NCBI GenBank assembly: GCA_963827665.1
Contig: CAWHBQ010000006.1
Coordinates: 191,953-255,952 of the forward strand
Reading direction: 5' to 3'
Origin: an uncultured Oscillospiraceae bacterium
GTDB lineage: Bacteria > Bacillota > Clostridia > Saccharofermentanales > UBA5734
Length of the DNA: 64,000 nucleotides
The position numbers were made by a program, and so were the translations under genes. Numbering within the stretch: position 1 is the first letter of the stretch; every line of letters starts with the position of its first letter. Positions 1-64,000 of this stretch are shown here, in pieces. Below the pieces are notes generated by a model. That model saw nothing but the letters and a program-made list of their open reading frames with translations. It made no database searches and was not told the origin of the DNA.

Positions 1-476
1 AGATAGGTGTTGCCCGTGACCCGGAGCAGCCTTTCGGTTATGTCTGGTTCACGATCCGGAAATTTCTCGATGATCTTCGGGGCACAACCGGCAACATTGC
101 CAGCTGTGATCATCGAGTCTGAATCAACCAGTGCAAAAAGATGGTCATAGACGCTGTCGATTTGGCGATCGTCATCGACAGTGACCAGGTTCGACAAGGT
201 GATTATCGCCCCCCACTTGATGAAATTGTTGGGACTGTCGACCAGTCCGGCGACGATCTGGAAATAGGGATAGACGAGGGAAGGCTGCCGCTCACTGGTC
301 AGCCGGATAACTTTGTCACAAAAGAACTTGATGCTGCCCTTGTCGACACGGATGATTTCGAACAGCACCGGCAGGATCGATGGATCCGCACCGACCTGAT
401 CGACAATATTTTCGACATCTGGTTTCTGCTTCAGTCTGGCGATCCACGTATCGATTTCATTCTGACTGTTTTGCAT
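1..476 (-). CDS. Hypothetical protein, partial. The N-terminal ~158 aa run off the window edge. Helical repeat-like, possibly a HEAT/DNA-alkylation-repair-like fold.
   Basis: Manual reverse-complement translation from the ATG at 476 gives an uninterrupted frame to position 1 (MQNSQNEIDTWIARLKQKPDVENIVDQ...). GGGGG Shine-Dalgarno 6-8 nt upstream. The +strand ORF 141-503 is D-rich antisense noise. Absent from the ORF track because it is edge-truncated. Confidence 0.5.
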   Translation of the reverse strand, partial: MQNSQNEIDTWIARLKQKPDVENIVDQVGADPSILPVLFEIIRVDKGSIKFFCDKVIRLTSERQPSLVYPYFQIVAGLVDSPNNFIKWGAIITLSNLVTVDDDRQIDSVYDHLFALVDSDSMITAGNVAGCAPKIIEKFPDREPDITERLLRVTGNTY

Positions 477-754
477 CGGGAGGCCCCCTTCACCATGAGC
501 TGAACCACACCCCGCATTACAGCATGGCCTCATGATCATTTTAAACCTAATTTTAATCATTGGCATCGCACCCCGCTTTTTGTAGATCAGAATGATGGCC
601 TGTACCCTGCGAAACAGGCCGCGGGTATCATTACCCCGGAAAGTGTGTTATGATACTTTTAATAATCAATAAATCCGCTTGAACTGGCCGCAATTTCCGT
701 TCTGTGGAAATCGCGGTTTTTTGATGCATAAAACCCAACCGATTAGGAGAAACA

Positions 755-2146
755 ATGACCTTTAACGACTTGGAACTAGCGCCCTCAATCCTCAAAGCAC
801 TCGAACAAGCCAAGTACAAACATCCGACCCCGATCCAGGAACAGGCTATTCCGCCGATCCTGACTGGCCGCGACCTGCTGGGTGTAGCCCAGACCGGTAC
901 CGGCAAGACTGCCGCCTTTGCGGTGCCGACGCTGCAGCGCCTGATGCACTCGGTTGCGAACCACAGTGACCATCGAGTCCACCGCCGGATTCGCTCATTG
1001 ATCCTGACCCCGACCCGCGAACTTGCCTTGCAGATCCATGAAAGCTTTACAACTTATGGTCGCCACACTGACCTGCGCTCCTGTGTCATTTTTGGCGGCG
1101 TCTCGCAGCGAACACAGGAACAGGAACTGCGCCGTGGTGTGGACATCCTCGTGGCTACCCCCGGTCGTTTGGCCGACTTGATGAACCAGCATTTGATCGA
1201 CCTGCAATTTGTCGAAATCCTGACCCTGGATGAAGCTGACCGCATGCTCGACATGGGCTTTATCCATGAGGTCAAACGAATCATCGCCAAAACCCCGGCC
1301 CGGAAGCAAACCCTGTTCTTTTCCGCGACCATGCCTGCGGAAATCGTCGGACTTTCCAATTCGATGCTGGACAATCCGGTCAAAGTATCGGTCACCCCGG
1401 ACCAGCCGACCGTCGAGAAAATCAGGCAGTCCGTCTATCTGGTCGACAAGGTCAACAAAAGAAGCCTTCTGGTCCATCTGTTGCGCGATCCGGCAATCGA
1501 TTCTGTGCTCGTCTTCACCCGGACCAAGCACGGCGCAGACCGTGTGGTAAAAGAGCTTAGCCGCGATAATATCAATGCCCAGGCGATTCACGGCAATAAG
1601 TCGCAAAATGCCCGCCAACAGGCACTTGGCAATTTCAAGAACAAATCCACTCGTGTTCTCGTGGCCACGGACATCGCTGCCCGCGGCATCGACATCGATG
1701 GATTGTCCCATGTCATCAATTATGACCTGCCGGAGATCCCTGAATCCTATGTCCACCGCATCGGCCGGACCGGTCGCGCCGGACACAATGGGATCGCGAT
1801 TTCCTTCTGTGATTTTGAAGAAAAGAAATTGCTGACCGCCATCGAGAAGCTGTGTGTCAAAACCATCCCGGTGATCGACGAACACCCCTATCCGATGACC
1901 GTGATGACCATACTGCCCAAACCGGTCCAGCAGGGCCGCAATAATCCCGGACGCAACAATCAGGGCCGCCCACAGCATAATGGCACTTCGCCACGCGCCG
2001 CGTCCCAGAGCGGGCCACAGCAGCGCACAACCCCCCAGCAGCGCGAGCAGCCGCGAAACGTGTCAGAACCGCGCAATCGCCCCCAGCAGCGCGAACTGCA
2101 GAACAACGGTCCGCGGCAACATCGCCCCTCAACTCGTCTGGCCTGA
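755..2146 (+). CDS. DEAD-box ATP-dependent RNA helicase (RhlE/CshA-like) with an Arg/Gln/Pro-rich C-terminal tail
   Basis: Motifs AQTGTGKT (I), PTRELA (Ia), [17 protein letters not shown] (II), SAT (III), ARGIDI (V) and [10 protein letters not shown] (VI). RBS AGGAGA 5 nt upstream of ATG 755. About 80-aa basic low-complexity C-terminus ([10 protein letters not shown]...[24 protein letters not shown]). Confidence 0.95.
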
Positions 2147-2166
2147 TCATACCGGATCAAACAAAA

Positions 2167-2202
2167 AGATAGGACTGTCATCAGACAGTCCTATCTTTTT
2201 TT
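2167..2202 (+). terminator. Rho-independent terminator of the helicase gene (13-bp perfect stem, ATCA loop, T7 tract)
   Basis: agataggactgtc-atca-gacagtcctatct followed by ttttttt, seen directly. Confidence 0.85.
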
Positions 2203-2206
2203 GCCT

Positions 2207-4110
2207 GTGCGCCACGCATGGCGCTTCACTAGACGGTGAAAGTCCGTTATGGGTGTATGTAGCGACTAACCATTAGCTCAAGGCAAGGGTGTCCATCGCG
2301 AGATGGAATCTGAAGGAAGCCGGCGGCAAAGTTCCGGCCCGAGGAATACGAACAGCATCAGGCACAAAGCGTGGGATGAGGCTGCAGACCAAGCCAAAGT
2401 CCAAAAGCTACACAGACATGCCACTGTAAATGCTGCGGATAGATGGAACGAAAGTGAAGCGACTTACCGTGGGAGATCTCACGGACGGATCAAAACAGAG
2501 TATGAGATCCGGTTGAAACAAGATTTACCGTGAGAAGTCAGCAGAAGCCATAGTACCAGACGGATCTAGACCGACTGGGAAGGGCTGAACCAAAGGAGGT
2601 GAAGATCAATGAAAGTTACCGGAAATGATGATAACCAGCACAGACAACTCACATTGTGGGACTATCTGCCAAGGGATACCGCGGAACGGGAAGAGATAAC
2701 AGAAGTGTGCGAGTCACCAAGGATAACTGAAACGGAAATCACCGACAGAACGAAGCAGATGGAAGGACTGCTCGAGCAAATTCTAACCCAGGAGAATCTG
2801 GAACTGGCCTACCGCCAAGTCAAGAGGAATAAGGGTGCAGGTGGGATTGATGGCATGCAGGTGGATGAACTTCTGCCCTTCCTGACAAACCACCAGAACG
2901 AGCTCGTGCAGGCCCTTCGGGACGGGAAATACCGTCCAAGCCCCGTCAGGAGGGTAGAGATACCCAAAGAAAACGGGAAAACCAGAAAATTGGGAATACC
3001 CACCGTCGTGGATAGACTGATCCAACAGGCGATCTGTCAAATCCTGACACCGATCTACGAGCAGAAGTTCTCGGACAACAGCTACGGATTCCGACCGCAA
3101 CGAAGTGCGCATGACGCACTGAGGAAATGCCAGACCAACATCACTGAAGGCTACGGATATGTGGTCGATATGGATTTGGAAAAGTATTTTGACATGGTCA
3201 ACCAGAGCAGACTCATCCAGATTTTATCGGAAACGATAAAGGACGGACGGGTGATCTCGCTGATCCACAAATTCCTCCATGCAGGAGTGATGGTCGGCGG
3301 GATGTTCGAGGACAGCCCAGAAGGCGTGCCCCAGGGTGGACCCTTAAGTCCACTTTTGGGAAACGTGATGTTGAACGAATGCGATTGGGAACTGGAAAGA
3401 CGCGGACACCGCTTTGTACGCTACGCGGACGATCTGATGATTTTCTGCAAAAGCAAGAAGGCAGCCAAGCGGATACTGGACAATATCCTGCCATTCATTG
3501 AAGGGAAATTATTCCTCAAGGTGAATCGGGAGAAAACGAAAGTCGCGCACGTCAATTTCGTCAAATATCTGGGCTACGGGTTCTACCTCTACCGAGGAAA
3601 AGGCCGACTGAGAATCCATCCCAAAAGCGTCAGGAAACTGGAAGATAAAATTCGGACAGTAACCGGACGCAGCAACGGGATGGGGATCGAGGAACGCAAA
3701 ACCAGACTGAACAGTCTGATCCGAGGCTGGATGAGTTACTTCAAATTGGCTGATGCCAAGAATCTGCTCGAAAAGAAGGACGAATGGATTAGACGGAGAA
3801 TCCGCTTGGTCACATGGAAACGATGGAAACGGATCCGCACGAGGTTTGAGAACTTGAAACGGGCCGGAATCGACCGAAAACAAGCATGGGAATGGGCAAA
3901 CACGAGAAAAGGCTACTGGCGTACAGCCAATAGCCCAATCTTGAAACGTGCCATACCAAACGATCTGCTTAAACGTGCTGGATATCTCAGTTTGATGGAA
4001 CGCTATTCTGCAACTTAATCTGTAAACTTTGGAAGCGCCGTATACCGAACGGTACGTACGGTGCTGTGGGAGGTCCCCCGGTCAAATAATGGCCGGGGTC
4101 CTACCCGATT
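2207..4110 (+). mobile_element. Group II intron (about 1.9 kb) with internal RT/maturase ORF. It is inserted 4 nt downstream of the terminator T-tract, a class-C-like target preference.
   Basis: 5' end GTGCG at 2207-2211. Domain IV ORF 2609-4018. Domain V-like helix (agcgccgtatacc gaac ggtacgtacggtgct, 4033-4065). Domain VI helix gggaggtcccccgg ... ccggggtcctaccc with a bulged branch A (cctAccc, about 4103), ending ...cgat near 4109/4110. Confidence 0.85.
2609..4018 (+). CDS. Group II intron-encoded reverse transcriptase/maturase. No recognisable HNH/En domain.
   Basis: RT blocks (YRPSPVRRVEIPKENGKTRKLGIPTVVDRLIQQAI; FVRYADDLMIFC with the YADD active site). Maturase X region (RGWMSYFKLAD...). 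RBS AAAGGAGGTG. 469 aa. Confidence 0.95.
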   Translation: MKVTGNDDNQHRQLTLWDYLPRDTAEREEITEVCESPRITETEITDRTKQMEGLLEQILTQENLELAYRQVKRNKGAGGIDGMQVDELLPFLTNHQNELVQALRDGKYRPSPVRRVEIPKENGKTRKLGIPTVVDRLIQQAICQILTPIYEQKFSDNSYGFRPQRSAHDALRKCQTNITEGYGYVVDMDLEKYFDMVNQSRLIQILSETIKDGRVISLIHKFLHAGVMVGGMFEDSPEGVPQGGPLSPLLGNVMLNECDWELERRGHRFVRYADDLMIFCKSKKAAKRILDNILPFIEGKLFLKVNREKTKVAHVNFVKYLGYGFYLYRGKGRLRIHPKSVRKLEDKIRTVTGRSNGMGIEERKTRLNSLIRGWMSYFKLADAKNLLEKKDEWIRRRIRLVTWKRWKRIRTRFENLKRAGIDRKQAWEWANTRKGYWRTANSPILKRAIPNDLLKRAGYLSLMERYSAT

Positions 4111-4137
4111 GAGGAGGCCGAAGTTAAGCGATCTGTA

Positions 4138-5034
4138 TCAGGCGTTCAGGAAGGAAGCAACCAGACCGGCGAATTCGACGGAATGTTCGATCTGGGTCCA
4201 ATGGCCGCATTTGCCAAAAATGTGCATTTGGGAATTCGGGATGAGCTCGAACAGCTTGTAGGCATTGTCGACCGGGATGACGAGGTCTTCGCGTCCATGG
4301 ACAATCAGCGTGTCATTCTGGAGCGCTTTGATGGATTCCACCGGCGAGGCCATCATCTTGACCGAATTCTGGCGCGGAAAGGGGAACATTGCCGAGAATG
4401 CTTCGTGGAAACCAGGTTCCATGCTTGAGGTATAGCGCATCTGGGCCAGGTCATCCGTGATCATCGCGGTATTGTAGGCAAACATGCCCAGGATGTGTTT
4501 CATGGACTCGACAGTGCCTTCATAGCCCCAAACCCTGTCCAGGCCATAGGTGATCGGGAACTCGATGCCCATGCTGCCCATCAGGACCAGTTTGCGGACC
4601 CGGTGGGGGTATTTGATGGCCAGGGACATCGCCAGCGCGCCGCCGAAACTGTTGCCGACAACGTCAGCCTTTTCGATGTTCAGTGCATCCATCAGGTCAA
4701 TGGCTTGCTGAACCCAGACATCCATATTATATGTGATGCCCTCAGGTCTTTCGGTGTAGCCAAAGCCGACCATATCTGGTGCGACGACCCGGCGGTCTTT
4801 CGCAAGGGTTGGCATGACTTTGCTCCAGTTGGCCAATGCAGTGACTCCGGGGCCGGAGCCATGGATCAGCAGGACGACTTCACCTTCTCCGACATCATGA
4901 TAGTTGGTGACGAAATGACCGGTCTTGATGGAATTGGCGATTGCTGGATTTGACATTTCATTACTCCTTGAATTTTGCCAGCTGGTGCGGTGGTGTGACG
5001 ACACCAGCTGGCTGTTGTAGAAACAATCGATCAA
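4138..5034 (-). CDS. Alpha/beta-hydrolase, meta-cleavage product (2-hydroxy-6-oxo-dienoate) hydrolase family (MhpC/BphD/XylF-like)
   Basis: HGSGPG oxyanion region, nucleophile elbow VGNSFGG, C-terminal His (GKCGHW). 298 aa. Last gene of the minus-strand meta-pathway operon. Confidence 0.85.
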   Translation of the reverse strand: MIDCFYNSQLVSSHHRTSWQNSRSNEMSNPAIANSIKTGHFVTNYHDVGEGEVVLLIHGSGPGVTALANWSKVMPTLAKDRRVVAPDMVGFGYTERPEGITYNMDVWVQQAIDLMDALNIEKADVVGNSFGGALAMSLAIKYPHRVRKLVLMGSMGIEFPITYGLDRVWGYEGTVESMKHILGMFAYNTAMITDDLAQMRYTSSMEPGFHEAFSAMFPFPRQNSVKMMASPVESIKALQNDTLIVHGREDLVIPVDNAYKLFELIPNSQMHIFGKCGHWTQIEHSVEFAGLVASFLNA

Positions 5035-5077
5035 TGGATGACGAAACAGGACAGCGGATCAGAAACGTGATGAAAAC

Positions 5078-6010
5078 TTACGTCACGACCGACAGGAAGC
5101 GTTCATTGAGTGCCTTGTCGTAGTAGAAAATACCTTCGCCGACGTGATCGAAATCCCAGACGCGCAATGGCATATCCGGATAATAGAAGTAGCCGCCGCA
5201 GAAGACTTCACAACGATTGCCTGACGGATCAAAAAAGTAGATCGTCTGGCCGCGGGTGATGCCATGGCGTGTCGGGCCGATGTCGATCGAAATATGATTG
5301 CGGCCCATGATGTCGGCCGCGTGGCCGACCGCGTTCCAGTCTTCGAGATGGAAGGAGACATGGTGCAATTTGCCGGGTTTGTCATAGTCGAGGATGGCGA
5401 TATCATGGCCGCGGCTGCCGCAGGTGAGCCAGACAACGAGGGGTTCGGAATTATCCGGCTTCATGACGCATTCGGTCATCTTCAGGCCACAGACTTCCTG
5501 CAGCCACTTGAACGTCGGCTGTGCGTTGCTGCCATAAAGCAGGGCATGGTCGAAACAGGACGGTTCCATGCCATGCGGTTCGATGTCACTCCAGATGTGC
5601 GGATTGATAATTTCGGGGTGGGATGCGGCCATTTCAACGTCGCTGTAGAACTGGATTTTGTGGCCGGTTGATGTGGTGACGGAAATGCGGCGGCCAAAGC
5701 CAGGCTGGTCGGAATTGCCGGTAATGACCTCAACCGGGAAGCCAAAGGCGATGGTGTCTTTTTCAATCTGGTTGACTGTCGCGGCATCAAGGCACTTGAA
5801 TGCGAAAAAGTCGATGCCGGGTTCATCGGCAAGGCGGAGAACGACCGAATGATGGTCAAATTCATCATACGCCTTGAGCATGATACGGCCATCGGCTGTT
5901 TTGCCGACGACATCCAGCCCAACGTGTTTGGTGTAGTGTTCAAGAGATTTGTCGAAATCAAGCACGCGGAGCTGGATGAGACCTGGTCTGAGAACACCGT
6001 TGAGAGCCAT
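5078..6010 (-). CDS. Extradiol ring-cleavage dioxygenase, type I (VOC/glyoxalase fold; catechol 2,3-dioxygenase family)
   Basis: 310 aa, two VOC modules. N-terminus MALNGVLRPGLIQLRVLDFDKSLEHY typical of C23O/BphC. Strong RBS AGGAGG upstream of ATG 6010. Confidence 0.85.
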   Translation of the reverse strand: MALNGVLRPGLIQLRVLDFDKSLEHYTKHVGLDVVGKTADGRIMLKAYDEFDHHSVVLRLADEPGIDFFAFKCLDAATVNQIEKDTIAFGFPVEVITGNSDQPGFGRRISVTTSTGHKIQFYSDVEMAASHPEIINPHIWSDIEPHGMEPSCFDHALLYGSNAQPTFKWLQEVCGLKMTECVMKPDNSEPLVVWLTCGSRGHDIAILDYDKPGKLHHVSFHLEDWNAVGHAADIMGRNHISIDIGPTRHGITRGQTIYFFDPSGNRCEVFCGGYFYYPDMPLRVWDFDHVGEGIFYYDKALNERFLSVVT

Positions 6011-6079
6011 GAATAAATCCTCCTGGTACTATTATTAATTGCTTTGGGAACCAAATTCGAGTAGATTGCCAGATAAATT

Positions 6080-7093
6080 TTATTTATTTCTGGTCGCCAT
6101 TTCATGGGCGATTTCGATAATCCAGTCCTCCTGGCCGCCAACGGCTTTGCGATTGCCCAGTTCCATCAGGATGTCGCGGACATCGACGCCAAAGCGGGCA
6201 GCGGCACGGCGGGAGTGAAGCAGGAAGCTCGAGTAGACGCCGGCGTAGCCGAGCATCATCGGATCGAGCATGCTATTGATGTGGAGCCCTTTGGCTTCGA
6301 GAATCGGCAGCAGGATGTCGCGGGAGACGTCCATCGCCTTGTAGAGGTCAGCACCATGTTCAAATTTCATCTTGTTGAGAACGGCGATCAGTGTTTCAGT
6401 CGGCGTATTGCCAGCACCAGCACCGAGTCCGGACAGTGAACCGTCGACATACGTTGCGCCAGTTTCGACTGCCGCAAGGCTGTTGGCGATCGCACAGCCC
6501 AGGTTGTTGTGAGCGTGATGGCCGACCGGCACTTTCAAGTTGGAGAGCAGGGCCGAAACACGTTCCTTGACCTGGTCAGGCACCAGGGCACCGGCAGAGT
6601 CAGTCACATAAACGACATCAGCCCCGTAGGATTCCATTTTCTTGGCTTCTTCGACCAGCCGTTCGGCACTGGTCATGTGGGCCATCATCAGGAAACCGAC
6701 TGTCCACAGGCCCATGTCCTTGGCTGCACGGATATGCTGGGCTGATACGTCTGCTTCGGTCACATGCGTGGCGACGCGGACGACCTTGGCGCCGGCATGC
6801 TTGGCTTCCTCGAGCATCTCCACTGTGCCGATGCCGGGGAGCAGGAGGACACAAAGCTTTGAGGTTGTGAGAACGCTGGCAGCTGCTTTGATGATCGAAA
6901 GGTCGTCATACTTGGCAAAACCGTAATTGATGGTCGAACCATTGATGCCGTCACCGTGGCCGACTTCGATGATGTCGACCCCGGCAGCCTGCAGGCCAGC
7001 TGCAACCTTGGCGACGTCATCCGGTGAAAACTGGTGGGATACGGTGTGGTTTCCGTCTCTTAAAGTCGTGTCATTCAGGAAAATCTTAGCCAT
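6080..7093 (-). CDS. 4-hydroxy-2-oxovalerate aldolase (DmpG/MhpE/BphI family)
   Basis: Internal start [23 protein letters not shown] with RBS GGAGGTG. The ORF-track 495-aa frame extends upstream without support. HMGL-like TIM barrel plus DmpG C-terminal communication domain. 8-nt overlap with the upstream dehydrogenase. Confidence 0.9.
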
Positions 7094-7967
7094 TGGCAGC
7101 ACCTCCCAGTTTTTTGACGGCATATCTTTCAGCGATGTTGACAGCTGCGGCTGTGATGATGTCGAGGTTGCCTGAGTAAATCGGCAAGTAATCGCCAAGT
7201 CCGGTGACCTGGACCATAGTGGTGACAATATCGTCTTGGATGATCGGTTCGAGCAGGAGTTTGTAGCCCGGGACATAGGTGCGGATTTTTTCGACCATTT
7301 CGTCGACTGCCGCCTTGACCTTTCCCAAGTCAGGATTCCTGACTTTGGTGTAGATCGTGTTGCGCATATGGATTGGCGGTTCCGCAGGATTGAGGACAAT
7401 GATGACACGGGCTTCATCGGCCCCACCGATTTTTTCAAGCGCGTGCTTGGTTGTGACGGTGAACTCGTCAATGTTCGCCCGGGTGCCCGGGCCGGCGCTT
7501 TTACTGCTGATGGAGGAGATGATTTCGGCGTAGGATACGCCAACAGCTTTGTTGATTGCGGCCACAATCGGGGTCGTTGCTTGTCCGGCGCAAGTAACTA
7601 GGTTGACATTTGGAAGTTCAAGGACATCATCATCGAGATTGACTGCCGGAACGACATAAGGTCCGACTGCTGCTGGCGTCAAGTCGAGGGTGAAGATGCC
7701 CTTTTCCTTCAGCAGGGGTGCATTGGTCAGATGGGCTGTGGCACTGGTGCAGTCAAAACAGATATCGATGTCCTCGCAGTCTTTCATCAGACCTTCGATG
7801 CCGTCAGTCGTTGTCTTGATGCCGAGCTGGGCAGCTGTCGCAATGCCGGCCGAATCTTTGACACCGACCATATAAGCGACTTCCAGATTCGGACTCCGCT
7901 TAATTTTCTGCAATAGATCCATGCCGATATTGCCAGGTCCGATAATTGCAACCTTTACTTTATCCAT
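7086..7967 (-). CDS. Acetaldehyde dehydrogenase, acetylating (DmpF/MhpF/BphJ family)
   Basis: [19 protein letters not shown]ossmann N-terminus, catalytic Cys region (DCTSATAHL). ATG at 7967 with RBS GGAG. The track start is an upstream GTG. Confidence 0.9.
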
Positions 7968-8082
7968 AAACAATCGCACTCCTGTGAACGAAAATTGTGT
8001 GTAATGACTAATTCGATCCTAGCAGACGGCAAAATGATTGTAAATAGATTTTCGAAATATTATCACTATATCAAATTTGATT

Positions 8083-8112
8083 TGACAATGCCGTAAATAT
8101 TAACTTATTATG
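8083..8112 (+). promoter_or_regulatory. Putative sigma-A-type promoter (TTGACA -18- TATTAT) in the divergent region, oriented toward the ferredoxin gene
   Basis: Hexamers read directly in the AT-rich 230-bp divergent intergenic region between the meta-cleavage operon and the ferredoxin/iclR side. Confidence 0.3.
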
Positions 8113-8213
8113 AACATCAAAGAAACGGCTCTTTCATGCATCTTTTTACATGCGCATGCGGTTGCGAGTCTGAGAAAATGCAATTATGATGACGTCAAAT
8201 GACGGAGGTTTTT

Positions 8214-8507
8214 ATGCTGAAAGAAAGGTATGAAGTTGAGATTGTAAACAAAGGCATGACTTTCATCTGCCTGGCAGAAGAAAGTGTCCTGAATGGCGCT
8301 GAACGCGCTTTCCCACGCAATCCACTGGTTGGATGCAGGATGGGTGGATGCGGTTTTTGCCGTGTACGGGTCATTTCAGGCTCCTATGAATCAGGACGGA
8401 TGAGCCGGGCCCACACTTCTCCTGAGGAGCAGCAGGAAGGCATAGTCCTGGCGTGCAGGATCTATCCGCGCAGCGATATGAAGGTTGAATACCTTGGCCT
8501 GAAATAG
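8214..8507 (+). CDS. Plant-type [2Fe-2S] ferredoxin, XylT/DmpQ-like (reactivator of extradiol dioxygenases)
   Basis: CxxxxC..C...C ligand pattern (GCRMGGCGFCRV ... LACRIYP), about 97 aa. RBS GGAGG upstream of ATG 8214. Located beside the meta-cleavage operon. Confidence 0.75.
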   Translation: MLKERYEVEIVNKGMTFICLAEESVLNGAERAFPRNPLVGCRMGGCGFCRVRVISGSYESGRMSRAHTSPEEQQEGIVLACRIYPRSDMKVEYLGLK

Positions 8508-8791
8508 ACCGCAGCCTTGTTCAGTCTCTCATCGGCAATCCTGCATCAAGTTCGGCTGTCCTTTCAGAATGTCAAAACCTGGCTTGGTCATTATTCGGTG
8601 ATCAGAGTCAGTCAGACAACTGAATTTGGCATCAGCATAAAATTTACGATATTATCAAAATATATTGCGAAATCTTATCGGGCATGTTAGTGTCATCCTA
8701 GAATCTGTTTAATATATTCAAACGATCTGGAATTCAGAAGTGCATTTTCGGCCTTCCTGATCCCGGTTCATAGCCAGATGGATGAAGCACG

Positions 8792-9559
8792 ATGATGAGT
8801 AAGCAGAAACCAGTTCAGTCCGTTGAACGAGCCATTTCAATCCTGAAATGTTTCACCAGCAAGAAAACCGAACTAAAATTGTCCGAGATAGCCTCGGAAC
8901 TTGGTCTCAACATCAGCACGGTCCACGGCATCGTGATGACCCTCAAGCAAAATGGCTTGCTGGAGCAGAGCGAAGAGTACCAGAAATACCGCCTGGGTTA
9001 TTCACTGATTGAATTAGGCGATCGTGCTGCGAATTCCCTCGACATCCTCCGCCTGTCGTTGCCGATCATTAAGCCATTGGGGGCCAGAATCGTCGAAACC
9101 GTCCACATTGCCACACTGGATCAGCTGGAAGTCATCTACATCCAAAAAGAAGAGTCGACACAGTCGATGCGTATCTATACAACAATTGGCTCACGAAATC
9201 CAGCCCACTGTACCGGCGTCGGTAAAGCCATGCTGGCTCATCTGGATGCTGAGGTCCTGGAATCGATCATTCCGGAAAAAATGGATCGGTTCACTGCCAA
9301 TACCCTGACACTCAAATCAGAACTGATCAAAGAGCTGGCTACGATCCGAGCCAATGGCTATGCGATCGACAATGAAGAGATTACGGAGGGGTTGACTTGT
9401 GTGGCTGCTCCAATCTTCGACCATCTCGGCCGAGCCAGTTATGCCATCAGCATTTCCGGGCCGACCTTGCGGATGACCCGGGAGAAAATGCGTGAAGCAA
9501 TCGAACTGATCCAGCCAGCAGCAGCCGAACTGTCGCATCGACTCGGTTTCCGCGGATAA
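8792..9559 (+). CDS. IclR-family transcriptional regulator
   Basis: N-terminal wHTH (VERAISILKCF...LSEIASELGLNISTVHGIV) plus C-terminal IclR effector domain. 255 aa. Confidence 0.9.
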   Translation: MMSKQKPVQSVERAISILKCFTSKKTELKLSEIASELGLNISTVHGIVMTLKQNGLLEQSEEYQKYRLGYSLIELGDRAANSLDILRLSLPIIKPLGARIVETVHIATLDQLEVIYIQKEESTQSMRIYTTIGSRNPAHCTGVGKAMLAHLDAEVLESIIPEKMDRFTANTLTLKSELIKELATIRANGYAIDNEEITEGLTCVAAPIFDHLGRASYAISISGPTLRMTREKMREAIELIQPAAAELSHRLGFRG

Positions 9560-9665
9560 AAACTGCCTGAAATCATCCTGTTTTTTAACATTTACAGCCA
9601 CAAATCCTCGCCCATCCCGATTGCCCTGTATCCGTCAAATTCAATCATCAGGAGGAAAATCCACT

Positions 9666-10460
9666 ATGAGTCAAGCCACCCCCGTTGCCCATGAAAAACT
9701 CAAGGAACTGGCTTCTGCCCTGCGCCAGGCTGAAAAAACGTGCGTCCCGATCGGACCCGTATCGAAACTTGCGGATCTGACCATTCCCGACGCCTACGCG
9801 ATCCAGTTGATGAATATCAACGACAAACTGGCCGAAGGGCAGAGGATTACCGGTAAGAAAATCGGTCTGACCTCACTAGCCATGCAGAACCTGCTCGGTG
9901 TCAACCAGCCCGACTTCGGCCATCTGCTGGATTCGATGGCTGTCAAGAACAACACGATCGAAATCAAAACCATGGTTCAGCCCAAGGTCGAAGGTGAAAT
10001 TGTCTTTGTCCTGAAAAAAGACCTCCAGGGACCTGGCATCACCGTTGAAGACGTCCTTGATGCCACCGATTACGTGGCCGCAGCGATCGAAATCGTCGAC
10101 AGCCGTGTCGCGGACTGGAAGATCAATATCATCGACACCGTCTCGGACAACGCTTCCTCTGGCATGTATGTCTACAGCGACAAGCATGTCGATCCGCGGA
10201 CCATTGACCTCAAGGCTGTGACCATGGACTTGCTTCGCAATGGCGAGAAAATCAACAGTGGCAAAGGTACGGACGTCCTTGGTGATCCTGCAAACTGTGT
10301 CGCCATGCTGGCCAACCAGCTCGCTGAATTCGACGTCACGCTGAAGGCCGGCGAAGTCATCCTGGCAGGCGCATTGTCAGCCATGAAAGCGGTTGAAGCC
10401 GGCGATGTCTGGACGGCATCATTTTCCGAACTAGGCGAGTGCTCGGTCAAATTCGTATAA
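9666..10460 (+). CDS. 2-oxopent-4-enoate (2-keto-4-pentenoate) hydratase (MhpD/BphH/TodJ family)
   Basis: Fumarylacetoacetate-hydrolase-fold hydratase family signature (KKIGLTS...QPKVEGEIVFVL...GAL). RBS CAGGAGG upstream of ATG 9666. Confidence 0.85.
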   Translation: MSQATPVAHEKLKELASALRQAEKTCVPIGPVSKLADLTIPDAYAIQLMNINDKLAEGQRITGKKIGLTSLAMQNLLGVNQPDFGHLLDSMAVKNNTIEIKTMVQPKVEGEIVFVLKKDLQGPGITVEDVLDATDYVAAAIEIVDSRVADWKINIIDTVSDNASSGMYVYSDKHVDPRTIDLKAVTMDLLRNGEKINSGKGTDVLGDPANCVAMLANQLAEFDVTLKAGEVILAGALSAMKAVEAGDVWTASFSELGECSVKFV

Positions 10461-10475
10461 GTCTGTGCCATTGGT

Positions 10476-10520
10476 TTGAATACAGATCCTGCCGGATTGA
10501 TAAAACGATCCGGCAGGATT
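10476..10520 (+). terminator. Rho-independent terminator after the hydratase gene
   Basis: atcctgccggat-tgataaaacg-atccggcaggat followed by ttttttg. A perfect 12-bp stem. Confidence 0.85.
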
Positions 10521-10568
10521 TTTTGTTCTGCGCGCCCGCTTGCAATAGCCTTGATGACAAATGGCGTA

Positions 10569-10598
10569 GATGACATCAGGAACAAATGACCTCTATAA
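10569..10598 (+). promoter_or_regulatory. Putative promoter (aTGACA -18- TATAAT) upstream of the membrane-protein gene
   Basis: Hexamers read directly, 30 nt upstream of the RBS CGGAGG and ATG 10631. Confidence 0.3.
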
Positions 10599-10630
10599 TG
10601 AAACTAAAGTAAATCACCCGGAGGCTTTGC

Positions 10631-11386
10631 ATGGACTGGCTTGACTTCGTTTTTATGGCGGCACCGACACTGTTGCTGTTTGCGATCGGTTACCTGATCC
10701 GGTTTCGCAAAGCCTATTGGCTGATCTCAGGTTACAACACAATGTCTGCAGCCAAAAAGCAAAAAGTGGACACCGAGAAACTTGGCCGTTTGATGGGGAA
10801 CATGTGTTTCCTCATGGGCGCGATCATGTTCACCGGTATCCTGCTGATCTATTTTCGGCTGGCTGTCCTCGGATTCATCATCCTCGGCTGTTTGATCCCG
10901 GTGATCTTATACATTCTCATTGCCGCCCAGAAATATGATGGCAATAATTTCGACGAATCCGGCCGCATGAAAACGGGTGCCAAAATCATTGTCGGGTCGA
11001 TTGTCGTTGGTTTGCTGGTCCTGTTGTCTTTTGTCGGCAGCCTGGTCTACCAGGGTTTTCAACCCTCTGCAATCGCGTTTGATGGGGCCGTCTTGAAAAT
11101 CAGTGGATCTTATGGCCAATCGATCCTGGTCCAGGATATCCAGGCCCTCCAACTGACTGAAGAACTACCAGTCATCGAAATGCGAACGAATGGCTCCGCG
11201 ATTGGCGACCGGTTGCGCGGCCATTTTCGCCTGCAGGATATCGGCCAGGCGATGCTGTATCTTAAGATTGGCAATCCACCCTATGTCTCGATCCGGACTG
11301 CGACGCAGAAAATCTATCTCAATCTGGAAACACCTGAACAGACACAAAGCCTGTTTTCGCAAATCGACAAGGCCATGCACCCATAG
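10631..11386 (+). CDS. Membrane protein: DUF3784-like N-terminal half (GYNTMS...EK..KYD pattern) and a bacterial-PH-like C-terminal half
   Basis: 3-4 predicted TM helices and the DUF3784-like signature. No enzymatic motif. Confidence 0.55.
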   Translation: MDWLDFVFMAAPTLLLFAIGYLIRFRKAYWLISGYNTMSAAKKQKVDTEKLGRLMGNMCFLMGAIMFTGILLIYFRLAVLGFIILGCLIPVILYILIAAQKYDGNNFDESGRMKTGAKIIVGSIVVGLLVLLSFVGSLVYQGFQPSAIAFDGAVLKISGSYGQSILVQDIQALQLTEELPVIEMRTNGSAIGDRLRGHFRLQDIGQAMLYLKIGNPPYVSIRTATQKIYLNLETPEQTQSLFSQIDKAMHP

Positions 11387-11482
11387 CACACCAAAAGCGA
11401 TGCAGCATTTATGCAGCATGAGCAGGGCTGCAAATTTACTGGCTGGCCATTGACTGGCTAACAAAGAGGGGTTCATATCCAT

Positions 11483-11854
11483 ATGGTACTGAAAATTCTG
11501 GATGGAGAATTTACCGTCGGCCAGGCGACCGATTTTTCCGAGGTCGATTTCCAGGCTGACTTCCTTTTCCTGGCTAAAACTGATGAAGAGGTTTCGATTG
11601 TTTGCCGGACAAAAAAGGCACCAGCCAACCTGACAGCAGCTGAGTATGGGTGGCGCGCTTTCAGGATCGAAGGACAACTGGATTTTTCCCTGGTCGGCAT
11701 CCTGGCCCGGATCGCCTCAATCCTGGCTCGGCAGCAGATCAGTGTCTTTGTCGTGTCGACCTTCAGGACAGATTATGTTCTGGTCAAGTCAAAACAACTG
11801 GCACTGGCGATCGACGCCCTCACAGCCGCCGGGTATGTGTGTGAATCGTTGTAG
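11483..11854 (+). CDS. ACT-domain-containing protein
   Basis: 123 aa, beta-alpha-beta-beta-alpha-beta ACT-like pattern with conserved Gly (LVGILARIASILA). Small regulatory-domain-only protein. Confidence 0.6.
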   Translation: MVLKILDGEFTVGQATDFSEVDFQADFLFLAKTDEEVSIVCRTKKAPANLTAAEYGWRAFRIEGQLDFSLVGILARIASILARQQISVFVVSTFRTDYVLVKSKQLALAIDALTAAGYVCESL

Positions 11855-11893
11855 TTTCGATAAATTGCCTGTTGAAGTGGTGAGGGACGATCG

Positions 11894-12424
11894 ATGAACC
11901 GGAAAATCATCCTGAATCTGGCGATGAGTCTCGATGGTTATATCGCCGATGAGAACGGCCTTTTTAATTGGATTAAAGGTGATGGCAGCAAGGCTTTGGA
12001 CACTCAAACCAAATGGGACTATGCCAAGTTCCTTGAGCAGGTTGACCTTGTGGTCATGGGCCGGAAATGCTATGACCAGGGATTAATCGAAGACTTCAAA
12101 GACAAGCAGATTCTTGTCGCCACATCGCAAAACCGCCAGGATGTCGATAACATCCGGTTTATCAGCGGGGATATTTGCGATTATGTCCTCCGGGAACGCC
12201 AGAAAGAAGGCGATGACATCTATCTGTTCGGCGGCGGCGTGCTGGTCGATCCTTTCATCAAAGCCGACATCATCGATGAATATATCATCGGCGTCATTCC
12301 GATCATTCTTGGCCGGGGAAGGCTACTCTTTTCAGGTGGTCATTCGGCCATCCCGCTTAAACTGGAAGAATACATCATCGAAGAAGGTGTCGTTATCTTG
12401 CGCTACATTCGGCGGTCAATGTAA
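11894..12424 (+). CDS. Dihydrofolate-reductase-like family protein (RibD C-terminal domain / YwjB-like)
   Basis: MNRKIILNLAMSLDGYIADENG ... LVMGRKCYD ... IYLFGGG signature of the RibD_C/DHFR-like family. Confidence 0.8.
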   Translation: MNRKIILNLAMSLDGYIADENGLFNWIKGDGSKALDTQTKWDYAKFLEQVDLVVMGRKCYDQGLIEDFKDKQILVATSQNRQDVDNIRFISGDICDYVLRERQKEGDDIYLFGGGVLVDPFIKADIIDEYIIGVIPIILGRGRLLFSGGHSAIPLKLEEYIIEEGVVILRYIRRSM

Positions 12425-12604
12425 TATCCGAAGCGATCAACAGTCGATTGAACATTGTTTGTCACTCCTTCGTGAACCTGCAGGATCAGTCGTCCGAGCC
12501 AGCTTTGTCGATTGAAATCCATGGCATCATCTAGCTACCATTTTGGTACGGGCCAGATGGAAATATCCTCGAACAGGATGCATAATCAAGTTAGAGGATT
12601 ACCT

Positions 12605-15160
12605 ATGAATCATTCTGACGCGACTTCGGTCACGGATTCTGTTCGTCAGGACAAGACTTTGTCAGGTTTGGATGCTCAGACTGTCCTGGACCGCAGGGCC
12701 CAGTATGGCGAGAACAGGCTTCCCGGTGAAGTCGGTGTTTCGGTTTGGGAAATCCTGCAAAACCAAATCAAGAGTCCTTTGGTCTATATCATCCTGGCCG
12801 CAGCTGGCGTCTCGCTGGTGCTCGGTGAATTCGGAGATTTCGGCATCATCATGGTTGTTGTGGTTGTCGATGTCATCATGGGGTTGATCCAGGAATATAA
12901 GGCTCAGCAGACCTATGTCGCTTTAAAAGGCTTGTTGCACCCGACGACAACCGTCATCCGGGACGGACAGCGACTTGAAGTTGAGGTTTGGGAACTGGTT
13001 CCTGATGATCTGGTTGTCCTGTCTGCCGGTGAAAAAGTTCCCGCCGACGGGATTCTGATTGAAGCGACAAAATTGACCCTCGATGAATCGGTCCTGACAG
13101 GTGAAAGTGAACCGGTCAACAAAGAATCAGGGGTCATCAGGACTGGCTTGACAGATCAAGGCATGATGGCAGAGCCAGGCGTCTCGGCAACAGACATAGC
13201 TCAAGACACTCGTGTTTTCATGGGCACAACCGTAGTCACTGGAAGGGGCATTTTCCGGGTCCGGCAGACCGGACTCGCGACTGAACTGGGCCAGATCGCT
13301 GCAAGTATCAGCAGTCAGGCTGAGGAAGATACGCCTTTCCAGATCCGATTGAAATCTTTCAGCAAACTCCTGACTCGAGTCGTTGTCAGTTTCACGGTAC
13401 TGATCCTCATCGTCGGCCTGATCATGGGCCGAGAATTCTTCGACATGCTGCGCACCGCAATCATTCTGGCGATCGCGGCCGTCCCGGAGGGATTGCTGAT
13501 TGCTGTCACGGTCATCCTTGTCCTGGGCATGCGCAAGATCCTGAAGCGCCAGGGCCTGGTCAAGAAATTGCTGGCAGTTGAAACCTTGGGCTCAGTCACT
13601 GTCATCTGTACCGACAAAACAGGCACCTTGACTGAAGGCCGGATGAGGGTCAACCGTACCGATCTGGACGATGAGACCAAAGCTTTGCAGGCGATGGTGC
13701 TTTGCAATAATCTCGAGGGCCCCGTCGATATTGTCCTCTGGGCGTTTGCAGAGCAGAAGCTGGCGATCGCCCCGCAGACCTTGATGGATCAGACCGAACG
13801 GCTGGCCGAGGAATTATTCACGAGTGAAACAAAATTCATGATAGTCGAAGTCACTGGCGGCCCATTTGGCGCTGGCCATGCCTGTTTCCTCAAAGGCGCT
13901 CCGGAAATCGTCCTGGCGATGTGCCATGTTCAGGACGATCAACTGCAGGGCATCTCGGCAGAAGTCGACGCATGGGCAGGTGAAGGCCTGCGCCTGATCG
14001 GCTTGGCCTACCGCTTCGATGGCCCGTTCGAAGATCATAGTGGATATACTTGGCTTGGCTTGGTTGGCATGGAAGATCCGATCCGCGAAGCCGTCCCCGC
14101 TTCGATTCAGGCTGCCCGCCATGCCGGCATCCAGATCAAGATGATCACCGGCGATTACCGCCTGACCGCAGAGCGCATCGCTGAAGAAATCGGCCTGAAA
14201 GACGATGCAAGCCAGACTTTGGAAGGTGAGGAAATCGCCAGGCTGTCTGATGCCCAGCTTCAGGCAGAAGTCGGGCGGACCTCCGTTTTTGCCCGGATCC
14301 GGCCCCAGGATAAGTTCAGGATCATCAAAGCACTGCAGGCGAATGGTGAAATCACGGCGATGATCGGTGACGGGGTCAACGATGCACCCGCCTTGAAACG
14401 TGCCAACATCGGTGTTGTGGTCGGCTCTGCCACTGATGTGGCCAAAGAAACAGCGGACCTGATCCTGCTCGATAGTTCGTTCAGTACGATCGTCGCCGCG
14501 ATCGAAGAAGGACGGGTCATTTTTGCCAACATCCGGAAAGTCGTTGCCTATACCTTGTCCAACTCATTTGCCGAAGTCCTGACAATTTTCACAGCGATGA
14601 TCCTGCGCTGGCCACCCCCATTGATTGTAGCCCAGATTCTCTGGATCCACCTGATTTGCGATGGTCCTTCGGACATTGTCCTCGGGTTCGAACCCAAAGA
14701 AGATGGCATCATGGCGGAAAAGCCTCGAGCACTGAAAGAACCGGTCCTGACCCGGCTGGCGATCGTCCTGATCGGCGTCATCAGCATTTTCAGCGCCATT
14801 TTCACCCTCATCCTGTTCCATCACTTTTATCAGGTTCACCAGAGTGCGATTGAAGGCCGCAGTGTTGTCTTTGCCAGTTTTGCCATTAATTCGATGGTCT
14901 ATATCTTTGCTTACCGCAGCATGCGCCTGCCCCTCTTCCGGATGAACCGCCTGTCGGCCAACAAGCCCCTGATCTGGGCAGTTCTCGGGGGCGTCCTGAC
15001 AGCACTCGTCGCTTTCTGGGTCCCAGGTTTACGCGAACTGCTCGGACTAGTCCCCCTCACGTGGACCGAATGGGCACTCGTCTTCGGTTTTGCCCTGTCA
15101 CTGCTAGGGATAGTCGAGATCGGCAAAGCAATCGCCAATCGATCGTCCGATATAAATTGA
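12605..15160 (+). CDS. P-type cation-transporting ATPase (type II, Ca2+/Mg2+-like)
   Basis: DKTGTLT phosphorylation motif, TGES actuator motif, KMITGD, GDGVNDAPAL hinge, 10 TM. Start chosen at MNHSD (RBS GAGG), 31 codons inside the track ORF. Confidence 0.9.
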   Translation: MNHSDATSVTDSVRQDKTLSGLDAQTVLDRRAQYGENRLPGEVGVSVWEILQNQIKSPLVYIILAAAGVSLVLGEFGDFGIIMVVVVVDVIMGLIQEYKAQQTYVALKGLLHPTTTVIRDGQRLEVEVWELVPDDLVVLSAGEKVPADGILIEATKLTLDESVLTGESEPVNKESGVIRTGLTDQGMMAEPGVSATDIAQDTRVFMGTTVVTGRGIFRVRQTGLATELGQIAASISSQAEEDTPFQIRLKSFSKLLTRVVVSFTVLILIVGLIMGREFFDMLRTAIILAIAAVPEGLLIAVTVILVLGMRKILKRQGLVKKLLAVETLGSVTVICTDKTGTLTEGRMRVNRTDLDDETKALQAMVLCNNLEGPVDIVLWAFAEQKLAIAPQTLMDQTERLAEELFTSETKFMIVEVTGGPFGAGHACFLKGAPEIVLAMCHVQDDQLQGISAEVDAWAGEGLRLIGLAYRFDGPFEDHSGYTWLGLVGMEDPIREAVPASIQAARHAGIQIKMITGDYRLTAERIAEEIGLKDDASQTLEGEEIARLSDAQLQAEVGRTSVFARIRPQDKFRIIKALQANGEITAMIGDGVNDAPALKRANIGVVVGSATDVAKETADLILLDSSFSTIVAAIEEGRVIFANIRKVVAYTLSNSFAEVLTIFTAMILRWPPPLIVAQILWIHLICDGPSDIVLGFEPKEDGIMAEKPRALKEPVLTRLAIVLIGVISIFSAIFTLILFHHFYQVHQSAIEGRSVVFASFAINSMVYIFAYRSMRLPLFRMNRLSANKPLIWAVLGGVLTALVAFWVPGLRELLGLVPLTWTEWALVFGFALSLLGIVEIGKAIANRSSDIN

Positions 15161-15390
15161 CTGGGGTCAATTTTCTATGACTTGCTCCCACTACTCGACT
15201 CGTCAGTAATAAATTGACAGCGGTCAGTTTCTTACGACTTGCTCCCACTACTCGACTCGTCGGAAATAAATTGACAGCGGTCAATTTCTTATGACTTGCT
15301 CCCACTACTCGACTCATCGGTCATAAACTGACGGGGGTCAGTTTTCTATGACTTGCTACCGCTACTCGACTCGTCCGATATAAACTGACC
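15152..15390. repeat. Tandem direct repeat: four 57-bp units (15152, 15209, 15266, 15323) plus an 11-bp partial. Each unit contains the TTGACAGCGGTCAA palindrome.
   Basis: Units are about 90% identical. The array begins in the last codons of the ATPase gene and ends inside the last codons of the convergent lipoprotein gene. Each unit re-encodes DESSSGSKS-stop on the minus strand. Confidence 0.95.
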
Positions 15391-17391
15391 CAAGTAGGGC
15401 TTCAGGCTCTGGACTGTCCTGGTGATGTAGTCGTCGACGGCCATGCTCTGGTTGAAGTTGCCCTTGTCGGCCATGGTCTTGACGAAAGGTTTCAGTTTCT
15501 CCTCCAGACCAGCAGCGGTGAGATCCCAGGCCGCTGATTTGGCCCCTTCGATACAACCTTTCCGTTCATTGTTCTCATAGTCAAACGCCCAGTGATAGGC
15601 CCATTTATACATGAAGAAACCGCCGATCCACTTGTAGGATACTTCAGGATCGGAGAAGTACTTGGCGTCGATCGAGCCACCCAGGACACTGCTGAAGCGA
15701 TTGTAAAGCAAGTCATAGACGATGCCCATCCAGGTGTCAGTGCTCTTGACGGTGACATACTTGGCGATCATGTCCTGCGCCAATTCTTTGCACTGGGTGG
15801 CGACAATCGCGCCAATCGGACCGGTCAAGGTGCCGAGGACAACGTTGAATGCCCGGTCATTCAGCCATTGCACCCATTCGGCCGTGTAAAGGGCCCAGTC
15901 ATACCAGGCTGCTTCATCATCATAGTCGGCTTTCTGCTTCATGATGATGTCGTACGCGACACTCCAGGTTTCCTTGCGGTACTGCTTCAGGTCATCGACA
16001 CCCATGTAGTGCTTGCAGTCTTCCAGCTCGGCCAGCTTGGCTGGGCGTTTGGAGACCGGAAAGAAGTTATTGATGATCTTCTTGCAGTAATCATATTCCT
16101 GCTGCCAGCTGCCCTTGCTCTCGGACAGATAAGCCGGCAGGATCGCAAACGGAATCTCGACATCGAAATAGTCGAGGCCATTGTCGACCGTAGCCGTGAG
16201 GGTGAACCTGTAGCGTTCCCCCTTTTTACCTGGGATGACTTTGTCCAGGTAAATTGAGAATTTGCCGGTTGGTGTGTTTGAAGGGCGTTCGCCTTCGAAA
16301 TTGGTGACGAGGTTGGCGGTTTCCAGGAGCGCTTCGGCTTTTTCATCTTTCGGATCAGGATCGGACAGCGAAAATTCATCACTGGCAAACACGGCAGTGT
16401 CCGCCTTGAGTTTCTTGCCCTCGTTGTCCCAGCGCTGGTAGCACAGGTCGAAGATAGACGCTTTCATCGCACCGCCGCTGCCTTCACTGCCCTCGGCCAA
16501 TTCAGCCTTGATCAGGAACGCATTGGTTTCACGGTCAAAGTCCAGCGTTTCCATCCGGAACAGCCCCTCACGCCAGACATATACCTCACAGTAGTCGCTG
16601 AGCTCCTTATCTCCCTGGCTCGCCCGGACAACCAGCTTGCCTTTTGAATAGTGATCTTTGCTACCACCACTGGTTTCTTCGGAGTCACATTCCGTCACGA
16701 CCAGTTTGGCCTTGTTGCCCAGTTCCGAAACGTCTTGAAGCTCGAAATTGCATAATTTCTCAGCACCAAATTCTGGCTCTGGGGACGACATCTGCCAAGG
16801 TTCAGCTCCCGGATTTTTAATGTCGACGGTGAACTCGGCGGACTCGCCGGATTTGGAGAGGAAATTGCAATTGAGCGGCTTGATCACAAGTGAGGCCTCG
16901 GCCTCATAGGGGAGCCGGAAAATGACCGAGTATTTCTTCTTGGCGTGGGTGCAGCGGGCTTTGATGACGATTTTCGCGGGCGGGGCGGAGGTGACATTTG
17001 CTGGTGTGATGCCGGTGACGATAACCGCAGCCCAGTCACCGATCATTTCCATCGGGCTGACATCGACCCAGCCAGTCCCTGTTGAGACCTGATAGGAGAT
17101 GCTGGCTGTCTCATCGGGCAGGACGACAAGCCCTTGTTCGGTCATGGAACAGCATTGGGTATACAGGAATACCGGATCACCGCCGGAAACGATCTTTTCA
17201 ACCCCTTCAGGCATCAAGGTTTTCTGGAGGAAAAAATTATCATCCCCTGGATTTTCCTGGTCCGGATTGTCTTGAGTCGTATCAACGTCCTGACAGTTGC
17301 AGGAGGCCAGGATACCTGCGAGGGTTGTAACGGCTGCTGCGGCAAAGCTGCTGCTGCTGGAGTTGGTTACAAAATCTGTTCTGTACTTCAT
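15346..17391 (-). CDS. Large secreted lipoprotein, uncharacterised (681 aa)
   Basis: Lipobox ILAS-C after a hydrophobic stretch. No recognisable catalytic motif. Last gene of a tight 3-gene minus-strand operon. Confidence 0.6.
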   Translation of the reverse strand: MKYRTDFVTNSSSSSFAAAAVTTLAGILASCNCQDVDTTQDNPDQENPGDDNFFLQKTLMPEGVEKIVSGGDPVFLYTQCCSMTEQGLVVLPDETASISYQVSTGTGWVDVSPMEMIGDWAAVIVTGITPANVTSAPPAKIVIKARCTHAKKKYSVIFRLPYEAEASLVIKPLNCNFLSKSGESAEFTVDIKNPGAEPWQMSSPEPEFGAEKLCNFELQDVSELGNKAKLVVTECDSEETSGGSKDHYSKGKLVVRASQGDKELSDYCEVYVWREGLFRMETLDFDRETNAFLIKAELAEGSEGSGGAMKASIFDLCYQRWDNEGKKLKADTAVFASDEFSLSDPDPKDEKAEALLETANLVTNFEGERPSNTPTGKFSIYLDKVIPGKKGERYRFTLTATVDNGLDYFDVEIPFAILPAYLSESKGSWQQEYDYCKKIINNFFPVSKRPAKLAELEDCKHYMGVDDLKQYRKETWSVAYDIIMKQKADYDDEAAWYDWALYTAEWVQWLNDRAFNVVLGTLTGPIGAIVATQCKELAQDMIAKYVTVKSTDTWMGIVYDLLYNRFSSVLGGSIDAKYFSDPEVSYKWIGGFFMYKWAYHWAFDYENNERKGCIEGAKSAAWDLTAAGLEEKLKPFVKTMADKGNFNQSMAVDDYITRTVQSLKPYLGQFISDESSSGSKS

Positions 17392-17396
17392 AATCT

Positions 17397-18491
17397 CTAA
17401 TACCTCGATCCTTTTTCGTCACAGAGCGTGATATCCGGGCTGATCGGGCAACCACCGAGACATAGCTCCCGTTTGCTGCACGAAGGACATGACTGTTGGT
17501 GGAAATTTCGGAACGCATCAAATGCGCTGCTGCGCCAGGCCTGCTGGATCGAATGCGTGCGCAAGGAAACGCCCCACTGCTGATGCTGGTCAAAACTGCA
17601 GGGCACCATCTGCAGATCAGTTGTGATATAGGCTGAATACCTGGCAGCTTCACACGCATCATAGCAGTCCTTATCGACGACCCGAGTGCTGTTCAGCACC
17701 CCGGGGACGCTGCAGCTGTCAAAACCGATTTTGGACAATCCATACGGGGTGTCGATCAGCGAGAAAAAGTGGCGTGTCCGCTCATCGAACGTGATCATAT
17801 CTTCTTTGCGGCCTTGGCCAATTGGTTTGAACAACAGGAAGATGATCCGGTTGATGCCCTCGGGCAACCGCTGGTTCTCGATCAGATCGATTGCCTCATC
17901 GATGCTTTGCCGACTGAGCACATAATGGATGTTGACTTTCGATCCGGCTTCAAGCAGCAGGTCAATGGCCAGGCGGGTGTAATCATTGCGGTACCAGCTG
18001 ACGGCCGATGCGCCGCAATACTGGCTGATCAGGCGCGCTTTTTCCCGGTCGAGCTGGAAGCCCGATGTCGTCATATTGGGAACAATCCCATTCTCCCTGC
18101 TGTAGGCGAGGATTTCCGCAAAATGCTCATGCTGGTCCGGATCGCCACGCCCGCCGAGCGCAAACTGGAAGACTTTCCCCTTGCACTGGTCGACAACGAG
18201 CTTGAAGTCCTCGAGCTGCATATTTGGCTGGGTGATCGTGGCGCCACTCTGGTAGCAATAATTACCAGCGGCGCTGCAACGCCCGGAAAGACCGTGGTTG
18301 CAATGGCCCATGATCCCGACATCCAGCAAATGGGGGAAGGAAGATCGGAAAGGATCAACCCCTGTGTCTGTGCCGGATTCATCAAGCAGGCCTGTGCGCA
18401 GGTATTCACCCGTCCGGGGATTGAAGAAGCTGTTAAACGACAGCTCTTCATCGGCGAGACGGATAAAGGGGCTGTTGCTATTTCCGGGCAT
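17397..18491 (-). CDS. Cys-rich radical-SAM/SPASM-like enzyme with non-canonical N-terminal Cys spacing
   Basis: C-terminal twitch/SPASM pattern CYDACEAARYS...C...SCPSCSKRELCLGGCP (Cx2Cx5Cx3C). N-terminal cluster reads GHCNHGLSGRCSAAGNYC (CX7CX6C) instead of CX3CX2C. Gly-rich GGRGD like a SAM-binding GGE motif. 364 aa. Confidence 0.5.
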   Translation of the reverse strand: MPGNSNSPFIRLADEELSFNSFFNPRTGEYLRTGLLDESGTDTGVDPFRSSFPHLLDVGIMGHCNHGLSGRCSAAGNYCYQSGATITQPNMQLEDFKLVVDQCKGKVFQFALGGRGDPDQHEHFAEILAYSRENGIVPNMTTSGFQLDREKARLISQYCGASAVSWYRNDYTRLAIDLLLEAGSKVNIHYVLSRQSIDEAIDLIENQRLPEGINRIIFLLFKPIGQGRKEDMITFDERTRHFFSLIDTPYGLSKIGFDSCSVPGVLNSTRVVDKDCYDACEAARYSAYITTDLQMVPCSFDQHQQWGVSLRTHSIQQAWRSSAFDAFRNFHQQSCPSCSKRELCLGGCPISPDITLCDEKGSRY

Positions 18492-19371
18492 GCTTGCCCC
18501 CTGTGAAATGCAGCACCAGGCCGGCGGCCAGGATGATCAAACCGGCGACAAAGCCGACAGGACTGTTGTAGCTTTGGGCAAACAAGCCAGGTACAAACGC
18601 GAGGGCCAGTCCGAGGGCAAAACCGGCGATCGAGATATAGGTGGACTGCATCGAGATCTTGAGGTTCTTGCCAGCCAGCAGCGGCAGGTCGCGCAGTCCG
18701 GTCGAAACCAGCCGGACCACCGGGCTGCCAGTCCCCTTGGACAAATCATCGACCAGTGCAACTGCAGCCAGCAGGCAGACCAGGTATTTGTCGATTTTGT
18801 TGTTCCGGGTCAGGATATTGGAGGCAATCAGGCCAAAGCCGCCGCTGATCAGGATGATTTTCGGGGCCACATGCCTGCCCCGCTTGATCACATTTTTGAT
18901 CAAAGTGAAGGTGCGGCCGTAGCGTTCTTTGATCTGGGCGAGTTCGCCGGCCTTGATTCGTTTGATGGTTGGAATGATAGTCCGGCTCATGATCGTAATG
19001 AATGCTGCTTTACCAATAAATCCATTATAAGTGGCTGTCAGGAAAATCAGTGTCATGACGATTGAATTCAGCGCCTGCGGCATTCTGAGCATCGTCATCA
19101 CTTTGATCGGCCAGAGGATCAGCCAGAGAAGCACCAGGGGTCCGAGCCAGTAAATGTCTTTTTTCAACCGCTGGGGCAAGGCTTTGAAATTAGCCAGGAC
19201 GATACCGGTCAACAAGGTGAAGAAACCCTGGGTCGGCAACTCTGCGTCAATCCCGGCGGGTGTCTGGCCGGACTCGGCTTGCTGACCGGCTCTTTCTGAA
19301 AAGCCCCGCAGAATCGCACCGGTTGGCACAGGGATTGGGGAAATCGGGAATTTGTCACCTGGATCTTTCAT
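18478..19371 (-). CDS. Polytopic membrane protein, uncharacterised. First gene of the operon, overlapping the Cys-rich enzyme gene by 14 nt.
   Basis: 297 aa, 6-7 hydrophobic helices. Strong RBS AAGGAGGAG upstream of ATG 19371. Confidence 0.6.
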   Translation of the reverse strand: MKDPGDKFPISPIPVPTGAILRGFSERAGQQAESGQTPAGIDAELPTQGFFTLLTGIVLANFKALPQRLKKDIYWLGPLVLLWLILWPIKVMTMLRMPQALNSIVMTLIFLTATYNGFIGKAAFITIMSRTIIPTIKRIKAGELAQIKERYGRTFTLIKNVIKRGRHVAPKIILISGGFGLIASNILTRNNKIDKYLVCLLAAVALVDDLSKGTGSPVVRLVSTGLRDLPLLAGKNLKISMQSTYISIAGFALGLALAFVPGLFAQSYNSPVGFVAGLIILAAGLVLHFTGGKHARK

Positions 19372-19653
19372 TCAGGATTCTCCTCCTTGGCTTGCTATGG
19401 ACATTCGATCGGTTATGATTCAAATGATTCAAGTGTCTGTGCGGGGTGCACGGGCGATTGGACAAAAAGCGCATTTAAACGGTCAAAATTTACTTCATTA
19501 TAATGCAAAAGAACCAGAAGATGAGTATCAAAATAGGATAAAATTGTAACCAGATATGAACCACTTTTTCCGGGCCTGAAATCAATCTTCTGTGTGATGC
19601 TGATTTATTGAAAAAGTGTGATCCTGCCGACCTGATCTTGAGGTTGAAATAGC

Positions 19654-22600
19654 ATGAAAAAGTTATTTGAAACACTCTTCGAAAACAATCCCGCTCCGAT
19701 GGCGATCAGCTCGGACCATCAATTCATTGAGGTCAATTTGGCTTTCCTGGAAATTTTCGGCTATCCAAGGCAAGAAGTCATTGGCAAGTCGCTTTTTGAG
19801 CTTGGCCTCTTCAATGATGCTGAGATCTACCAGCAAATCATGGGTGAAATCAATACGACCGGCCGACTGAAGCAAAAGGAAATCCATGTCATTTGTCAGG
19901 ATGGCCGAATTGTCGATGGCATGTATTCAGGCGAAATCATTGAGTACAATGACCGACAATGCCTGCTGTCGGTCCTGGTGGACATCACAGAAATCAAGGC
20001 TTTGAACCTGCGTATCGAGCAGGAACGGCAAAGATTGTTCAATGTGATCGAGGGGACAAATATCGGTACGTGGGAGTGGAATATCACCACTGGCGAAACG
20101 ATTTACAACGAACGTTGGGCCGAGATCATCGGCTATACGCTGGCGGAATTGCAGCCGGTTTCGATCTCGACCTGGGAAAAATTCGCTCATCCGGATGATC
20201 TGATAAAGTCCAGTGAACTTCTTCAGCAGCATTTCGCCCGGAGACTCGAGTTTTATGAGTCTGAAAGCCGGATGAAGCATAAGAACGGCAGCTGGATCTG
20301 GGTGCTCGACAAGGGAAAAGTCGTGGAATGGGACAGTGACGGCCGGCCGCTCAAAATGTTTGGCACGCATACCGATATCACCGAGTTTAAGCAGCGGGAA
20401 GAATCTGAGCATTTCTTCGCTGTCAGTCCGGACTTGCTGCTCATCGCCGATTATGATTGCCACGCGCTCAAATTGAGTCGGTCCTGGACGACCGTTCTGG
20501 GGTACCAGCTGGAAGAAATCGAGAATCAAGTACTATATGATTTTGTCCATCCGGAGGACCTGGCTGCAACCCGCCTGGCTATTGGCGGCATTATCGCTAA
20601 CCAGGAAATCACTATTTTTACGAATCGGTATCGCTGCAAAGACGGTTCGTACCGCTTCCTCGAATGGCGGTTGCAGCCTTTTGCCGGCAAGATTTTCGCC
20701 ACCGCGCGTGACATCACGGAACTGAAGCTGAAGCAGACTGAGCTTCAGGAACGCGTCAAAGAATTGACTTGCCTGCACAATGTCAGCCGCATGATTGCCA
20801 ACCCGGGCTTGTCAGAGGACGTTTTCTGCGCCGGTGTTGCCACCTCGCTCAACCTGATTCTCCACCATCCGGAACATGCGACCACGGTGATCGAGATCAG
20901 GGGCCGGCGATATCAGTCCGGACCAGTGATTGATCCGAATGGCGAGTCACTGGAATGCAGCATGGTCGTTAACGATAGGACTGTCGGCCGCATCGCCGCC
21001 TATCATCCGGCGGGCACAGCATTTCTGCTGCCTTTCGAGCAGAATCTGGTCAACAATCTGGCCAGTATGCTCAGCCTATGGGTCCAAAGCCAGGATTACA
21101 AGTCCGAGATGCACAAATTCGTCCAGGCTGTCGACCAGTGCGGCACGAATATTGTCATCACCAACACCTTTGGTATCATCGAATACGTCAACCAGGCTTT
21201 TCTTGCCACAACTGGCTATACAAAAGATGAAGTGATCGGCCAGAACCCGCGATTCCTGCAATCCGGGCTGACACCGGCTGAAACGTACGAAGATTTATGG
21301 CGGACCATTTTTGTCGGCCAGACTTGGCGCGGCGAATTCTGCAACCGCACCAAGACCGGGGAACTGTACTGGGAAATTGCTTCTGTCTCCTGCATCCGTG
21401 ATCAGCATGGCAAAATCACCCATTTCCTGGGGGTCAAAGAAGACATTACTGCCCGAAAACACGATCAGGAACGCATCGCTGATGCCCTGGCGTTCAACAA
21501 GACCATCCTGGATTCATCACCATTCGGCATCCTCATCTACAAGGCGTCCGGCAGGTGTATTTCAGCCAACGCCGCAGCCGGTGTGATCACCGGAAAGACG
21601 CACGAGGAACTGCTGGCGCACGACTTCCATGCTTCAAAATCATGGAAAGCGTCCGGCCTGTACCGTGCAGCAATGAAAACACTGGAAACTGGCGATCCAG
21701 TCTCAGCCGCAGTGCATTGCCAGATTTCGACTGGCCGGGAACTCTGGCTCAATTACACCTTCAATCCATTCATGATCGGCGGCGAATTGCATCTGCTCCA
21801 CATGTTCCAGGATGACTCCCTGCGCCAGAAAGCTGAGGAAGAATTAAAGCTTACCAATGAGAAACTTGAAGTTATTGTCAAAGACCTGGAAGTCAGCAGG
21901 AACAATTCCGACTTGCTCCGCCAGTTGGGCGATATGCTCCAGATCTGCCATGAGGTCAAGGAGGCGTTTGATATCATCGAACCGTTCATCCCCAGCCTTT
22001 TCCCCGATTCCACTGGCACCCTATATATGCTTGATGCCAACTTGCGAACGGTATCCGCAGTATTGAGCTGGGGCGGGCAGGTGGACTCCGATCCGGTTTT
22101 CAGTCTGGAAAATTGCTGGTCGCTGCGCAGCAACCAGACCCATTTCACCAACACAGCCCTGCCCGGGCCAAAGTGCAAGTATATGGATGAGTCATTCTCG
22201 GGTATCTACCTGGACTTGCCCCTGACAGCATCGGGCGAAACGATCGGCCTGTTCCATTTAGAGTGGTCAGGCCTCAAGAATCTCCCCACACAAGTCCAGA
22301 GTCTCGCCCAGATCATGACTGAGCACATCGCCCTGGCACTGGCCAATATCCGGCTTCGTGAGAGACTGGTCTACCAGTCCGTGCGAGATCCGTTGACCGG
22401 CGCCTTCAACCGGCGCTACATGGAAGAGACACTGGCGCGCGAAGTCATGCGCGCAAGACGGTACAATAAATCACTTGGCCTCATGATGATTGATATTGAC
22501 TATTTTAAAAAGTTCAACGATACCTATGGCCATGCTGCCGGAGACCTCGTCTTGAAAAACCTCAGTACGTTGCTCGCGACCAATGTCCGGACCAGCGATA

Positions 22601-22890
22601 TTGTCTGCCGGATGGGCGGCGAGGAATTCCTCGTCATCCTGACCGATGCCAGCAGCGAAATCGTTCACGAGCGGGCTGAATCGATCCGCCAGGCAGTCGC
22701 AGCTTTAAAACTGGTTTACGACGATCAGCCACTTGGTCCGATGACGGTGTCGATCGGGGTTGCCATGCATCCGGAACAGGGCAGCAGTGAGGAAGTACTA
22801 CTGCGGCGAGCTGACGACGCCCTGTACCTGGCCAAGAATTCCGGCCGCAACCGGGTCGAAACTGCTATGCCGGCTTTGCCTTCGCCTTGA
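19654..22890 (+). CDS. Cytoplasmic multi-PAS/PAC (plus GAF-like) sensor diguanylate cyclase (GGDEF)
   Basis: Several PAS/PAC repeats (e.g. FLEIFGYPRQEVIGKS, WEWNITTGETIYNERW), a GAF-like segment, and a C-terminal GGDEF domain with RMGGEEF active site and RxxD-like I-site context. 1078 aa. Confidence 0.9.
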   Translation: MKKLFETLFENNPAPMAISSDHQFIEVNLAFLEIFGYPRQEVIGKSLFELGLFNDAEIYQQIMGEINTTGRLKQKEIHVICQDGRIVDGMYSGEIIEYNDRQCLLSVLVDITEIKALNLRIEQERQRLFNVIEGTNIGTWEWNITTGETIYNERWAEIIGYTLAELQPVSISTWEKFAHPDDLIKSSELLQQHFARRLEFYESESRMKHKNGSWIWVLDKGKVVEWDSDGRPLKMFGTHTDITEFKQREESEHFFAVSPDLLLIADYDCHALKLSRSWTTVLGYQLEEIENQVLYDFVHPEDLAATRLAIGGIIANQEITIFTNRYRCKDGSYRFLEWRLQPFAGKIFATARDITELKLKQTELQERVKELTCLHNVSRMIANPGLSEDVFCAGVATSLNLILHHPEHATTVIEIRGRRYQSGPVIDPNGESLECSMVVNDRTVGRIAAYHPAGTAFLLPFEQNLVNNLASMLSLWVQSQDYKSEMHKFVQAVDQCGTNIVITNTFGIIEYVNQAFLATTGYTKDEVIGQNPRFLQSGLTPAETYEDLWRTIFVGQTWRGEFCNRTKTGELYWEIASVSCIRDQHGKITHFLGVKEDITARKHDQERIADALAFNKTILDSSPFGILIYKASGRCISANAAAGVITGKTHEELLAHDFHASKSWKASGLYRAAMKTLETGDPVSAAVHCQISTGRELWLNYTFNPFMIGGELHLLHMFQDDSLRQKAEEELKLTNEKLEVIVKDLEVSRNNSDLLRQLGDMLQICHEVKEAFDIIEPFIPSLFPDSTGTLYMLDANLRTVSAVLSWGGQVDSDPVFSLENCWSLRSNQTHFTNTALPGPKCKYMDESFSGIYLDLPLTASGETIGLFHLEWSGLKNLPTQVQSLAQIMTEHIALALANIRLRERLVYQSVRDPLTGAFNRRYMEETLAREVMRARRYNKSLGLMMIDIDYFKKFNDTYGHAAGDLVLKNLSTLLATNVRTSDIVCRMGGEEFLVILTDASSEIVHERAESIRQAVAALKLVYDDQPLGPMTVSIGVAMHPEQGSSEEVLLRRADDALYLAKNSGRNRVETAMPALPSP

Positions 22891-22896
22891 ACTCAA

Positions 22897-22933
22897 AAGA
22901 GCCGCGTTCACAGTTCAGTGTGAGGCGGCTCTT
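22897..22933. terminator. Hairpin between convergent genes (aagagccgc ... gcggctctt). Possible bidirectional terminator; lacks a clean U-tract.
   Basis: 9-bp inverted repeat with a 19-nt loop, seen directly. Confidence 0.35.
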
Positions 22934-22940
22934 CTATCGA

Positions 22941-24617
22941 TCAGGCGTCATGAAGGCTACAGGAGGGGGAGACTATAGCTATCCTAACGGTGAGGGAGTT
23001 CAAAACCCAAATTAGCCGAGGTATTTTTCCAGAGTAGCACGGACAGCATCCGGGTCCGGCCACAAGTTCGCTGAAGAAGCCGATGACTTTCTTGTCGAGG
23101 CCGATTTTGACCAGGTCGACGCCGAAGATGTTGGCGTTCGCCAGGATCGGCTTGAGGGTCGCATCGAACGGACCTTGATCGCCAAGTTTGATGCCGGCCA
23201 GTTTGGCCTGCATTTCTTCCAGCATCGGATCCGGGCTCAGGGTCATCGCCTGGCCAGAATCGTCGACAGCCAGGAGATATCGCAGCCAGCCAGCAAAGAA
23301 GAGTGGGATATAGGTCAGGTTCTGTTCTTCGCCTTTGCCGCGTTTGATGTAAGATTTCAGGGTTTCACCGAAACGGACCGGGATCTTTTGGGAGGTGTCG
23401 GTGGCGATGCGTTGCGGGGCATCCGGCAGGTAGGGGTTCGGGAAACGGACGTCGATAACGGTCTTGATGAAGTCCATCGGCTTGATGATGCCCGGATCGA
23501 CAACGACCGGCATGCTTTCGATGTAGCCGACTTTTTCGATAAAGGCCTTCATCTGGGGATCGTTGCCAATGTCGGCGATGGTCGGCAGATTGAGCAGGCA
23601 GCCATAAATCGCCATGATTGTGTGCAGCGGATTGAGGCAGGTCGTGACCTTCATGGTCTCGATTTTGTCAACTGTCTCACGGTCTGTGAACAGGACACCG
23701 CCTTTTTCAAGCTGCGGACGGCCATTCGGGAACCAGTCTTCGATGACCAGGTACTCGGTCGGTTCAGCATTGACGAAAGACGCGGTGTAGGTGTTTTTAG
23801 CGGTGATGATCAGGTCGGTGTCTTCGTAGCCGTCCGCTGTGAGGGTTGCTTTGACGACATCGGAAGGACGGGGGGTGATTTTGTCGATCATGCTCCAGTT
23901 GAAGGAGACTTTCTTGGGATCCTTGAGGTATTCGATGTATCCGGCGTCGACCAGACCACGCTTCAGCCATTCATCAGCAAAGGTCATGACGGCATCGAGG
24001 AGTTTTGTGCCATTGTGTGAGCAGTTGTCCATGCTGACCAGGGCGATCGGCAGTTTGCCAGCCAGGTAGCGCTTGTAGACGAGCATGGTCAGCAGGCTGA
24101 TCAGGCTGGCCGGTTTGGACATCGGCAGGGCGTCGAAATCGGCGGCGATCCATTTGAAATACTGGCCGTCGGCGCCTTTGACGGAATAGCCTTTTTCAGT
24201 GATGGTGAAGCTGACCATCTGCAGGGATGGCGCTTCAAAAATACGGATCATTTCCGCCATGTCGGTGCTCGGTTTGACGGCATGGACGACACTGGCAACC
24301 ACTTCTTTGCCGATCTTGCCGTCGGAATTCAAGGTCACGGTCAGGCTCAGGTTGTCAAAAGGCGTGTAGGCTTTGTCGATGATTTCTTCGTCAAATGCTT
24401 CGCCGACGATGATGCCTCTGTCGCACAGGCCCTGGTTGAGCAGGTGCTGGTGGACGGTGGCCGGGAAACCACGGAAAATGTTGCCGGCGCCAAAATGGAT
24501 CCACATCGGTTCAGCAAGGGTTTTGGCTTTGACAGCTTCGATGTCAAACTGGGGCAGTCTGTATCCCTTGGATGTCCACTGTTCGGTGTTTTTCAGTTCC
24601 TTAAGATTAAGTTTCAT
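22941..24617 (-). CDS. Mannitol-dehydrogenase-family oxidoreductase (altronate/mannonate/tagaturonate reductase type, UxaB/UxuB-like). The 3' end is probably frameshifted.
   Basis: WIHFGAGNIFRG dinucleotide-binding signature of the mannitol DH family. RBS GAGAGGTAG. The Cys-rich tail overlapping the GGDEF gene looks artefactual. An alternate frame gives ...PDPDAVRATLEKYLG-stop at about 23019. Confidence 0.75.
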   Translation of the reverse strand: MKLNLKELKNTEQWTSKGYRLPQFDIEAVKAKTLAEPMWIHFGAGNIFRGFPATVHQHLLNQGLCDRGIIVGEAFDEEIIDKAYTPFDNLSLTVTLNSDGKIGKEVVASVVHAVKPSTDMAEMIRIFEAPSLQMVSFTITEKGYSVKGADGQYFKWIAADFDALPMSKPASLISLLTMLVYKRYLAGKLPIALVSMDNCSHNGTKLLDAVMTFADEWLKRGLVDAGYIEYLKDPKKVSFNWSMIDKITPRPSDVVKATLTADGYEDTDLIITAKNTYTASFVNAEPTEYLVIEDWFPNGRPQLEKGGVLFTDRETVDKIETMKVTTCLNPLHTIMAIYGCLLNLPTIADIGNDPQMKAFIEKVGYIESMPVVVDPGIIKPMDFIKTVIDVRFPNPYLPDAPQRIATDTSQKIPVRFGETLKSYIKRGKGEEQNLTYIPLFFAGWLRYLLAVDDSGQAMTLSPDPMLEEMQAKLAGIKLGDQGPFDATLKPILANANIFGVDLVKIGLDKKVIGFFSELVAGPGCCPCYSGKIPRLIWVLNSLTVRIAIVSPSCSLHDA

Positions 24618-24858
24618 AATTATCTACCTCTCGTCTCGGCTGCTTGATGTATTCATTTTGCGCGCTAAGTACCCATAATGGCATTGCAAAAACATTGCTA
24701 AAGACTGGTAAGAATTGCTGAAATTTGCGAATGAAATGGCTTCGTTTGAACAGATGTTATGAAATTGGGGAGCGTATTATTTATTAAAAAAAGCGATACA
24801 ATCTGTCATACTGGTCATGAAAACAGTTGCGGCCATCAATCCAGGAGGTGTCCAGTCG

Positions 24859-25836
24859 ATGCAAAATATAGACTATCTGATCAATGCTACTGAACCTTGG
24901 GTTGTTTATCGCACCTTGGTCGATCTCATGGGCTGCAGTGAGAATGATCCTGCAGTCAGACTTGCGCGGGAACAGATGCTGGGGCACCCATTGGTTCTGG
25001 GTCTAATTGAAGAATTGCAGCTATGGCCAGGGCAGGTCCTGAACAGCCATAAGAGCGCCGGCCAGCACTATCACAAACTGGCTTTCCTGGCCGACCTTGG
25101 GCTTACTCGTTCAGATCCCGGCCTTGAAGCTGTTATCGGCAAAGTGATGGAGAATCCGTCGACTGAAGGTCTTTTTCAGTTGCCGACTAATGTCCCGGTC
25201 CATTTCGGGGGGACGGGAAAGGATCAATTGGCCTGGGCTTTATGTGATGCGCCTTTGTTGTTATACGCTGTAGCCAGGATGGGTATAGAACAGACAGCTG
25301 AAGTCCGGAAGGGGATCGACTATCTGCGCAGCCTGGCGCGGGAAAATGGCTGGCCCTGCAAGGTTTCAAAAACACTTGGCAAGTTCCGTGGTCCGGGAAG
25401 GCTCGATGATCCCTGCCCCTATGTCAATTTGATCATGCTCAAATTATTATCGCTGGCTGAAAATGACCGGACCAGCAGGGAAGCCCGGATTGGCGTCGAG
25501 TGCCTGCTCGATCTCTGGTCTTGCAGCAAAGAACGCCACCCTTACATGTTCTTCATGGGAACAGATTTTCGCAAACTGAAAGCACCATTTGTCTGGTACG
25601 ATATCCTGCATGTTGCTGATGTGCTTTCACACTACGACTTCGCAATTCACGATCGACGATTCATTGACATGCTGGTCGTCATCCACGCGAAAGCTGATGC
25701 CAATGGCCTATACCGTCCTGAATCGGAGTGGAAAGCCTGGCAGGCTTGGGATTTTGGCCAGAAAAAACAACCGTCACCCTGGCTGACGTTCCTGGTTTAC
25801 CGGATTGACAAGCGACTGGAGCTAGCCGGCTGTTAA
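24859..25836 (+). CDS. Hypothetical protein (alpha-helical repeat-like; function unknown)
   Basis: Start moved to MQNIDYL with strong RBS AGGAGGTG. No motif recognised. Confidence 0.5.
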   Translation: MQNIDYLINATEPWVVYRTLVDLMGCSENDPAVRLAREQMLGHPLVLGLIEELQLWPGQVLNSHKSAGQHYHKLAFLADLGLTRSDPGLEAVIGKVMENPSTEGLFQLPTNVPVHFGGTGKDQLAWALCDAPLLLYAVARMGIEQTAEVRKGIDYLRSLARENGWPCKVSKTLGKFRGPGRLDDPCPYVNLIMLKLLSLAENDRTSREARIGVECLLDLWSCSKERHPYMFFMGTDFRKLKAPFVWYDILHVADVLSHYDFAIHDRRFIDMLVVIHAKADANGLYRPESEWKAWQAWDFGQKKQPSPWLTFLVYRIDKRLELAGC

Positions 25837-26170
25837 TACCGGAATCTGGACAAAATTCATGTTTAGACTGTGGAAAATATGGCGATAGCCTGTTTCTGTA
25901 ACGCAGGTTTCGTTTGTCAAAAGATGTGAAAAAATCACGCCGGACAGCCACTTTGTGGGTATTTCACGACCTCGCCCAAAAGAGTTGCCAGCTTTTATTG
26001 CTGATGGTAAAGTGAGCCTACAACCAAACAGTGGATGCTATGAAATTAAGGTCGTATCTGGATGCGTAGACCTTAACGGAGCAAATCGCATAACCGACCA
26101 CAGGATTGTAGATGTGGCCGGCGTTTTTTATTCCGGCCGGGAAAAAACATGAATAAAATCTTGGAGGAAA

Positions 26171-26665
26171 ATGAAAATGAAAAATGTTAAACTTAGCCTG
26201 GTCCTGATCGTTGTTGCCCTGATGGTCGCCGCTGTTGGATCAGCTGCTTTGGCCTCGATCTCCCTTGACCGTACAGTTGAAGCCGGACAAGTCTTGACGG
26301 ATATCGATCCAAACGCTGCCATTGTCTTCACCGCTGACGCTGCCTATTCCACCGTGATTGACTCGGCCACCAAAGCAAACGGCGAAGTGATCCTCGACCT
26401 GAATGGTGCAATCAGCAACACCCTGACTGAAGGCTACAACACTGAGGCAACTTTTGCCATTGGTACTTCAGCTGCTCCGGTCTTCTACATCACCAACAAC
26501 TCGGATGCTCCCGTTGCTGTCAATCTGTCTGGTGCAAACGGTGGTCTATCCCTGGTCAACCCAGGCACTGTCCCGGCAGGTGGTAAGGTCGGCTTCTATT
26601 TCGCAATTGATACCCATGGTGTTGCTGCCGGGTCGTCTATCGGCGGTACCCTCACCGTCAGATAA
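26171..26665 (+). CDS. Small secreted Gly/Ala/Thr-rich protein with SipW-cognate-type signal peptide (TasA/camelysin-like fibre subunit candidate)
   Basis: MKMKNVKLSLVLIVVALMVAAVGSAALASISL signal. Beta-rich low-complexity mature part. RBS GGAGG. First gene of the operon with the S26B signal peptidase. Confidence 0.65.
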   Translation: MKMKNVKLSLVLIVVALMVAAVGSAALASISLDRTVEAGQVLTDIDPNAAIVFTADAAYSTVIDSATKANGEVILDLNGAISNTLTEGYNTEATFAIGTSAAPVFYITNNSDAPVAVNLSGANGGLSLVNPGTVPAGGKVGFYFAIDTHGVAAGSSIGGTLTVR

Positions 26666-26766
26666 TTGAACCGGACCATTAAGATCGAACTTTTCGATCA
26701 TCAAACGATTGTCAACCAAATCATATTCAAGGATTAGGCCGCAATTGGGAAAGAGAGCTGACCAGT

Positions 26767-27318
26767 ATGAAAAATAGGATTTCACTCCTGTTGATCTTAC
26801 TCGGCCTGGCTCTCTTTCTTTTCCAGGCCACAGGCAGTTTTGCACTCGAATCAGTTGCAGCCAATCGGTCCATCCATGCCGGTAAGGTCGTTGATGACCA
26901 GCAGGGTTTACTGGCCCTCAGTGGGTTTAACAACACGATCTGGCCAATCAGCAACAACTTGACTTACAAACCAACCGGATCAATCACAAATAACACCAGT
27001 AAACCGCTCCGCCTGACGATCAATGCCAAGCTGATCGCCCCATTGCCATTGAAGAAATTCACGCTCAATATCCGTTTCGGTAGCTTGAGCACAGATCCAA
27101 CCTTGTATTTTTCAGAGGCAGATACAAGCGCCAAATCCATCCAGAGTATCTTGATTCAACCTGGACAGACTTTCACCATTCCGGTCCAGTCCTTGTTCAA
27201 AACGGTCAGTGAACAGGCCACGGTGTCCTATTCATTCAGGATTGTCAGTACAGATGGCAAGATCGATACAACCCTGCAAGATTCTGCTGCCGCCCCACGC
27301 AGGCAGATATTCCGATGA
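26767..27318 (+). CDS. Second secreted protein with N-terminal signal peptide (accessory/anchor subunit candidate)
   Basis: MKNRISLLLILLGLALFLFQATGSFALESVAA signal. 183 aa, Thr/Ser/Asn-rich. Stop overlaps the sipW-like start (ATGA). Confidence 0.6.
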   Translation: MKNRISLLLILLGLALFLFQATGSFALESVAANRSIHAGKVVDDQQGLLALSGFNNTIWPISNNLTYKPTGSITNNTSKPLRLTINAKLIAPLPLKKFTLNIRFGSLSTDPTLYFSEADTSAKSIQSILIQPGQTFTIPVQSLFKTVSEQATVSYSFRIVSTDGKIDTTLQDSAAAPRRQIFR

Positions 27319-36065: not shown

Positions 36066-37426
36066 AGCGAACTGTTTTCCTTGTCGATATGAACGCTTTT
36101 TTCATTTCCTGCGAAATGACCCGGAATCCCGCCTTGCGTGGTTTGCCTGCCGCAGTTGCCGGCGACCCGGTCAAACGGACCGGGATCATTCTGGCGGCCA
36201 ATTATGATGCCCGTGCCCTGGGGGTTCGCACAGCCATGACGCTCCATGAAGCATTGAAATACTGCCCGGGTCTCGCCCTGGTGCCGCCTGACCATTCGTT
36301 TTACGCCGAAAAGTCACGCGAAGTGATGGCGATCCTTGACCAGTTCAGCCCGGTCGTCGAACAGAACAGCATCGACGAGGCATGGCTGGACATGACCGGT
36401 TGTGAAGGCTTGTTTGGTCCGCCGCTGGAATCTGCCAGGCTGATCATGCAGGCCATCGAGACCAAGCTTGGCTTGTGGTGCTCGATCGGGATCGCCGAAA
36501 ACAAGTTCCTGGCTAAAATGGCGTCGGAAATGAAGAAACCCCGGGGCATCACTGAATTATGGACAGCCGATGTTCCCCGGAAACTATGGCCGTTACCGGT
36601 CCAGTCGATGCATGGTGTGGGTGGCAAGACGGCTGCGAAACTTGAGCGGCTAGGCATCCGGACGATCGGCGACCTGGCTCGGCTCGACAGCCGTTTCCTT
36701 GTCCAGCTGTTCGGCAAGGCAGGGGACGACCTGCACCGCCATGCCAACGGCATCGATGAGTCGCCGGTCCAGTCCCATCGCCATGACGATGCCAAATCGA
36801 TCGGCCGTTCAACAACCCTGGCCGAAGACGTCAGTGACCTGGCAGATGCCAAACGCATCATCCTGGAATTGGCTGGCGAGGTCGGCCTGCGCGCCCGCCG
36901 CCAGGGCGGCAAAGGCCAGACCGTCCAGATCACCCTCAAGTACACGGATTTCAAGGTAGTCACCCGCCAGGCCACGGTCGAGTCGACCTGGTCGACCGAT
37001 GATATCTATCTGGCCGGTTGTGCCCTGCTCGAGCAAAACTGGGATCCCAGGCGGCCGGTGCGTCTGCTGGGCATTACTTTGACTGGTTTTAGCAAGGGTG
37101 ATTCGGTTCAGGACAATGCTGAACAGGCTGGCTTGCCCCGCCAGCTATCTATTTTCGATATGCCAGAAACTTTGCCGCCTGGAGACAAACCCGAAGGCCG
37201 TCCTGTGGGCCAACCTGGCCAGGGCCAAGCCAGCCAGGGTAAAGATGGCTTGTCGCAAGTTCCTGCCGCATCATCCGGCCAGCAGTCGGCCACCAGGCGT
37301 GATCAGCTGGAAAAAGCAATGGACGGCATCCTGGCTAAACATGGATCCGGGATGATCACCCGCGCTGCCCTGATCCGGGAAGACAAGGCCTTTCCGGATA
37401 AAAAACATAAACCCAAACCAGATTGA
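36062..37426 (+). CDS. dinB: DNA polymerase IV (Y-family, DinB) with Gln/Gly/Pro-rich C-terminal extension
   Basis: MKRTVFLVDMNAFFISCE catalytic N-terminus, little-finger domain. About 100-aa low-complexity tail. 454 aa. Confidence 0.9.
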   Translation: MKRTVFLVDMNAFFISCEMTRNPALRGLPAAVAGDPVKRTGIILAANYDARALGVRTAMTLHEALKYCPGLALVPPDHSFYAEKSREVMAILDQFSPVVEQNSIDEAWLDMTGCEGLFGPPLESARLIMQAIETKLGLWCSIGIAENKFLAKMASEMKKPRGITELWTADVPRKLWPLPVQSMHGVGGKTAAKLERLGIRTIGDLARLDSRFLVQLFGKAGDDLHRHANGIDESPVQSHRHDDAKSIGRSTTLAEDVSDLADAKRIILELAGEVGLRARRQGGKGQTVQITLKYTDFKVVTRQATVESTWSTDDIYLAGCALLEQNWDPRRPVRLLGITLTGFSKGDSVQDNAEQAGLPRQLSIFDMPETLPPGDKPEGRPVGQPGQGQASQGKDGLSQVPAASSGQQSATRRDQLEKAMDGILAKHGSGMITRAALIREDKAFPDKKHKPKPD

Positions 37427-37582
37427 AATCCTGCTGTCTATATAATTAACCGTCCAGTTGGCACATAGTTGTCGAGCGGATCATCCGTCTTGCGATGTAT
37501 AATTTAAGTATGTACAACTGACGCTAGACACCGCGTGCTTGCGGCTTGTCGGATTTGCTCAAGGCAGCTGGGAGTTGATCAA

Positions 37583-38284
37583 ATGTCATTTATTCAGATG
37601 GTTGATTGCCATAAACGATACAAGATGGGCAGTACGACGATCGTCGCCAACAATGGCATCGATTTTGAAATCGAAAAGGGCGAATTCGTTGTCATCGTCG
37701 GGCCGTCGGGCGCCGGCAAGTCGACGGTGCTCAATATTCTCGGCGGCATGGACACCTGTGATGAAGGTCAGGTGATCATTGACGGCAAGGATATCGCCCG
37801 CTATTCCAGCCGAGAACTGACCACCTACCGACGGCTGGACATTGGCTTTGTCTTCCAGTTTTACAACTTGATGCCCAATTTGACGACCCTTGAGAATGTC
37901 GAACTATCCGCACAGATTGTACCGGGAGCCAAGGATCCCCAGAAGGTCCTGGAGAGCGTCGGCCTCGGCGAACGCCTCGACAATTTCCCGGCTCAGCTCT
38001 CCGGCGGTGAGCAACAGCGGGTGGCGATTGCCAGAGCCCTGGCCAAAAACCCGAAGCTTCTGCTGGCCGATGAACCGACAGGCGCACTGGATTACCACAC
38101 TGGCAAATCCATCTTGAAACTGCTGCAGAACACCTGCAAGGAAACCGGGACAACAGTCATTGTCATCACCCACAACCAGGCGATTACGCCCATTGCCGAT
38201 CGGGTGATCGAAATCAACGATGCCAAAGTCCGCAGGATGAAAATCAACGAACATCCGGTTTCCATCGATGTGATCGAATGGTAG
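37583..38284 (+). CDS. ABC transporter ATP-binding protein (MacB/LolD/FtsE-type)
   Basis: Walker [10 protein letters not shown], signature [15 protein letters not shown], Walker [21 protein letters not shown] upstream of ATG 37583. Confidence 0.9.
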
Positions 38285-38293
38285 GCGAGAACT

Positions 38294-41200
38294 GTGCGTA
38301 AAAAAGCGCTCCACAAGGATGTCCTCAAGGAATATTCCAGATCGATCACACGTTTCCTGTCGATCATGCTGATGATCGCCCTGGGTTCGTTTATTTTTGT
38401 CGGCCTTTACGTGACCGGGCCGACGATGCGCAGGACAATCCTGACCTATACCGACACCTATCACCTGGAAGATATGATTGTGACCACGCCGTTTGGCCTC
38501 GAGCATGAAGACAAGGTCCTGCTGGAATCGTTGACCGGGGTTGAGCTGCTCGACTACAGCTATCGCGCCGACTTGATGCTGGCCGATTCGGATATTGTTG
38601 TCCGCACGGAATCACTGGCCAGGCTGCCGAGCTATGAAATCATCGCTGGCCGGCTTCCTGAAGCGGCCGACGAAATCGCGCTAGACGCCTTGATGCAGCA
38701 AAAAGGCTTTGCAATCGGCGGCCATATATCTTTCATCCCCCGGAAATTCAAAGACAATTATATTCTGAACCATTTTGACTATGTCATCGTCGGTTTTGTC
38801 AATTCACCTGAATACCTGATGCCGACAGCCAAAGGATCAGCCACGATTGGCGATGGGACGATCGATGCTTTCGGGCTGATCACAGCCTCCAACTTCGATT
38901 TGACCGATGTCAGCCTTGCCCGCCTGACTTTCAAGGATGTCCTGGGCCTGAACACCTATTCGAGTCAATACAAGACCTTGATGAAAGCCCATGTTGAAGA
39001 ATTGGACAGCGTTTTTGCCGCCCGCCCTGAAATCCGCCTCCTGCGCTTCCAGAAGGAAGGCATTGAAGAAATCACGACCGCCGAAGGCGATATTTCCGAA
39101 GCCGAACAAGAGCTGCTCGACGCACGGAAGAAGCTGGACGACGCCAAAGCCGAGTTGGAACAGGGCTGGCTCGACTACCAGGATGGTAAAGCAGAATTTG
39201 CGCAGAAGATCAAAGATGCTGAAAAGAAAATCACATCCGGCCAGGAAGATCTGTGGGCCGCGAAGGTCACTTTGGACGATGGCTATGCCAAGTTCTCGAC
39301 AGGTGAACAGGAAATGGCCCAAGCCCGAGCAGATTATGCTGATGCAAAGGCCAGGCTCGATAGCGCTGCGGTCCAGATTGCCGATGGCCAGAATCAGCTT
39401 GATGCAGCCCAGGAAATAATTGATGACAACCGGGCTGCCCTCGAGCAACAGACTTTGACCGTCAACGCCAGCCTGGCAGCCATCAATGCTGGCCTGGTCC
39501 AGAGCGGACTCGACCCGGCGGATGCCGCAGTTGATCCTCAGCTTGCTGCTGTCACGGACCAGATCAGCCAAGCTCAGGCTGGCCTGGCTGCAGTCGACAG
39601 CCAGATCAGTCAGTTTGACCCATCAGTTTCTGTGACAGACCTCAATCTGGCCGACCTGCCTGGTCAGATCAACACCCTGACCATGCAGCGAGCGACCTTG
39701 TCAGATCGGCAAGCAGAGCTTGAGGGCCTGGCCACCCTGACTCTGGACGAACAGGCTGAATTGGCCGCCATCCCGGAGCAGATTTCGCTGATCGATTTGA
39801 AAATCGCACTGGCCCAACTGTACATCCAGAAGCAGACCTTGACGACCAACATTGCGAATCTGGGTACTGTGCAGGGCCTTTTAACCAACAAACAGACACT
39901 CCTCAGTTCGATCCCTCAGCTGACGGCAGCCAAAGCCCAGCTTGATGAAGGACAAAAAACACTCGATGTCCAATGGGCCACATTCAACGCCAGGAAGGCT
40001 GAGTATGAAGCGGGCCGCAGCCAGCTGGCGGCCGGCGGGACGAAAATCGCCGAGGGGCTGGCCAAACTTGAGGCGTCAAGGGCCGAGCTCGCTGACGGAC
40101 AAGCCAAGTATGACCAGGGTGTCGCCGATCTCGAAGCGGCGCGCAAGAAGCTGGCCAGTGAAAAAGCCAAAGGCCAGGCTGAACTGGAAAAAGCTTACCG
40201 GAAGATCCTCGACGGTGAGGCGGAATACGAAGAAGGTCTGAAAACCTATCAGGAAAAGCTGCCCGGCGCCCAGGAGGATATCGCCCAGGGCAAGACCGAT
40301 ATCAAGGCAGCTAAAAGCGATCTGGCTCGTTTGAAAGTGCCCGATTATACCATCTATGATCGGTACAAGGATCCTGGCTTTTTCCAGTATATCGAGAATT
40401 CGGAGAGCATGGATTTTTTGTCCTATGTGTTCCCGGTCTTTTTCTTCCTGATCGCCCTGCTGGTCTCCCTGACCACCATGACACGCATGGTCGATGAGCA
40501 GCGCCTTCAGATCGGCACCCTCAAAGCGCTGAGTTACTCCAATTGGGACATCATCTGGAAGTACCTGTCCTATGGCAGCCTGGCCAGTCTCCTGGGCAGC
40601 CTGATCGGGATTTATGCGGGCCAGAAAATCCTGATGCCGGTTGTTTTTGCGGCCTATTCCTCAAATTTCCTGTTTACCCAGGAACTGCCCGAGCTTTCGC
40701 CTGTTTTCAGCATCCTGGCCATTATCATCAGTTTGCTCTGCACAGGCTTTGTCGCACTTTTGACGACTCGGGCCTCGCTGAAAGAAAATGTTGCTTCGCT
40801 GCTCCGGCCTAAGGCACCGAAGACAGGGAACCGGATCCTGATCGAACGCATGACTCCCTTGTGGCGACGTCTGTCGTTCCACAACAAGGTGACAGCGCGC
40901 AATATCTTCCGGTTTAAAAAGCGGATGATGATGACAATCCTCGGGGTTTCCGGCTGCGCGGCCCTGATCTTCATGGGCTTTGGCATCCGGGATTCGATCG
41001 GTTCGATCCTCGGCAAGCAGTACGGTGACCTGTTCCGCTATGATTCAATCGTGATCTTCGACGAAAACGCCGCCGCAGAAGACCTGCAAGCTTTCCATGC
41101 CGAACTGGCCGCTGACAGCCGGATTGCCAAGATCTACCCGGCCAGGCTGGAACAAGGGCGAATCCAGATCCCGGGGAAGCTAGACCAGGATATCAATATC

Positions 41201-42016
41201 GTTGTCCCGCAGGATGAGAAGACATTCCTCGAGGTCAATCAGCTGCGCGGCCGGATCAGCAGAAAACCGATCACGTTGAACGATGGCGCGGTGATTTCGG
41301 AAAAGATCGCGATGCTGCTCGGCCTGGGAGCCGGGGATGCGCTGGAATTCGAAGACGTCGACGGCATGCTGAAAAAAATCAGGATTTCCGGTGTCACCGA
41401 AAATTACACCGCCCATTATATGTATCTGCCGGTTGCCTATTATGAGGAAGTGTTTGCCAAGCCGTACCATCCGAACAGTGATTACATCATCCTTCAAGAT
41501 GCCAATCCGGATGCCGCCAGCCTTTTCTCTCGGGAAATGCTGGACAAAGACATCGTGCTGAGCGCCATCAACACGTACTCGACCAGCGACACGATCGATA
41601 AACTGGTTGGCGCAATGAACATTATTGTCGTGGTCATCCTGCTCGCTTCATCGATGCTGGCGATTGTCGTGCTATACAACCTGACGAATATCAATGTTTC
41701 GGAACGAATCCGGGAATTGTCGACGATCATGGTGCTTGGTTTCTACCCGGGCGAGGTGACAGCCTATGTCTATCGAGAAACGATGACATTGACCGGCCTT
41801 GGGATTCTGGCCGGTTTCGTGTTCGGACGGCTGCTGCATTATTATGTCATCAGTTCGCTGGCACCTTCAAACGTTCTGCTTGATCCTTATGTCAACTTGA
41901 GCACTTATATTCTGTCTGCTGTCTTTACAGTCGCCTTTTCCCTGATTGTCATGGCGATCATGCACCGGAGGCTGAAAGGCATCGATATGGTTCAAGCCTT
42001 GAAAGCCGTCGAATAA
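38294..42016 (+). CDS. FtsX-like ABC permease (MacB family) of 1240 aa with an ~350-aa coiled-coil extracytoplasmic insert
   Basis: Two FtsX-type 4-TM modules, at about residues 700-830 and the C-terminus. Long AELEQG/LDxAxAxL coiled-coil repeats. GTG start 10 nt after the ATPase stop. Confidence 0.8.
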   Translation: MRKKALHKDVLKEYSRSITRFLSIMLMIALGSFIFVGLYVTGPTMRRTILTYTDTYHLEDMIVTTPFGLEHEDKVLLESLTGVELLDYSYRADLMLADSDIVVRTESLARLPSYEIIAGRLPEAADEIALDALMQQKGFAIGGHISFIPRKFKDNYILNHFDYVIVGFVNSPEYLMPTAKGSATIGDGTIDAFGLITASNFDLTDVSLARLTFKDVLGLNTYSSQYKTLMKAHVEELDSVFAARPEIRLLRFQKEGIEEITTAEGDISEAEQELLDARKKLDDAKAELEQGWLDYQDGKAEFAQKIKDAEKKITSGQEDLWAAKVTLDDGYAKFSTGEQEMAQARADYADAKARLDSAAVQIADGQNQLDAAQEIIDDNRAALEQQTLTVNASLAAINAGLVQSGLDPADAAVDPQLAAVTDQISQAQAGLAAVDSQISQFDPSVSVTDLNLADLPGQINTLTMQRATLSDRQAELEGLATLTLDEQAELAAIPEQISLIDLKIALAQLYIQKQTLTTNIANLGTVQGLLTNKQTLLSSIPQLTAAKAQLDEGQKTLDVQWATFNARKAEYEAGRSQLAAGGTKIAEGLAKLEASRAELADGQAKYDQGVADLEAARKKLASEKAKGQAELEKAYRKILDGEAEYEEGLKTYQEKLPGAQEDIAQGKTDIKAAKSDLARLKVPDYTIYDRYKDPGFFQYIENSESMDFLSYVFPVFFFLIALLVSLTTMTRMVDEQRLQIGTLKALSYSNWDIIWKYLSYGSLASLLGSLIGIYAGQKILMPVVFAAYSSNFLFTQELPELSPVFSILAIIISLLCTGFVALLTTRASLKENVASLLRPKAPKTGNRILIERMTPLWRRLSFHNKVTARNIFRFKKRMMMTILGVSGCAALIFMGFGIRDSIGSILGKQYGDLFRYDSIVIFDENAAAEDLQAFHAELAADSRIAKIYPARLEQGRIQIPGKLDQDINIVVPQDEKTFLEVNQLRGRISRKPITLNDGAVISEKIAMLLGLGAGDALEFEDVDGMLKKIRISGVTENYTAHYMYLPVAYYEEVFAKPYHPNSDYIILQDANPDAASLFSREMLDKDIVLSAINTYSTSDTIDKLVGAMNIIVVVILLASSMLAIVVLYNLTNINVSERIRELSTIMVLGFYPGEVTAYVYRETMTLTGLGILAGFVFGRLLHYYVISSLAPSNVLLDPYVNLSTYILSAVFTVAFSLIVMAIMHRRLKGIDMVQALKAVE

Positions 42017-42071
42017 TCACGAAAAATCCGAAGTGGACGAACGCTAACCTAGCTTGAAGGGACAAACTGCT

Positions 42072-43637
42072 ATGATCAGTCTCTACGTCGTCATTGTCTT
42101 CCTGATCGGCATCGCCTGCTCGATTCTCTTTCTGTATGCGATGTTCAAGCAAAATAACCGGTTAGCCGCATTGTTCTCGGTCATGTGCCTGGCTTTGACC
42201 ATCTATGTCCTGGGTTATGGATTTGAATTACTTGCAAAAACCCTGGAACAGATCTGGTTCATCATCAAAATCGAGTACTTTGGCGCTTCCTTCATGACGG
42301 TATTCTGGCTGATGTTTGCCTTCAAATTCCGATTTAACCGGCTGCCCTCCTTTAAACTGAATTTGGCTATCCTGGTCATTCCGATTTTGACCTTGCTATT
42401 TTGCGTCACCAACGAATATCACCACCTGCTCTACACTGATGTTTCAGCCCAGGAGACAGGAGGATTCCTGATCGCGCAAATTACGCGGGGGCCCTGGTAT
42501 TATGTCCACAGTATTTACTCGTATTGCCTGATTCTGACTGGCATCTATTTTTTCTTCCTGACCTGGCGGAAATCCAAATCCCAGCTGAAACTGCAGGCTT
42601 TCTGGATGTTTTCCGGTACGCTTTTTCCAGTCGTCATCAACTTGACCTACCTGTCCGGGATTGATCCCTATGGCCTCGACCTGACACCGCTTGGCCTGAT
42701 CGTACTGGTCATTGCCTACTTCATCGCCCTGTTTCGCTATGATTTCCTCGAGTTGAAAGAAATCGTCCGCGGCGTAGCTTTTTCGGAAATCAAGGAAGGC
42801 ATTATCGTGGTCGATGCCCAGAACCGGCTGATTGACTTCAATAAGAGTGCGCAGAACATTTTCCGCTGGCTGAGTGCGGACCAGATCAGCATGCCGATGG
42901 CGACCTGGCCAGAGGGCCAGGCGATTGTCCGGCCCCAATCCAGTCCTTTTGACTTGCAAGTTGTCAACGACGGTGAAACGCAGCTCTATGAATTCCGGAT
43001 CACACCACTCGAAGAAAACCACAAACATATGGGCAACATTTACTTTTTCAGTGATGTGACAACTCAGCGGCAATTGCTGCAGGACTTGAATTTCATGGCC
43101 AGCTTTGATTCGATGACGCAGATCTACAACCGAAGGCGACTACTCGAGGAAGCCCAGCTCGAAACCCAGCGTCTGTTGCGCTATGGCGGCAATATGTCCG
43201 TGCTGATGATCGATATCGACCACTTCAAACAGGTGAACGACCGGTACGGCCACAAAGCCGGCGACGAGGTGATCAGGATGGTCGTTCGAGTCTGTCAGAA
43301 CAGGTGCCGCGAGACCGATATTTTCGGCCGTTATGGCGGCGAGGAATTTGTCCTCGTCCTCAAGGAAGCAGATTCGAAAAAGGCGATGCAGATTGCCGAG
43401 TTCATCCGTAAACAAGTGGAAGATACAGTCGTCCGATATGAAGGCGAAGAGATCAGGATCACGGTCAGCATCGGCATTGCTTCCGTATCCGGTACAATGG
43501 GCGTAAGCAACATCGATGTCATCATCAATGAAGCTGATATTGCCCTCTACAAAGTCAAAAACAGCGGCCGAAACGGCTCATTTGTCTATACTGATGAAAT
43601 GCGCAGCGCACATGCGGCGCACAGTTCTGTAGGCTGA
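42072..43637 (+). CDS. Membrane-anchored sensor diguanylate cyclase (7TM-type N-terminal sensor, PAS-like, GGDEF)
   Basis: 7 hydrophobic helices, then the GGDEF domain with RYGGEEF and DIDHFKQVNDRYGHKAGD. ATG 42072 with RBS GAAGGGA. Confidence 0.85.
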   Translation: MISLYVVIVFLIGIACSILFLYAMFKQNNRLAALFSVMCLALTIYVLGYGFELLAKTLEQIWFIIKIEYFGASFMTVFWLMFAFKFRFNRLPSFKLNLAILVIPILTLLFCVTNEYHHLLYTDVSAQETGGFLIAQITRGPWYYVHSIYSYCLILTGIYFFFLTWRKSKSQLKLQAFWMFSGTLFPVVINLTYLSGIDPYGLDLTPLGLIVLVIAYFIALFRYDFLELKEIVRGVAFSEIKEGIIVVDAQNRLIDFNKSAQNIFRWLSADQISMPMATWPEGQAIVRPQSSPFDLQVVNDGETQLYEFRITPLEENHKHMGNIYFFSDVTTQRQLLQDLNFMASFDSMTQIYNRRRLLEEAQLETQRLLRYGGNMSVLMIDIDHFKQVNDRYGHKAGDEVIRMVVRVCQNRCRETDIFGRYGGEEFVLVLKEADSKKAMQIAEFIRKQVEDTVVRYEGEEIRITVSIGIASVSGTMGVSNIDVIINEADIALYKVKNSGRNGSFVYTDEMRSAHAAHSSVG

Positions 43638-43653
43638 ATTGACATGCGACAAG

Positions 43654-44031
43654 CTAGGGCAGCAGGTCGAGAAGCTTGGGCCAGAAGATCTGGACCCCGA
43701 GGACCAACGAACCAATGGCTGTGATGAGCACCGCCCCGGCTGCCAAATCCTTGATTTGTTTGGCCAGGGGGTGAAAGCCCGGGCTGACGAGATCGACGAC
43801 ACGTTCCAGGGCACTGTTGAGACATTCGGCACTGAGGACCAGCGTGCAGCAAATTGCAATCACGGCCGCCTCTGTCCGGGTGATTCTGAATACAAAGCCA
43901 GCGACTGTCACAGCAGCGGCAAACAAGAGTTCGATCCTGAATACTTTTTCATGCCGGACAGCGGTGCTGATACCGACCACGGCATTCCGGACACTACTCA
44001 TTAAGGTGGTGTTTTTCATCTGTGACTTCAT
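43654..44031 (-). CDS. dgkA: Diacylglycerol/undecaprenol kinase (prokaryotic DgkA family)
   Basis: 125 aa, 3 TM, conserved DgkA core (AIAICCTLVLSAECLNSALE...GFHPLAK..KDLAAGAVL). Confidence 0.8.
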   Translation of the reverse strand: MKSQMKNTTLMSSVRNAVVGISTAVRHEKVFRIELLFAAAVTVAGFVFRITRTEAAVIAICCTLVLSAECLNSALERVVDLVSPGFHPLAKQIKDLAAGAVLITAIGSLVLGVQIFWPKLLDLLP

Positions 44032-44906
44032 CGACGGACCTCCCTTTTTTGACTGTAGTGTTCCGGATCAGTCTTCATTGGCGTATCGAAAAACTGGTGT
44101 TTAAGGATCAGGATAAGAGACACCCCCAGGAGTGCACCAGCGGTGACATCGGAAGGGAAATGGGCGCCGAGGCCGACTCGGCTGGTTGCGACAAGGATCA
44201 TCCAGAATGAGGCGAAAATGACTAATGTCCTGACCTTCACCGTGATATCAGGAAAGACACGGGGAAGCAGGGGGAGCAGCAGGACTGCTGCTGCATTAAG
44301 TGCATGACCGGACGGAAAAGAATAATTTCCGGTAATTCCCTGCGGATGATACCAGGCTGAAAATTCGGCAAAAGTCTGGCTCAAGTCACGGAAGCGGACT
44401 CTGCCCCAGAAAATTTTCACACTGTGAGCGACAAACTGGGCAGCCCAGAAGTAAAAGACTGCTACGAATGCGAAAGATCTCGCGAGCTGGCCATTGATTC
44501 GATTGACAGATCGACTGAGTTGGCGAACCAGGGCGACAGAGACTGCGAAGGCTATCGGGGCACCCAGGATGACCCAGAGTGGAAAATTCCCCGAACTGTC
44601 GCGGGTCAGGAAATATAGCGGCAATGAACCGGCCAGCGTCGTGCAGACGATAGTGGTCAGACCCCAGCCCCAATAGGCGACAAATCGCTGGAGCAGTGTG
44701 ACACGCGGCTCAGTTTGCCAGAGGAAAAGCGCCGAAATCGCGGCGAGGGCATTCAGCGGCCATTCGCCGAATGCTTCAAAAAACCGCCAGACTGCGTTCT
44801 GCGGACGATACAACGCCATGCTGATCTGCATATCCGTGAAAGAGAACACAAACAGCAGCAAAAGGGTCGTTCCGTAAAACAATCTGATGGTCGTTTTTTC
44901 ATTCAT
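44028..44906 (-). CDS. PAP2-superfamily membrane phosphatase (PgpB/undecaprenyl-diphosphatase-like)
   Basis: PAP2 motifs PSGH and SRVGLGAHFPSDV. 6 TM. The ATG is 2 nt after the xdh stop. Overlaps the dgkA start by 4 nt. Confidence 0.8.
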   Translation of the reverse strand: MNEKTTIRLFYGTTLLLLFVFSFTDMQISMALYRPQNAVWRFFEAFGEWPLNALAAISALFLWQTEPRVTLLQRFVAYWGWGLTTIVCTTLAGSLPLYFLTRDSSGNFPLWVILGAPIAFAVSVALVRQLSRSVNRINGQLARSFAFVAVFYFWAAQFVAHSVKIFWGRVRFRDLSQTFAEFSAWYHPQGITGNYSFPSGHALNAAAVLLLPLLPRVFPDITVKVRTLVIFASFWMILVATSRVGLGAHFPSDVTAGALLGVSLILILKHQFFDTPMKTDPEHYSQKREVRR

Positions 44907-47826
44907 TGATTGCGGACCAGACGTTTTGCGGCAGCATCGGCAGCTGGCGCAGCCGGACTCCACAGGCATTGTAGATCGCGTCGGCGATCGCCGGAGCCGG
45001 TGTATTGATGACCACTTCACCGATCGACTTGGCGCCGAAAGGACCGGTTGGCTCATGGCTCTCCTCAAAGGCGACCTGCAGCTGGCCGATGTCCCCACGG
45101 GTCGGGATCTTGTATTGCAGGAACGAGTTGGTTGCGATCTCGCCACGTTCGCCATAGCGGACATCTTCATAAAGGGCCAGGCCGATGCCCTGGACGATGC
45201 CGCCTTCTGCCTGCAGCCTTGCCAGGTTGGGATTGATGACGCGTCCGCAGTCGACCACACCGACATAATCGATGACTTTGACTTGACCTGTCGCCTGGTC
45301 CAGTTCGATTTCAGCAAAGCCGGCCATATAGGGTGGGGGGCTTGTTTCGCCGCCGAAACTGCCGACCCCGATCAGTGTCCTGGCTTTCGGTCCCGAGGAG
45401 AGCTTTTCGGCAAAATCATGCAAGGAAATATCATGCTGTGGCTCTTCGGCCTGGTTCAGATCATCACCGGCTGTGGTGTCCAATTGCACGATCAGCCCAT
45501 CGTGGAGATCGATCGAATCTCGCTTGAGCTGATAACGTTCGGCCGCTTCGTCGAGGATCTGCTTTTTCAGGTCTTCACAGGCCGCCACAACCGCACGGCC
45601 TGTGACATAGGTGCCGCTGGAGGCATAGGATCCCGGATCGTATGGGGTGATATCCGTGTCGGCGACAATCGTGATGATATTGCCGATCTGTGTCTGCAGG
45701 ATCTCGGCGGCCATTTGGGTCAGGATGGTATCGGCGCCGGTTCCCACGTCGGTCGGACTCATGAACAGCGAGAAATCGCCGCTCTCATTGAGCTGGATTT
45801 TGGCAGTTGAAGTATCGATATGGGCAATACCGGAACCTTGCATGGTGATTGCCATGCCGACTGACCGCACACGGCCGTCCGGGAGTTCGTGCCGAGGGTA
45901 TTTCCGGTCCCAGCCGATCAGTTCCTTCCCTTTCAGGATACAGCGGTCAAGTGCGCTGCTGAGAATGGTTTTTTTGTAGGCAACGGTTGTTTCGCCTTCG
46001 TGGACGATATTGCGGAGCCGAAGCTCGATCGGGTCGATCTTCAGTTCGGCAGCCAATTCATTGACAATCGATTCGACGAAATAGGTTCCTTGGGTCGCGC
46101 CATAGCCGCGAAATGCTCCACCCGGCATCTTGTGCGTGTAAACGACTCTCGACTGGAAACGGGCGTATTCAAGTTTGTTGTAGAGCGGCAGGGACTTTTC
46201 GCCGACTAGCCCGACCGTGGTCCAGCCATGCAGGCTGTATGCGCCCTGGTCCGAGATGGTGTCGATTGTCAGCGCCCGGATCATGCCGTCTCGGTTGGCG
46301 CCGATTCGAACCTTTGCGCGCATCGCATGCCGGCTATTGGAAGCCATGTAGGTTTCCTGCCTGGTGTAGACGATTTTGGCCGCCTTGCCGGTTTTCATGG
46401 TGACGATCGCCGGAAAAATTTCAGTGACCGAGGACTGCTTGGCGCCAAAACCGCCGCCGACACGGGGCTTGATGACCCGGATGCGACTGGAGGGAAGCCC
46501 AAGGGCCAAGGCCAGCTGGCGCTTGATGTGGAAAGGAACCTGGGTCGAGGATATGACGACCAGGCGGCCCCACTGGTCGAGTGAGGTGAACGTCCGGAAA
46601 GTCTCCATCATCGACTGAGCCTGAGCCTGCACCTGGTAGGTCCGTTCGAGGGCAACATCGCAGCTGGCAAAAGTAGATTCGTCGCCGGGCCCGAATTTCT
46701 GGTCATGGGCACCCATGATGTTGTGGGCGATATCATGCCCGCCGACTGACTGCGGCAGGTTGAAGACCATTTCGTGTTCTTCATGGACCAGGGTTTCCCC
46801 CTTGAGCGCTTCATCGACAGTCAGGACCGCGGGCCTGACCTCGTAATCGACCTTGATCAGGCGCATCGCCTTGAGGGCATTTCGCTCGGTATCGGCAGCG
46901 ATGATTGCCACTTCATCTCCGACATAGCGCACTTCGCGGTCGAGGATCAGCCGGTCGTAGGGTGACGGTTCAGGATAACTTTGCCCGGCCAGGGTGAAGC
47001 GGGTTTTAGGGACATCGGCCCAGGTCAGGATCAGCTCGACCCCTGGCACCAGGCTGGCTTTCGTCGTGTCGATGCTGCGAATCCAGGCATGGGCGTGCGG
47101 TGAGCGGAGAATTTTGACCACCAGGGCGTCGGAAGAAGCGAGGTCGTCCGTGTAGACGGCTCTGCCATGGAGATTGGCGCGACTATCCAGTTTCTCGACC
47201 GGCAGTCCGACCGACTGCAGCCGCGGTCTTGCAACCTTGCTGCTATTGGACGTGTCTTTCGTAGTGCTTATGGAACTGCCATCGGTGCTTATCGCCCTGT
47301 TGATGGCAACAGCGTCGATCGCAGCCTGCGGCAGTCCGGCAGCCAGGCCGTCAGGATCCTCGGTAAAGTATTTGCGGATCGCTCGGAGCTGTCCGACATA
47401 ACCGGTACAGCGACAGAGATTTCCCAACAGGAAAGCATTGATCGTTTCATCGCTGACTGTATTGGCCGTCCACTCGGTCCGAGGTGGCAAAGAGCGCTTC
47501 AGCGCGATGACACTCAGGATCAGCCCAGGGCTGCAGAAGCCGCATTGGTCAGCGCCTTCGCGCGCCAGATAACCGGCAACCTGTTCAACATCTGCGTTAA
47601 GTCCTTCGATCGTCTCCAGCTTCAGGCCTTGCGCCCGGATCGCCAAAGTTGAACAGGAAAGAACAGGTTTGCCGTCGGCCAGGACCGAACACAAGCCGCA
47701 ATTACTGGTGTCGCAGCCTCTTTTCACCGATTTGAAGCCGAGCAGTCGCAGGACATCCAGCAGCATGTCCGCAGGATTGACATCAATTTCATAATCACGA
47801 CCATTGACGGTCAGTATGATCATCAT
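44899..47826 (-). CDS. Xanthine dehydrogenase/aldehyde oxidase-family molybdoenzyme: fused [2Fe-2S] domain plus molybdopterin-binding large subunit
   Basis: N-terminal CDTSNCGLCSV...C and CGFCSPG...CRCTGY 2Fe-2S ligands, then a/b-hammerhead and MoCo-binding domains. 975 aa. Confidence 0.9.
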   Translation of the reverse strand: MMIILTVNGRDYEIDVNPADMLLDVLRLLGFKSVKRGCDTSNCGLCSVLADGKPVLSCSTLAIRAQGLKLETIEGLNADVEQVAGYLAREGADQCGFCSPGLILSVIALKRSLPPRTEWTANTVSDETINAFLLGNLCRCTGYVGQLRAIRKYFTEDPDGLAAGLPQAAIDAVAINRAISTDGSSISTTKDTSNSSKVARPRLQSVGLPVEKLDSRANLHGRAVYTDDLASSDALVVKILRSPHAHAWIRSIDTTKASLVPGVELILTWADVPKTRFTLAGQSYPEPSPYDRLILDREVRYVGDEVAIIAADTERNALKAMRLIKVDYEVRPAVLTVDEALKGETLVHEEHEMVFNLPQSVGGHDIAHNIMGAHDQKFGPGDESTFASCDVALERTYQVQAQAQSMMETFRTFTSLDQWGRLVVISSTQVPFHIKRQLALALGLPSSRIRVIKPRVGGGFGAKQSSVTEIFPAIVTMKTGKAAKIVYTRQETYMASNSRHAMRAKVRIGANRDGMIRALTIDTISDQGAYSLHGWTTVGLVGEKSLPLYNKLEYARFQSRVVYTHKMPGGAFRGYGATQGTYFVESIVNELAAELKIDPIELRLRNIVHEGETTVAYKKTILSSALDRCILKGKELIGWDRKYPRHELPDGRVRSVGMAITMQGSGIAHIDTSTAKIQLNESGDFSLFMSPTDVGTGADTILTQMAAEILQTQIGNIITIVADTDITPYDPGSYASSGTYVTGRAVVAACEDLKKQILDEAAERYQLKRDSIDLHDGLIVQLDTTAGDDLNQAEEPQHDISLHDFAEKLSSGPKARTLIGVGSFGGETSPPPYMAGFAEIELDQATGQVKVIDYVGVVDCGRVINPNLARLQAEGGIVQGIGLALYEDVRYGERGEIATNSFLQYKIPTRGDIGQLQVAFEESHEPTGPFGAKSIGEVVINTPAPAIADAIYNACGVRLRQLPMLPQNVWSAINE

Positions 47827-48635
47827 AAACGTACCTCTTTCAGAGCTCTTTCCAGTAAAACGCCGGCCATGGCCTGGCGGTAAGCGTCGCTGGCCCGGGC
47901 ATTGGTCCCGAAGGGCAGGCTATCCCTGGCAATGTCGACCACTTCGGCTATGACTTCATCCGACAGGCCATTCGTTACCTGTTCTTTGGCAGACAGTACA
48001 TCAGCGGCAGCAGGTACCAACCGTGCCCGCGATGGCAAAGCACCGACGGCGACCCGCCAAACTCCGGTCTCGATATCTTTGGCCACGACGCAGTTGACGA
48101 CCGGCAGATCACTAGCTGTAATACGCAAGCTCTGGTATGCAGCGGTAAAAGGATGGTCAGGCAGATGCACGGCGACGAGAATGTCGCGGCTGAGTGGACG
48201 GACCAGAAAATCTGCAATCGGCATCCGTCCGTCATGAAACAGGGTCACTTCTGCACCGACAGCCAACAGTGCCGGAATAAAATCTGAAAAACCGTATTTG
48301 CTGAAAACTGATGCCCCAACTTGGACGCCGTTGCGCATCTGGATACCGACAATATGGCTGAGCGCTTTGGTGATCAGGCCACCGGCATAGGTTTGCAGGA
48401 GATCGTTGTTCGAGAGATCGCCATACGTGCAGGTCGCACCGACATCAATCCAGCCAGCCGACTGTCGGACGGTATCAAGTCCCAGTGAGCGCAGGTCAAT
48501 TCCCTGGTTGATCAGTTTGTGCCCAATTTTCAGAAACATGCAGCCACCGAGCAGGCGGTTGTTCGGGTTGGCGACCAAGGCTGAATAGGCTTCGTCGAGT
48601 GTTTTCGGTTCGATCAACTGGCGGATTTCAAACAT
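47823..48635 (-). CDS. FAD-binding subunit of the molybdopterin dehydrogenase (CoxM/XdhB-like)
   Basis: FAD_binding_5 pattern (LLGGCMFLKIGHKL...DLRSLGL...). 270 aa. Stop overlaps the large-subunit start. Confidence 0.85.
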   Translation of the reverse strand: MFEIRQLIEPKTLDEAYSALVANPNNRLLGGCMFLKIGHKLINQGIDLRSLGLDTVRQSAGWIDVGATCTYGDLSNNDLLQTYAGGLITKALSHIVGIQMRNGVQVGASVFSKYGFSDFIPALLAVGAEVTLFHDGRMPIADFLVRPLSRDILVAVHLPDHPFTAAYQSLRITASDLPVVNCVVAKDIETGVWRVAVGALPSRARLVPAAADVLSAKEQVTNGLSDEVIAEVVDIARDSLPFGTNARASDAYRQAMAGVLLERALKEVRL

Positions 48636-48915
48636 ATACTTGTACCTCTTCAGAAGGGTGCCTGTCGGTGTTTTGTTGAATGGGTCATATGACTCAACTT
48701 TATCACAGGATGGATTCCAAATGAATCGTCTGCATTCAAAGCGATAATCTTGAAGATCCCTTCATTTGCTGATAATCTGGCAGGGGCAATGAATTGCTAT
48801 CATCATTGTAAATATATTGCATCTGCCTGACGGCAGCCAGGGACTTGGGACTCAGGCCGCCAGAGGCAGTGATTTGCCAAGTGATTTGTCAGAGGAATGA
48901 ATAGGAGATACAGAT

Positions 48916-49296
48916 ATGGAAAAAGAAGTCATCCACACCGAGAAAGCCCCTGCCGCCATCGGACCTTATGTCCAGGCTGTCAAAGCCAATGGACTGCTGT
49001 TTGTATCTGGCCAGCTCGGAATTGACATGACGACAGGTGAGATTCCGGGAGATGTTGTTGCCCAGGCGCAATGCTCACTGAAAAACTTGGGCGCGATCCT
49101 GAGCGCAGCCGGACTCGACACTGCATCTGTCGTTAAAACAACGATCTTCTTGACGGATATGGCAGATTTCGCTGTCGTCAACAAGGTCTATGGTGACTTT
49201 TTCCAGGGCAACTACCCAGCAAGGTCCACTGTAGCTGTCGCGGCGCTGCCCAAGGGTGCCCAGGTCGAAATCGAGTGTGTTGCTGTGCTCGGTTAA
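48916..49296 (+). CDS. RidA/YjgF-family reactive-intermediate deaminase
   Basis: 126 aa. Conserved YjgF core (APAAIGPYVQAV...LFVSGQ...ARSTVAVAALP). Confidence 0.85.
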   Translation: MEKEVIHTEKAPAAIGPYVQAVKANGLLFVSGQLGIDMTTGEIPGDVVAQAQCSLKNLGAILSAAGLDTASVVKTTIFLTDMADFAVVNKVYGDFFQGNYPARSTVAVAALPKGAQVEIECVAVLG

Positions 49297-49304
49297 ACGC
49301 CAGC

Positions 49305-49955
49305 ATGAATCGATACCTGAACCTGATTCTCATGGCCGCCGGTAACAGCGAGCGATATGGTGCCAACAAGCTGCTGGCGTTCATTCAAGGCAAACCGATG
49401 TATCGTCACATCTTTGACCATCTGGTCCGCTATCAGGATGAACATGCCGAAAACTGCCGGGTCACCGTTGTTTCCCAATATGATGAGATTCTGGAAGCTG
49501 CCGTCGAGGCCGGACTCGAAGCCGTGCGCAACCCCAGGCCGGAGGACGGCATCTCCCTGACGATCCGCCTGGGAATCGAAGCTGGCCAAAAGAAACTGCA
49601 TAAGCTAACGGCCGGCGACAAAATTCCGGATGACCCGGACCGGGAAGGTGCTGTCTTTTTCACGGCTGATCAACCTTTCATACGCTATGAGACCCTCGAG
49701 TCCTACCTGCAATCTGCACACCGTATTGAGACTGGCATTCTTGCAGCCGCCCACGACGGGATTTCCGGCAATCCTGTTTCCTTTGACCAGGCCTACTACC
49801 CTGAGTTGCTGGAACTATCAGGCGATGTTGGCGGTAAACGAGTGATGAATCGCCATCCTGACGATGTGTCTTTTTTTGAAATGGAACCACTGGAACTTGT
49901 TGATATTGATCGCCCGATGGAGGAAAACAAAGTTTGGAAGACAAAAAGAACCTGA
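49305..49955 (+). CDS. MocA-like nucleotidyltransferase (molybdenum-cofactor cytidylyltransferase family)
   Basis: LILMAAGNSERYGANKLL matches the MobA/MocA NTP_transf_3 N-terminal signature. Adjacent to the MCD-type molybdoenzyme. Confidence 0.7.
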   Translation: MNRYLNLILMAAGNSERYGANKLLAFIQGKPMYRHIFDHLVRYQDEHAENCRVTVVSQYDEILEAAVEAGLEAVRNPRPEDGISLTIRLGIEAGQKKLHKLTAGDKIPDDPDREGAVFFTADQPFIRYETLESYLQSAHRIETGILAAAHDGISGNPVSFDQAYYPELLELSGDVGGKRVMNRHPDDVSFFEMEPLELVDIDRPMEENKVWKTKRT

Positions 49956-51244
49956 TTTACAGCCTCGACGGAAGACCGCCGCTTGGCACGGCAATCCCCT
50001 TGGGCTTGCAGCACGTCCTGGCTATGTTCGTGGGAAATATTACGCCAATCATCATTCTTTCCAATGCCCTGAAGCTGGAAGTCAGCGACAAGACCTTCCT
50101 GATCCAGTGTGCCATGATCGTTGCAGGACTTGTGTCCCTCTTGCAGCTGTATCCGATCGGTCCGATCGGTGCGAGACTGCCGATCATCATGGGAACCAGT
50201 TTTGGTTTCCTGGCAGCCTGCCTTGCCATCGCAGCGAAGTATGGACTGCCCGGCGTGATGGGGGCGGCCCTGGTCGGCGGTATTTTCCAGGTCGTTGTCG
50301 GTTTATTCATCAAGAATATCCGTAAATATTTCCCGCCACTAGTCACCGGGATCGTCCTTCTCGTCATTGGCTTGTCTCTGGTCAAGACCGGTATGAATTA
50401 TTTCGCAGGCGGAGTTGGCGCGAAGGATTTCGGCTCGCCCCGGAATATGCTGCTAGGTGCGGTTGTTCTTGTCACCATCATCGTGCTGAAGCAGTTTACC
50501 AAGGGTGTCACCAGCACGGCTGCAATCCTGATCGGTCTGGTCGTCGGATACCTCGTGGCCATTCCCATGGGCAAGGTCAATTTCGATTCTGTCGGTACGG
50601 CAAGCTTCTTTTCATTACCGGTTCCGATGAGGTGGGGCTTTGAATTCCATCTCGATGCCATCATTTCCCTCTGTGTCATGTACTTGATTTCCACAGTCGA
50701 AACAGTCGGCAATGTCTCGGGCATCTGTTCTGGCGGTATCGGCAGACCGGCGACAGAGAAAGAGTTCTCGGGCGCTGTCATTGCCGACGGTGTCGGATCC
50801 GTGTTTGCCTCCATTTTCGGCGTACCGCCGAGCACATCCTATGGGCAGAATGTTGGCATCATTACCATGACCAAGGTCGTCAACCGATTTGCTGTTGCGA
50901 CCGGGGCGATCTTCCTGGTCATTGCCGGCCTGTTCCCCAAGATCGGCGCAATCATCGCCGTGATGCCTCCTAGTGTGCTGGGCGGAGCGGCTGTCCTGAT
51001 GTTCAGCATGATGATTGTCAGCGGCGTCAACCAGGTGACGGAGAAGCCGCTCGCCGGCAGAAACGGACTGATCCTTGCCGTTGCCCTCGCCATCGGCGTC
51101 GGGTTTGCCAATGTACCGGCGGCTTCCGAATCCTTTCCGCACCTGCTCAAGATGCTCTTTGAAGGCTCGGCCGTCGCTGCAGCGACAATTATCGCCGTCG
51201 TGCTGAATATCATCGTTCCCGAAGATCAACCTACTGTGAAATAA
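49934..51244 (+). CDS. Nucleobase:cation symporter-2 (NCS2) xanthine/uracil permease
   Basis: 12-14 TM with NCS2 signatures. Probable TTG start (RBS GGAGG 9 nt upstream) overlapping the mocA-like 3' end. Confidence 0.8.
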   Translation: MEDKKNLIYSLDGRPPLGTAIPLGLQHVLAMFVGNITPIIILSNALKLEVSDKTFLIQCAMIVAGLVSLLQLYPIGPIGARLPIIMGTSFGFLAACLAIAAKYGLPGVMGAALVGGIFQVVVGLFIKNIRKYFPPLVTGIVLLVIGLSLVKTGMNYFAGGVGAKDFGSPRNMLLGAVVLVTIIVLKQFTKGVTSTAAILIGLVVGYLVAIPMGKVNFDSVGTASFFSLPVPMRWGFEFHLDAIISLCVMYLISTVETVGNVSGICSGGIGRPATEKEFSGAVIADGVGSVFASIFGVPPSTSYGQNVGIITMTKVVNRFAVATGAIFLVIAGLFPKIGAIIAVMPPSVLGGAAVLMFSMMIVSGVNQVTEKPLAGRNGLILAVALAIGVGFANVPAASESFPHLLKMLFEGSAVAAATIIAVVLNIIVPEDQPTVK

Positions 51245-51259
51245 TGCGCTTCAAGCAGT

Positions 51260-51356
51260 TGGCAACAACTCGAAGCGGTCGTATAATTATACGGTATTGA
51301 CGCGTGCAATCCGTCTATCGATCTCATAATTATGCAGATATGATGCATAAAAATAT
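51260..51356 (+). promoter_or_regulatory. argG control region: candidate promoter (TTGGCA -16- TATAAT), perfect 14-bp palindrome CGTATAATTATACG over the -10, and an ARG-box-like TGCATAAAAATATT
   Basis: Elements read directly. The ARG-box call rests on similarity to the AhrC/ArgR consensus TGAATAAAAATTCA. Confidence 0.4.
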
Positions 51357-51369
51357 TGGAGGTACAATC

Positions 51370-52584
51370 ATGGCTAAAGAAAAAATCCTGCTGGCTTATT
51401 CCGGCGGCCTCGACACATCGATTATCATCCCGTGGTTGCTTGAACATTATGACTGCGAAGTCATCGCCATGGCTGGTGAAGTTGGTATCGGCCTCGATCA
51501 TGAAGCACTCAAGGCCAAGGCGCTCAAATGCGGTGCGTCTGCTTGCTTCATCGAAGATATCGCTGAAGAATTCATCACCGATTACGTTTATCCGACCATG
51601 AAAGCCGGCGCGATCTACGAAGGCAAATACCTGCTGGGCACCTCGTTTGCCCGTCCGGCCATCGCCAAGCGGATGGTCGAGATCGCCAAGCGCGAAGGCT
51701 GCACCGCCGTCGCCCATGGCGCAACCGGCAAAGGCAACGACCAGGTCCGCTTTGAGCTTTCTGTCAAGGCCCTCGCGCCTGAACTCAAGATCATCGCACC
51801 CTGGCGCCTGTGGGACATCACGTCCCGCGACCAGGAAATCGATTATGCCAACGCCCGGAACATCCCGGTTCCGGTCACCAAAGCGGACAACTACTCGATG
51901 GACCAGAACCTCTGGCACCTCAGCCACGAGGGCATGGACCTCGAGGATCCGAACAACGAACCACTCTATGACAAAATTCTCCAGATGACCGTCACCCCTG
52001 AAAAAGCACCGGACAAAGCCACCTATGTCACACTTGATTTCGAACAGGGTATCCCTGTCCGCGTCGATGGCCAGGCCCTCAGCCCGGTCGAAATGCTCAA
52101 GTACCTGAACAAAGTCGGTGGAGAAAACGGGATCGGCATTGTCGACATGGTCGAGAACCGCCTCGTCGGCATGAAGTGCCGCGGCGTCTATGAAACACCG
52201 GGCGGCACCCTGATGTACCTGGCCCACCGCGAGCTTGAACTGCTCTGCCTTGACCGTGACACGATGCATTACAAAGATGTCCTGGCCCAGCGCTACGCTG
52301 AGCTCGTCTACTTCGGCCAGTGGTTCCACCCGCTGCGCGAAGCCCTGGATGCCTTCGTCAACGAAACCCAGAAAACTGTCACCGGCACCGTCAAGCTCAA
52401 ACTCTACAAAGGCAACGCCACCTCGGCCGGCGCGACCTCGCCGTTCTCCCTCTATGACGAAGCGCTTTCGACATTCGCCGAAGACACCGTGTATAATCAT
52501 GCAGAAGCTGGCGGTTTTATCAATTGCTTCGGGCTGCCGCTGAAAGTTGTCGCGGGCATGAAGAAACGCAACAATCTGCTCTGA
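51370..52584 (+). CDS. argG: Argininosuccinate synthase
   Basis: [11 protein letters not shown]-loop, 404 aa. RBS GGAGG. The antisense 493-aa ORF on the minus strand is spurious. Confidence 0.95.
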
Positions 52585-52638
52585 TTCCCACTCGAATCCC
52601 ACTTCCAGGATCACAGAAAGTAACTTCACAAAACAAAA

Positions 52639-52678
52639 AAGAAACACTGAGGTTTTATACCTTAAGTGTTTCTTTTTT
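52639..52678. terminator. Bidirectional rho-independent terminator between argG (+) and fbp (-)
   Basis: aagaaacact ... agtgtttctt flanked by A-run and T-run. Confidence 0.8.
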
Positions 52679-52745
52679 CGCTTAGTGTGTTCGTGTGGCC
52701 AGGACAACGCCTGACCTGACCCAGGTTAGTGTTTTCCGCGGATCT

Positions 52746-54743
52746 TTAACTGTTGTTACTCACTTTGGGGATCCACAGTGCCTGCAGGTTTGGCACGTGT
52801 TCCGGATTTTCTTCGACCTCGCCGTCGCGAAAGGCTTGCAGCAGCGCTTTGAGTTCACTGATGCGCTGGTTGACGATCTCGCCTTCGTCGGTGTCGGCGA
52901 TCAGCATCCGCCGCGGCATGTTTTCGACAATCCGGACTTTCGGCGTCAAGTCAAGCGGGCGCAGCTTTTCATCGACATGGTAGGGCAAGTGTTCAGCCAA
53001 AGCCAGATAGCGTGAATTGTAGATCAGTGTGTAACCACCGATGCCTGTGTGGCTCTGGTAAGCTTTGGAAATCCCGCCATCGATGACGTAAAGCAGGCCG
53101 CCGCCTTTGACCGGGCTTTCCCCCGCCTTGATCTTGACCGGGACATGGCCATTGATGATGTGCGACCGTGCTGGGTCGAGTCCGAATTCGCGCAGGATGT
53201 TTTCGCACATGCTGCGCTCCTCCAGCATCTGGTAGTAGGGACTCATGACTTCCTTGTGAGTCGCCTTGTCGGCAACGAAATACCGTTCGAAAGTGGCCAT
53301 TTTGTTCTTGCCGAACAGCGGTGATTTTGGACCGCACCAGAGGTACCAGAGAAAATCGCGGGCATCGTATTTTTCCTGCGAATGCGGGGGCGCGAAATGC
53401 GCGAGGCGGACGATCTTGTCAATGTGATCGAGATAGGATTTGCCGGAATAGACCTGCCCATTAAAAGTGACCTTGTCAAAGCTGCCATCGGCGGTCATCG
53501 GGATGCAGCCGTGGTACAGCAGGTTGTTATTGGCACAGAGGTACATGCTGCCCTGGGCATAGAGAAAACGGATGTGCTTCTGCAGTTTCTCGCTGTGCCT
53601 GAACGATGCGGCGATCGAGTTCATCAGATCTTCTTCACCCGGGGTGAGCTTTAAGGGGTCGTTCGGGTCAACCGTTGGGAAAAGCTTGTCCTTAAGCTCG
53701 TGGACATGTCCATTCAGCGTGATCGTGCCATCTTCGAAATTGATCTTCTCGAGCAGGCGGCGGTCGTCCATACCGTATTCCGGATGTCGTTTGAGCAACT
53801 GCCCTTCGACCTTGAACTGGATGATGGCGATTGCCTTGTGCATTTTGGCAGCCAGGACGGAATCGACCGGATCGTATATGTTCTCATCGAGAATGTGCGG
53901 GGCAAAAAGGGCGCAGGGGTCATCGTGGTAAACCTGGGCGGCAAACACCGACAAAGCTCGCAGGTTGATCCCGTAGCCGTCTTCCATCGAATCGAAATTG
54001 TTATAGCTGATGCCTAGCCGGATTACACTGGCGATGCAGACCCAGTTGCCGGCTTGCGCTCCCATCCAGGAAATATCATGGTTACCCCATTGGAAATCGA
54101 CCTGTTTGAAGTCGATCAACGCACTGATAATGGCATCGGCCCGCGGCCCGCGGTCGAAAATGTCGCCAATGACGTGGATTTTGTCGATGGCCAGACGCTG
54201 GATCAGCAGGCACAGGCTGGTGATGAATTCCTCCGTCATCCCGGAGTCGACAATCGACTGGACACTGGCAGCGAAATACTGGGCTTTGCTGTCGGAATCG
54301 ACATGGAGAAGTTCGTCGATGATATTGGCGAAATGGGGTGGCAGTTTGCGCCTGACCTTGAACCGGGTGTATTTGGCCGAAACGATTTTGCAGACTTCAA
54401 GCAACCGGTAAATCGTGATCTTGCACCAGTCGAACGTCAACTGTTCAGATGCACTCATGAGTTCCAGTTCCCGTTCGGGATAGGCGATCAAATTGGCCAG
54501 CGCGATGCGGTCGGCCTGGGAAACCGATTTTTCGAAAAGGTCATCGATTTTGGTGCGGATGAACCCCGATGCGCTGCGCAGCAAATGAATAAATGCCTCA
54601 TGCTCGCCATGCAAATCACTGAAGAAAAACTCAGTGCCCTTGGGGAGTCCCAGGAAAGCTTCCAGACGGATGATTTCCGCTGCGGCCGCCTGGGTTGTGG
54701 GATATTCACGGGATAATAACTTGAGATAATGCTGATCGACCAT
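52746..54743 (-). CDS. fbp: Fructose-1,6-bisphosphatase class 3 (Firmicutes-type Fbp)
   Basis: N-terminal LPKGTEFFFSDLHGEHEAF metallophosphatase block and a length of 665 aa typical of class III FBPase. Confidence 0.9.
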   Translation of the reverse strand: MVDQHYLKLLSREYPTTQAAAAEIIRLEAFLGLPKGTEFFFSDLHGEHEAFIHLLRSASGFIRTKIDDLFEKSVSQADRIALANLIAYPERELELMSASEQLTFDWCKITIYRLLEVCKIVSAKYTRFKVRRKLPPHFANIIDELLHVDSDSKAQYFAASVQSIVDSGMTEEFITSLCLLIQRLAIDKIHVIGDIFDRGPRADAIISALIDFKQVDFQWGNHDISWMGAQAGNWVCIASVIRLGISYNNFDSMEDGYGINLRALSVFAAQVYHDDPCALFAPHILDENIYDPVDSVLAAKMHKAIAIIQFKVEGQLLKRHPEYGMDDRRLLEKINFEDGTITLNGHVHELKDKLFPTVDPNDPLKLTPGEEDLMNSIAASFRHSEKLQKHIRFLYAQGSMYLCANNNLLYHGCIPMTADGSFDKVTFNGQVYSGKSYLDHIDKIVRLAHFAPPHSQEKYDARDFLWYLWCGPKSPLFGKNKMATFERYFVADKATHKEVMSPYYQMLEERSMCENILREFGLDPARSHIINGHVPVKIKAGESPVKGGGLLYVIDGGISKAYQSHTGIGGYTLIYNSRYLALAEHLPYHVDEKLRPLDLTPKVRIVENMPRRMLIADTDEGEIVNQRISELKALLQAFRDGEVEENPEHVPNLQALWIPKVSNNS

Positions 54744-54745
54744 AA

Positions 54746-55174
54746 TCAGGCTTTTTTCAGCAAGTCGCGGATCTCTTCGAGCAAAGCGATGTCGGCAGGC
54801 TTGGCTGGGGGTGCAACGGCCTCGGCCTCCTTGACCTTGCGGGCATCGGCGCGTTCACGCATATGGTTGATGCCTTTGACGATCAGGAAAACAAAGAGGG
54901 CGATAATCAGGAACTGGATGGTCACCTGGATCAGCTTGCCATAGGTGATGGCGACTTCAGGTTTGGTCACTTCACCATTGGTCATCACCGCATTGGCGAG
55001 GACATATTTGAGATCGGAAAAACTTATTCCTGCAGTGATGAAGCCGATGATCGGCATAATGATGTCATTGACAACGCTGCTCACGATCGCTCCGAAAGCA
55101 GCGCCGATCACAACACCAATGGCCAGGTCCATGACATTGCCACGCAGGATGAATTTCTTGAATTCTTGCAACAT
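54746..55174 (-). CDS. mscL: Large-conductance mechanosensitive channel
   Basis: MLQEFKKFILRGNVMDLAIGVVIGAAFGAIVSS canonical MscL N-terminus. RBS AGGAGG. 142 aa. Confidence 0.95.
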   Translation of the reverse strand: MLQEFKKFILRGNVMDLAIGVVIGAAFGAIVSSVVNDIIMPIIGFITAGISFSDLKYVLANAVMTNGEVTKPEVAITYGKLIQVTIQFLIIALFVFLIVKGINHMRERADARKVKEAEAVAPPAKPADIALLEEIRDLLKKA

Positions 55175-55404
55175 GATTGATAGCCTCCTTTTTTGCCGTG
55201 ACAGATCAGCCGGTGTCCGGCTGGCCGTCCTGGCATGCATGATGAAAATGATGTCATTGGTTAGATTGTACTAATTATAAGTCTAGTTAGAAATAAATGA
55301 CAATGTCCGGACAGATCTAAGCCGTTCTGTGCTAACATGATGATAGAGAGCGCCCTCAATCCCTTGCTATATGAGGGCGAAGCAATCGCACAAAAAGGAG
55401 CGTG

Positions 55405-55626
55405 ATGTCAATGCCAGACAGTGTCTACAAAGTGATCGAACTGGTTGGAACCAGCACAGAATCCTGGGAAAAGGCGGCAGCCAATGCCATTGAAGTTGCT
55501 TCGAAAAAAATCAAAGACCTGAGGATCGCCGAAGTGATCCTGATGGACGCCCAAATTGAGGATGGCAAGATCCACCTGTACCGCACGAAAATGAAACTTT
55601 CATTCAAATACCACGCGGATGACTGA
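55405..55626 (+). CDS. Dodecin-family flavin-binding protein
   Basis: 74 aa. VYKVIELVGTSTESWEKAAANAIEVASKKIKDLRIAEV matches dodecin. Confidence 0.85.
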   Translation: MSMPDSVYKVIELVGTSTESWEKAAANAIEVASKKIKDLRIAEVILMDAQIEDGKIHLYRTKMKLSFKYHADD

Positions 55627-55833
55627 TCTTTACTAGCTCAACAGAACCAGTCAAACATATAACTATAATCAACAGAAGCCATCAGCCTTGATGCTATGTA
55701 TCGCCGAAATTCTTGCATTATTTATCCGGATTTTGGGGCGCATAATAAAGCGAACAAATCGCATCGAGGCTGGTGGTTGTTTTCTGATTTTCATCGGTTC
55801 CTACAGTAGGACAGCGTGACTGGAGGAGATATC

Positions 55834-58623
55834 ATGGATTTTGGAAAGACCAGGGACCGCAGTGATGCACTCCACCAGCCGTCTCAACAGCACCAGAAAT
55901 CAGCGCATGATCCCGGAAAATCTCCTCATCAAACCGGACAGCCCGGTGAAAACCCCAAACTTCCGGAAACAACATTCGGGCTGCTAAAGCTCGTTTTTAC
56001 CAGTGCTTTCAAGCATCTGCCGAAAATGATTGCCAGCATGGCCATCAAGGGCATACTGTCTTTCACCTTGGCTTTTGTGATCAATTTTTATGTCATTGCA
56101 GTCAAAAACAACGGCCTGGGCATGTCGCTGCCAAAAGAAAGTCCCTGGTATCCACTGTTAAATATCGGTGAAAACCAGGCTGCCTTCTCGGCGCTCTGCT
56201 TCCTGGCTTTTTTCATTCTGACGTCCTTGTTTGACCGGATCCGGGACCGCGGACTCAAACGGTTCCTGCTGGATCTGGTTGGAATCCCATCCTGGACGGC
56301 TCAAGCCGTGCGCGAAACCGGCCGGCTCTCGGTTCCGGTCCTGGCGATAGCCGCCGGGATGAGCCTTTTCCTGAGTCTCGTCGTCGAAAACAGGTATCTG
56401 TTTATTTCGCTGGCCTTCGGCATATTGATGGGCTATTCAGCCCGCCATGCTGACTTCAGCCTGATTTTTGCCCAAACGATCTGGTCCGATACCCGGAAAT
56501 TGTTCGGCCGTCAAAAACAGAAAAAGGAAGCCCCGGTCGGTGCGATGGCCCTCTTCATGCTGGGCCTGGCGATCGGCCTCGTGCTTCTGGTATTCATCCC
56601 GAAACAGCCGGTGCTGCCGGTCCTTGCCGGCATTGTCCTGATAGCCCTGGGCATTCTGGCCGCCAAACGGAAAGTAGCCCCCAGGGCTGCTATTTTCATT
56701 TTTGGCCTGGTGATCACCAGTTCAATCCTGTCGGGAATATCGAGCAGTGTCTATGCCGATGACGGAGGCTGGTGGGAAGGCGGTGCTGACTGGTGGACCT
56801 GGATCAGGAGCCCCGGCGCCTGGGCGGTGATCCGGAACGGCTTCAGGACAGGTCTTCTGGCCACAGCCGGCAGTATCATCGGCAGCCTGTTCAACGTAGG
56901 ATGCCGGGTAATTTCGAGCGCCGTGACTGGAGCGTACAACGTCGCCTCCCGTGGCGCTTCGGCAGTCTATGACACGTTGAAAAACGCCAGTGACCGAGTG
57001 GCGGAGGGTGTTTCACAGGCCAGCGATGCTGTCGCGGAAGGCCTCCGCACAGTCAGCAGCGGCCTTGGCTATACCTATGATGTGGTGACCGGAACAATAG
57101 CCGGCACAGTTGGCCAAGTCATCGACACAGCAGGATATGTGCTCGACCGCGGTTGGGAAGAAATCAAAGAGACCGCGTCAGGTTTCAAGGATGGAGTCTT
57201 CCAGCTTCTCGCCGATCCAGAGTTGTGGGACAGCTGGTTTGATAACATGTATGCCGATGTAACCCAGATGGAAAGTTCGCTCGGCGATTTCGCCGGCTCA
57301 GTCTGGGAAACCGCCTCAGGGTACGCGGACTGGCAAATCGTTAAAGACGGCCTGGGTGGAACACTGGACGACATCGGCTATGGCTTGTCCACTTCGGCCG
57401 GATGGATCAGGGACGAAGCCGTCAGCTACTGGAACACTCCGGATGCTTTCTGGGACCGGGCCTATGAAAACGTGACAACAGGCGTTGAAACAGCCGGCAA
57501 TGTCCTCGCCAATACCTGGAATGCGGTGTCCAATACGGTCAATGATCCGGAAAAGGTCTACCAGACCGTCAAAGACATGATCGGGGCGGACAATTTCAGC
57601 AACAGCTGGGATCCGAACCGCTCCGGCTGGGATCGGATCGGTCAATCATTGTGGGGAACATTTGAATTGGGTGGTACCCTATCCACCATCAAAGAAGCCG
57701 GTATGGGGCTGACCCGTTATGCGGACGACCTGGTCGGACAGGCTGCCGATGACGCCGCCAGGGAACTTGCCGAGTTGAATGCCCGAGGTTTGGCCGACGA
57801 TGGCGCCAGAGCCCTTGGCGACAAGGGATTGTTCATCCACGTCCAGAATGTCGATCCAAATTTCATCCCGGGCAATACCAAGAGGACACTTAGCGATCTC
57901 GCAAGGGAACTCAATGTCCAGATTCAAGTCCGAATCGGCAATGCGGATTCGGTCAAATGGTTTGATGAAGGTCTTGGTGTGCCCAAACCACTTGACCTGA
58001 AATTCAAGACAATCAACAAGTGGGATGAAATGCTCGGCTGTCCGACCGGCTCACGCGGCGTGGTCGGCTGTTACAATCCCAGTCTGCCGGCGAACTTCAA
58101 ATCATTGCCGATTTCCGATCAGACAAAACTCCTGGCCAGATTCGATGACCGGGTCAAGGAAATGGCAAGGTATAGCTCGGATATGAACCGGATGATGCAG
58201 GAAGGTCGCTACAGCATCGTCAACAACATGGTCTATGACGTCAAAGCCCAGAAATTTGTCGCAGGCGATGTCGATTTGTACCATATCACCCAGGCTGATG
58301 GAACACCCTTGCCGGACAGCATGATCAGGCAGATTGAAAACCGGCTGATGGGCAACCCGGATACCACGGTCCTGCACCGAAGCTGTTCACAGCAGGGACT
58401 TTCCGCGGACGTATTTGATCCGCACTTGCAGGATAAATATATCCGCGGCGGCACGACCACGGGCGAAGGCGTGATCAGTATCAATGCGGATGGCAGTATC
58501 ACCCAAGCTTATTCCCGACATGATTTCTACCAGCGGCCCGCCCCCAGGAATCCCTGGGCCGAAGCCTATGGAACGACCCAGACTGTCAAAACCGGGCTTT
58601 CGGCAGACGCAGTGCAGCAATAA
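55834..58623 (+). CDS. Large uncharacterised polytopic membrane protein (about 930 aa)
   Basis: About 6 TM segments in residues 60-310, then a ~600-aa Gly/Trp/Asp/Thr/Ala-rich soluble region (YADDGGWWEGGADWWTWI...). RBS GGAGGAG upstream of ATG 55834. No known catalytic motif recognised. Confidence 0.55.
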   Translation: MDFGKTRDRSDALHQPSQQHQKSAHDPGKSPHQTGQPGENPKLPETTFGLLKLVFTSAFKHLPKMIASMAIKGILSFTLAFVINFYVIAVKNNGLGMSLPKESPWYPLLNIGENQAAFSALCFLAFFILTSLFDRIRDRGLKRFLLDLVGIPSWTAQAVRETGRLSVPVLAIAAGMSLFLSLVVENRYLFISLAFGILMGYSARHADFSLIFAQTIWSDTRKLFGRQKQKKEAPVGAMALFMLGLAIGLVLLVFIPKQPVLPVLAGIVLIALGILAAKRKVAPRAAIFIFGLVITSSILSGISSSVYADDGGWWEGGADWWTWIRSPGAWAVIRNGFRTGLLATAGSIIGSLFNVGCRVISSAVTGAYNVASRGASAVYDTLKNASDRVAEGVSQASDAVAEGLRTVSSGLGYTYDVVTGTIAGTVGQVIDTAGYVLDRGWEEIKETASGFKDGVFQLLADPELWDSWFDNMYADVTQMESSLGDFAGSVWETASGYADWQIVKDGLGGTLDDIGYGLSTSAGWIRDEAVSYWNTPDAFWDRAYENVTTGVETAGNVLANTWNAVSNTVNDPEKVYQTVKDMIGADNFSNSWDPNRSGWDRIGQSLWGTFELGGTLSTIKEAGMGLTRYADDLVGQAADDAARELAELNARGLADDGARALGDKGLFIHVQNVDPNFIPGNTKRTLSDLARELNVQIQVRIGNADSVKWFDEGLGVPKPLDLKFKTINKWDEMLGCPTGSRGVVGCYNPSLPANFKSLPISDQTKLLARFDDRVKEMARYSSDMNRMMQEGRYSIVNNMVYDVKAQKFVAGDVDLYHITQADGTPLPDSMIRQIENRLMGNPDTTVLHRSCSQQGLSADVFDPHLQDKYIRGGTTTGEGVISINADGSITQAYSRHDFYQRPAPRNPWAEAYGTTQTVKTGLSADAVQQ

Positions 58624-58653
58624 CCGGTGGACATCGAGCGAGGAGGGATACCG

Positions 58654-59532
58654 TTGGAAAATACTGTCAGCAAGAGGAATCAGATCCTGCAGGATTATTT
58701 CGAGGCTCAAGCCAGCCGGAACCGCTTGCTTGCGGAATTGTCCAGATCAGGCCAGGACTCGGAAAATATCCGTGCCAAACTGGATCTTGTGAGCAATCTG
58801 ATTTTCGACCTTTCCGAATCGTACCTGTCCAACCTTCCGGTACTTTCAATCTCCAGATGCCCATACACCGGGCAACTGGTCCATTACACCGTTGACACAT
58901 ACGGCCTGGGTGGGCCTTGGTGGGATTACCTGGATCCAGTGCGGAAATCAATCCAGGCGCCAGCCACCTTCTTTGCTGTCGACGGTGCGATGAAAATCAC
59001 TGCCAGTCCGGAAACTGCACCGTTCCTGGTGATTCCAGGACCGGATCAGCCGTTTGTGATTCCAGGATTGCTGCAAAGGCGGGAAATCAAAGCCGTCATT
59101 TCCTCGATGAAAATCGCCGGCAACCTGACTTGGTGGATCGTCTATTATGCTTTCCCGATGATCAACGATGTCCAGTCTATCAATGATTACGGGACCAACC
59201 AATATTCTTTCGTCAATCTCTATGGCCACCGGCTTTATGAATCTGCCTTCAATCCGGAATCAGCCTATGACTATTCCCTGGAGAAATGGATCCGTCAAGG
59301 CAAACTGCTGTGGATCGCGCCAGACGACGAAACGTTCAAACTCCAGGCGGTTGCTGCTGAATGTCCATACCTCGGCATTGCCGGCAGTGGCCATGTTCAG
59401 ATTATCCGCAGCGGCAAGATCTCTTATCTCCGAGATGTGAAAATGGAAATCCCGGAAGCAGACGATGCGATGAAACAGGTGGCTAAGGCAGCGATCCAGC
59501 AGATCAATAGCAGGGGTGATCATCATGAATGA
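58654..59532 (+). CDS. Hypothetical protein (about 292 aa), co-transcribed with the large membrane protein
   Basis: Probable TTG start with strong SD GAGGAGGG 6 nt upstream. The track GTG start at 58627 lacks an SD. Confidence 0.45.
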   Translation: MENTVSKRNQILQDYFEAQASRNRLLAELSRSGQDSENIRAKLDLVSNLIFDLSESYLSNLPVLSISRCPYTGQLVHYTVDTYGLGGPWWDYLDPVRKSIQAPATFFAVDGAMKITASPETAPFLVIPGPDQPFVIPGLLQRREIKAVISSMKIAGNLTWWIVYYAFPMINDVQSINDYGTNQYSFVNLYGHRLYESAFNPESAYDYSLEKWIRQGKLLWIAPDDETFKLQAVAAECPYLGIAGSGHVQIIRSGKISYLRDVKMEIPEADDAMKQVAKAAIQQINSRGDHHE

Positions 59533-59794
59533 AGGTGTTCGGAATATCCAGTTGTCGTTTGAAGACCTCGCGTTTGTCATCAGGGATTCCGCTTTAGTGA
59601 TCGACGATTTTAGCCCGTTAGCCCAGGACGCGGTGATGCAGCTGATCGACCCGTATGGCAAATCGGCCGATCAGCGAGCAGGCCAGAGCAGCGGTCCGGA
59701 TCAACAGGAAATCGCCGAGCCTGGTCAGGAAAATCACCCATCCGCAGATGAAAATGATCTGCCGTTTTGGTGGCGGCAAGATGCCGGCAGCTGA
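59525..59794 (+). CDS. Small acidic hypothetical protein (89 aa)
   Basis: ATG with GGGGTG SD. Overlaps the upstream gene by 8 nt and the downstream gene by 14 nt. Confidence 0.4.
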   Translation: MNEGVRNIQLSFEDLAFVIRDSALVIDDFSPLAQDAVMQLIDPYGKSADQRAGQSSGPDQQEIAEPGQENHPSADENDLPFWWRQDAGS

Positions 59795-60707
59795 ACAGAC
59801 CCTCTGCTTCGATGCAGCCAATGGTGAAAATCCGGTTGGCATTTCATTCTTGAATGATCGCGTCAAGCTTTTTGCGTACGACGGTTTGAAGTCGATTCTT
59901 GACGGCTTCATAGCCAAATATGCGAGCAAAAACGAGGGTGTTACGCCTAATTTGATCCCGCCAATGATTTCGCTGGAATCATTTGTTGCGGTCCTTCATA
60001 GTATCGACATGTACCGGCGTTCACTCTACGCCAGTCTACTCCGGTACGAGCCGCAAAGTGAACCCGGTTTTACGCTCGACGCTTACTCGGCCGAGTTGGT
60101 CAAGGCTCTTAAATCCAGGGATATCCGCTGGCTGACCCCTTGTTTTGTCAACATTGTGCCCAACCTGCCGGCTGATCAGTTCAAATTCGATCCGGACAGC
60201 CTGAAATTCCTTGTTGACAGCGGGCTCTGCAAAATGATGAAACATAAGGAAACGAACCAGTTGGGCATGGCTTTCACAGAAGAAGGCAAAGCTCTTGGGG
60301 TTGAATTTGAGCGAACCTGGCAGACCAGCACCGGGTTCGAACTGAGTTTGAAAACCAGCACCGGCAGCAAGGTCCTGGAAAAAGGATTTCTGGCCCCAAC
60401 TGCAGCGGCCAATCATCTTGTTTTGTTGAAAGAAAGCGAGGCGGGTATCCAAGTCAACCACCAGGCATTCCAGTCAGACCAATTGCGGGCCTGGCTGAAC
60501 GGTCTTTTCGCAGCACCAAGTCCAGCACCAATACCAGCACCAAGTCCAGCATCAATACCAGCACCAAGTCCAGCACCAATAGCAGATCCAGGGCCAGTGC
60601 CAAGTCCAGCACCAGCATCTGAGCCCAAACTGAGGATCTGTGTCAATTGCGGCAACAAATTGGATGCAACTGTAAAATTCTGCACCAGATGCGGCGCGAA
60701 AAATTGA
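59781..60707 (+). CDS. Hypothetical protein with Pro-rich linker (APSPAPIPAPSPASIPAPSPAP) and C-terminal zinc-ribbon (CVNCGNKLDATVKFCTRCGAKN)
   Basis: Two Cys pairs form a classic Zn-ribbon. PAPS repeats precede it. Start chosen at MPAAEQ. Confidence 0.5.
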   Translation: MPAAEQTLCFDAANGENPVGISFLNDRVKLFAYDGLKSILDGFIAKYASKNEGVTPNLIPPMISLESFVAVLHSIDMYRRSLYASLLRYEPQSEPGFTLDAYSAELVKALKSRDIRWLTPCFVNIVPNLPADQFKFDPDSLKFLVDSGLCKMMKHKETNQLGMAFTEEGKALGVEFERTWQTSTGFELSLKTSTGSKVLEKGFLAPTAAANHLVLLKESEAGIQVNHQAFQSDQLRAWLNGLFAAPSPAPIPAPSPASIPAPSPAPIADPGPVPSPAPASEPKLRICVNCGNKLDATVKFCTRCGAKN

Positions 60708-60708
60708 A

Positions 60709-61755
60709 ATGAATCGGTCGAATGCTTTGAAATCCTGGAAATCAAAAACCTTTGCCCTTGCCCTGGGACTATTGTCCATGCTCCTTTTATCCGCATGTCG
60801 TGCATCAGGTGATACCGTGATCATCTACACGTCAGTCGACCGGAATTTCTCCGAGCAGGTTTTCCAGGATTTTGAAAAGAAGACAGGGATCAGGGTCATC
60901 GCCGGCTATGACACCGAAGCCAGCAAAACCACCGGCATGGTCAACAAACTCGTCGAGGAAGCATCAAACCCGAGGGCCGATGTGTTCTGGAGCAGTGAAT
61001 TTTCCCAGACGATTTTACTCAAAGACAAGGGCATTCTGGCTCCCTACCAGTCGAAAAGTGCAGCCAGTATCCCGAACAAATTCAAGGACCCCGCTGGTTA
61101 TTGGACTGCATTTGGTGGACGGGCCAGATGTATCCTGGTCAACACAAAACTCCTGAACAAGGAAGACTATCCCAGCAAGTTTGAAGATTTCCTGTCTGAC
61201 CGTTATCCGGCGGACAAAATCGGTATGGCCTACCCGCTTTTCGGAACCACGGCTACACACGCTGCCGCACTTTATGCTGTGGAAGGCAGCCAGGTCGCCG
61301 AGGCGTTTTTCAAAAAACTCCAGTCACGTGGCATCCGGATTGTCGATGGCAATGGCGTTGTCAGGGATCTTGTCGTCGATGGTCAACTGCTATTTGGCAT
61401 GACCGATACCGATGATGCCCTAGGCGCCATCGAGAAGGGTGCTTCGGTCGATATCGTCTTCCCTGACCAGGGCGAAGGCGAAATCGGAACCCTGATCATA
61501 CCCAACAGTGTCGCCTTGATTAAAAAACCTGAACAGAATGAGAAGGCCAGGATTTTCATCGACTATTTGCTCAGTGAAGCGACGGAACAATACCTGTTTG
61601 ATCTTGGCTGGATCCAGGCCCCGGTGCGGACAATCGAAGCCACTACATCGGGTATCAACTTGAACCAGATCAAGATGATCGACATTTCACTCGATGAGAT
61701 TTATGTGAAGCTTGCAGGCTCGCAGGATTCACTCAAGCAGATTTTTATCCGATGA
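60709..61755 (+). CDS. ABC transporter substrate-binding lipoprotein (iron(III)/FbpA-AfuA-like, family 1 SBP)
   Basis: Lipoprotein signal ...LLLSAC. SBP fold with an FbpA-like conserved pair of Tyr (see YLFDLGW). 348 aa. Confidence 0.75.
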   Translation: MNRSNALKSWKSKTFALALGLLSMLLLSACRASGDTVIIYTSVDRNFSEQVFQDFEKKTGIRVIAGYDTEASKTTGMVNKLVEEASNPRADVFWSSEFSQTILLKDKGILAPYQSKSAASIPNKFKDPAGYWTAFGGRARCILVNTKLLNKEDYPSKFEDFLSDRYPADKIGMAYPLFGTTATHAAALYAVEGSQVAEAFFKKLQSRGIRIVDGNGVVRDLVVDGQLLFGMTDTDDALGAIEKGASVDIVFPDQGEGEIGTLIIPNSVALIKKPEQNEKARIFIDYLLSEATEQYLFDLGWIQAPVRTIEATTSGINLNQIKMIDISLDEIYVKLAGSQDSLKQIFIR

Positions 61756-63302
61756 AAATCCCCTCGCGTTTGTTCCAGCTCCTGGCCACCTGGCCCTTTT
61801 TCCTGATCGGCGTTATGCCTGTCCTGCTGCTGCTATTTCGCAGTCTTGTCGATTGGCTGGCACAGGAAAATGGCCGTGCTTTTCCTTTCGACCTGCAGCG
61901 GGAGACCCTGTTGCTGGCGAAAACGATTGCCTATTCCGGCACAGTGGCGATGACGGTGACTGCAGTGGGCGTCCTGGCTGCGGTTTTCACCTGCGGCAGC
62001 GGCAAGAAGATTTTCCAGCGTTATGCATGGCTGTTGTTCATGACGCTGCCTGTTCCGGCCTGCGTCCATTCCCTGGCCTGGCTGAGATGGAACGGAGTAT
62101 TGAACAACACAGGATGGCTCGTGGTATCTTCACGAGGCTGGCTGATGGCCTGGTTTGTCCAGAGTTTGGCGCTGTTGCCGGTTGCGGTGCTGATCATCGC
62201 TGGCGGTGTCCTTGCCATCAACAAAGAACAGATTTTTGCCGCGCAGCTGCTAGGCAATGACACCCGGTTTTTAGTGAGTCTGCTGCCCAGATACCTGAAA
62301 CCGCAGATTCTGGCAACGTTGGCCATTGTTTTCATGCTGACGATCAACGACTATGCCATTCCTTCGGTATTTTCAGTCAATGTCTATGCTCTGGACATTT
62401 TTGTGGAGTACAGCAGCAGTTTGAGCGTGTTGCGGACAATACTCAAGAGCCTGCCATTGACATTGATCCAGGCTGCGGTTCTGCTGGCAATCCTCGGACT
62501 GATCTCTGAAGTGTTCTTGTCCGGCCGAAAGCAAGACGCTAATGATGTGGCGTTGACATTTCCCAAATCAGTCCAGGTCATTTCATCCCTGGCGTTGATC
62601 CTGGTCCTGGTCCAGATGCTTGGCCTAGTCAGCGTTATTCTGCTTGACCGGAACATGTGGCAGGAACTTGGCAGCACTTTGATCAGCACTTCTGCCGATT
62701 TGGCGACAAGCCTGTCAATCTCTGCAATAACCCTGATCCTCGGCATTCCAGTTATCTACACCACGGCAAGCTGGCTCAACCAAACCCGGTTCAGGAAAGC
62801 CGGTCTTTTCCTGGTCATTTTACCTACTGTACTGCCGGCTTCCCTGATCGGAGCAGCCTATATCAATCTGTTCAATCATCCTGCAACGAACTGGATCTAC
62901 AACAGTGCCCTAATGCCAGGTCTGGCTGTTTTGGCGAGGTTCATGCCTTTTGGTGTGCTTGTCACCCTGGCCTGGATCAAGCGGATGGATCAGAATCTGG
63001 TCAACGCAGCCTTGCTGGTGGAAGGTCGTGAGTGGCGGAATGCTTTACGGATCAAGCTGCCGATGATTTCGGCCGGGCTGCTGATTGGCTCGGCCTTGAT
63101 CGTCCTGTTCGGCATCGGCGAGTTGGGGGCTACTATCCTTGTTTTGCCGCCAGGGATGTCGACTGTTACCGTGAGGCTGTACAATTATCTGCATTATGGT
63201 GCTACCGAAATGGTTCTCGGACTGTCGTTCATGATCCTCGCCGTCATTGTTATCCTGGCTGGTCTTGCCAAAATCCTGACAAGGGGAAGATTCAATGATT
63301 GA
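61752..63302 (+). CDS. ABC transporter permease, duplicated-domain type (FbpB/AfuB-like)
   Basis: 516 aa, 12 TM, two BPD_transp_1 modules. ATGA overlap with the SBP gene. Confidence 0.8.
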   Translation: MKIPSRLFQLLATWPFFLIGVMPVLLLLFRSLVDWLAQENGRAFPFDLQRETLLLAKTIAYSGTVAMTVTAVGVLAAVFTCGSGKKIFQRYAWLLFMTLPVPACVHSLAWLRWNGVLNNTGWLVVSSRGWLMAWFVQSLALLPVAVLIIAGGVLAINKEQIFAAQLLGNDTRFLVSLLPRYLKPQILATLAIVFMLTINDYAIPSVFSVNVYALDIFVEYSSSLSVLRTILKSLPLTLIQAAVLLAILGLISEVFLSGRKQDANDVALTFPKSVQVISSLALILVLVQMLGLVSVILLDRNMWQELGSTLISTSADLATSLSISAITLILGIPVIYTTASWLNQTRFRKAGLFLVILPTVLPASLIGAAYINLFNHPATNWIYNSALMPGLAVLARFMPFGVLVTLAWIKRMDQNLVNAALLVEGREWRNALRIKLPMISAGLLIGSALIVLFGIGELGATILVLPPGMSTVTVRLYNYLHYGATEMVLGLSFMILAVIVILAGLAKILTRGRFND

Positions 63303-63942
63303 ACTGAACAGTGTCGTCAAGAGTTTCGGCTCTTTAGCCATACTGGAGCAATTCTCGCATACCTTTGCTTCAGGCAGCAAAACAGCAGTGACCGGGCCTT
63401 CCGGGATCGGCAAGACAACCTTGCTGAATGTCATTGCAGGACTTGTGCCAATCAGTGCCGGCCTGATCAAGATCGATGGTACAGTCACAGACACACCTAC
63501 GGCCAGGGTGCATCCGTCAAGAAGGAATCTTGGATTCGCCTTCCAGTTCCCTTCTCTCTGGCCACACATGTCCGTTCGGGACAATATCCTGTATGGTCTG
63601 GCTGGATTCAATCCCCAGGAAAGAGAAAAACGCTTCGATACGATCATTGAATCTCTTGTCATAAAAGACTTGATCAGGAAATACCCGGGAGAGCTTTCAG
63701 GTGGCCAGGCCAAACGGGTAGCCCTGGCCCGGACGATGGTTGTCAAACCCAGGCACCTCCTGCTCGATGAGCCGCTGAACAATCTCGACTGTGAATTGAA
63801 GGACAGGATCCTCGAAGCCGTCATGGATTATGCGAAGGAGAACACCAGTACGGTCATTTTCGTCACCCATGACCCGGCTGAGGCCGAAGATGTGTGTGAT
63901 GTTGTCTGCCGTTTTTCAAGTCATGGAATGACACGGGTCTGA
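63295..63942 (+). CDS. ABC transporter ATP-binding protein
   Basis: Walker A GPSGIGKTT, signature LSGGQAKRVALARTM, Walker B LLLDEPL. Confidence 0.9.
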   Translation: MIELNSVVKSFGSLAILEQFSHTFASGSKTAVTGPSGIGKTTLLNVIAGLVPISAGLIKIDGTVTDTPTARVHPSRRNLGFAFQFPSLWPHMSVRDNILYGLAGFNPQEREKRFDTIIESLVIKDLIRKYPGELSGGQAKRVALARTMVVKPRHLLLDEPLNNLDCELKDRILEAVMDYAKENTSTVIFVTHDPAEAEDVCDVVCRFSSHGMTRV

Positions 63943-63955
63943 AGCGATGCTGCGG

Positions 63956-64000
63956 AAAATCAACCTGGCCATCCTGATCCTGGTCATCGCGGCTGGTCTG
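63956..64000 (+). CDS. Start of a further ORF (MLRKINLAILILVIAAGL...), truncated by the window end
   Basis: ATG followed by a hydrophobic signal/TM-like stretch. Only 15 codons visible. Confidence 0.3.

Follow-up and report, generated by a model that had tools for sequence, protein, structure and literature searches.

A 57-bp tandem array built from a gene's 3' end, between two convergent genes of an uncultured Oscillospiraceae bacterium

In a 64-kb stretch of DNA from an uncultured Oscillospiraceae bacterium (hereafter, the window), the gap between two convergent genes is wholly filled by a tandem array of 57-bp units. Each unit repeats the end of one of the genes and is associated with a short palindrome, which raises the question of whether the array has a function. 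We argue that it is an ordinary bacterial minisatellite, not a new system, and that it was probably born by microhomology or slippage duplication. On balance, we favor the explanation that this minisatellite is local and lineage-specific and lies at the scar of a rearrangement.

The array and the gene end that it repeats

An earlier note, made from the sequence alone, had described a 57-bp tandem array that bridges two convergent genes. TRF confirmed this, with a period of 57 at 15139–15389 (4.4 copies, 85% matches, 0% indels, score 327). Also, a 26-mer of the unit has 4 matches at 3 or fewer mismatches, versus 0 expected from shuffles. The array comprises U1 (15139–15195), U2 (15196–15252), U3 (15253–15309), U4 (15310–15366), and a partial U5 (15367–15389). 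Both ends join unique sequence cleanly. The repeat homology ends sharply at 15389/15390, while at the other end, U1 is cut by its junction with native ATPase sequence and is homologous to the other units from about 15144. The units had been called near-identical, but their pairwise identity is only 79–92%, with U2 and U3 being the closest pair (92%). There are no spacers, so, as the note had concluded, this is not a CRISPR array.

On one side of the array is a gene for a P-type cation ATPase (Ca2+-type, IIA-like) at 12605–15160 on the plus strand. It encodes 851 amino acids from the ATG at 12605, with GAGG upstream, and this exact product is present in the protein collection. On the other side, at 15346–17391 on the minus strand, is a gene for a 681-amino-acid protein of unknown family, which is the donor of the repeat unit. 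Next to it are the second gene of a conserved three-gene cassette, which encodes a radical-SAM-like protein with a SPASM domain (17397–18491, minus strand, 364 amino acids), and the first gene of the cassette, whose product has no family match (18478–19371, minus strand, 297 amino acids). The 681-amino-acid protein has an invariant N-terminus, MKYRTDFVTNSSSSSF. The note had called it a lipoprotein, which is no more than a reading of its lipobox-like L-A-S-C motif at residues 30–33, and no Pfam or NCBIfam family matches it.

Both stop codons lie inside repeat copies, as the note had it: the ATPase's TGA (15158–15160) is in U1, and the stop of the 681-amino-acid gene (CTA on the plus strand; 15346–15348) is in U4. 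Because 57 bp is 19 codons, in frame with both genes and with a stop in each frame, a change in the number of units would leave both reading frames and both stops untouched, which also agrees with the note.

The native 3' end of the 681-amino-acid gene accounts for 42 of the 57 bases of the unit. The note had found that the minus strand re-encodes DESSSGSKS and a stop. This is read four times, and the re-encoded stretch is actually longer, at 13 residues (QF[IM][ST]DESSSGSKS, then a stop). For instance, the minus strand reads QFITDESSSGSKS and a stop across the U2/U1 boundary. The right part of U4 is the real end of the gene (..SSSGSKS and the stop), its left part is the first pseudo-copy, and the partial U5 consists of genuine codons of the gene (G-Q-F-I-S-D-E-S). 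The pseudo-copies differ from the real tail by 0–2 amino acids. All four minus-frame stops are kept (as alternating TAG and TAA), as are all five plus-frame TGA codons. The two synonymous codon sets that the note had reported are also there, with AGT GGG in U1–U3 and AGC GGT in U4. Every unit begins with the motif GTCAGTTT(AT). The third minus frame is open through the array as well, which gives an ORF of 86 amino acids (15057–15317, minus strand). Its ATG was made by a U4-specific G-to-A change at column 7, it has no visible ribosome-binding site, and it is most likely spurious.

Among 24 homologs of the 681-amino-acid protein, 15 end with ..[IFM][SAET]-DE[SGRT]G.. at the same position in the alignment and in a single copy, and homologs elsewhere retain a ..FISDESGSG tail as a single native copy. 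In 8 relatives (L001, L127–L131, L133, and L134), we found neither a tandem repeat nor a further copy of the tail. This supports the note's view that the array arose by duplication of the gene's terminus.

An insertion at the end of the array

The native homology of the ATPase stops at ..GKAIANR (the last codon is 15140–15142), and its last five codons and stop (SSDIN, TGA) are the antisense of U1. While 16 close homologs end with ..VEIGKAISNR-xHxxD and a stop, the protein from the window ends with ..VEIGKAIANR-SSDIN. By this comparison, the tail and the stop of the ATPase are repeat-derived and replace the native xHxxD of the family. The C-terminal domain from Pfam is complete before this tail.

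The closest relative, L001 (88% identical, and 81% at the nucleotide level), has homology up to the stop codon of the 681-amino-acid gene, where it ends. At the position of the array, L001 and L129 have G+C-rich stem-loops followed by T-runs. In L001, a Usp-like gene directly follows the cassette, and L128 has a Usp gene after the cassette as well. In the window, we found a remnant of the Usp-like gene at 12393–12472 (minus strand), comprising the ribosome-binding site GAAGGAG and about 15 native codons, which reads MFNRLLIASDITLTAECSAR and then a stop. Within it, 12421–12472 (minus strand) matches the Usp-like gene from L001 over its ribosome-binding site and first codons (blastn, E = 8e-6), and the local alignment score was 52, versus a maximum of 25 in 300 shuffles. 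Because the 5' remnant of this gene is found beyond the ATPase as seen from the cassette, the ATPase gene is an insertion, with the array at its junction.

We propose that a head-to-tail duplication took in the final 13 codons of the 681-amino-acid gene and its stop (QFISDESSSGSKS, then the stop), plus the 15 bases that follow, and that further expansion gave at least 4.4 copies. The origin of the unit is apparent from the alignments, and the mechanism that we infer is most likely microhomology-mediated duplication or replication slippage on GTCAGTTT(AT). A microhomology mechanism is plausible because, according to a 2026 preprint (10.64898/2026.02.28.708716), microhomology-mediated tandem duplication is the dominant start of bacterial tandem repeats. 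Since the distal boundary of the array was destroyed by the ATPase junction, the microhomology arms can no longer be demonstrated.

The ancestral order, which is kept in the closest relative, was the cassette, a spacer of about 240 bp with a G+C-rich terminator, and the Usp-like gene. As comparison with the relatives shows, the ATPase gene entered this spacer in convergent orientation and joined via the microhomology CGA. This removed its native last five codons and cut U1, so that the ATPase ends in repeat antisense. We infer that the array came first and the insertion second for one reason, which is that U1 is truncated. The units would later have diverged to their current identities, with one compensatory change in a stem and one-sided lengthening in U2 and U4. 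Today, the array is the whole shared 3' region of both genes and the source of the ATPase's stop. Either transcript would contain up to four modest stem-loops, which may cause pausing or termination of transcription or may shield the 3' end; we take this to be incidental, not selected.

Stem-loops, wobble positions, and other explanations

The note had placed the palindrome TTGACAGCGGTCAA in each unit, but this exact 14-mer occurs just once, in U3 (15271–15284), with variants in U1, U2, and U4. The true inverted repeat is 8+8 bp, AAAYTGAC-N4-GTCARTTT. Since GTCARTTT opens the unit and AAAYTGAC-N4 closes it, an 8-bp A/T-rich stem-loop forms at every unit junction. The four hairpins are AAATTGAC-TGGG-GTCAATTT in U1 (15154–15173), AAATTGAC-AGCG-GTCAGTTT in U2 (15211–15230), AAATTGAC-AGCG-GTCAATTT in U3 (15268–15287), and AAACTGAC-GGGG-GTCAGTTT in U4 (15325–15344). 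The U2 hairpin has a U·G pair in the plus-strand RNA and a C·A mismatch in the minus-strand RNA. U4 has a C-G pair instead of a T-A pair, which is the sole compensatory change in the stem. Minimum free energies range from -8.6 to -16.2 kcal/mol. The U4 stem is the longest, having 14 pairs and a 3-nt bulge (-16.2 kcal/mol on the plus strand and -14.9 on the minus strand).

The main alternative, which we consider possible but rather unlikely, is that the stem-loops are a selected stack that acts as a bidirectional terminator or 3'-end protector for both genes. It would take the place of the G+C-rich terminator that disappeared with the insertion, and since a single weak hairpin is insufficient, additional copies would be retained. 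Indeed, only array sequence separates the two stops, and a conventional terminator is present at this position in relatives but not in the window. The 8-bp stems are intact in all four units on the plus strand, with one pair altered on both sides; an A-run and a T-run flank each stem, as in bidirectional terminators; and the strongest hairpin is nearest to the stop of the 681-amino-acid gene. Furthermore, U2-specific bases at columns 12, 13, 37, and 40 lengthen its stem by 4 bp, and with their one-sided, stem-lengthening changes, U2 and U4 rank in the top 5% and the top 1.3% of 1024 variants (plus strand). These changes hint at selection or templated mutation acting on structure, and they count against a plain minisatellite.

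On the other hand, the folds of U1 and U3 are no stronger than those of shuffled sequences (z = -0.24 and -1.22), and both units are at or below average among the variants. Covariation is limited to a single pair across the four sequences, a level that 243 of 500 shuffles reached. The note had also suggested that the palindromes are iterated terminators, but a terminator scan found 0 terminator-like sites, and the stems have 2–3 G-C pairs out of 8 and no clean U-tract. By sequence, then, each stem-loop is a poor canonical terminator. The source genome has no excess of canonical terminators, so these rules may not apply here.

An assembly error seems unlikely. A short-read metagenome assembler might have inflated a smaller true duplication, of two copies or more, by passing several times through the 57-bp cycle via strain-variant branches, in which case the "units" would represent a single gene end as it occurs in different strains of the sample. 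The differences between units do resemble those between orthologs, in that the variation is at wobble positions and not elsewhere in the codons. Also, just one contig from one assembly carries the locus among the collections searched (so 4.4 copies is the number as assembled), and the only independent assembly found, a 2.2-kb Logan contig from run ERR12035931, ends 117 bases into the 681-amino-acid gene, about 2 kb short of the array. However, artifactual repeats are usually identical, whereas these units diverge by up to 21% and have unit-specific combinations of changes. The head-to-tail junction (3' flank plus GTCARTTTAT) requires at least one true duplication, both ends of the array join unique sequence cleanly, and the contig is 670 kb.

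The drift of the units is concentrated at wobble positions and is not random: 8 of 14 shared-wobble columns vary, versus 1 of 28 non-wobble columns (Fisher p = 0.0002). This is not as predicted for neutral drift of dead copies and is a remaining oddity. Each unit might provide either gene with a C-terminus that already includes its stop and that becomes the working terminus after a 57-bp contraction or recombination between alleles, so that selection acts on all units. The preserved stops in both frames, the near-identity of the pseudo-copies to the real tail, and the conservation of the tail motif in the family would fit. Nevertheless, we consider this quite improbable. Frequent expansion and contraction should homogenize the units, but the differences among them reach 21%, and the arrangement is absent from the 8 relatives. 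The wobble signal has mundane components, as columns 10, 13, 37, and 40 double as hairpin-lengthening changes and columns 49 and 52 are within the functional copy, where only silent changes survive. And because the wobble positions of the two frames coincide, it is not possible to identify which frame is constrained, which also argues against this explanation.

It is a shade less probable still that TTGAC-N4-GTCAA is a binding site, repeated every 57 bp, for a dimeric regulator or a nucleoid, partition, or replication protein. Although the 14-bp palindrome recurs four times at regular spacing, the half-sites change jointly in U4 (CTGAC..GTCAG) and asymmetrically in U2, which suits base-pairing better than recognition of one set sequence; 57 bp is a non-integral number of helical turns; and the palindrome results from the joining of units, with one arm being Q-F codons. 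None of the genes in the window has a similar site upstream, and the only other loose match to the palindrome in the window is at 38900.

Least likely of all is a dispersed REP/BIME- or MIRU-like family that is in tandem here by chance: the length (a multiple of 3), internal palindrome, and intergenic position resemble such families, but 42 of 57 bases are homologous to the neighboring gene's conserved coding end, nhmmer --max with a profile of the unit found only the array in the 64-kb window (next match, E = 1.1), and a search for the unit in metagenome_contigs and viral_contigs found 0 matches.

Comparison with known repeats

Like REP/BIME-type extragenic palindromes and bidirectional intrinsic terminators between convergent genes, the array has short stem-loops, flanked by an A-run and a T-run, and such stem-loops could halt or slow transcription arriving from either side or shield 3' ends. 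The array differs in that it is not dispersed in the window, its stems are A/T-rich (2–3 G-C pairs), it fails the terminator scan, and one arm of each palindrome is (pseudo-)coding sequence.

As far as the accounts that we drew on go, the nearest known systems are bacterial minisatellites or VNTR loci, such as MIRU-VNTR in the Mycobacterium tuberculosis complex (Supply et al. 1997, 2000, cited in PMC2734929; PMC12548453). Both have a head-to-tail unit of 40–100 bp whose length is a multiple of 3, and both are intergenic and touch the ends of the flanking ORFs. In both cases, one lineage has the repeat and related species do not. Lineage-specific intergenic minisatellites are described in the M. 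tuberculosis complex (PMC2734929); for instance, the rnc-fpg1 spacer is 279–358 bp there versus 1–54 bp in other mycobacteria. In contrast to the array, MIRUs are at many dispersed loci. They are found between genes of the same orientation, and according to their description they couple an internal ORF to the start codon that follows (PMC12548453). The array is at a single locus as tested, lies between convergent genes, derives from a neighbor's 3' end, and stops both frames. The VNTR class is defined by copy-number polymorphism, and the array is known here from one assembly.

The array can also be compared to microhomology-mediated tandem duplications (PMC8639346; 10.64898/2026.02.28.708716). 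Unlike young examples of these, its units have diverged to 79–92% identity, and unlike them it contains a gene's stop codon and 3' flank. As in those duplications, a segment that is single-copy in all the relatives is now multi-copy, and the short motif at the start of the unit, GTCAGTTT, recurs exactly one period downstream.

The array between two convergent genes

Tandem Repeats Finder (TRF) identified one strong array in the window, at 15139-15389, with a period of 57 bp, 4.4 copies, 85% matches, no indels, and a score of 327. The array comprises four full units (U1, 15139-15195; U2, 15196-15252; U3, 15253-15309; U4, 15310-15366) and the first 23 bases of a fifth (U5, 15367-15389), all of which align in register. 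An earlier note, made by a model reading the sequence alone, had reported a 57-bp tandem array between convergent genes, and both TRF and the alignment of the units confirm it. Also, a 26-mer from the unit has four matches with at most 3 mismatches, versus none in 100 shuffles. "Near-identical," the note's description of the units, is too strong: their pairwise identity is just 79-92%, so they have diverged. U2 and U3 are the most alike.

The array is the entire gap between two open reading frames, a P-type ATPase gene on the plus strand (12605-15160) and, on the minus strand, a gene for a protein of 681 amino acids (15346-17391), which the note called a lipoprotein gene. As the note stated, both stop codons lie inside repeat copies: the TGA of the ATPase (15158-15160) is in U1, and the stop of the 681-aa gene (15346-15348) is in U4. 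Because 57 bp is 19 codons, the units are in frame with both flanking genes, and every unit has a stop in both genes' frames. On the minus strand, the array is translated as LGQFISDESSSGSKS, KTDPRQFMTDESSSGSKS, EIDRCQFISDESSSGSKS, and ETDRCQFITDESSSGSKS, each followed by a stop, and then KIDPSQFISDD. On the plus strand, the ATPase's AIANRSSDIN and stop are followed by LGSIFYDLLPLLDSSVIN, QRSVSYDLLPLLDSSEIN, QRSISYDLLPLLDSSVIN, and RGSVFYDLLPLLDSSDIN, each with its own stop. The wobble positions of the two frames coincide in the same columns of the unit. We rejected an alternative genetic code with TGA or TAG as sense codons, as homologs of both proteins end where the first stops lie.

The third minus frame is open across three units, in which SRVVGASHKKLTAVNL recurs, and extends antisense into the 3' end of the ATPase, giving an 86-aa open reading frame at 15057-15317. 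Its ATG exists only through a base specific to U4, no ribosome-binding site is visible, and the variable columns of the unit are second codon positions in this frame. From these features, the 86-aa frame is probably spurious.

The window also contains a second tandem repeat, at 60511-60614, with a period of 12 or 24 bp, 8.7 or 4.3 copies, and 72-82% matches. It lies within an open reading frame (59655-60707) and is presumably a peptide repeat.

Origin of the unit and of the ATPase terminus

The 681-aa protein has no match in Pfam or NCBIfam, and we found 24 full-length homologs with 38-100% identity. Fifteen of the 24 end in a single copy of the tail ..[IFM][SAET]-DE[SGRT]G.., aligned at one and the same position, which identifies QFISDESSSGSKS as the native terminus of the 681-aa protein. 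Each unit consists of 42 bases of this terminus, including the stop, and the 15 bases that follow. The unit's first bases on the minus strand are GTCAGTTT, the codons G-Q-F, and its last are AAAACTGAC-CCCC, which places a palindrome at each head-to-tail junction; every hairpin pairs an arm of coding (or pseudo-coding) sequence with an arm from the 3' flank. The gene-side end of the repeat homology is sharp, at 15389/15390 (column 23), where the GTCAGTTT arm has its inner edge. The distal boundary was lost at the ATPase junction. The proposal that the array was born by duplication of the gene's terminus is supported and extended. The duplication would have occurred by microhomology or slippage, followed by expansion and divergence of the units.

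The array appears to be confined to this lineage. The closest relative (L001; 88% protein identity and 81% nucleotide identity) aligns from the cassette to the stop codon and no further. In eight related loci (L001, L127, L128, L129, L130, L131, L133, and L134), we found neither a tandem repeat following the gene nor a further copy of the tail. In place of the array, L001 and L129 have ordinary G+C-rich stem-loops followed by T-runs. As judged from relatives that were fetched with their upstream sequence, a cassette encoding a ~300-aa protein, a ~365-aa SPASM protein, and a ~675-aa protein is common to all of them, and the surroundings are otherwise different. A search of metagenome contigs for related loci returned only N-terminal fragments. 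In L131, a perfect 28-bp tandem repeat of 2.2 copies (4766-4827) lies ~240-300 nt downstream of the homologous gene and is unrelated to the gene's terminus.

The ~300-aa protein of the cassette has no match in Pfam. The SPASM protein (cassette at 15346-19371, minus strand) scores 23.4 bits against Pfam's Radical_SAM, below the cut-off of 29.5 bits, and has the cysteine motif C-x8-C-x6-C instead of CxxxCxxC. The first 16 residues of the 681-aa protein, MKYRTDFVTNSSSSSF (17344-17391, minus strand), are invariant but for one position in all 24 homologs and are covered by no Pfam or NCBIfam model. The same N-terminus is found on unrelated small proteins of ~135 amino acids (L123:4001-4420, L124:4001-4399, L125:4001-4405, and L126:4001-4414), three of which are encoded on a single metagenome contig of 502 kb. 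This N-terminus resembles a shared module, putatively a leader or a recognition element.

The other flank appears to record a rearrangement. The ATPase starts at 12605 and has 851 amino acids, and its exact product is in the protein collection; those of its homologs at 70-74% identity that have any label are labeled Anaerolineae/Chloroflexi. Sixteen of these homologs end with ..VEIGKAISNR-xHxxD, while the ATPase in the window ends with ..VEIGKAIANR-SSDIN. The native homology stops at the arginine codon (15140-15142), exactly where the repeat homology starts, so U1, read antisense, supplies the ATPase's last five codons and its stop. Across the ATPase from the array, at 12393-12472 on the minus strand, is the 5' remnant of a Usp-like gene, with a ribosome-binding site and ~15 native codons. 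Positions 12421-12472 of the window match the start of this gene in L001, from its ribosome-binding site through ~15 codons (blastn E-value of 8e-6; local alignment score of 52, versus at most 25 in 300 shuffles). In L001, the Usp-like gene directly follows the cassette, and a Usp gene follows the cassette in L128 as well. The remnant abuts the stop of a gene with a RibD_C domain (11894-12424), which indicates a second rearrangement junction there.

The simplest reading of this arrangement is that the ancestral order was the cassette, a spacer with a terminator, and usp, and that the 2.7-kb ATPase gene was then inserted in the opposite orientation, losing its own last codons and cutting U1. 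A CGA microhomology may have mediated the join. The even base composition of the region gives no hint of a recent foreign origin.

We confirmed that the array is real and that its origin in the gene terminus is supported; any function is putative. On balance, we favor the view that it is a minisatellite that arose locally, at a rearrangement scar, by microhomology or slippage duplication with subsequent expansion and divergence, and whose present-day effects (a stop borrowed by the ATPase and, in the 3' region that both genes share, a few stem-loops) would be incidental. Its direct importance is small. Still, it offers a clean, datable example of the birth of a minisatellite from a gene's own terminus, and it illustrates that a newly inserted gene can outlive the loss of its end when the antisense of a neighbor's repeat supplies codons and a stop. 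If the copy number is variable, the array would be handy for telling strains of this uncultured lineage apart.

Hairpins and codon-periodic variation

Alternatively, the array could be a stack of stem-loops that is selected as a bidirectional terminator or as a stabilizer. An inverted repeat is indeed present in each unit, as the note had it, but with 8+8 bp (AAAYTGAC-N4-GTCARTTT); the exact 14-mer TTGACAGCGGTCAA occurs in U3 alone. All four 8-bp stems (AAAYTGAC/GTCARTTT) are intact on the plus strand, with 2-3 G-C pairs of 8. One pair of the stem has changed on both sides (T-A in U1 and U3, T.G in U2, and C-G in U4), which is not significant because, with four sequences, 243 of 500 shuffles reach it. 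The minimum free energies of the units range from -8.6 to -16.2 kcal/mol, and folding is clearly beyond that of shuffles only for U2 on the plus strand (z = -2.05) and U4 on the plus strand (z = -2.57) and minus strand (z = -2.92). The bases specific to U2 or U4 (columns 10, 12, 13, 37, and 40) extend the stem by pairing with invariant partners, and they do so in two different registers. When all 1024 variants of these five columns are ranked on the plus strand, U2 is in the top 5% and U4 is in the top 1.3%; U1 and U3 are average or below.

The suggestion that the palindromes are iterated terminators is not supported by their sequence. An intrinsic terminator has a G+C-rich stem directly before a U-tract, while the stems of the array are G+C-poor and are followed by UCUAUGAC or CUUAUGAC, with no clean U-tract, and our scan found no terminator-like sites at 14000-16500. 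Judged by these features, the hairpins are weak as terminators. Overall, we consider a selected stem-loop stack possible, though unlikely.

Terminator-like sites are not in excess in the window (18, 29, and 23 sites at 1-60000, versus 19.5, 21.4, and 20.2 expected from shuffling), and the rule set may not fit this organism. An evident exception, at 10484-10521, is a stem of 16 bp with a T-run after it. At 1-20000, promoter-like sites are about twice as frequent as in shuffles (35 versus 15.5), and several of the best matches are at 8000-8900. U2 and U3 contain TTGACA, and we rejected a promoter inside the units because no -10 partner was found.

Could the copy number, or a mosaic of units, be an assembly error? 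In the collection, the ATPase and the cassette proteins are found only on one 670-kb contig, and exact-product look-ups of the 681-aa protein turned up no contig. Logan also lists two products of the cassette, the radical-SAM-like (SPASM) protein and the 297-aa protein, and its contig with the radical-SAM-like gene is 2.2 kb (run ERR12035931). We regard an assembly error as improbable.

The variation between units is periodic. Thirteen columns vary, and 8 of these are at the shared wobble position (binomial p = 0.035). Within the 42 columns that are homologous to coding sequence, 8 of 14 wobble columns are variable, versus 1 of 28 non-wobble columns (Fisher p = 0.0002); in the 3' flank, 4 of 15 columns vary. 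Copies beyond both stop codons should not show a wobble bias. Part of it has mundane explanations: the changes at columns 49 and 52 arose in the functional copy, which tolerates silent changes alone, and those at columns 10, 13, 37, and 40 lengthen the hairpins. A third is an invariant 26-mer common to U1-U3, which suggests recent common ancestry of these units. Less mundane readings are that the units may be working termini, now or formerly, that they may derive from different alleles, or that they may be an assembler's mosaic of strain variants. If each unit were a snapshot of the evolving functional end, as in a fossil record, then wobble and non-wobble changes would be about equally frequent, and the observed 8:1 fits this poorly (binomial p of ~0.02).

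The wobble-only variation could also be the footprint of selection, with the extra units held by codon-level constraint as interchangeable, pre-terminated C-termini for both genes and deployed when the array contracts by 57 bp or when alleles recombine. Stop codons would in that case buffer the junction on both strands. We think that both the constraint and this mode of deployment are very unlikely. The codon-periodic variation among copies beyond both stops, which may reflect selection, an assembly mosaic, or rate heterogeneity, is the sole point that might lead further.

Comparison with known kinds of repeats

The earlier note advised looking for the unit elsewhere, as a REP-like element would be. 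With a profile of the unit, nhmmer --max found only the array in the 64-kb window (the next match had E = 1.1), and looser patterns for the palindrome and the unit gave no other convincing match in the window. The unit pattern had no matches in the metagenome and viral collections. A hairpin pattern (AAAYTGACNNNNGTCARTTTYYTA) was too loose: in the genome collection, it matched at least 120 stretches from unrelated A/T-rich genomes, each with a single site, though some palindromic sites were counted on both strands, and neither the source genome nor a tandem array was among the matches listed. Rfam had no match in 14800-15700 at E-values up to 10. The results from the 64-kb window and from the metagenome and viral collections, together with the descent of 42 of the unit's 57 bases from the neighboring gene's conserved coding end, make a REP/BIME/MIRU-type family unlikely, and a dispersed family is the explanation to which we give the least credence.

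Other kinds of arrays can be dismissed. The note held that this is not a CRISPR array, and we agree: the units abut one another and are homologous across the full 57 columns, which leaves no spacers. In a diversity-generating retroelement (DGR), a reverse transcriptase is nearby and differences are confined to the adenines of the template copy. We found no reverse transcriptase among the Pfam-scanned neighbors (11.9-27.3 kb), and the copies differ by G/A, C/T, T/A, and C/A at mixed positions. An integron or shufflon was rejected because there is no recombinase among the scanned neighbors and because the copies encode the same tail instead of alternatives. Iterons are not spaced at 57 bp, and we see only a slim chance that the array is a set of protein-binding sites.

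Head-to-tail copies of a ~10-100-bp unit define a minisatellite, and the TRF result and the units in register fit this description. Among described examples, the MIRU-VNTR loci of the Mycobacterium tuberculosis complex come nearest (PMC2734929, PMC12548453). Like the array, these have unit lengths that fall within 40-100 bp and are multiples of 3, are intergenic and touch the ends of the flanking reading frames, and are present in one lineage and missing from relatives. In contrast, MIRUs lie between co-oriented genes and have an internal reading frame that is coupled to the downstream start codon, while the array lies between convergent genes and abuts two stops. Also, the array derives from a neighboring gene and is apparently single-locus, with no second copy in the 64-kb window. 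REP/BIME elements have many dispersed copies of extragenic origin, while the array is single in the window and its origin is mostly coding. In kind, the array is a bacterial minisatellite and not a MIRU. Its probable birth matches the microhomology-mediated tandem duplication that is reported in bacteria (PMC8639346; bioRxiv 10.64898/2026.02.28.708716), whose products are bounded by the microhomology arm, as n units and a terminal partial copy equal to that arm, except that here the distal boundary was lost to the ATPase junction.

Follow-up and report, generated by a model that had tools for sequence, protein, structure and literature searches.

Our analysis of the window (the whole 64,000-nucleotide stretch of DNA, from an uncultured Oscillospiraceae bacterium) revealed a three-gene module encoding a membrane protein with a C-terminal nucleotidyl cyclase domain, a DUF8367 protein and a Zn-ribbon protein. 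The genes are real and co-occur widely, and we found no published description of the module. Profile comparisons place the C-terminal domain in the EF/CyaA/ExoY class II superfamily, and we tentatively read the locus, at somewhat less than an even chance, as a conflict-type (toxin-immunity) module around a nucleotidyl cyclase toxin domain. The original prediction of a conserved cluster was borne out: the module genes were found together in every relative examined, and the possibility that they do not co-occur elsewhere was checked and is clearly wrong. However, the predicted number of four genes was not confirmed, since the related loci all have three, with one protein of 379-405 aa replacing the proposed ORFs of 89 and 308 aa.

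The first gene (55834..58623, + strand; alignment A1) encodes a membrane protein of 929 aa, close to the 930 aa expected. Direct reading of the sequence showed a Shine-Dalgarno GGAGGA (55822..55827, + strand) 6 nt before its ATG at 55834. An identical protein, P0001, exists in public data, and three orthologue clusters were found at 35-36% identity. Residues 66-304 (56029..56745, + strand) form a polytopic module of an uncharacterised family, in which a Kyte-Doolittle scan identified seven strongly hydrophobic segments. Among 15 family members the K+R counts were 6.7, 5.5, 5.1 and 2.2 in loops 0, 2, 4 and 6, and 1.2, 0, 0.4 and 1.9 in loops 1, 3, 5 and 7, and this alternation predicts that the N-terminus is inside. 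No Pfam family, PrsW included, matched the membrane module, and no recognised secretion or trafficking domain was found in the 929-aa protein. The same membrane module was detected with the nterm HMM in loci of Bathyarchaeia, Caldiserica and Nitrospirae, and by eye, from an ADDGG-type motif that follows the last helix, in Dormiibacterota, an alphaproteobacterium and Fimbriimonadia.

An acidic loop, (V/L)xADDGGWxExGG...SPG, and then a Gly-zipper, GVxPGLLGxxGSLLGS, follow at residues 305-358 (56746..56907, + strand), where A308, G311, G312, E315, G317, G336 and G346 are nearly invariant (alignment A7). The Gly-zipper segment is possibly an eighth membrane helix, with a mean hydropathy of only 0.66 that leaves its insertion uncertain. 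The side on which the cyclase domain of the window protein lies depends on this helix: with a naive 7-TM topology, the last 620 residues would be extracellular, while the 8-TM reading makes the cyclase domain intracellular. Residues ~359-674 (56908..57855, + strand) form, from their composition, a Gly/Ala/Asp/Thr/Trp-rich helical-repeat linker. The enrichment had been noticed before and is real (residues 305-650: G 12.4, A 11.6, D 9.0, T 7.8 and W 5.2%; pI 4.1), and the sequence quoted for it, YADDGGWWEGGADWWTWI, is present. The linker weakly matches alpha-synuclein and phage tape-measure proteins (the latter at E 2e-5), and an apolipoprotein match (E 3e-4) was found in L035:2514-5108, a relative whose membrane module is the same. 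Its C-terminal half is common to otherwise different proteins of 1225-1258 aa from Desulfitibacter and Phosphitispora.

The putative cyclase domain occupies residues ~675-895 (57856..58518, + strand). The first hints were weak (PDB 7p1h, E 0.15; Pfam Anthrax_toxA, E 0.031), and the window protein on its own has no Pfam match. An exhaustive profile search of the domain family gave 737 representatives. Relatives exceed the Anthrax_toxA gathering score, and the proteins that contain them have WXG100-like N-termini and a GH-E nuclease toxin domain. When a profile of 33 diverse sequences was searched against the PDB, the top 14 matches were all class II cyclase toxins (E 3e-6 to 2e-4), and its D-x-D motif aligned with that of CyaA and Vn-ExoY. 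An Arg, the two motif-I Lys, the D-x-D pair and one His are invariant across the 33 sequences and coincide with the family-defining residues named in PMC9223806. By these comparisons the C-terminal ~230 residues (from ~660-675 to 895) belong to the class II superfamily and keep all of its NTP- and metal-binding residues, the predicted catalytic set being R700, K718 and K725 (seven apart), D812-x-D814 and H848. The domain is divergent and predicted to be catalytically intact; the structural model has low confidence (pLDDT 49.7). The earlier statement that no enzymatic motif is visible was therefore wrong. The distinct and variable-looking C-terminal ~250 aa proved to be a distinct module of a bona fide toxin family, but it is not polymorphic: it is the best-conserved soluble part among orthologues, with invariant catalytic residues. 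A conserved C-terminus with a housekeeping role, which would have spoken against the original prediction, was thus found only as regards conservation, the assignment being to a toxin family.

The second gene (58654..59532, + strand) encodes a DUF8367 (PF28040) protein. Its start is most likely TTG 58654, 6 nt after the Shine-Dalgarno GAGGAGGG, which gives 292 aa and agrees with the ~290-aa, TTG-initiated gene expected. P0010, a 292-aa protein encoded on a public contig of 670 kb, carries PF28040 and shows 100% identity across 97% of the 301-aa query. We found 374 DUF8367 homologues. The AF2 model (pLDDT 94.2) shows a helical hairpin and a beta-rich core, for which no solved structural relative was found. 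The protein has no signal peptide. It has many invariant polar residues, which may indicate an enzymatic or effector function instead of simple inhibition. In one protein DUF8367 is fused to the immunity domain Imm35, two loci (L040 and L049) carry tandem DUF8367 copies, and in L054 a further cyclase fragment follows DUF8367.

The 89-aa acidic ORF (59525..59794, + strand) is not an independent conserved gene. It shares 8 nt with DUF8367 (59525-59532) and 14 nt (59781-59794) with the proposed 308-aa ORF, exactly the overlaps described before. In homologues a single gene starts exactly at its start position, abutting the DUF8367 stop, and its first ~36 residues align with the homologue N-termini in MAFFT, although the HMM similarity is not significant (E 0.27). 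Probably, then, the 89- and 308-aa ORFs are one gene split by a frameshift, and the former most likely consists of the first ~43 genuine codons followed by out-of-frame read-through. Translations of both frames put the break between about 59645 and 59670. The remainder, in frame +1 relative to the 89-aa ORF, encodes a Zn-ribbon protein of 350 aa from ATG 59655 (59655..60707, + strand), which matches an HMM of non-window homologues with E 1.4e-81 over profile positions 56-385. The 308-aa version was too short, as the homology begins near nt 59691, upstream of its ATG at 59781. The end had been described correctly as PAPS repeats and a Cys4 ribbon: after a Pro/Ala/Ser-rich linker there is a C-terminal Zn_Ribbon_1 (60639..60704, + strand; E 1e-6, 28.8 bits against a cut-off of 25), whose C329, C332, C343 and C346 are invariant (alignment A8). 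Besides the ribbon, the protein has no Pfam, PDB or PHROG relative.

The cyclase/DUF8367 pair was found to be constant. In 41 of 42 DUF8367-seeded loci a cyclase-domain gene is adjacent on the same strand, and the 42nd has a divergent copy recognised by eye. The cyclase gene lies upstream, except in L028, which has the opposite order. Essentially all genomes with DUF8367 encode it beside the cyclase domain, nearly always directly downstream, and the ~400-aa Zn-ribbon protein usually comes next. These loci span Firmicutes, Proteobacteria, Acidobacteria, Verrucomicrobia, Nitrospirae, Caldiserica, Cyanobacteria, Bathyarchaeia and others. From lineage to lineage the cyclase protein varies only in its N-terminal part, which is of the 7/8-TM type, of a signal peptide-ectodomain-TM type, or part of giants of 1700-2078 aa; a D5_N primase-like region occurs in one relative. 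Where the type is signal peptide-ectodomain-TM, a K/R cluster after the TM helix predicts that the cyclase domain is in the producer cytoplasm.

An ABC importer follows the module after a 1-nt gap with no predicted terminator (60709..63942, + strand: lipoprotein binding protein, 60709-61755; 516-aa double permease, 61752-63302; ATPase, 63295-63942). Its proposed Fe(III) type was not specifically supported, as the best NCBIfam match of the binding protein is of the 2-aminoethylphosphonate PhnS type and scores 114.6 against a cut-off of 310 bits. The importer, a Reg_prop propeller and a small Zn-ribbon protein lie downstream of the module in all close relatives; the importer is not there in distant ones. 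It is a neighbour conserved only in the closest clade, and probably no part of the module. A paralogue with the same membrane module and another C-terminus also has a Reg_prop protein next downstream. In comparison with L001, identity is 33-38% for the module proteins, 71% for the binding protein and 48% for the permease, and by this measure the module evolves much faster than the neighbouring genes. The window neighbours are ArgG, FBPase, MscL, dodecin and the importer, with no defence island in the window. No PADLOC defence model matched the module, and plasmid, phage and viral-contig collections showed no link to it.

In the toxin-immunity reading, the polytopic module would be a membrane anchor, with a possible role in export or processing of the protein. 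Once within a prokaryotic target, the cyclase domain would convert NTP to cyclic NMP and pyrophosphate at an unregulated rate, which would deplete NTP and flood the target with cNMP. In the producer, cytoplasmic DUF8367 would bind the domain and hold it inactive as an immunity protein or antitoxin, and the Zn-ribbon protein would be an accessory factor. An immunity role of DUF8367 is suggested by the Imm35 fusion, the tandem copies, the L054 cyclase fragment and the lack of a signal peptide; the fusion, tandem copies and 41/42 adjacency also uphold the cognate downstream ORF that was predicted. The domain assignment, the 41/42 linkage, the constant cassette on varying N-termini, the fast evolution and the precedent of polytopic modules fused to toxins (PMC3482391) argue for a conflict module. 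The preferred route, modelled on PrsW-type polymorphic toxins with an 8-TM N-terminus, would take the toxin into neighbouring cells; it is the weakest step. The likeness to polymorphic toxins first noted thus stands as regards the toxin-family domain and cognate partner, but the variation is in the N-terminal module, not the C-terminus. The missing Pfam match of the window protein alone, the low-confidence structural model, the non-polymorphic C-terminus, the lack of a recognised trafficking domain or PrsW module, the many invariant polar residues of DUF8367, the uncertain eighth helix on which the side of the cyclase domain depends, and the absence of PADLOC, plasmid, phage or viral links count against this reading, as does the strictly conserved third gene, which is unusual for toxin-immunity pairs. 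The predicted cytoplasmic cyclase of the signal peptide-ectodomain-TM relatives also fits an exported toxin less well than a receptor-like enzyme.

This topology, shared by the 8-TM reading of the window protein, would suit a cis-acting defence or toxin-antitoxin system, which we consider rather unlikely. Here the cyclase would sit on the cytoplasmic face of its own membrane, restrained by DUF8367, until the variable N-terminal module senses envelope damage or phage attack; its release would then lead to arrest or death (abortive infection). Immune sensors typically combine variable sensor modules with an enzymatic output and a partner that stay constant, and the fast module evolution, the D5_N region and the cytoplasmic location of all partners fit as well. 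However, the missing PADLOC match and defence-island neighbours, the absence from viral, phage and plasmid collections, and the same domain family in secreted-type giant and WXG100-type toxins speak against it.

A role in ordinary signalling is also unlikely. Here a receptor-type membrane cyclase would answer an extracellular cue with a cyclic-nucleotide messenger, DUF8367 and the Zn-ribbon protein would be its dedicated activator, receptor or effector, and in this lineage the pathway might be tied to the importer and beta-propeller protein. The 7/8-TM and bitopic sensor layouts are like those seen in class III cyclases, GGDEF proteins and histidine kinases, and the uninterrupted junction with the importer, the downstream genes shared by close relatives, the Reg_prop neighbour of the paralogue and the invariant polar residues of DUF8367 are consistent with signalling. 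But the importer link is lost in distant relatives, and in close ones it can be put down to shared ancestry (importer proteins 48-71% identical). Signalling output domains do not normally keep a single fixed partner gene throughout 42/42 loci, the cluster has no known cNMP-binding domain, and the Imm35 fusion and tandem copies point to immunity. All characterised members of this cyclase class are toxins and none is housekeeping (PMC9223806). The weak tape-measure matches, the apolipoprotein match of the related protein and the naive 7-TM topology might suggest a structural protein of the surface or envelope, an appendage or adhesin without enzymatic function, followed by small ORFs unrelated to it. 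This is highly improbable given the invariant catalytic residues and the strict linkage of the downstream genes across phyla. Signatures of adhesins, pilins, sortases or S-layers were absent, and nothing supports the surface-appendage system once proposed.

The nearest domain relatives are the class II cyclase toxins (Bacillus anthracis EF, Bordetella CyaA, Pseudomonas ExoY and ExoY-like MARTX; PF03497 Anthrax_toxA), with which the domain shares the Arg, the spaced motif-I lysines, the D-x-D metal site and the conserved His, and likewise its use as one module of larger multi-domain toxins. The window protein alone is below Pfam detection, and the domain lies at the C-terminus of a polytopic membrane protein, whereas the class II toxins are T3SS-, T1SS- or PA-delivered; it is found in free-living anaerobes and archaea instead of animal pathogens. 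Dependence on calmodulin or actin spares the known toxins an immunity protein (PMC9223806), whereas the domain is paired here with a prokaryotic partner, DUF8367. We propose that this clade would need such a partner because its cyclase would be unregulated, while EF, CyaA and ExoY are inert without their eukaryotic cofactor.

Similar to polymorphic toxin-immunity systems (PrsW-type, 8-TM; Zhang et al. 2012, PMC3482391), in which polytopic N-terminal modules fused to C-terminal toxins have a precedent, the module has a C-terminal toxin-family domain, a small cytoplasmic partner immediately downstream, a toxin-partner cassette on different N-terminal modules, a polytopic N-terminus, an Imm35-DUF8367 fusion and tandem partner copies. 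It differs in having no PrsW motifs or Pfam match, no T5/T6/T7 or Rhs trafficking domain in DUF8367-linked members, an invariable C-terminus among orthologues, a third conserved gene and a predicted topology that may retain the toxin domain inside the producer. With Pycsar and CBASS it shares a compact operon of a nucleotide cyclase and partner protein(s), and possibly a cyclase output that leads to growth arrest. Unlike those systems, it lacks a PADLOC match and a recognisable cNMP-binding effector (TIR, TM effector, nuclease or phospholipase); its predicted fold is class II rather than class III-like or CD-NTase, and the membrane module is on the cyclase itself.

Our analysis showed that the C-terminal domain of the 929-aa membrane protein (55834–58623, with GGAGGA 6 nt 5′ of its start) belongs to the class II nucleotidyl cyclases of the EF/CyaA/ExoY type, an assignment that we regard as established at the level of sequence, with little room for doubt. 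The window's 929-aa protein by itself gave no Pfam match at E≤1. When the four ORFs of the original prediction, all of which exist, were searched singly with Pfam, NCBIfam and PADLOC, only a zinc ribbon was found; the Pfam copy scanned did not hold the PF28040 (DUF8367) model, as judged from a homologue annotated with PF28040 that gave no match there. Just three orthologue clusters of the protein were found in 5.8 billion sequences, all from Clostridia MAGs and with 35–36% identity. In their alignment the C-terminus is highly conserved and includes the patterns PKPxxxKxKTxNKxDE...G..VG..P and GDVDxYxIT. Early matches were weak, namely to the Vibrio ExoY-like MARTX module (PDB 7p1h, E = 0.15) and, in one orthologue, to Anthrax_toxA (E = 0.031). 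Searched exhaustively with HMMER, the C-terminal profile matched 737 cluster representatives at E≤1e-3, 484 of which were at E≤1e-10. Two members of this cyclase family, P0148 and P0155, passed the gathering cut-off of Anthrax_toxA with 35.1 and 30.1 bits, and among the members above the cut-off the domain is combined with WXG100-like N-termini and with a nuclease domain of the GH-E type.

The PDB was then searched with a profile of 33 sequences headed by the window protein, and the best 14 matches were all class II cyclase toxins (Vn-ExoY, 3.3e-6; CyaA, 8.5e-6; EF, 2e-4; ExoY, E = 0.064). Invariant columns among the 33 sequences were R700, K718, K725, D731, G735, G742, P749, R773, D812, D814, and H848. 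Motif I, PKPLDLKFKT (K718, K725), was aligned to SKGLFVKAKS of Vn-ExoY and TKGLGVHAKS of CyaA; in the second segment, D812 and D814 in GDVDLYHI (profile TGDvDifdi) were aligned to TADIDMFAI of CyaA and TADYDLLTV of Vn-ExoY. The conserved phosphate- and metal-binding residues are R329, K346/K353, and D491/D493 in EF, and R64, K81/K88, and D212/D214 in ExoY (PMC9223806). Every one of these Arg, Lys, and Asp residues is present in the window protein, and its lysine pair is likewise seven residues apart. The original prediction, which saw no enzymatic motif, does not hold here: the class II residues are intact, and the domain is likely to be catalytically competent. It stops 34 residues short of the C-terminal end of the protein.

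The second gene encodes a DUF8367 (PF28040) protein, for which at least 374 homologues were found. In precomputed annotation, PF28040 is assigned to the window's own protein and to 119 more among the homologues listed. Its maximal ORF opens at GTG 58627, and the best start is TTG 58654, which is 6 nt past GAGGAGGG and 31 nt after the 929-aa gene, and gives 292 aa. This agrees with the predicted TTG start and length of ~290 aa, and a 292-aa public protein from a 670-kb contig is 100% identical across the aligned part. The AF2 model from a deep alignment is of high confidence (pLDDT 94.2) and has a helical hairpin at the N-terminus and a beta-rich core. Conservation of polar residues is extensive: D81, R97, and D225 are invariant, and C69, H157, and N177 are present in at least 90% of sequences.

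A genome scan with the DUF8367 seed found 42 loci, in which the cyclase domain was sought by local HMM scans in all six frames. The hosts were Firmicutes, Delta- and Alphaproteobacteria, Acidobacteria, Verrucomicrobia, Nitrospirae, Caldiserica, Cyanobacteria, Dormiibacterota, and four Bathyarchaeia. In 41 of the 42, a cyclase-domain protein and DUF8367 are encoded side by side on one strand (with the gene order reversed in one, L028); in the 42nd, L040, a divergent copy can be made out by eye (KPNDIGAKS ... FRADMDTV). Next comes the Zn-ribbon protein, which was matched at E<1e-30 in 23 loci and weakly in some 8 others; elsewhere, DUF8367 itself carries fused zinc ribbons, TPR repeats or DnaN clamp domains. 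This three-gene linkage is obligate and phylogenetically broad. The converse fails: among 17 loci from a metagenome sample, with the giant-toxin-type domain as seed, DUF8367 followed the cyclase in only 4. The cyclase domain was at or next to the C-terminus in three of these, and ~290 residues before the stop in the other. DUF8367 was missing from several of the 17 despite enough flanking sequence.

Some of the loci have unusual arrangements. One DUF8367 is fused to Imm35, a polymorphic-toxin immunity domain, and two DUF8367 copies are present in each of L040 and L049. In L054, a cyclase-domain fragment lies immediately 3′ of the DUF8367 gene (L054:1858–2169), and in L040 a 406-aa Pro-rich protein is encoded between the two DUF8367 genes (L040:2640–5432). 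These two arrangements resemble the orphan-cassette or poly-immunity layouts of toxin loci. In a Rhizobiaceae MAG (L024:9971–11770), DUF8367 is joined to a zinc ribbon and to domains 2 and 3 of the DNA polymerase III beta-clamp (Pfam E = 8.6e-19 and 9.5e-10), which stand where the Zn-ribbon protein is normally encoded. This fusion might hint at the target of the module, or at what the module mimics. Kinship of the Zn-ribbon protein with these clamp domains was rejected (hhalign probability 0.2%); against the PDB, it matched ribbons only.

The predicted 8-nt and 14-nt overlaps between the ORFs were confirmed, as were the Pro/Ala linker and the Cys4 zinc ribbon (Pfam) at the end of the last ORF. 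The count of four genes was not. In all related loci a single 379–405-aa protein replaces the 89-aa and 308-aa ORFs, and these homologues begin at the start position of the 89-aa ORF, abutting the DUF8367 stop. In the frame of the last ORF, the match to the profile of non-window homologues (E = 1.4e-81, profile positions 56–385) begins at about nt 59691, which is 90 nt upstream of the ATG that had been proposed for the 308-aa ORF. The N-terminus of the 89-aa ORF alone shows no significant similarity to the family (E = 0.27). The two ORFs are therefore probably one gene, split by a frameshift or a sequencing error. An independent 89-aa acidic protein was rejected, as homologues have one longer gene at that position. 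A probable +1 frame break lies near 59640–59670, between the 89-aa ORF and the ORF at 59655–60707, and neither a homopolymer nor a slippery site is obvious in this region. The offset of the two frames narrows the break to about 59645–59670, and a single added base would give a protein of ~390 aa. A sequencing error or a true pseudogene may explain the break, and recoding is a less likely cause.

The N-terminal part of DUF8367-linked cyclase proteins varies by lineage, and three types were found. The first is the polytopic module of the window protein, which archaea also have. The second consists of a signal peptide, a 250–550-aa ectodomain, and one TM helix, and the third is found in the 1700–2078-aa giants of Syntrophomonas. 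The membrane module of the window protein, together with 15 N-terminal modules of its family, matched no Pfam family, PrsW included. A word-indexed homologue search with it returned zero matches, the query being probably swamped by hydrophobic words. Copies of the membrane module without the cyclase were found at L035:2514–5108, L029:3958–5688, and L034:115–2130. The last, a paralogue in a Mageeibacillus MAG, has an ADDSGWSESG loop and an unrelated C-terminus of ~500 aa, and is directly followed by a membrane-anchored Reg_prop beta-propeller (L034:2127–3206).

Members of the window family show a clean loop-to-loop alternation of K+R counts, which places the N-terminus inside. If seven helices precede it, the acidic loop ADDGGWxExGG would then be outside. 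A Gly-zipper segment at residues 338–358 is conserved and has a low hydropathy (0.66); it could be an eighth membrane helix. In the bitopic relatives, RPKALPSKSQVK-type clusters follow the TM helix, which indicates that their cyclase domain is inside. A cytoplasmic cyclase domain is the sole topology that would fit both the polytopic and the bitopic classes, and it needs the eight-helix reading. The Gly/Ala/Asp/Thr/Trp-rich, acidic stretch noted earlier was confirmed by composition as residues 305–650. Just past helix seven lies (V/L)xADDGGWxExGG (residues 305–322; 56746–56800), a motif kept across Firmicutes, Bathyarchaeia, Dormiibacterota, and Alphaproteobacteria and a candidate processing site, metal site or gate. 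Residues ~346–620 (56870–57700) contain repeats of roughly 33 aa (NDPxxIxDTxKG...) and weakly match phage tail tape-measure proteins (PHROGs, E = 2e-5) and alpha-synuclein; an apolipoprotein match was found in a relative that shares the window protein's membrane module. These matches may be a compositional effect or may reflect a membrane-interacting helical array.

Downstream of the module lies an ABC importer (60709–63942). No intrinsic terminators were predicted at the junctions across 55834–63942 by a consensus-only scan, in which terminator-like sites occurred only within coding sequences and about as often as in shuffled sequence. The importer, a Reg_prop propeller protein, and a small Zn-ribbon protein are found 3′ of the module in all close relatives, but not behind it in Desulfitibacter or Phosphitispora. 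Compared with the related locus L001 (importer at L001:5133–8382), the binding protein is 71% and the permease 48% identical, while the three module proteins are 33–38% identical. This suggests that the synteny reflects fairly recent common ancestry and that the module is evolving much faster than its neighbours. The importer had been called Fe(III)-type. Its binding protein is nearest the 2-aminoethylphosphonate PhnS type, far under the cut-off, and Fe(III) is therefore not indicated. Given this binding protein and the absence of the importer from distant relatives, a functional tie of the module to an Fe(III) importer was rejected. Upstream (51304–55626) are ordinary genes for argininosuccinate synthase (+), class 3 fructose-1,6-bisphosphatase (−), MscL (−), and dodecin (+); this flank is absent from homologous loci, where an LRR protein and GGDEF/EAL proteins are encoded instead. 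In Desulfitibacter and Phosphitispora (L007:5067–6212 and L009:3320–6309), two to five paralogous ORFs of ~183–210 aa, with no Pfam match, precede the cyclase gene, and Desulfitibacter has a C39-peptidase ABC exporter pair farther upstream.

The intact catalytic residues, the hosts, the membrane fusions, and the dedicated partner imply a clade active in, or against, prokaryotic cells. The pairing is cassette-like, with different N-terminal modules, fast evolution, and immunity-type fusions. In the mechanism we propose, the cyclase domain would be toxic in the prokaryotic cytoplasm, and DUF8367 would bind the domain and neutralise it; the Imm35 fusion, the tandem DUF8367 copies, and the extra cyclase fragment of L054 favour an immunity role. 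Our preferred reading, held tentatively, is that the cyclase domain is exported to neighbouring cells. We consider it unlikely that the domain works in cis, switching the producer's own fate in an abortive or TA-like manner. Similarly improbable is a true signalling enzyme, for which DUF8367 would be the activator or the effector. In one form of this last reading, for which we see a small chance, DUF8367, possibly with the Zn-ribbon protein, would be the prokaryotic counterpart of calmodulin or actin, activating or effecting a membrane-sensor class II cyclase rather than inhibiting it, in a class hitherto known solely as toxins that eukaryotic proteins activate; the three genes would then be a self-contained second-messenger pathway for immunity or stress in bacteria and archaea, and the evolutionary source of EF, CyaA, and ExoY.

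Textbooks present class II nucleotidyl cyclases as virulence factors, and the usual view is that only a few pathogens have them and that they stay inactive until calmodulin or actin is encountered inside a eukaryotic cell. In our analysis, this same catalytic domain was found in hundreds of sequence clusters, from free-living anaerobes and archaea, fused to membrane modules and with a dedicated partner of unknown fold. The novelty lies in the setting of a known toxin domain: its architecture, its partner family, and its hosts are all new. If the clade is indeed active in, or against, prokaryotic cells, it provides an evolutionary context for the origin of EF, CyaA, and ExoY, interbacterial toxins or immune cyclases of a new type are to be expected, and a first testable function, as cyclase neutraliser or cofactor, can be given to DUF8367 and the uncharacterised Zn-ribbon family. 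In the full-text literature we found nothing on DUF8367, and no class II cyclases directed at prokaryotes or regulated by prokaryotic proteins. The cyclase domain is not mentioned in the 2012 survey of polymorphic toxins (PMC3482391).

The delivery parts of the known class II toxins (T3SS signal, RTX/T1SS, PA-binding domain, and MARTX) were not found in the window protein by Pfam or NCBIfam; unlike those eukaryote-delivered toxins, it has a 7/8-TM module at its N-terminus. The obligate prokaryotic partner and the environmental and archaeal hosts argue against a eukaryotic cofactor such as calmodulin or actin. PADLOC defence models gave no match except one at chance level (E = 0.047), and DUF8367 was absent from viral contigs, phage records, and plasmid records. 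With polymorphic toxins the module shares a C-terminal toxin-type domain and an adjoining downstream gene, whose immunity function is putative here; the original prediction of such a system was partly right in spirit. Polymorphic toxins have alternative C-termini on a conserved N-terminal region. In the proposed check for polymorphism, all window orthologues carried the same conserved C-terminus, so that a polymorphic one was rejected for them; paralogues in L034, L035, and L029 share the membrane module and have a different C-terminus. No trafficking or processing domains (T5/T6/T7SS, Rhs, PrsW, MuF, and others) were found by Pfam in the window protein and the 15 N-terminal modules, WXG100-like N-termini being confined to other members of the cyclase family. 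PrsW-type polymorphic toxins have an 8-TM N-terminal module and a C-terminal toxin, which the module has been proposed to extrude (Zhang et al., PMC3482391). The membrane module of the window protein is not itself PrsW, as it has no PrsW match in Pfam at E≤1 and the conserved residues of its helices include neither His nor a Glu-Glu motif, but the architecture of the whole protein is analogous to that of the PrsW-type toxins.
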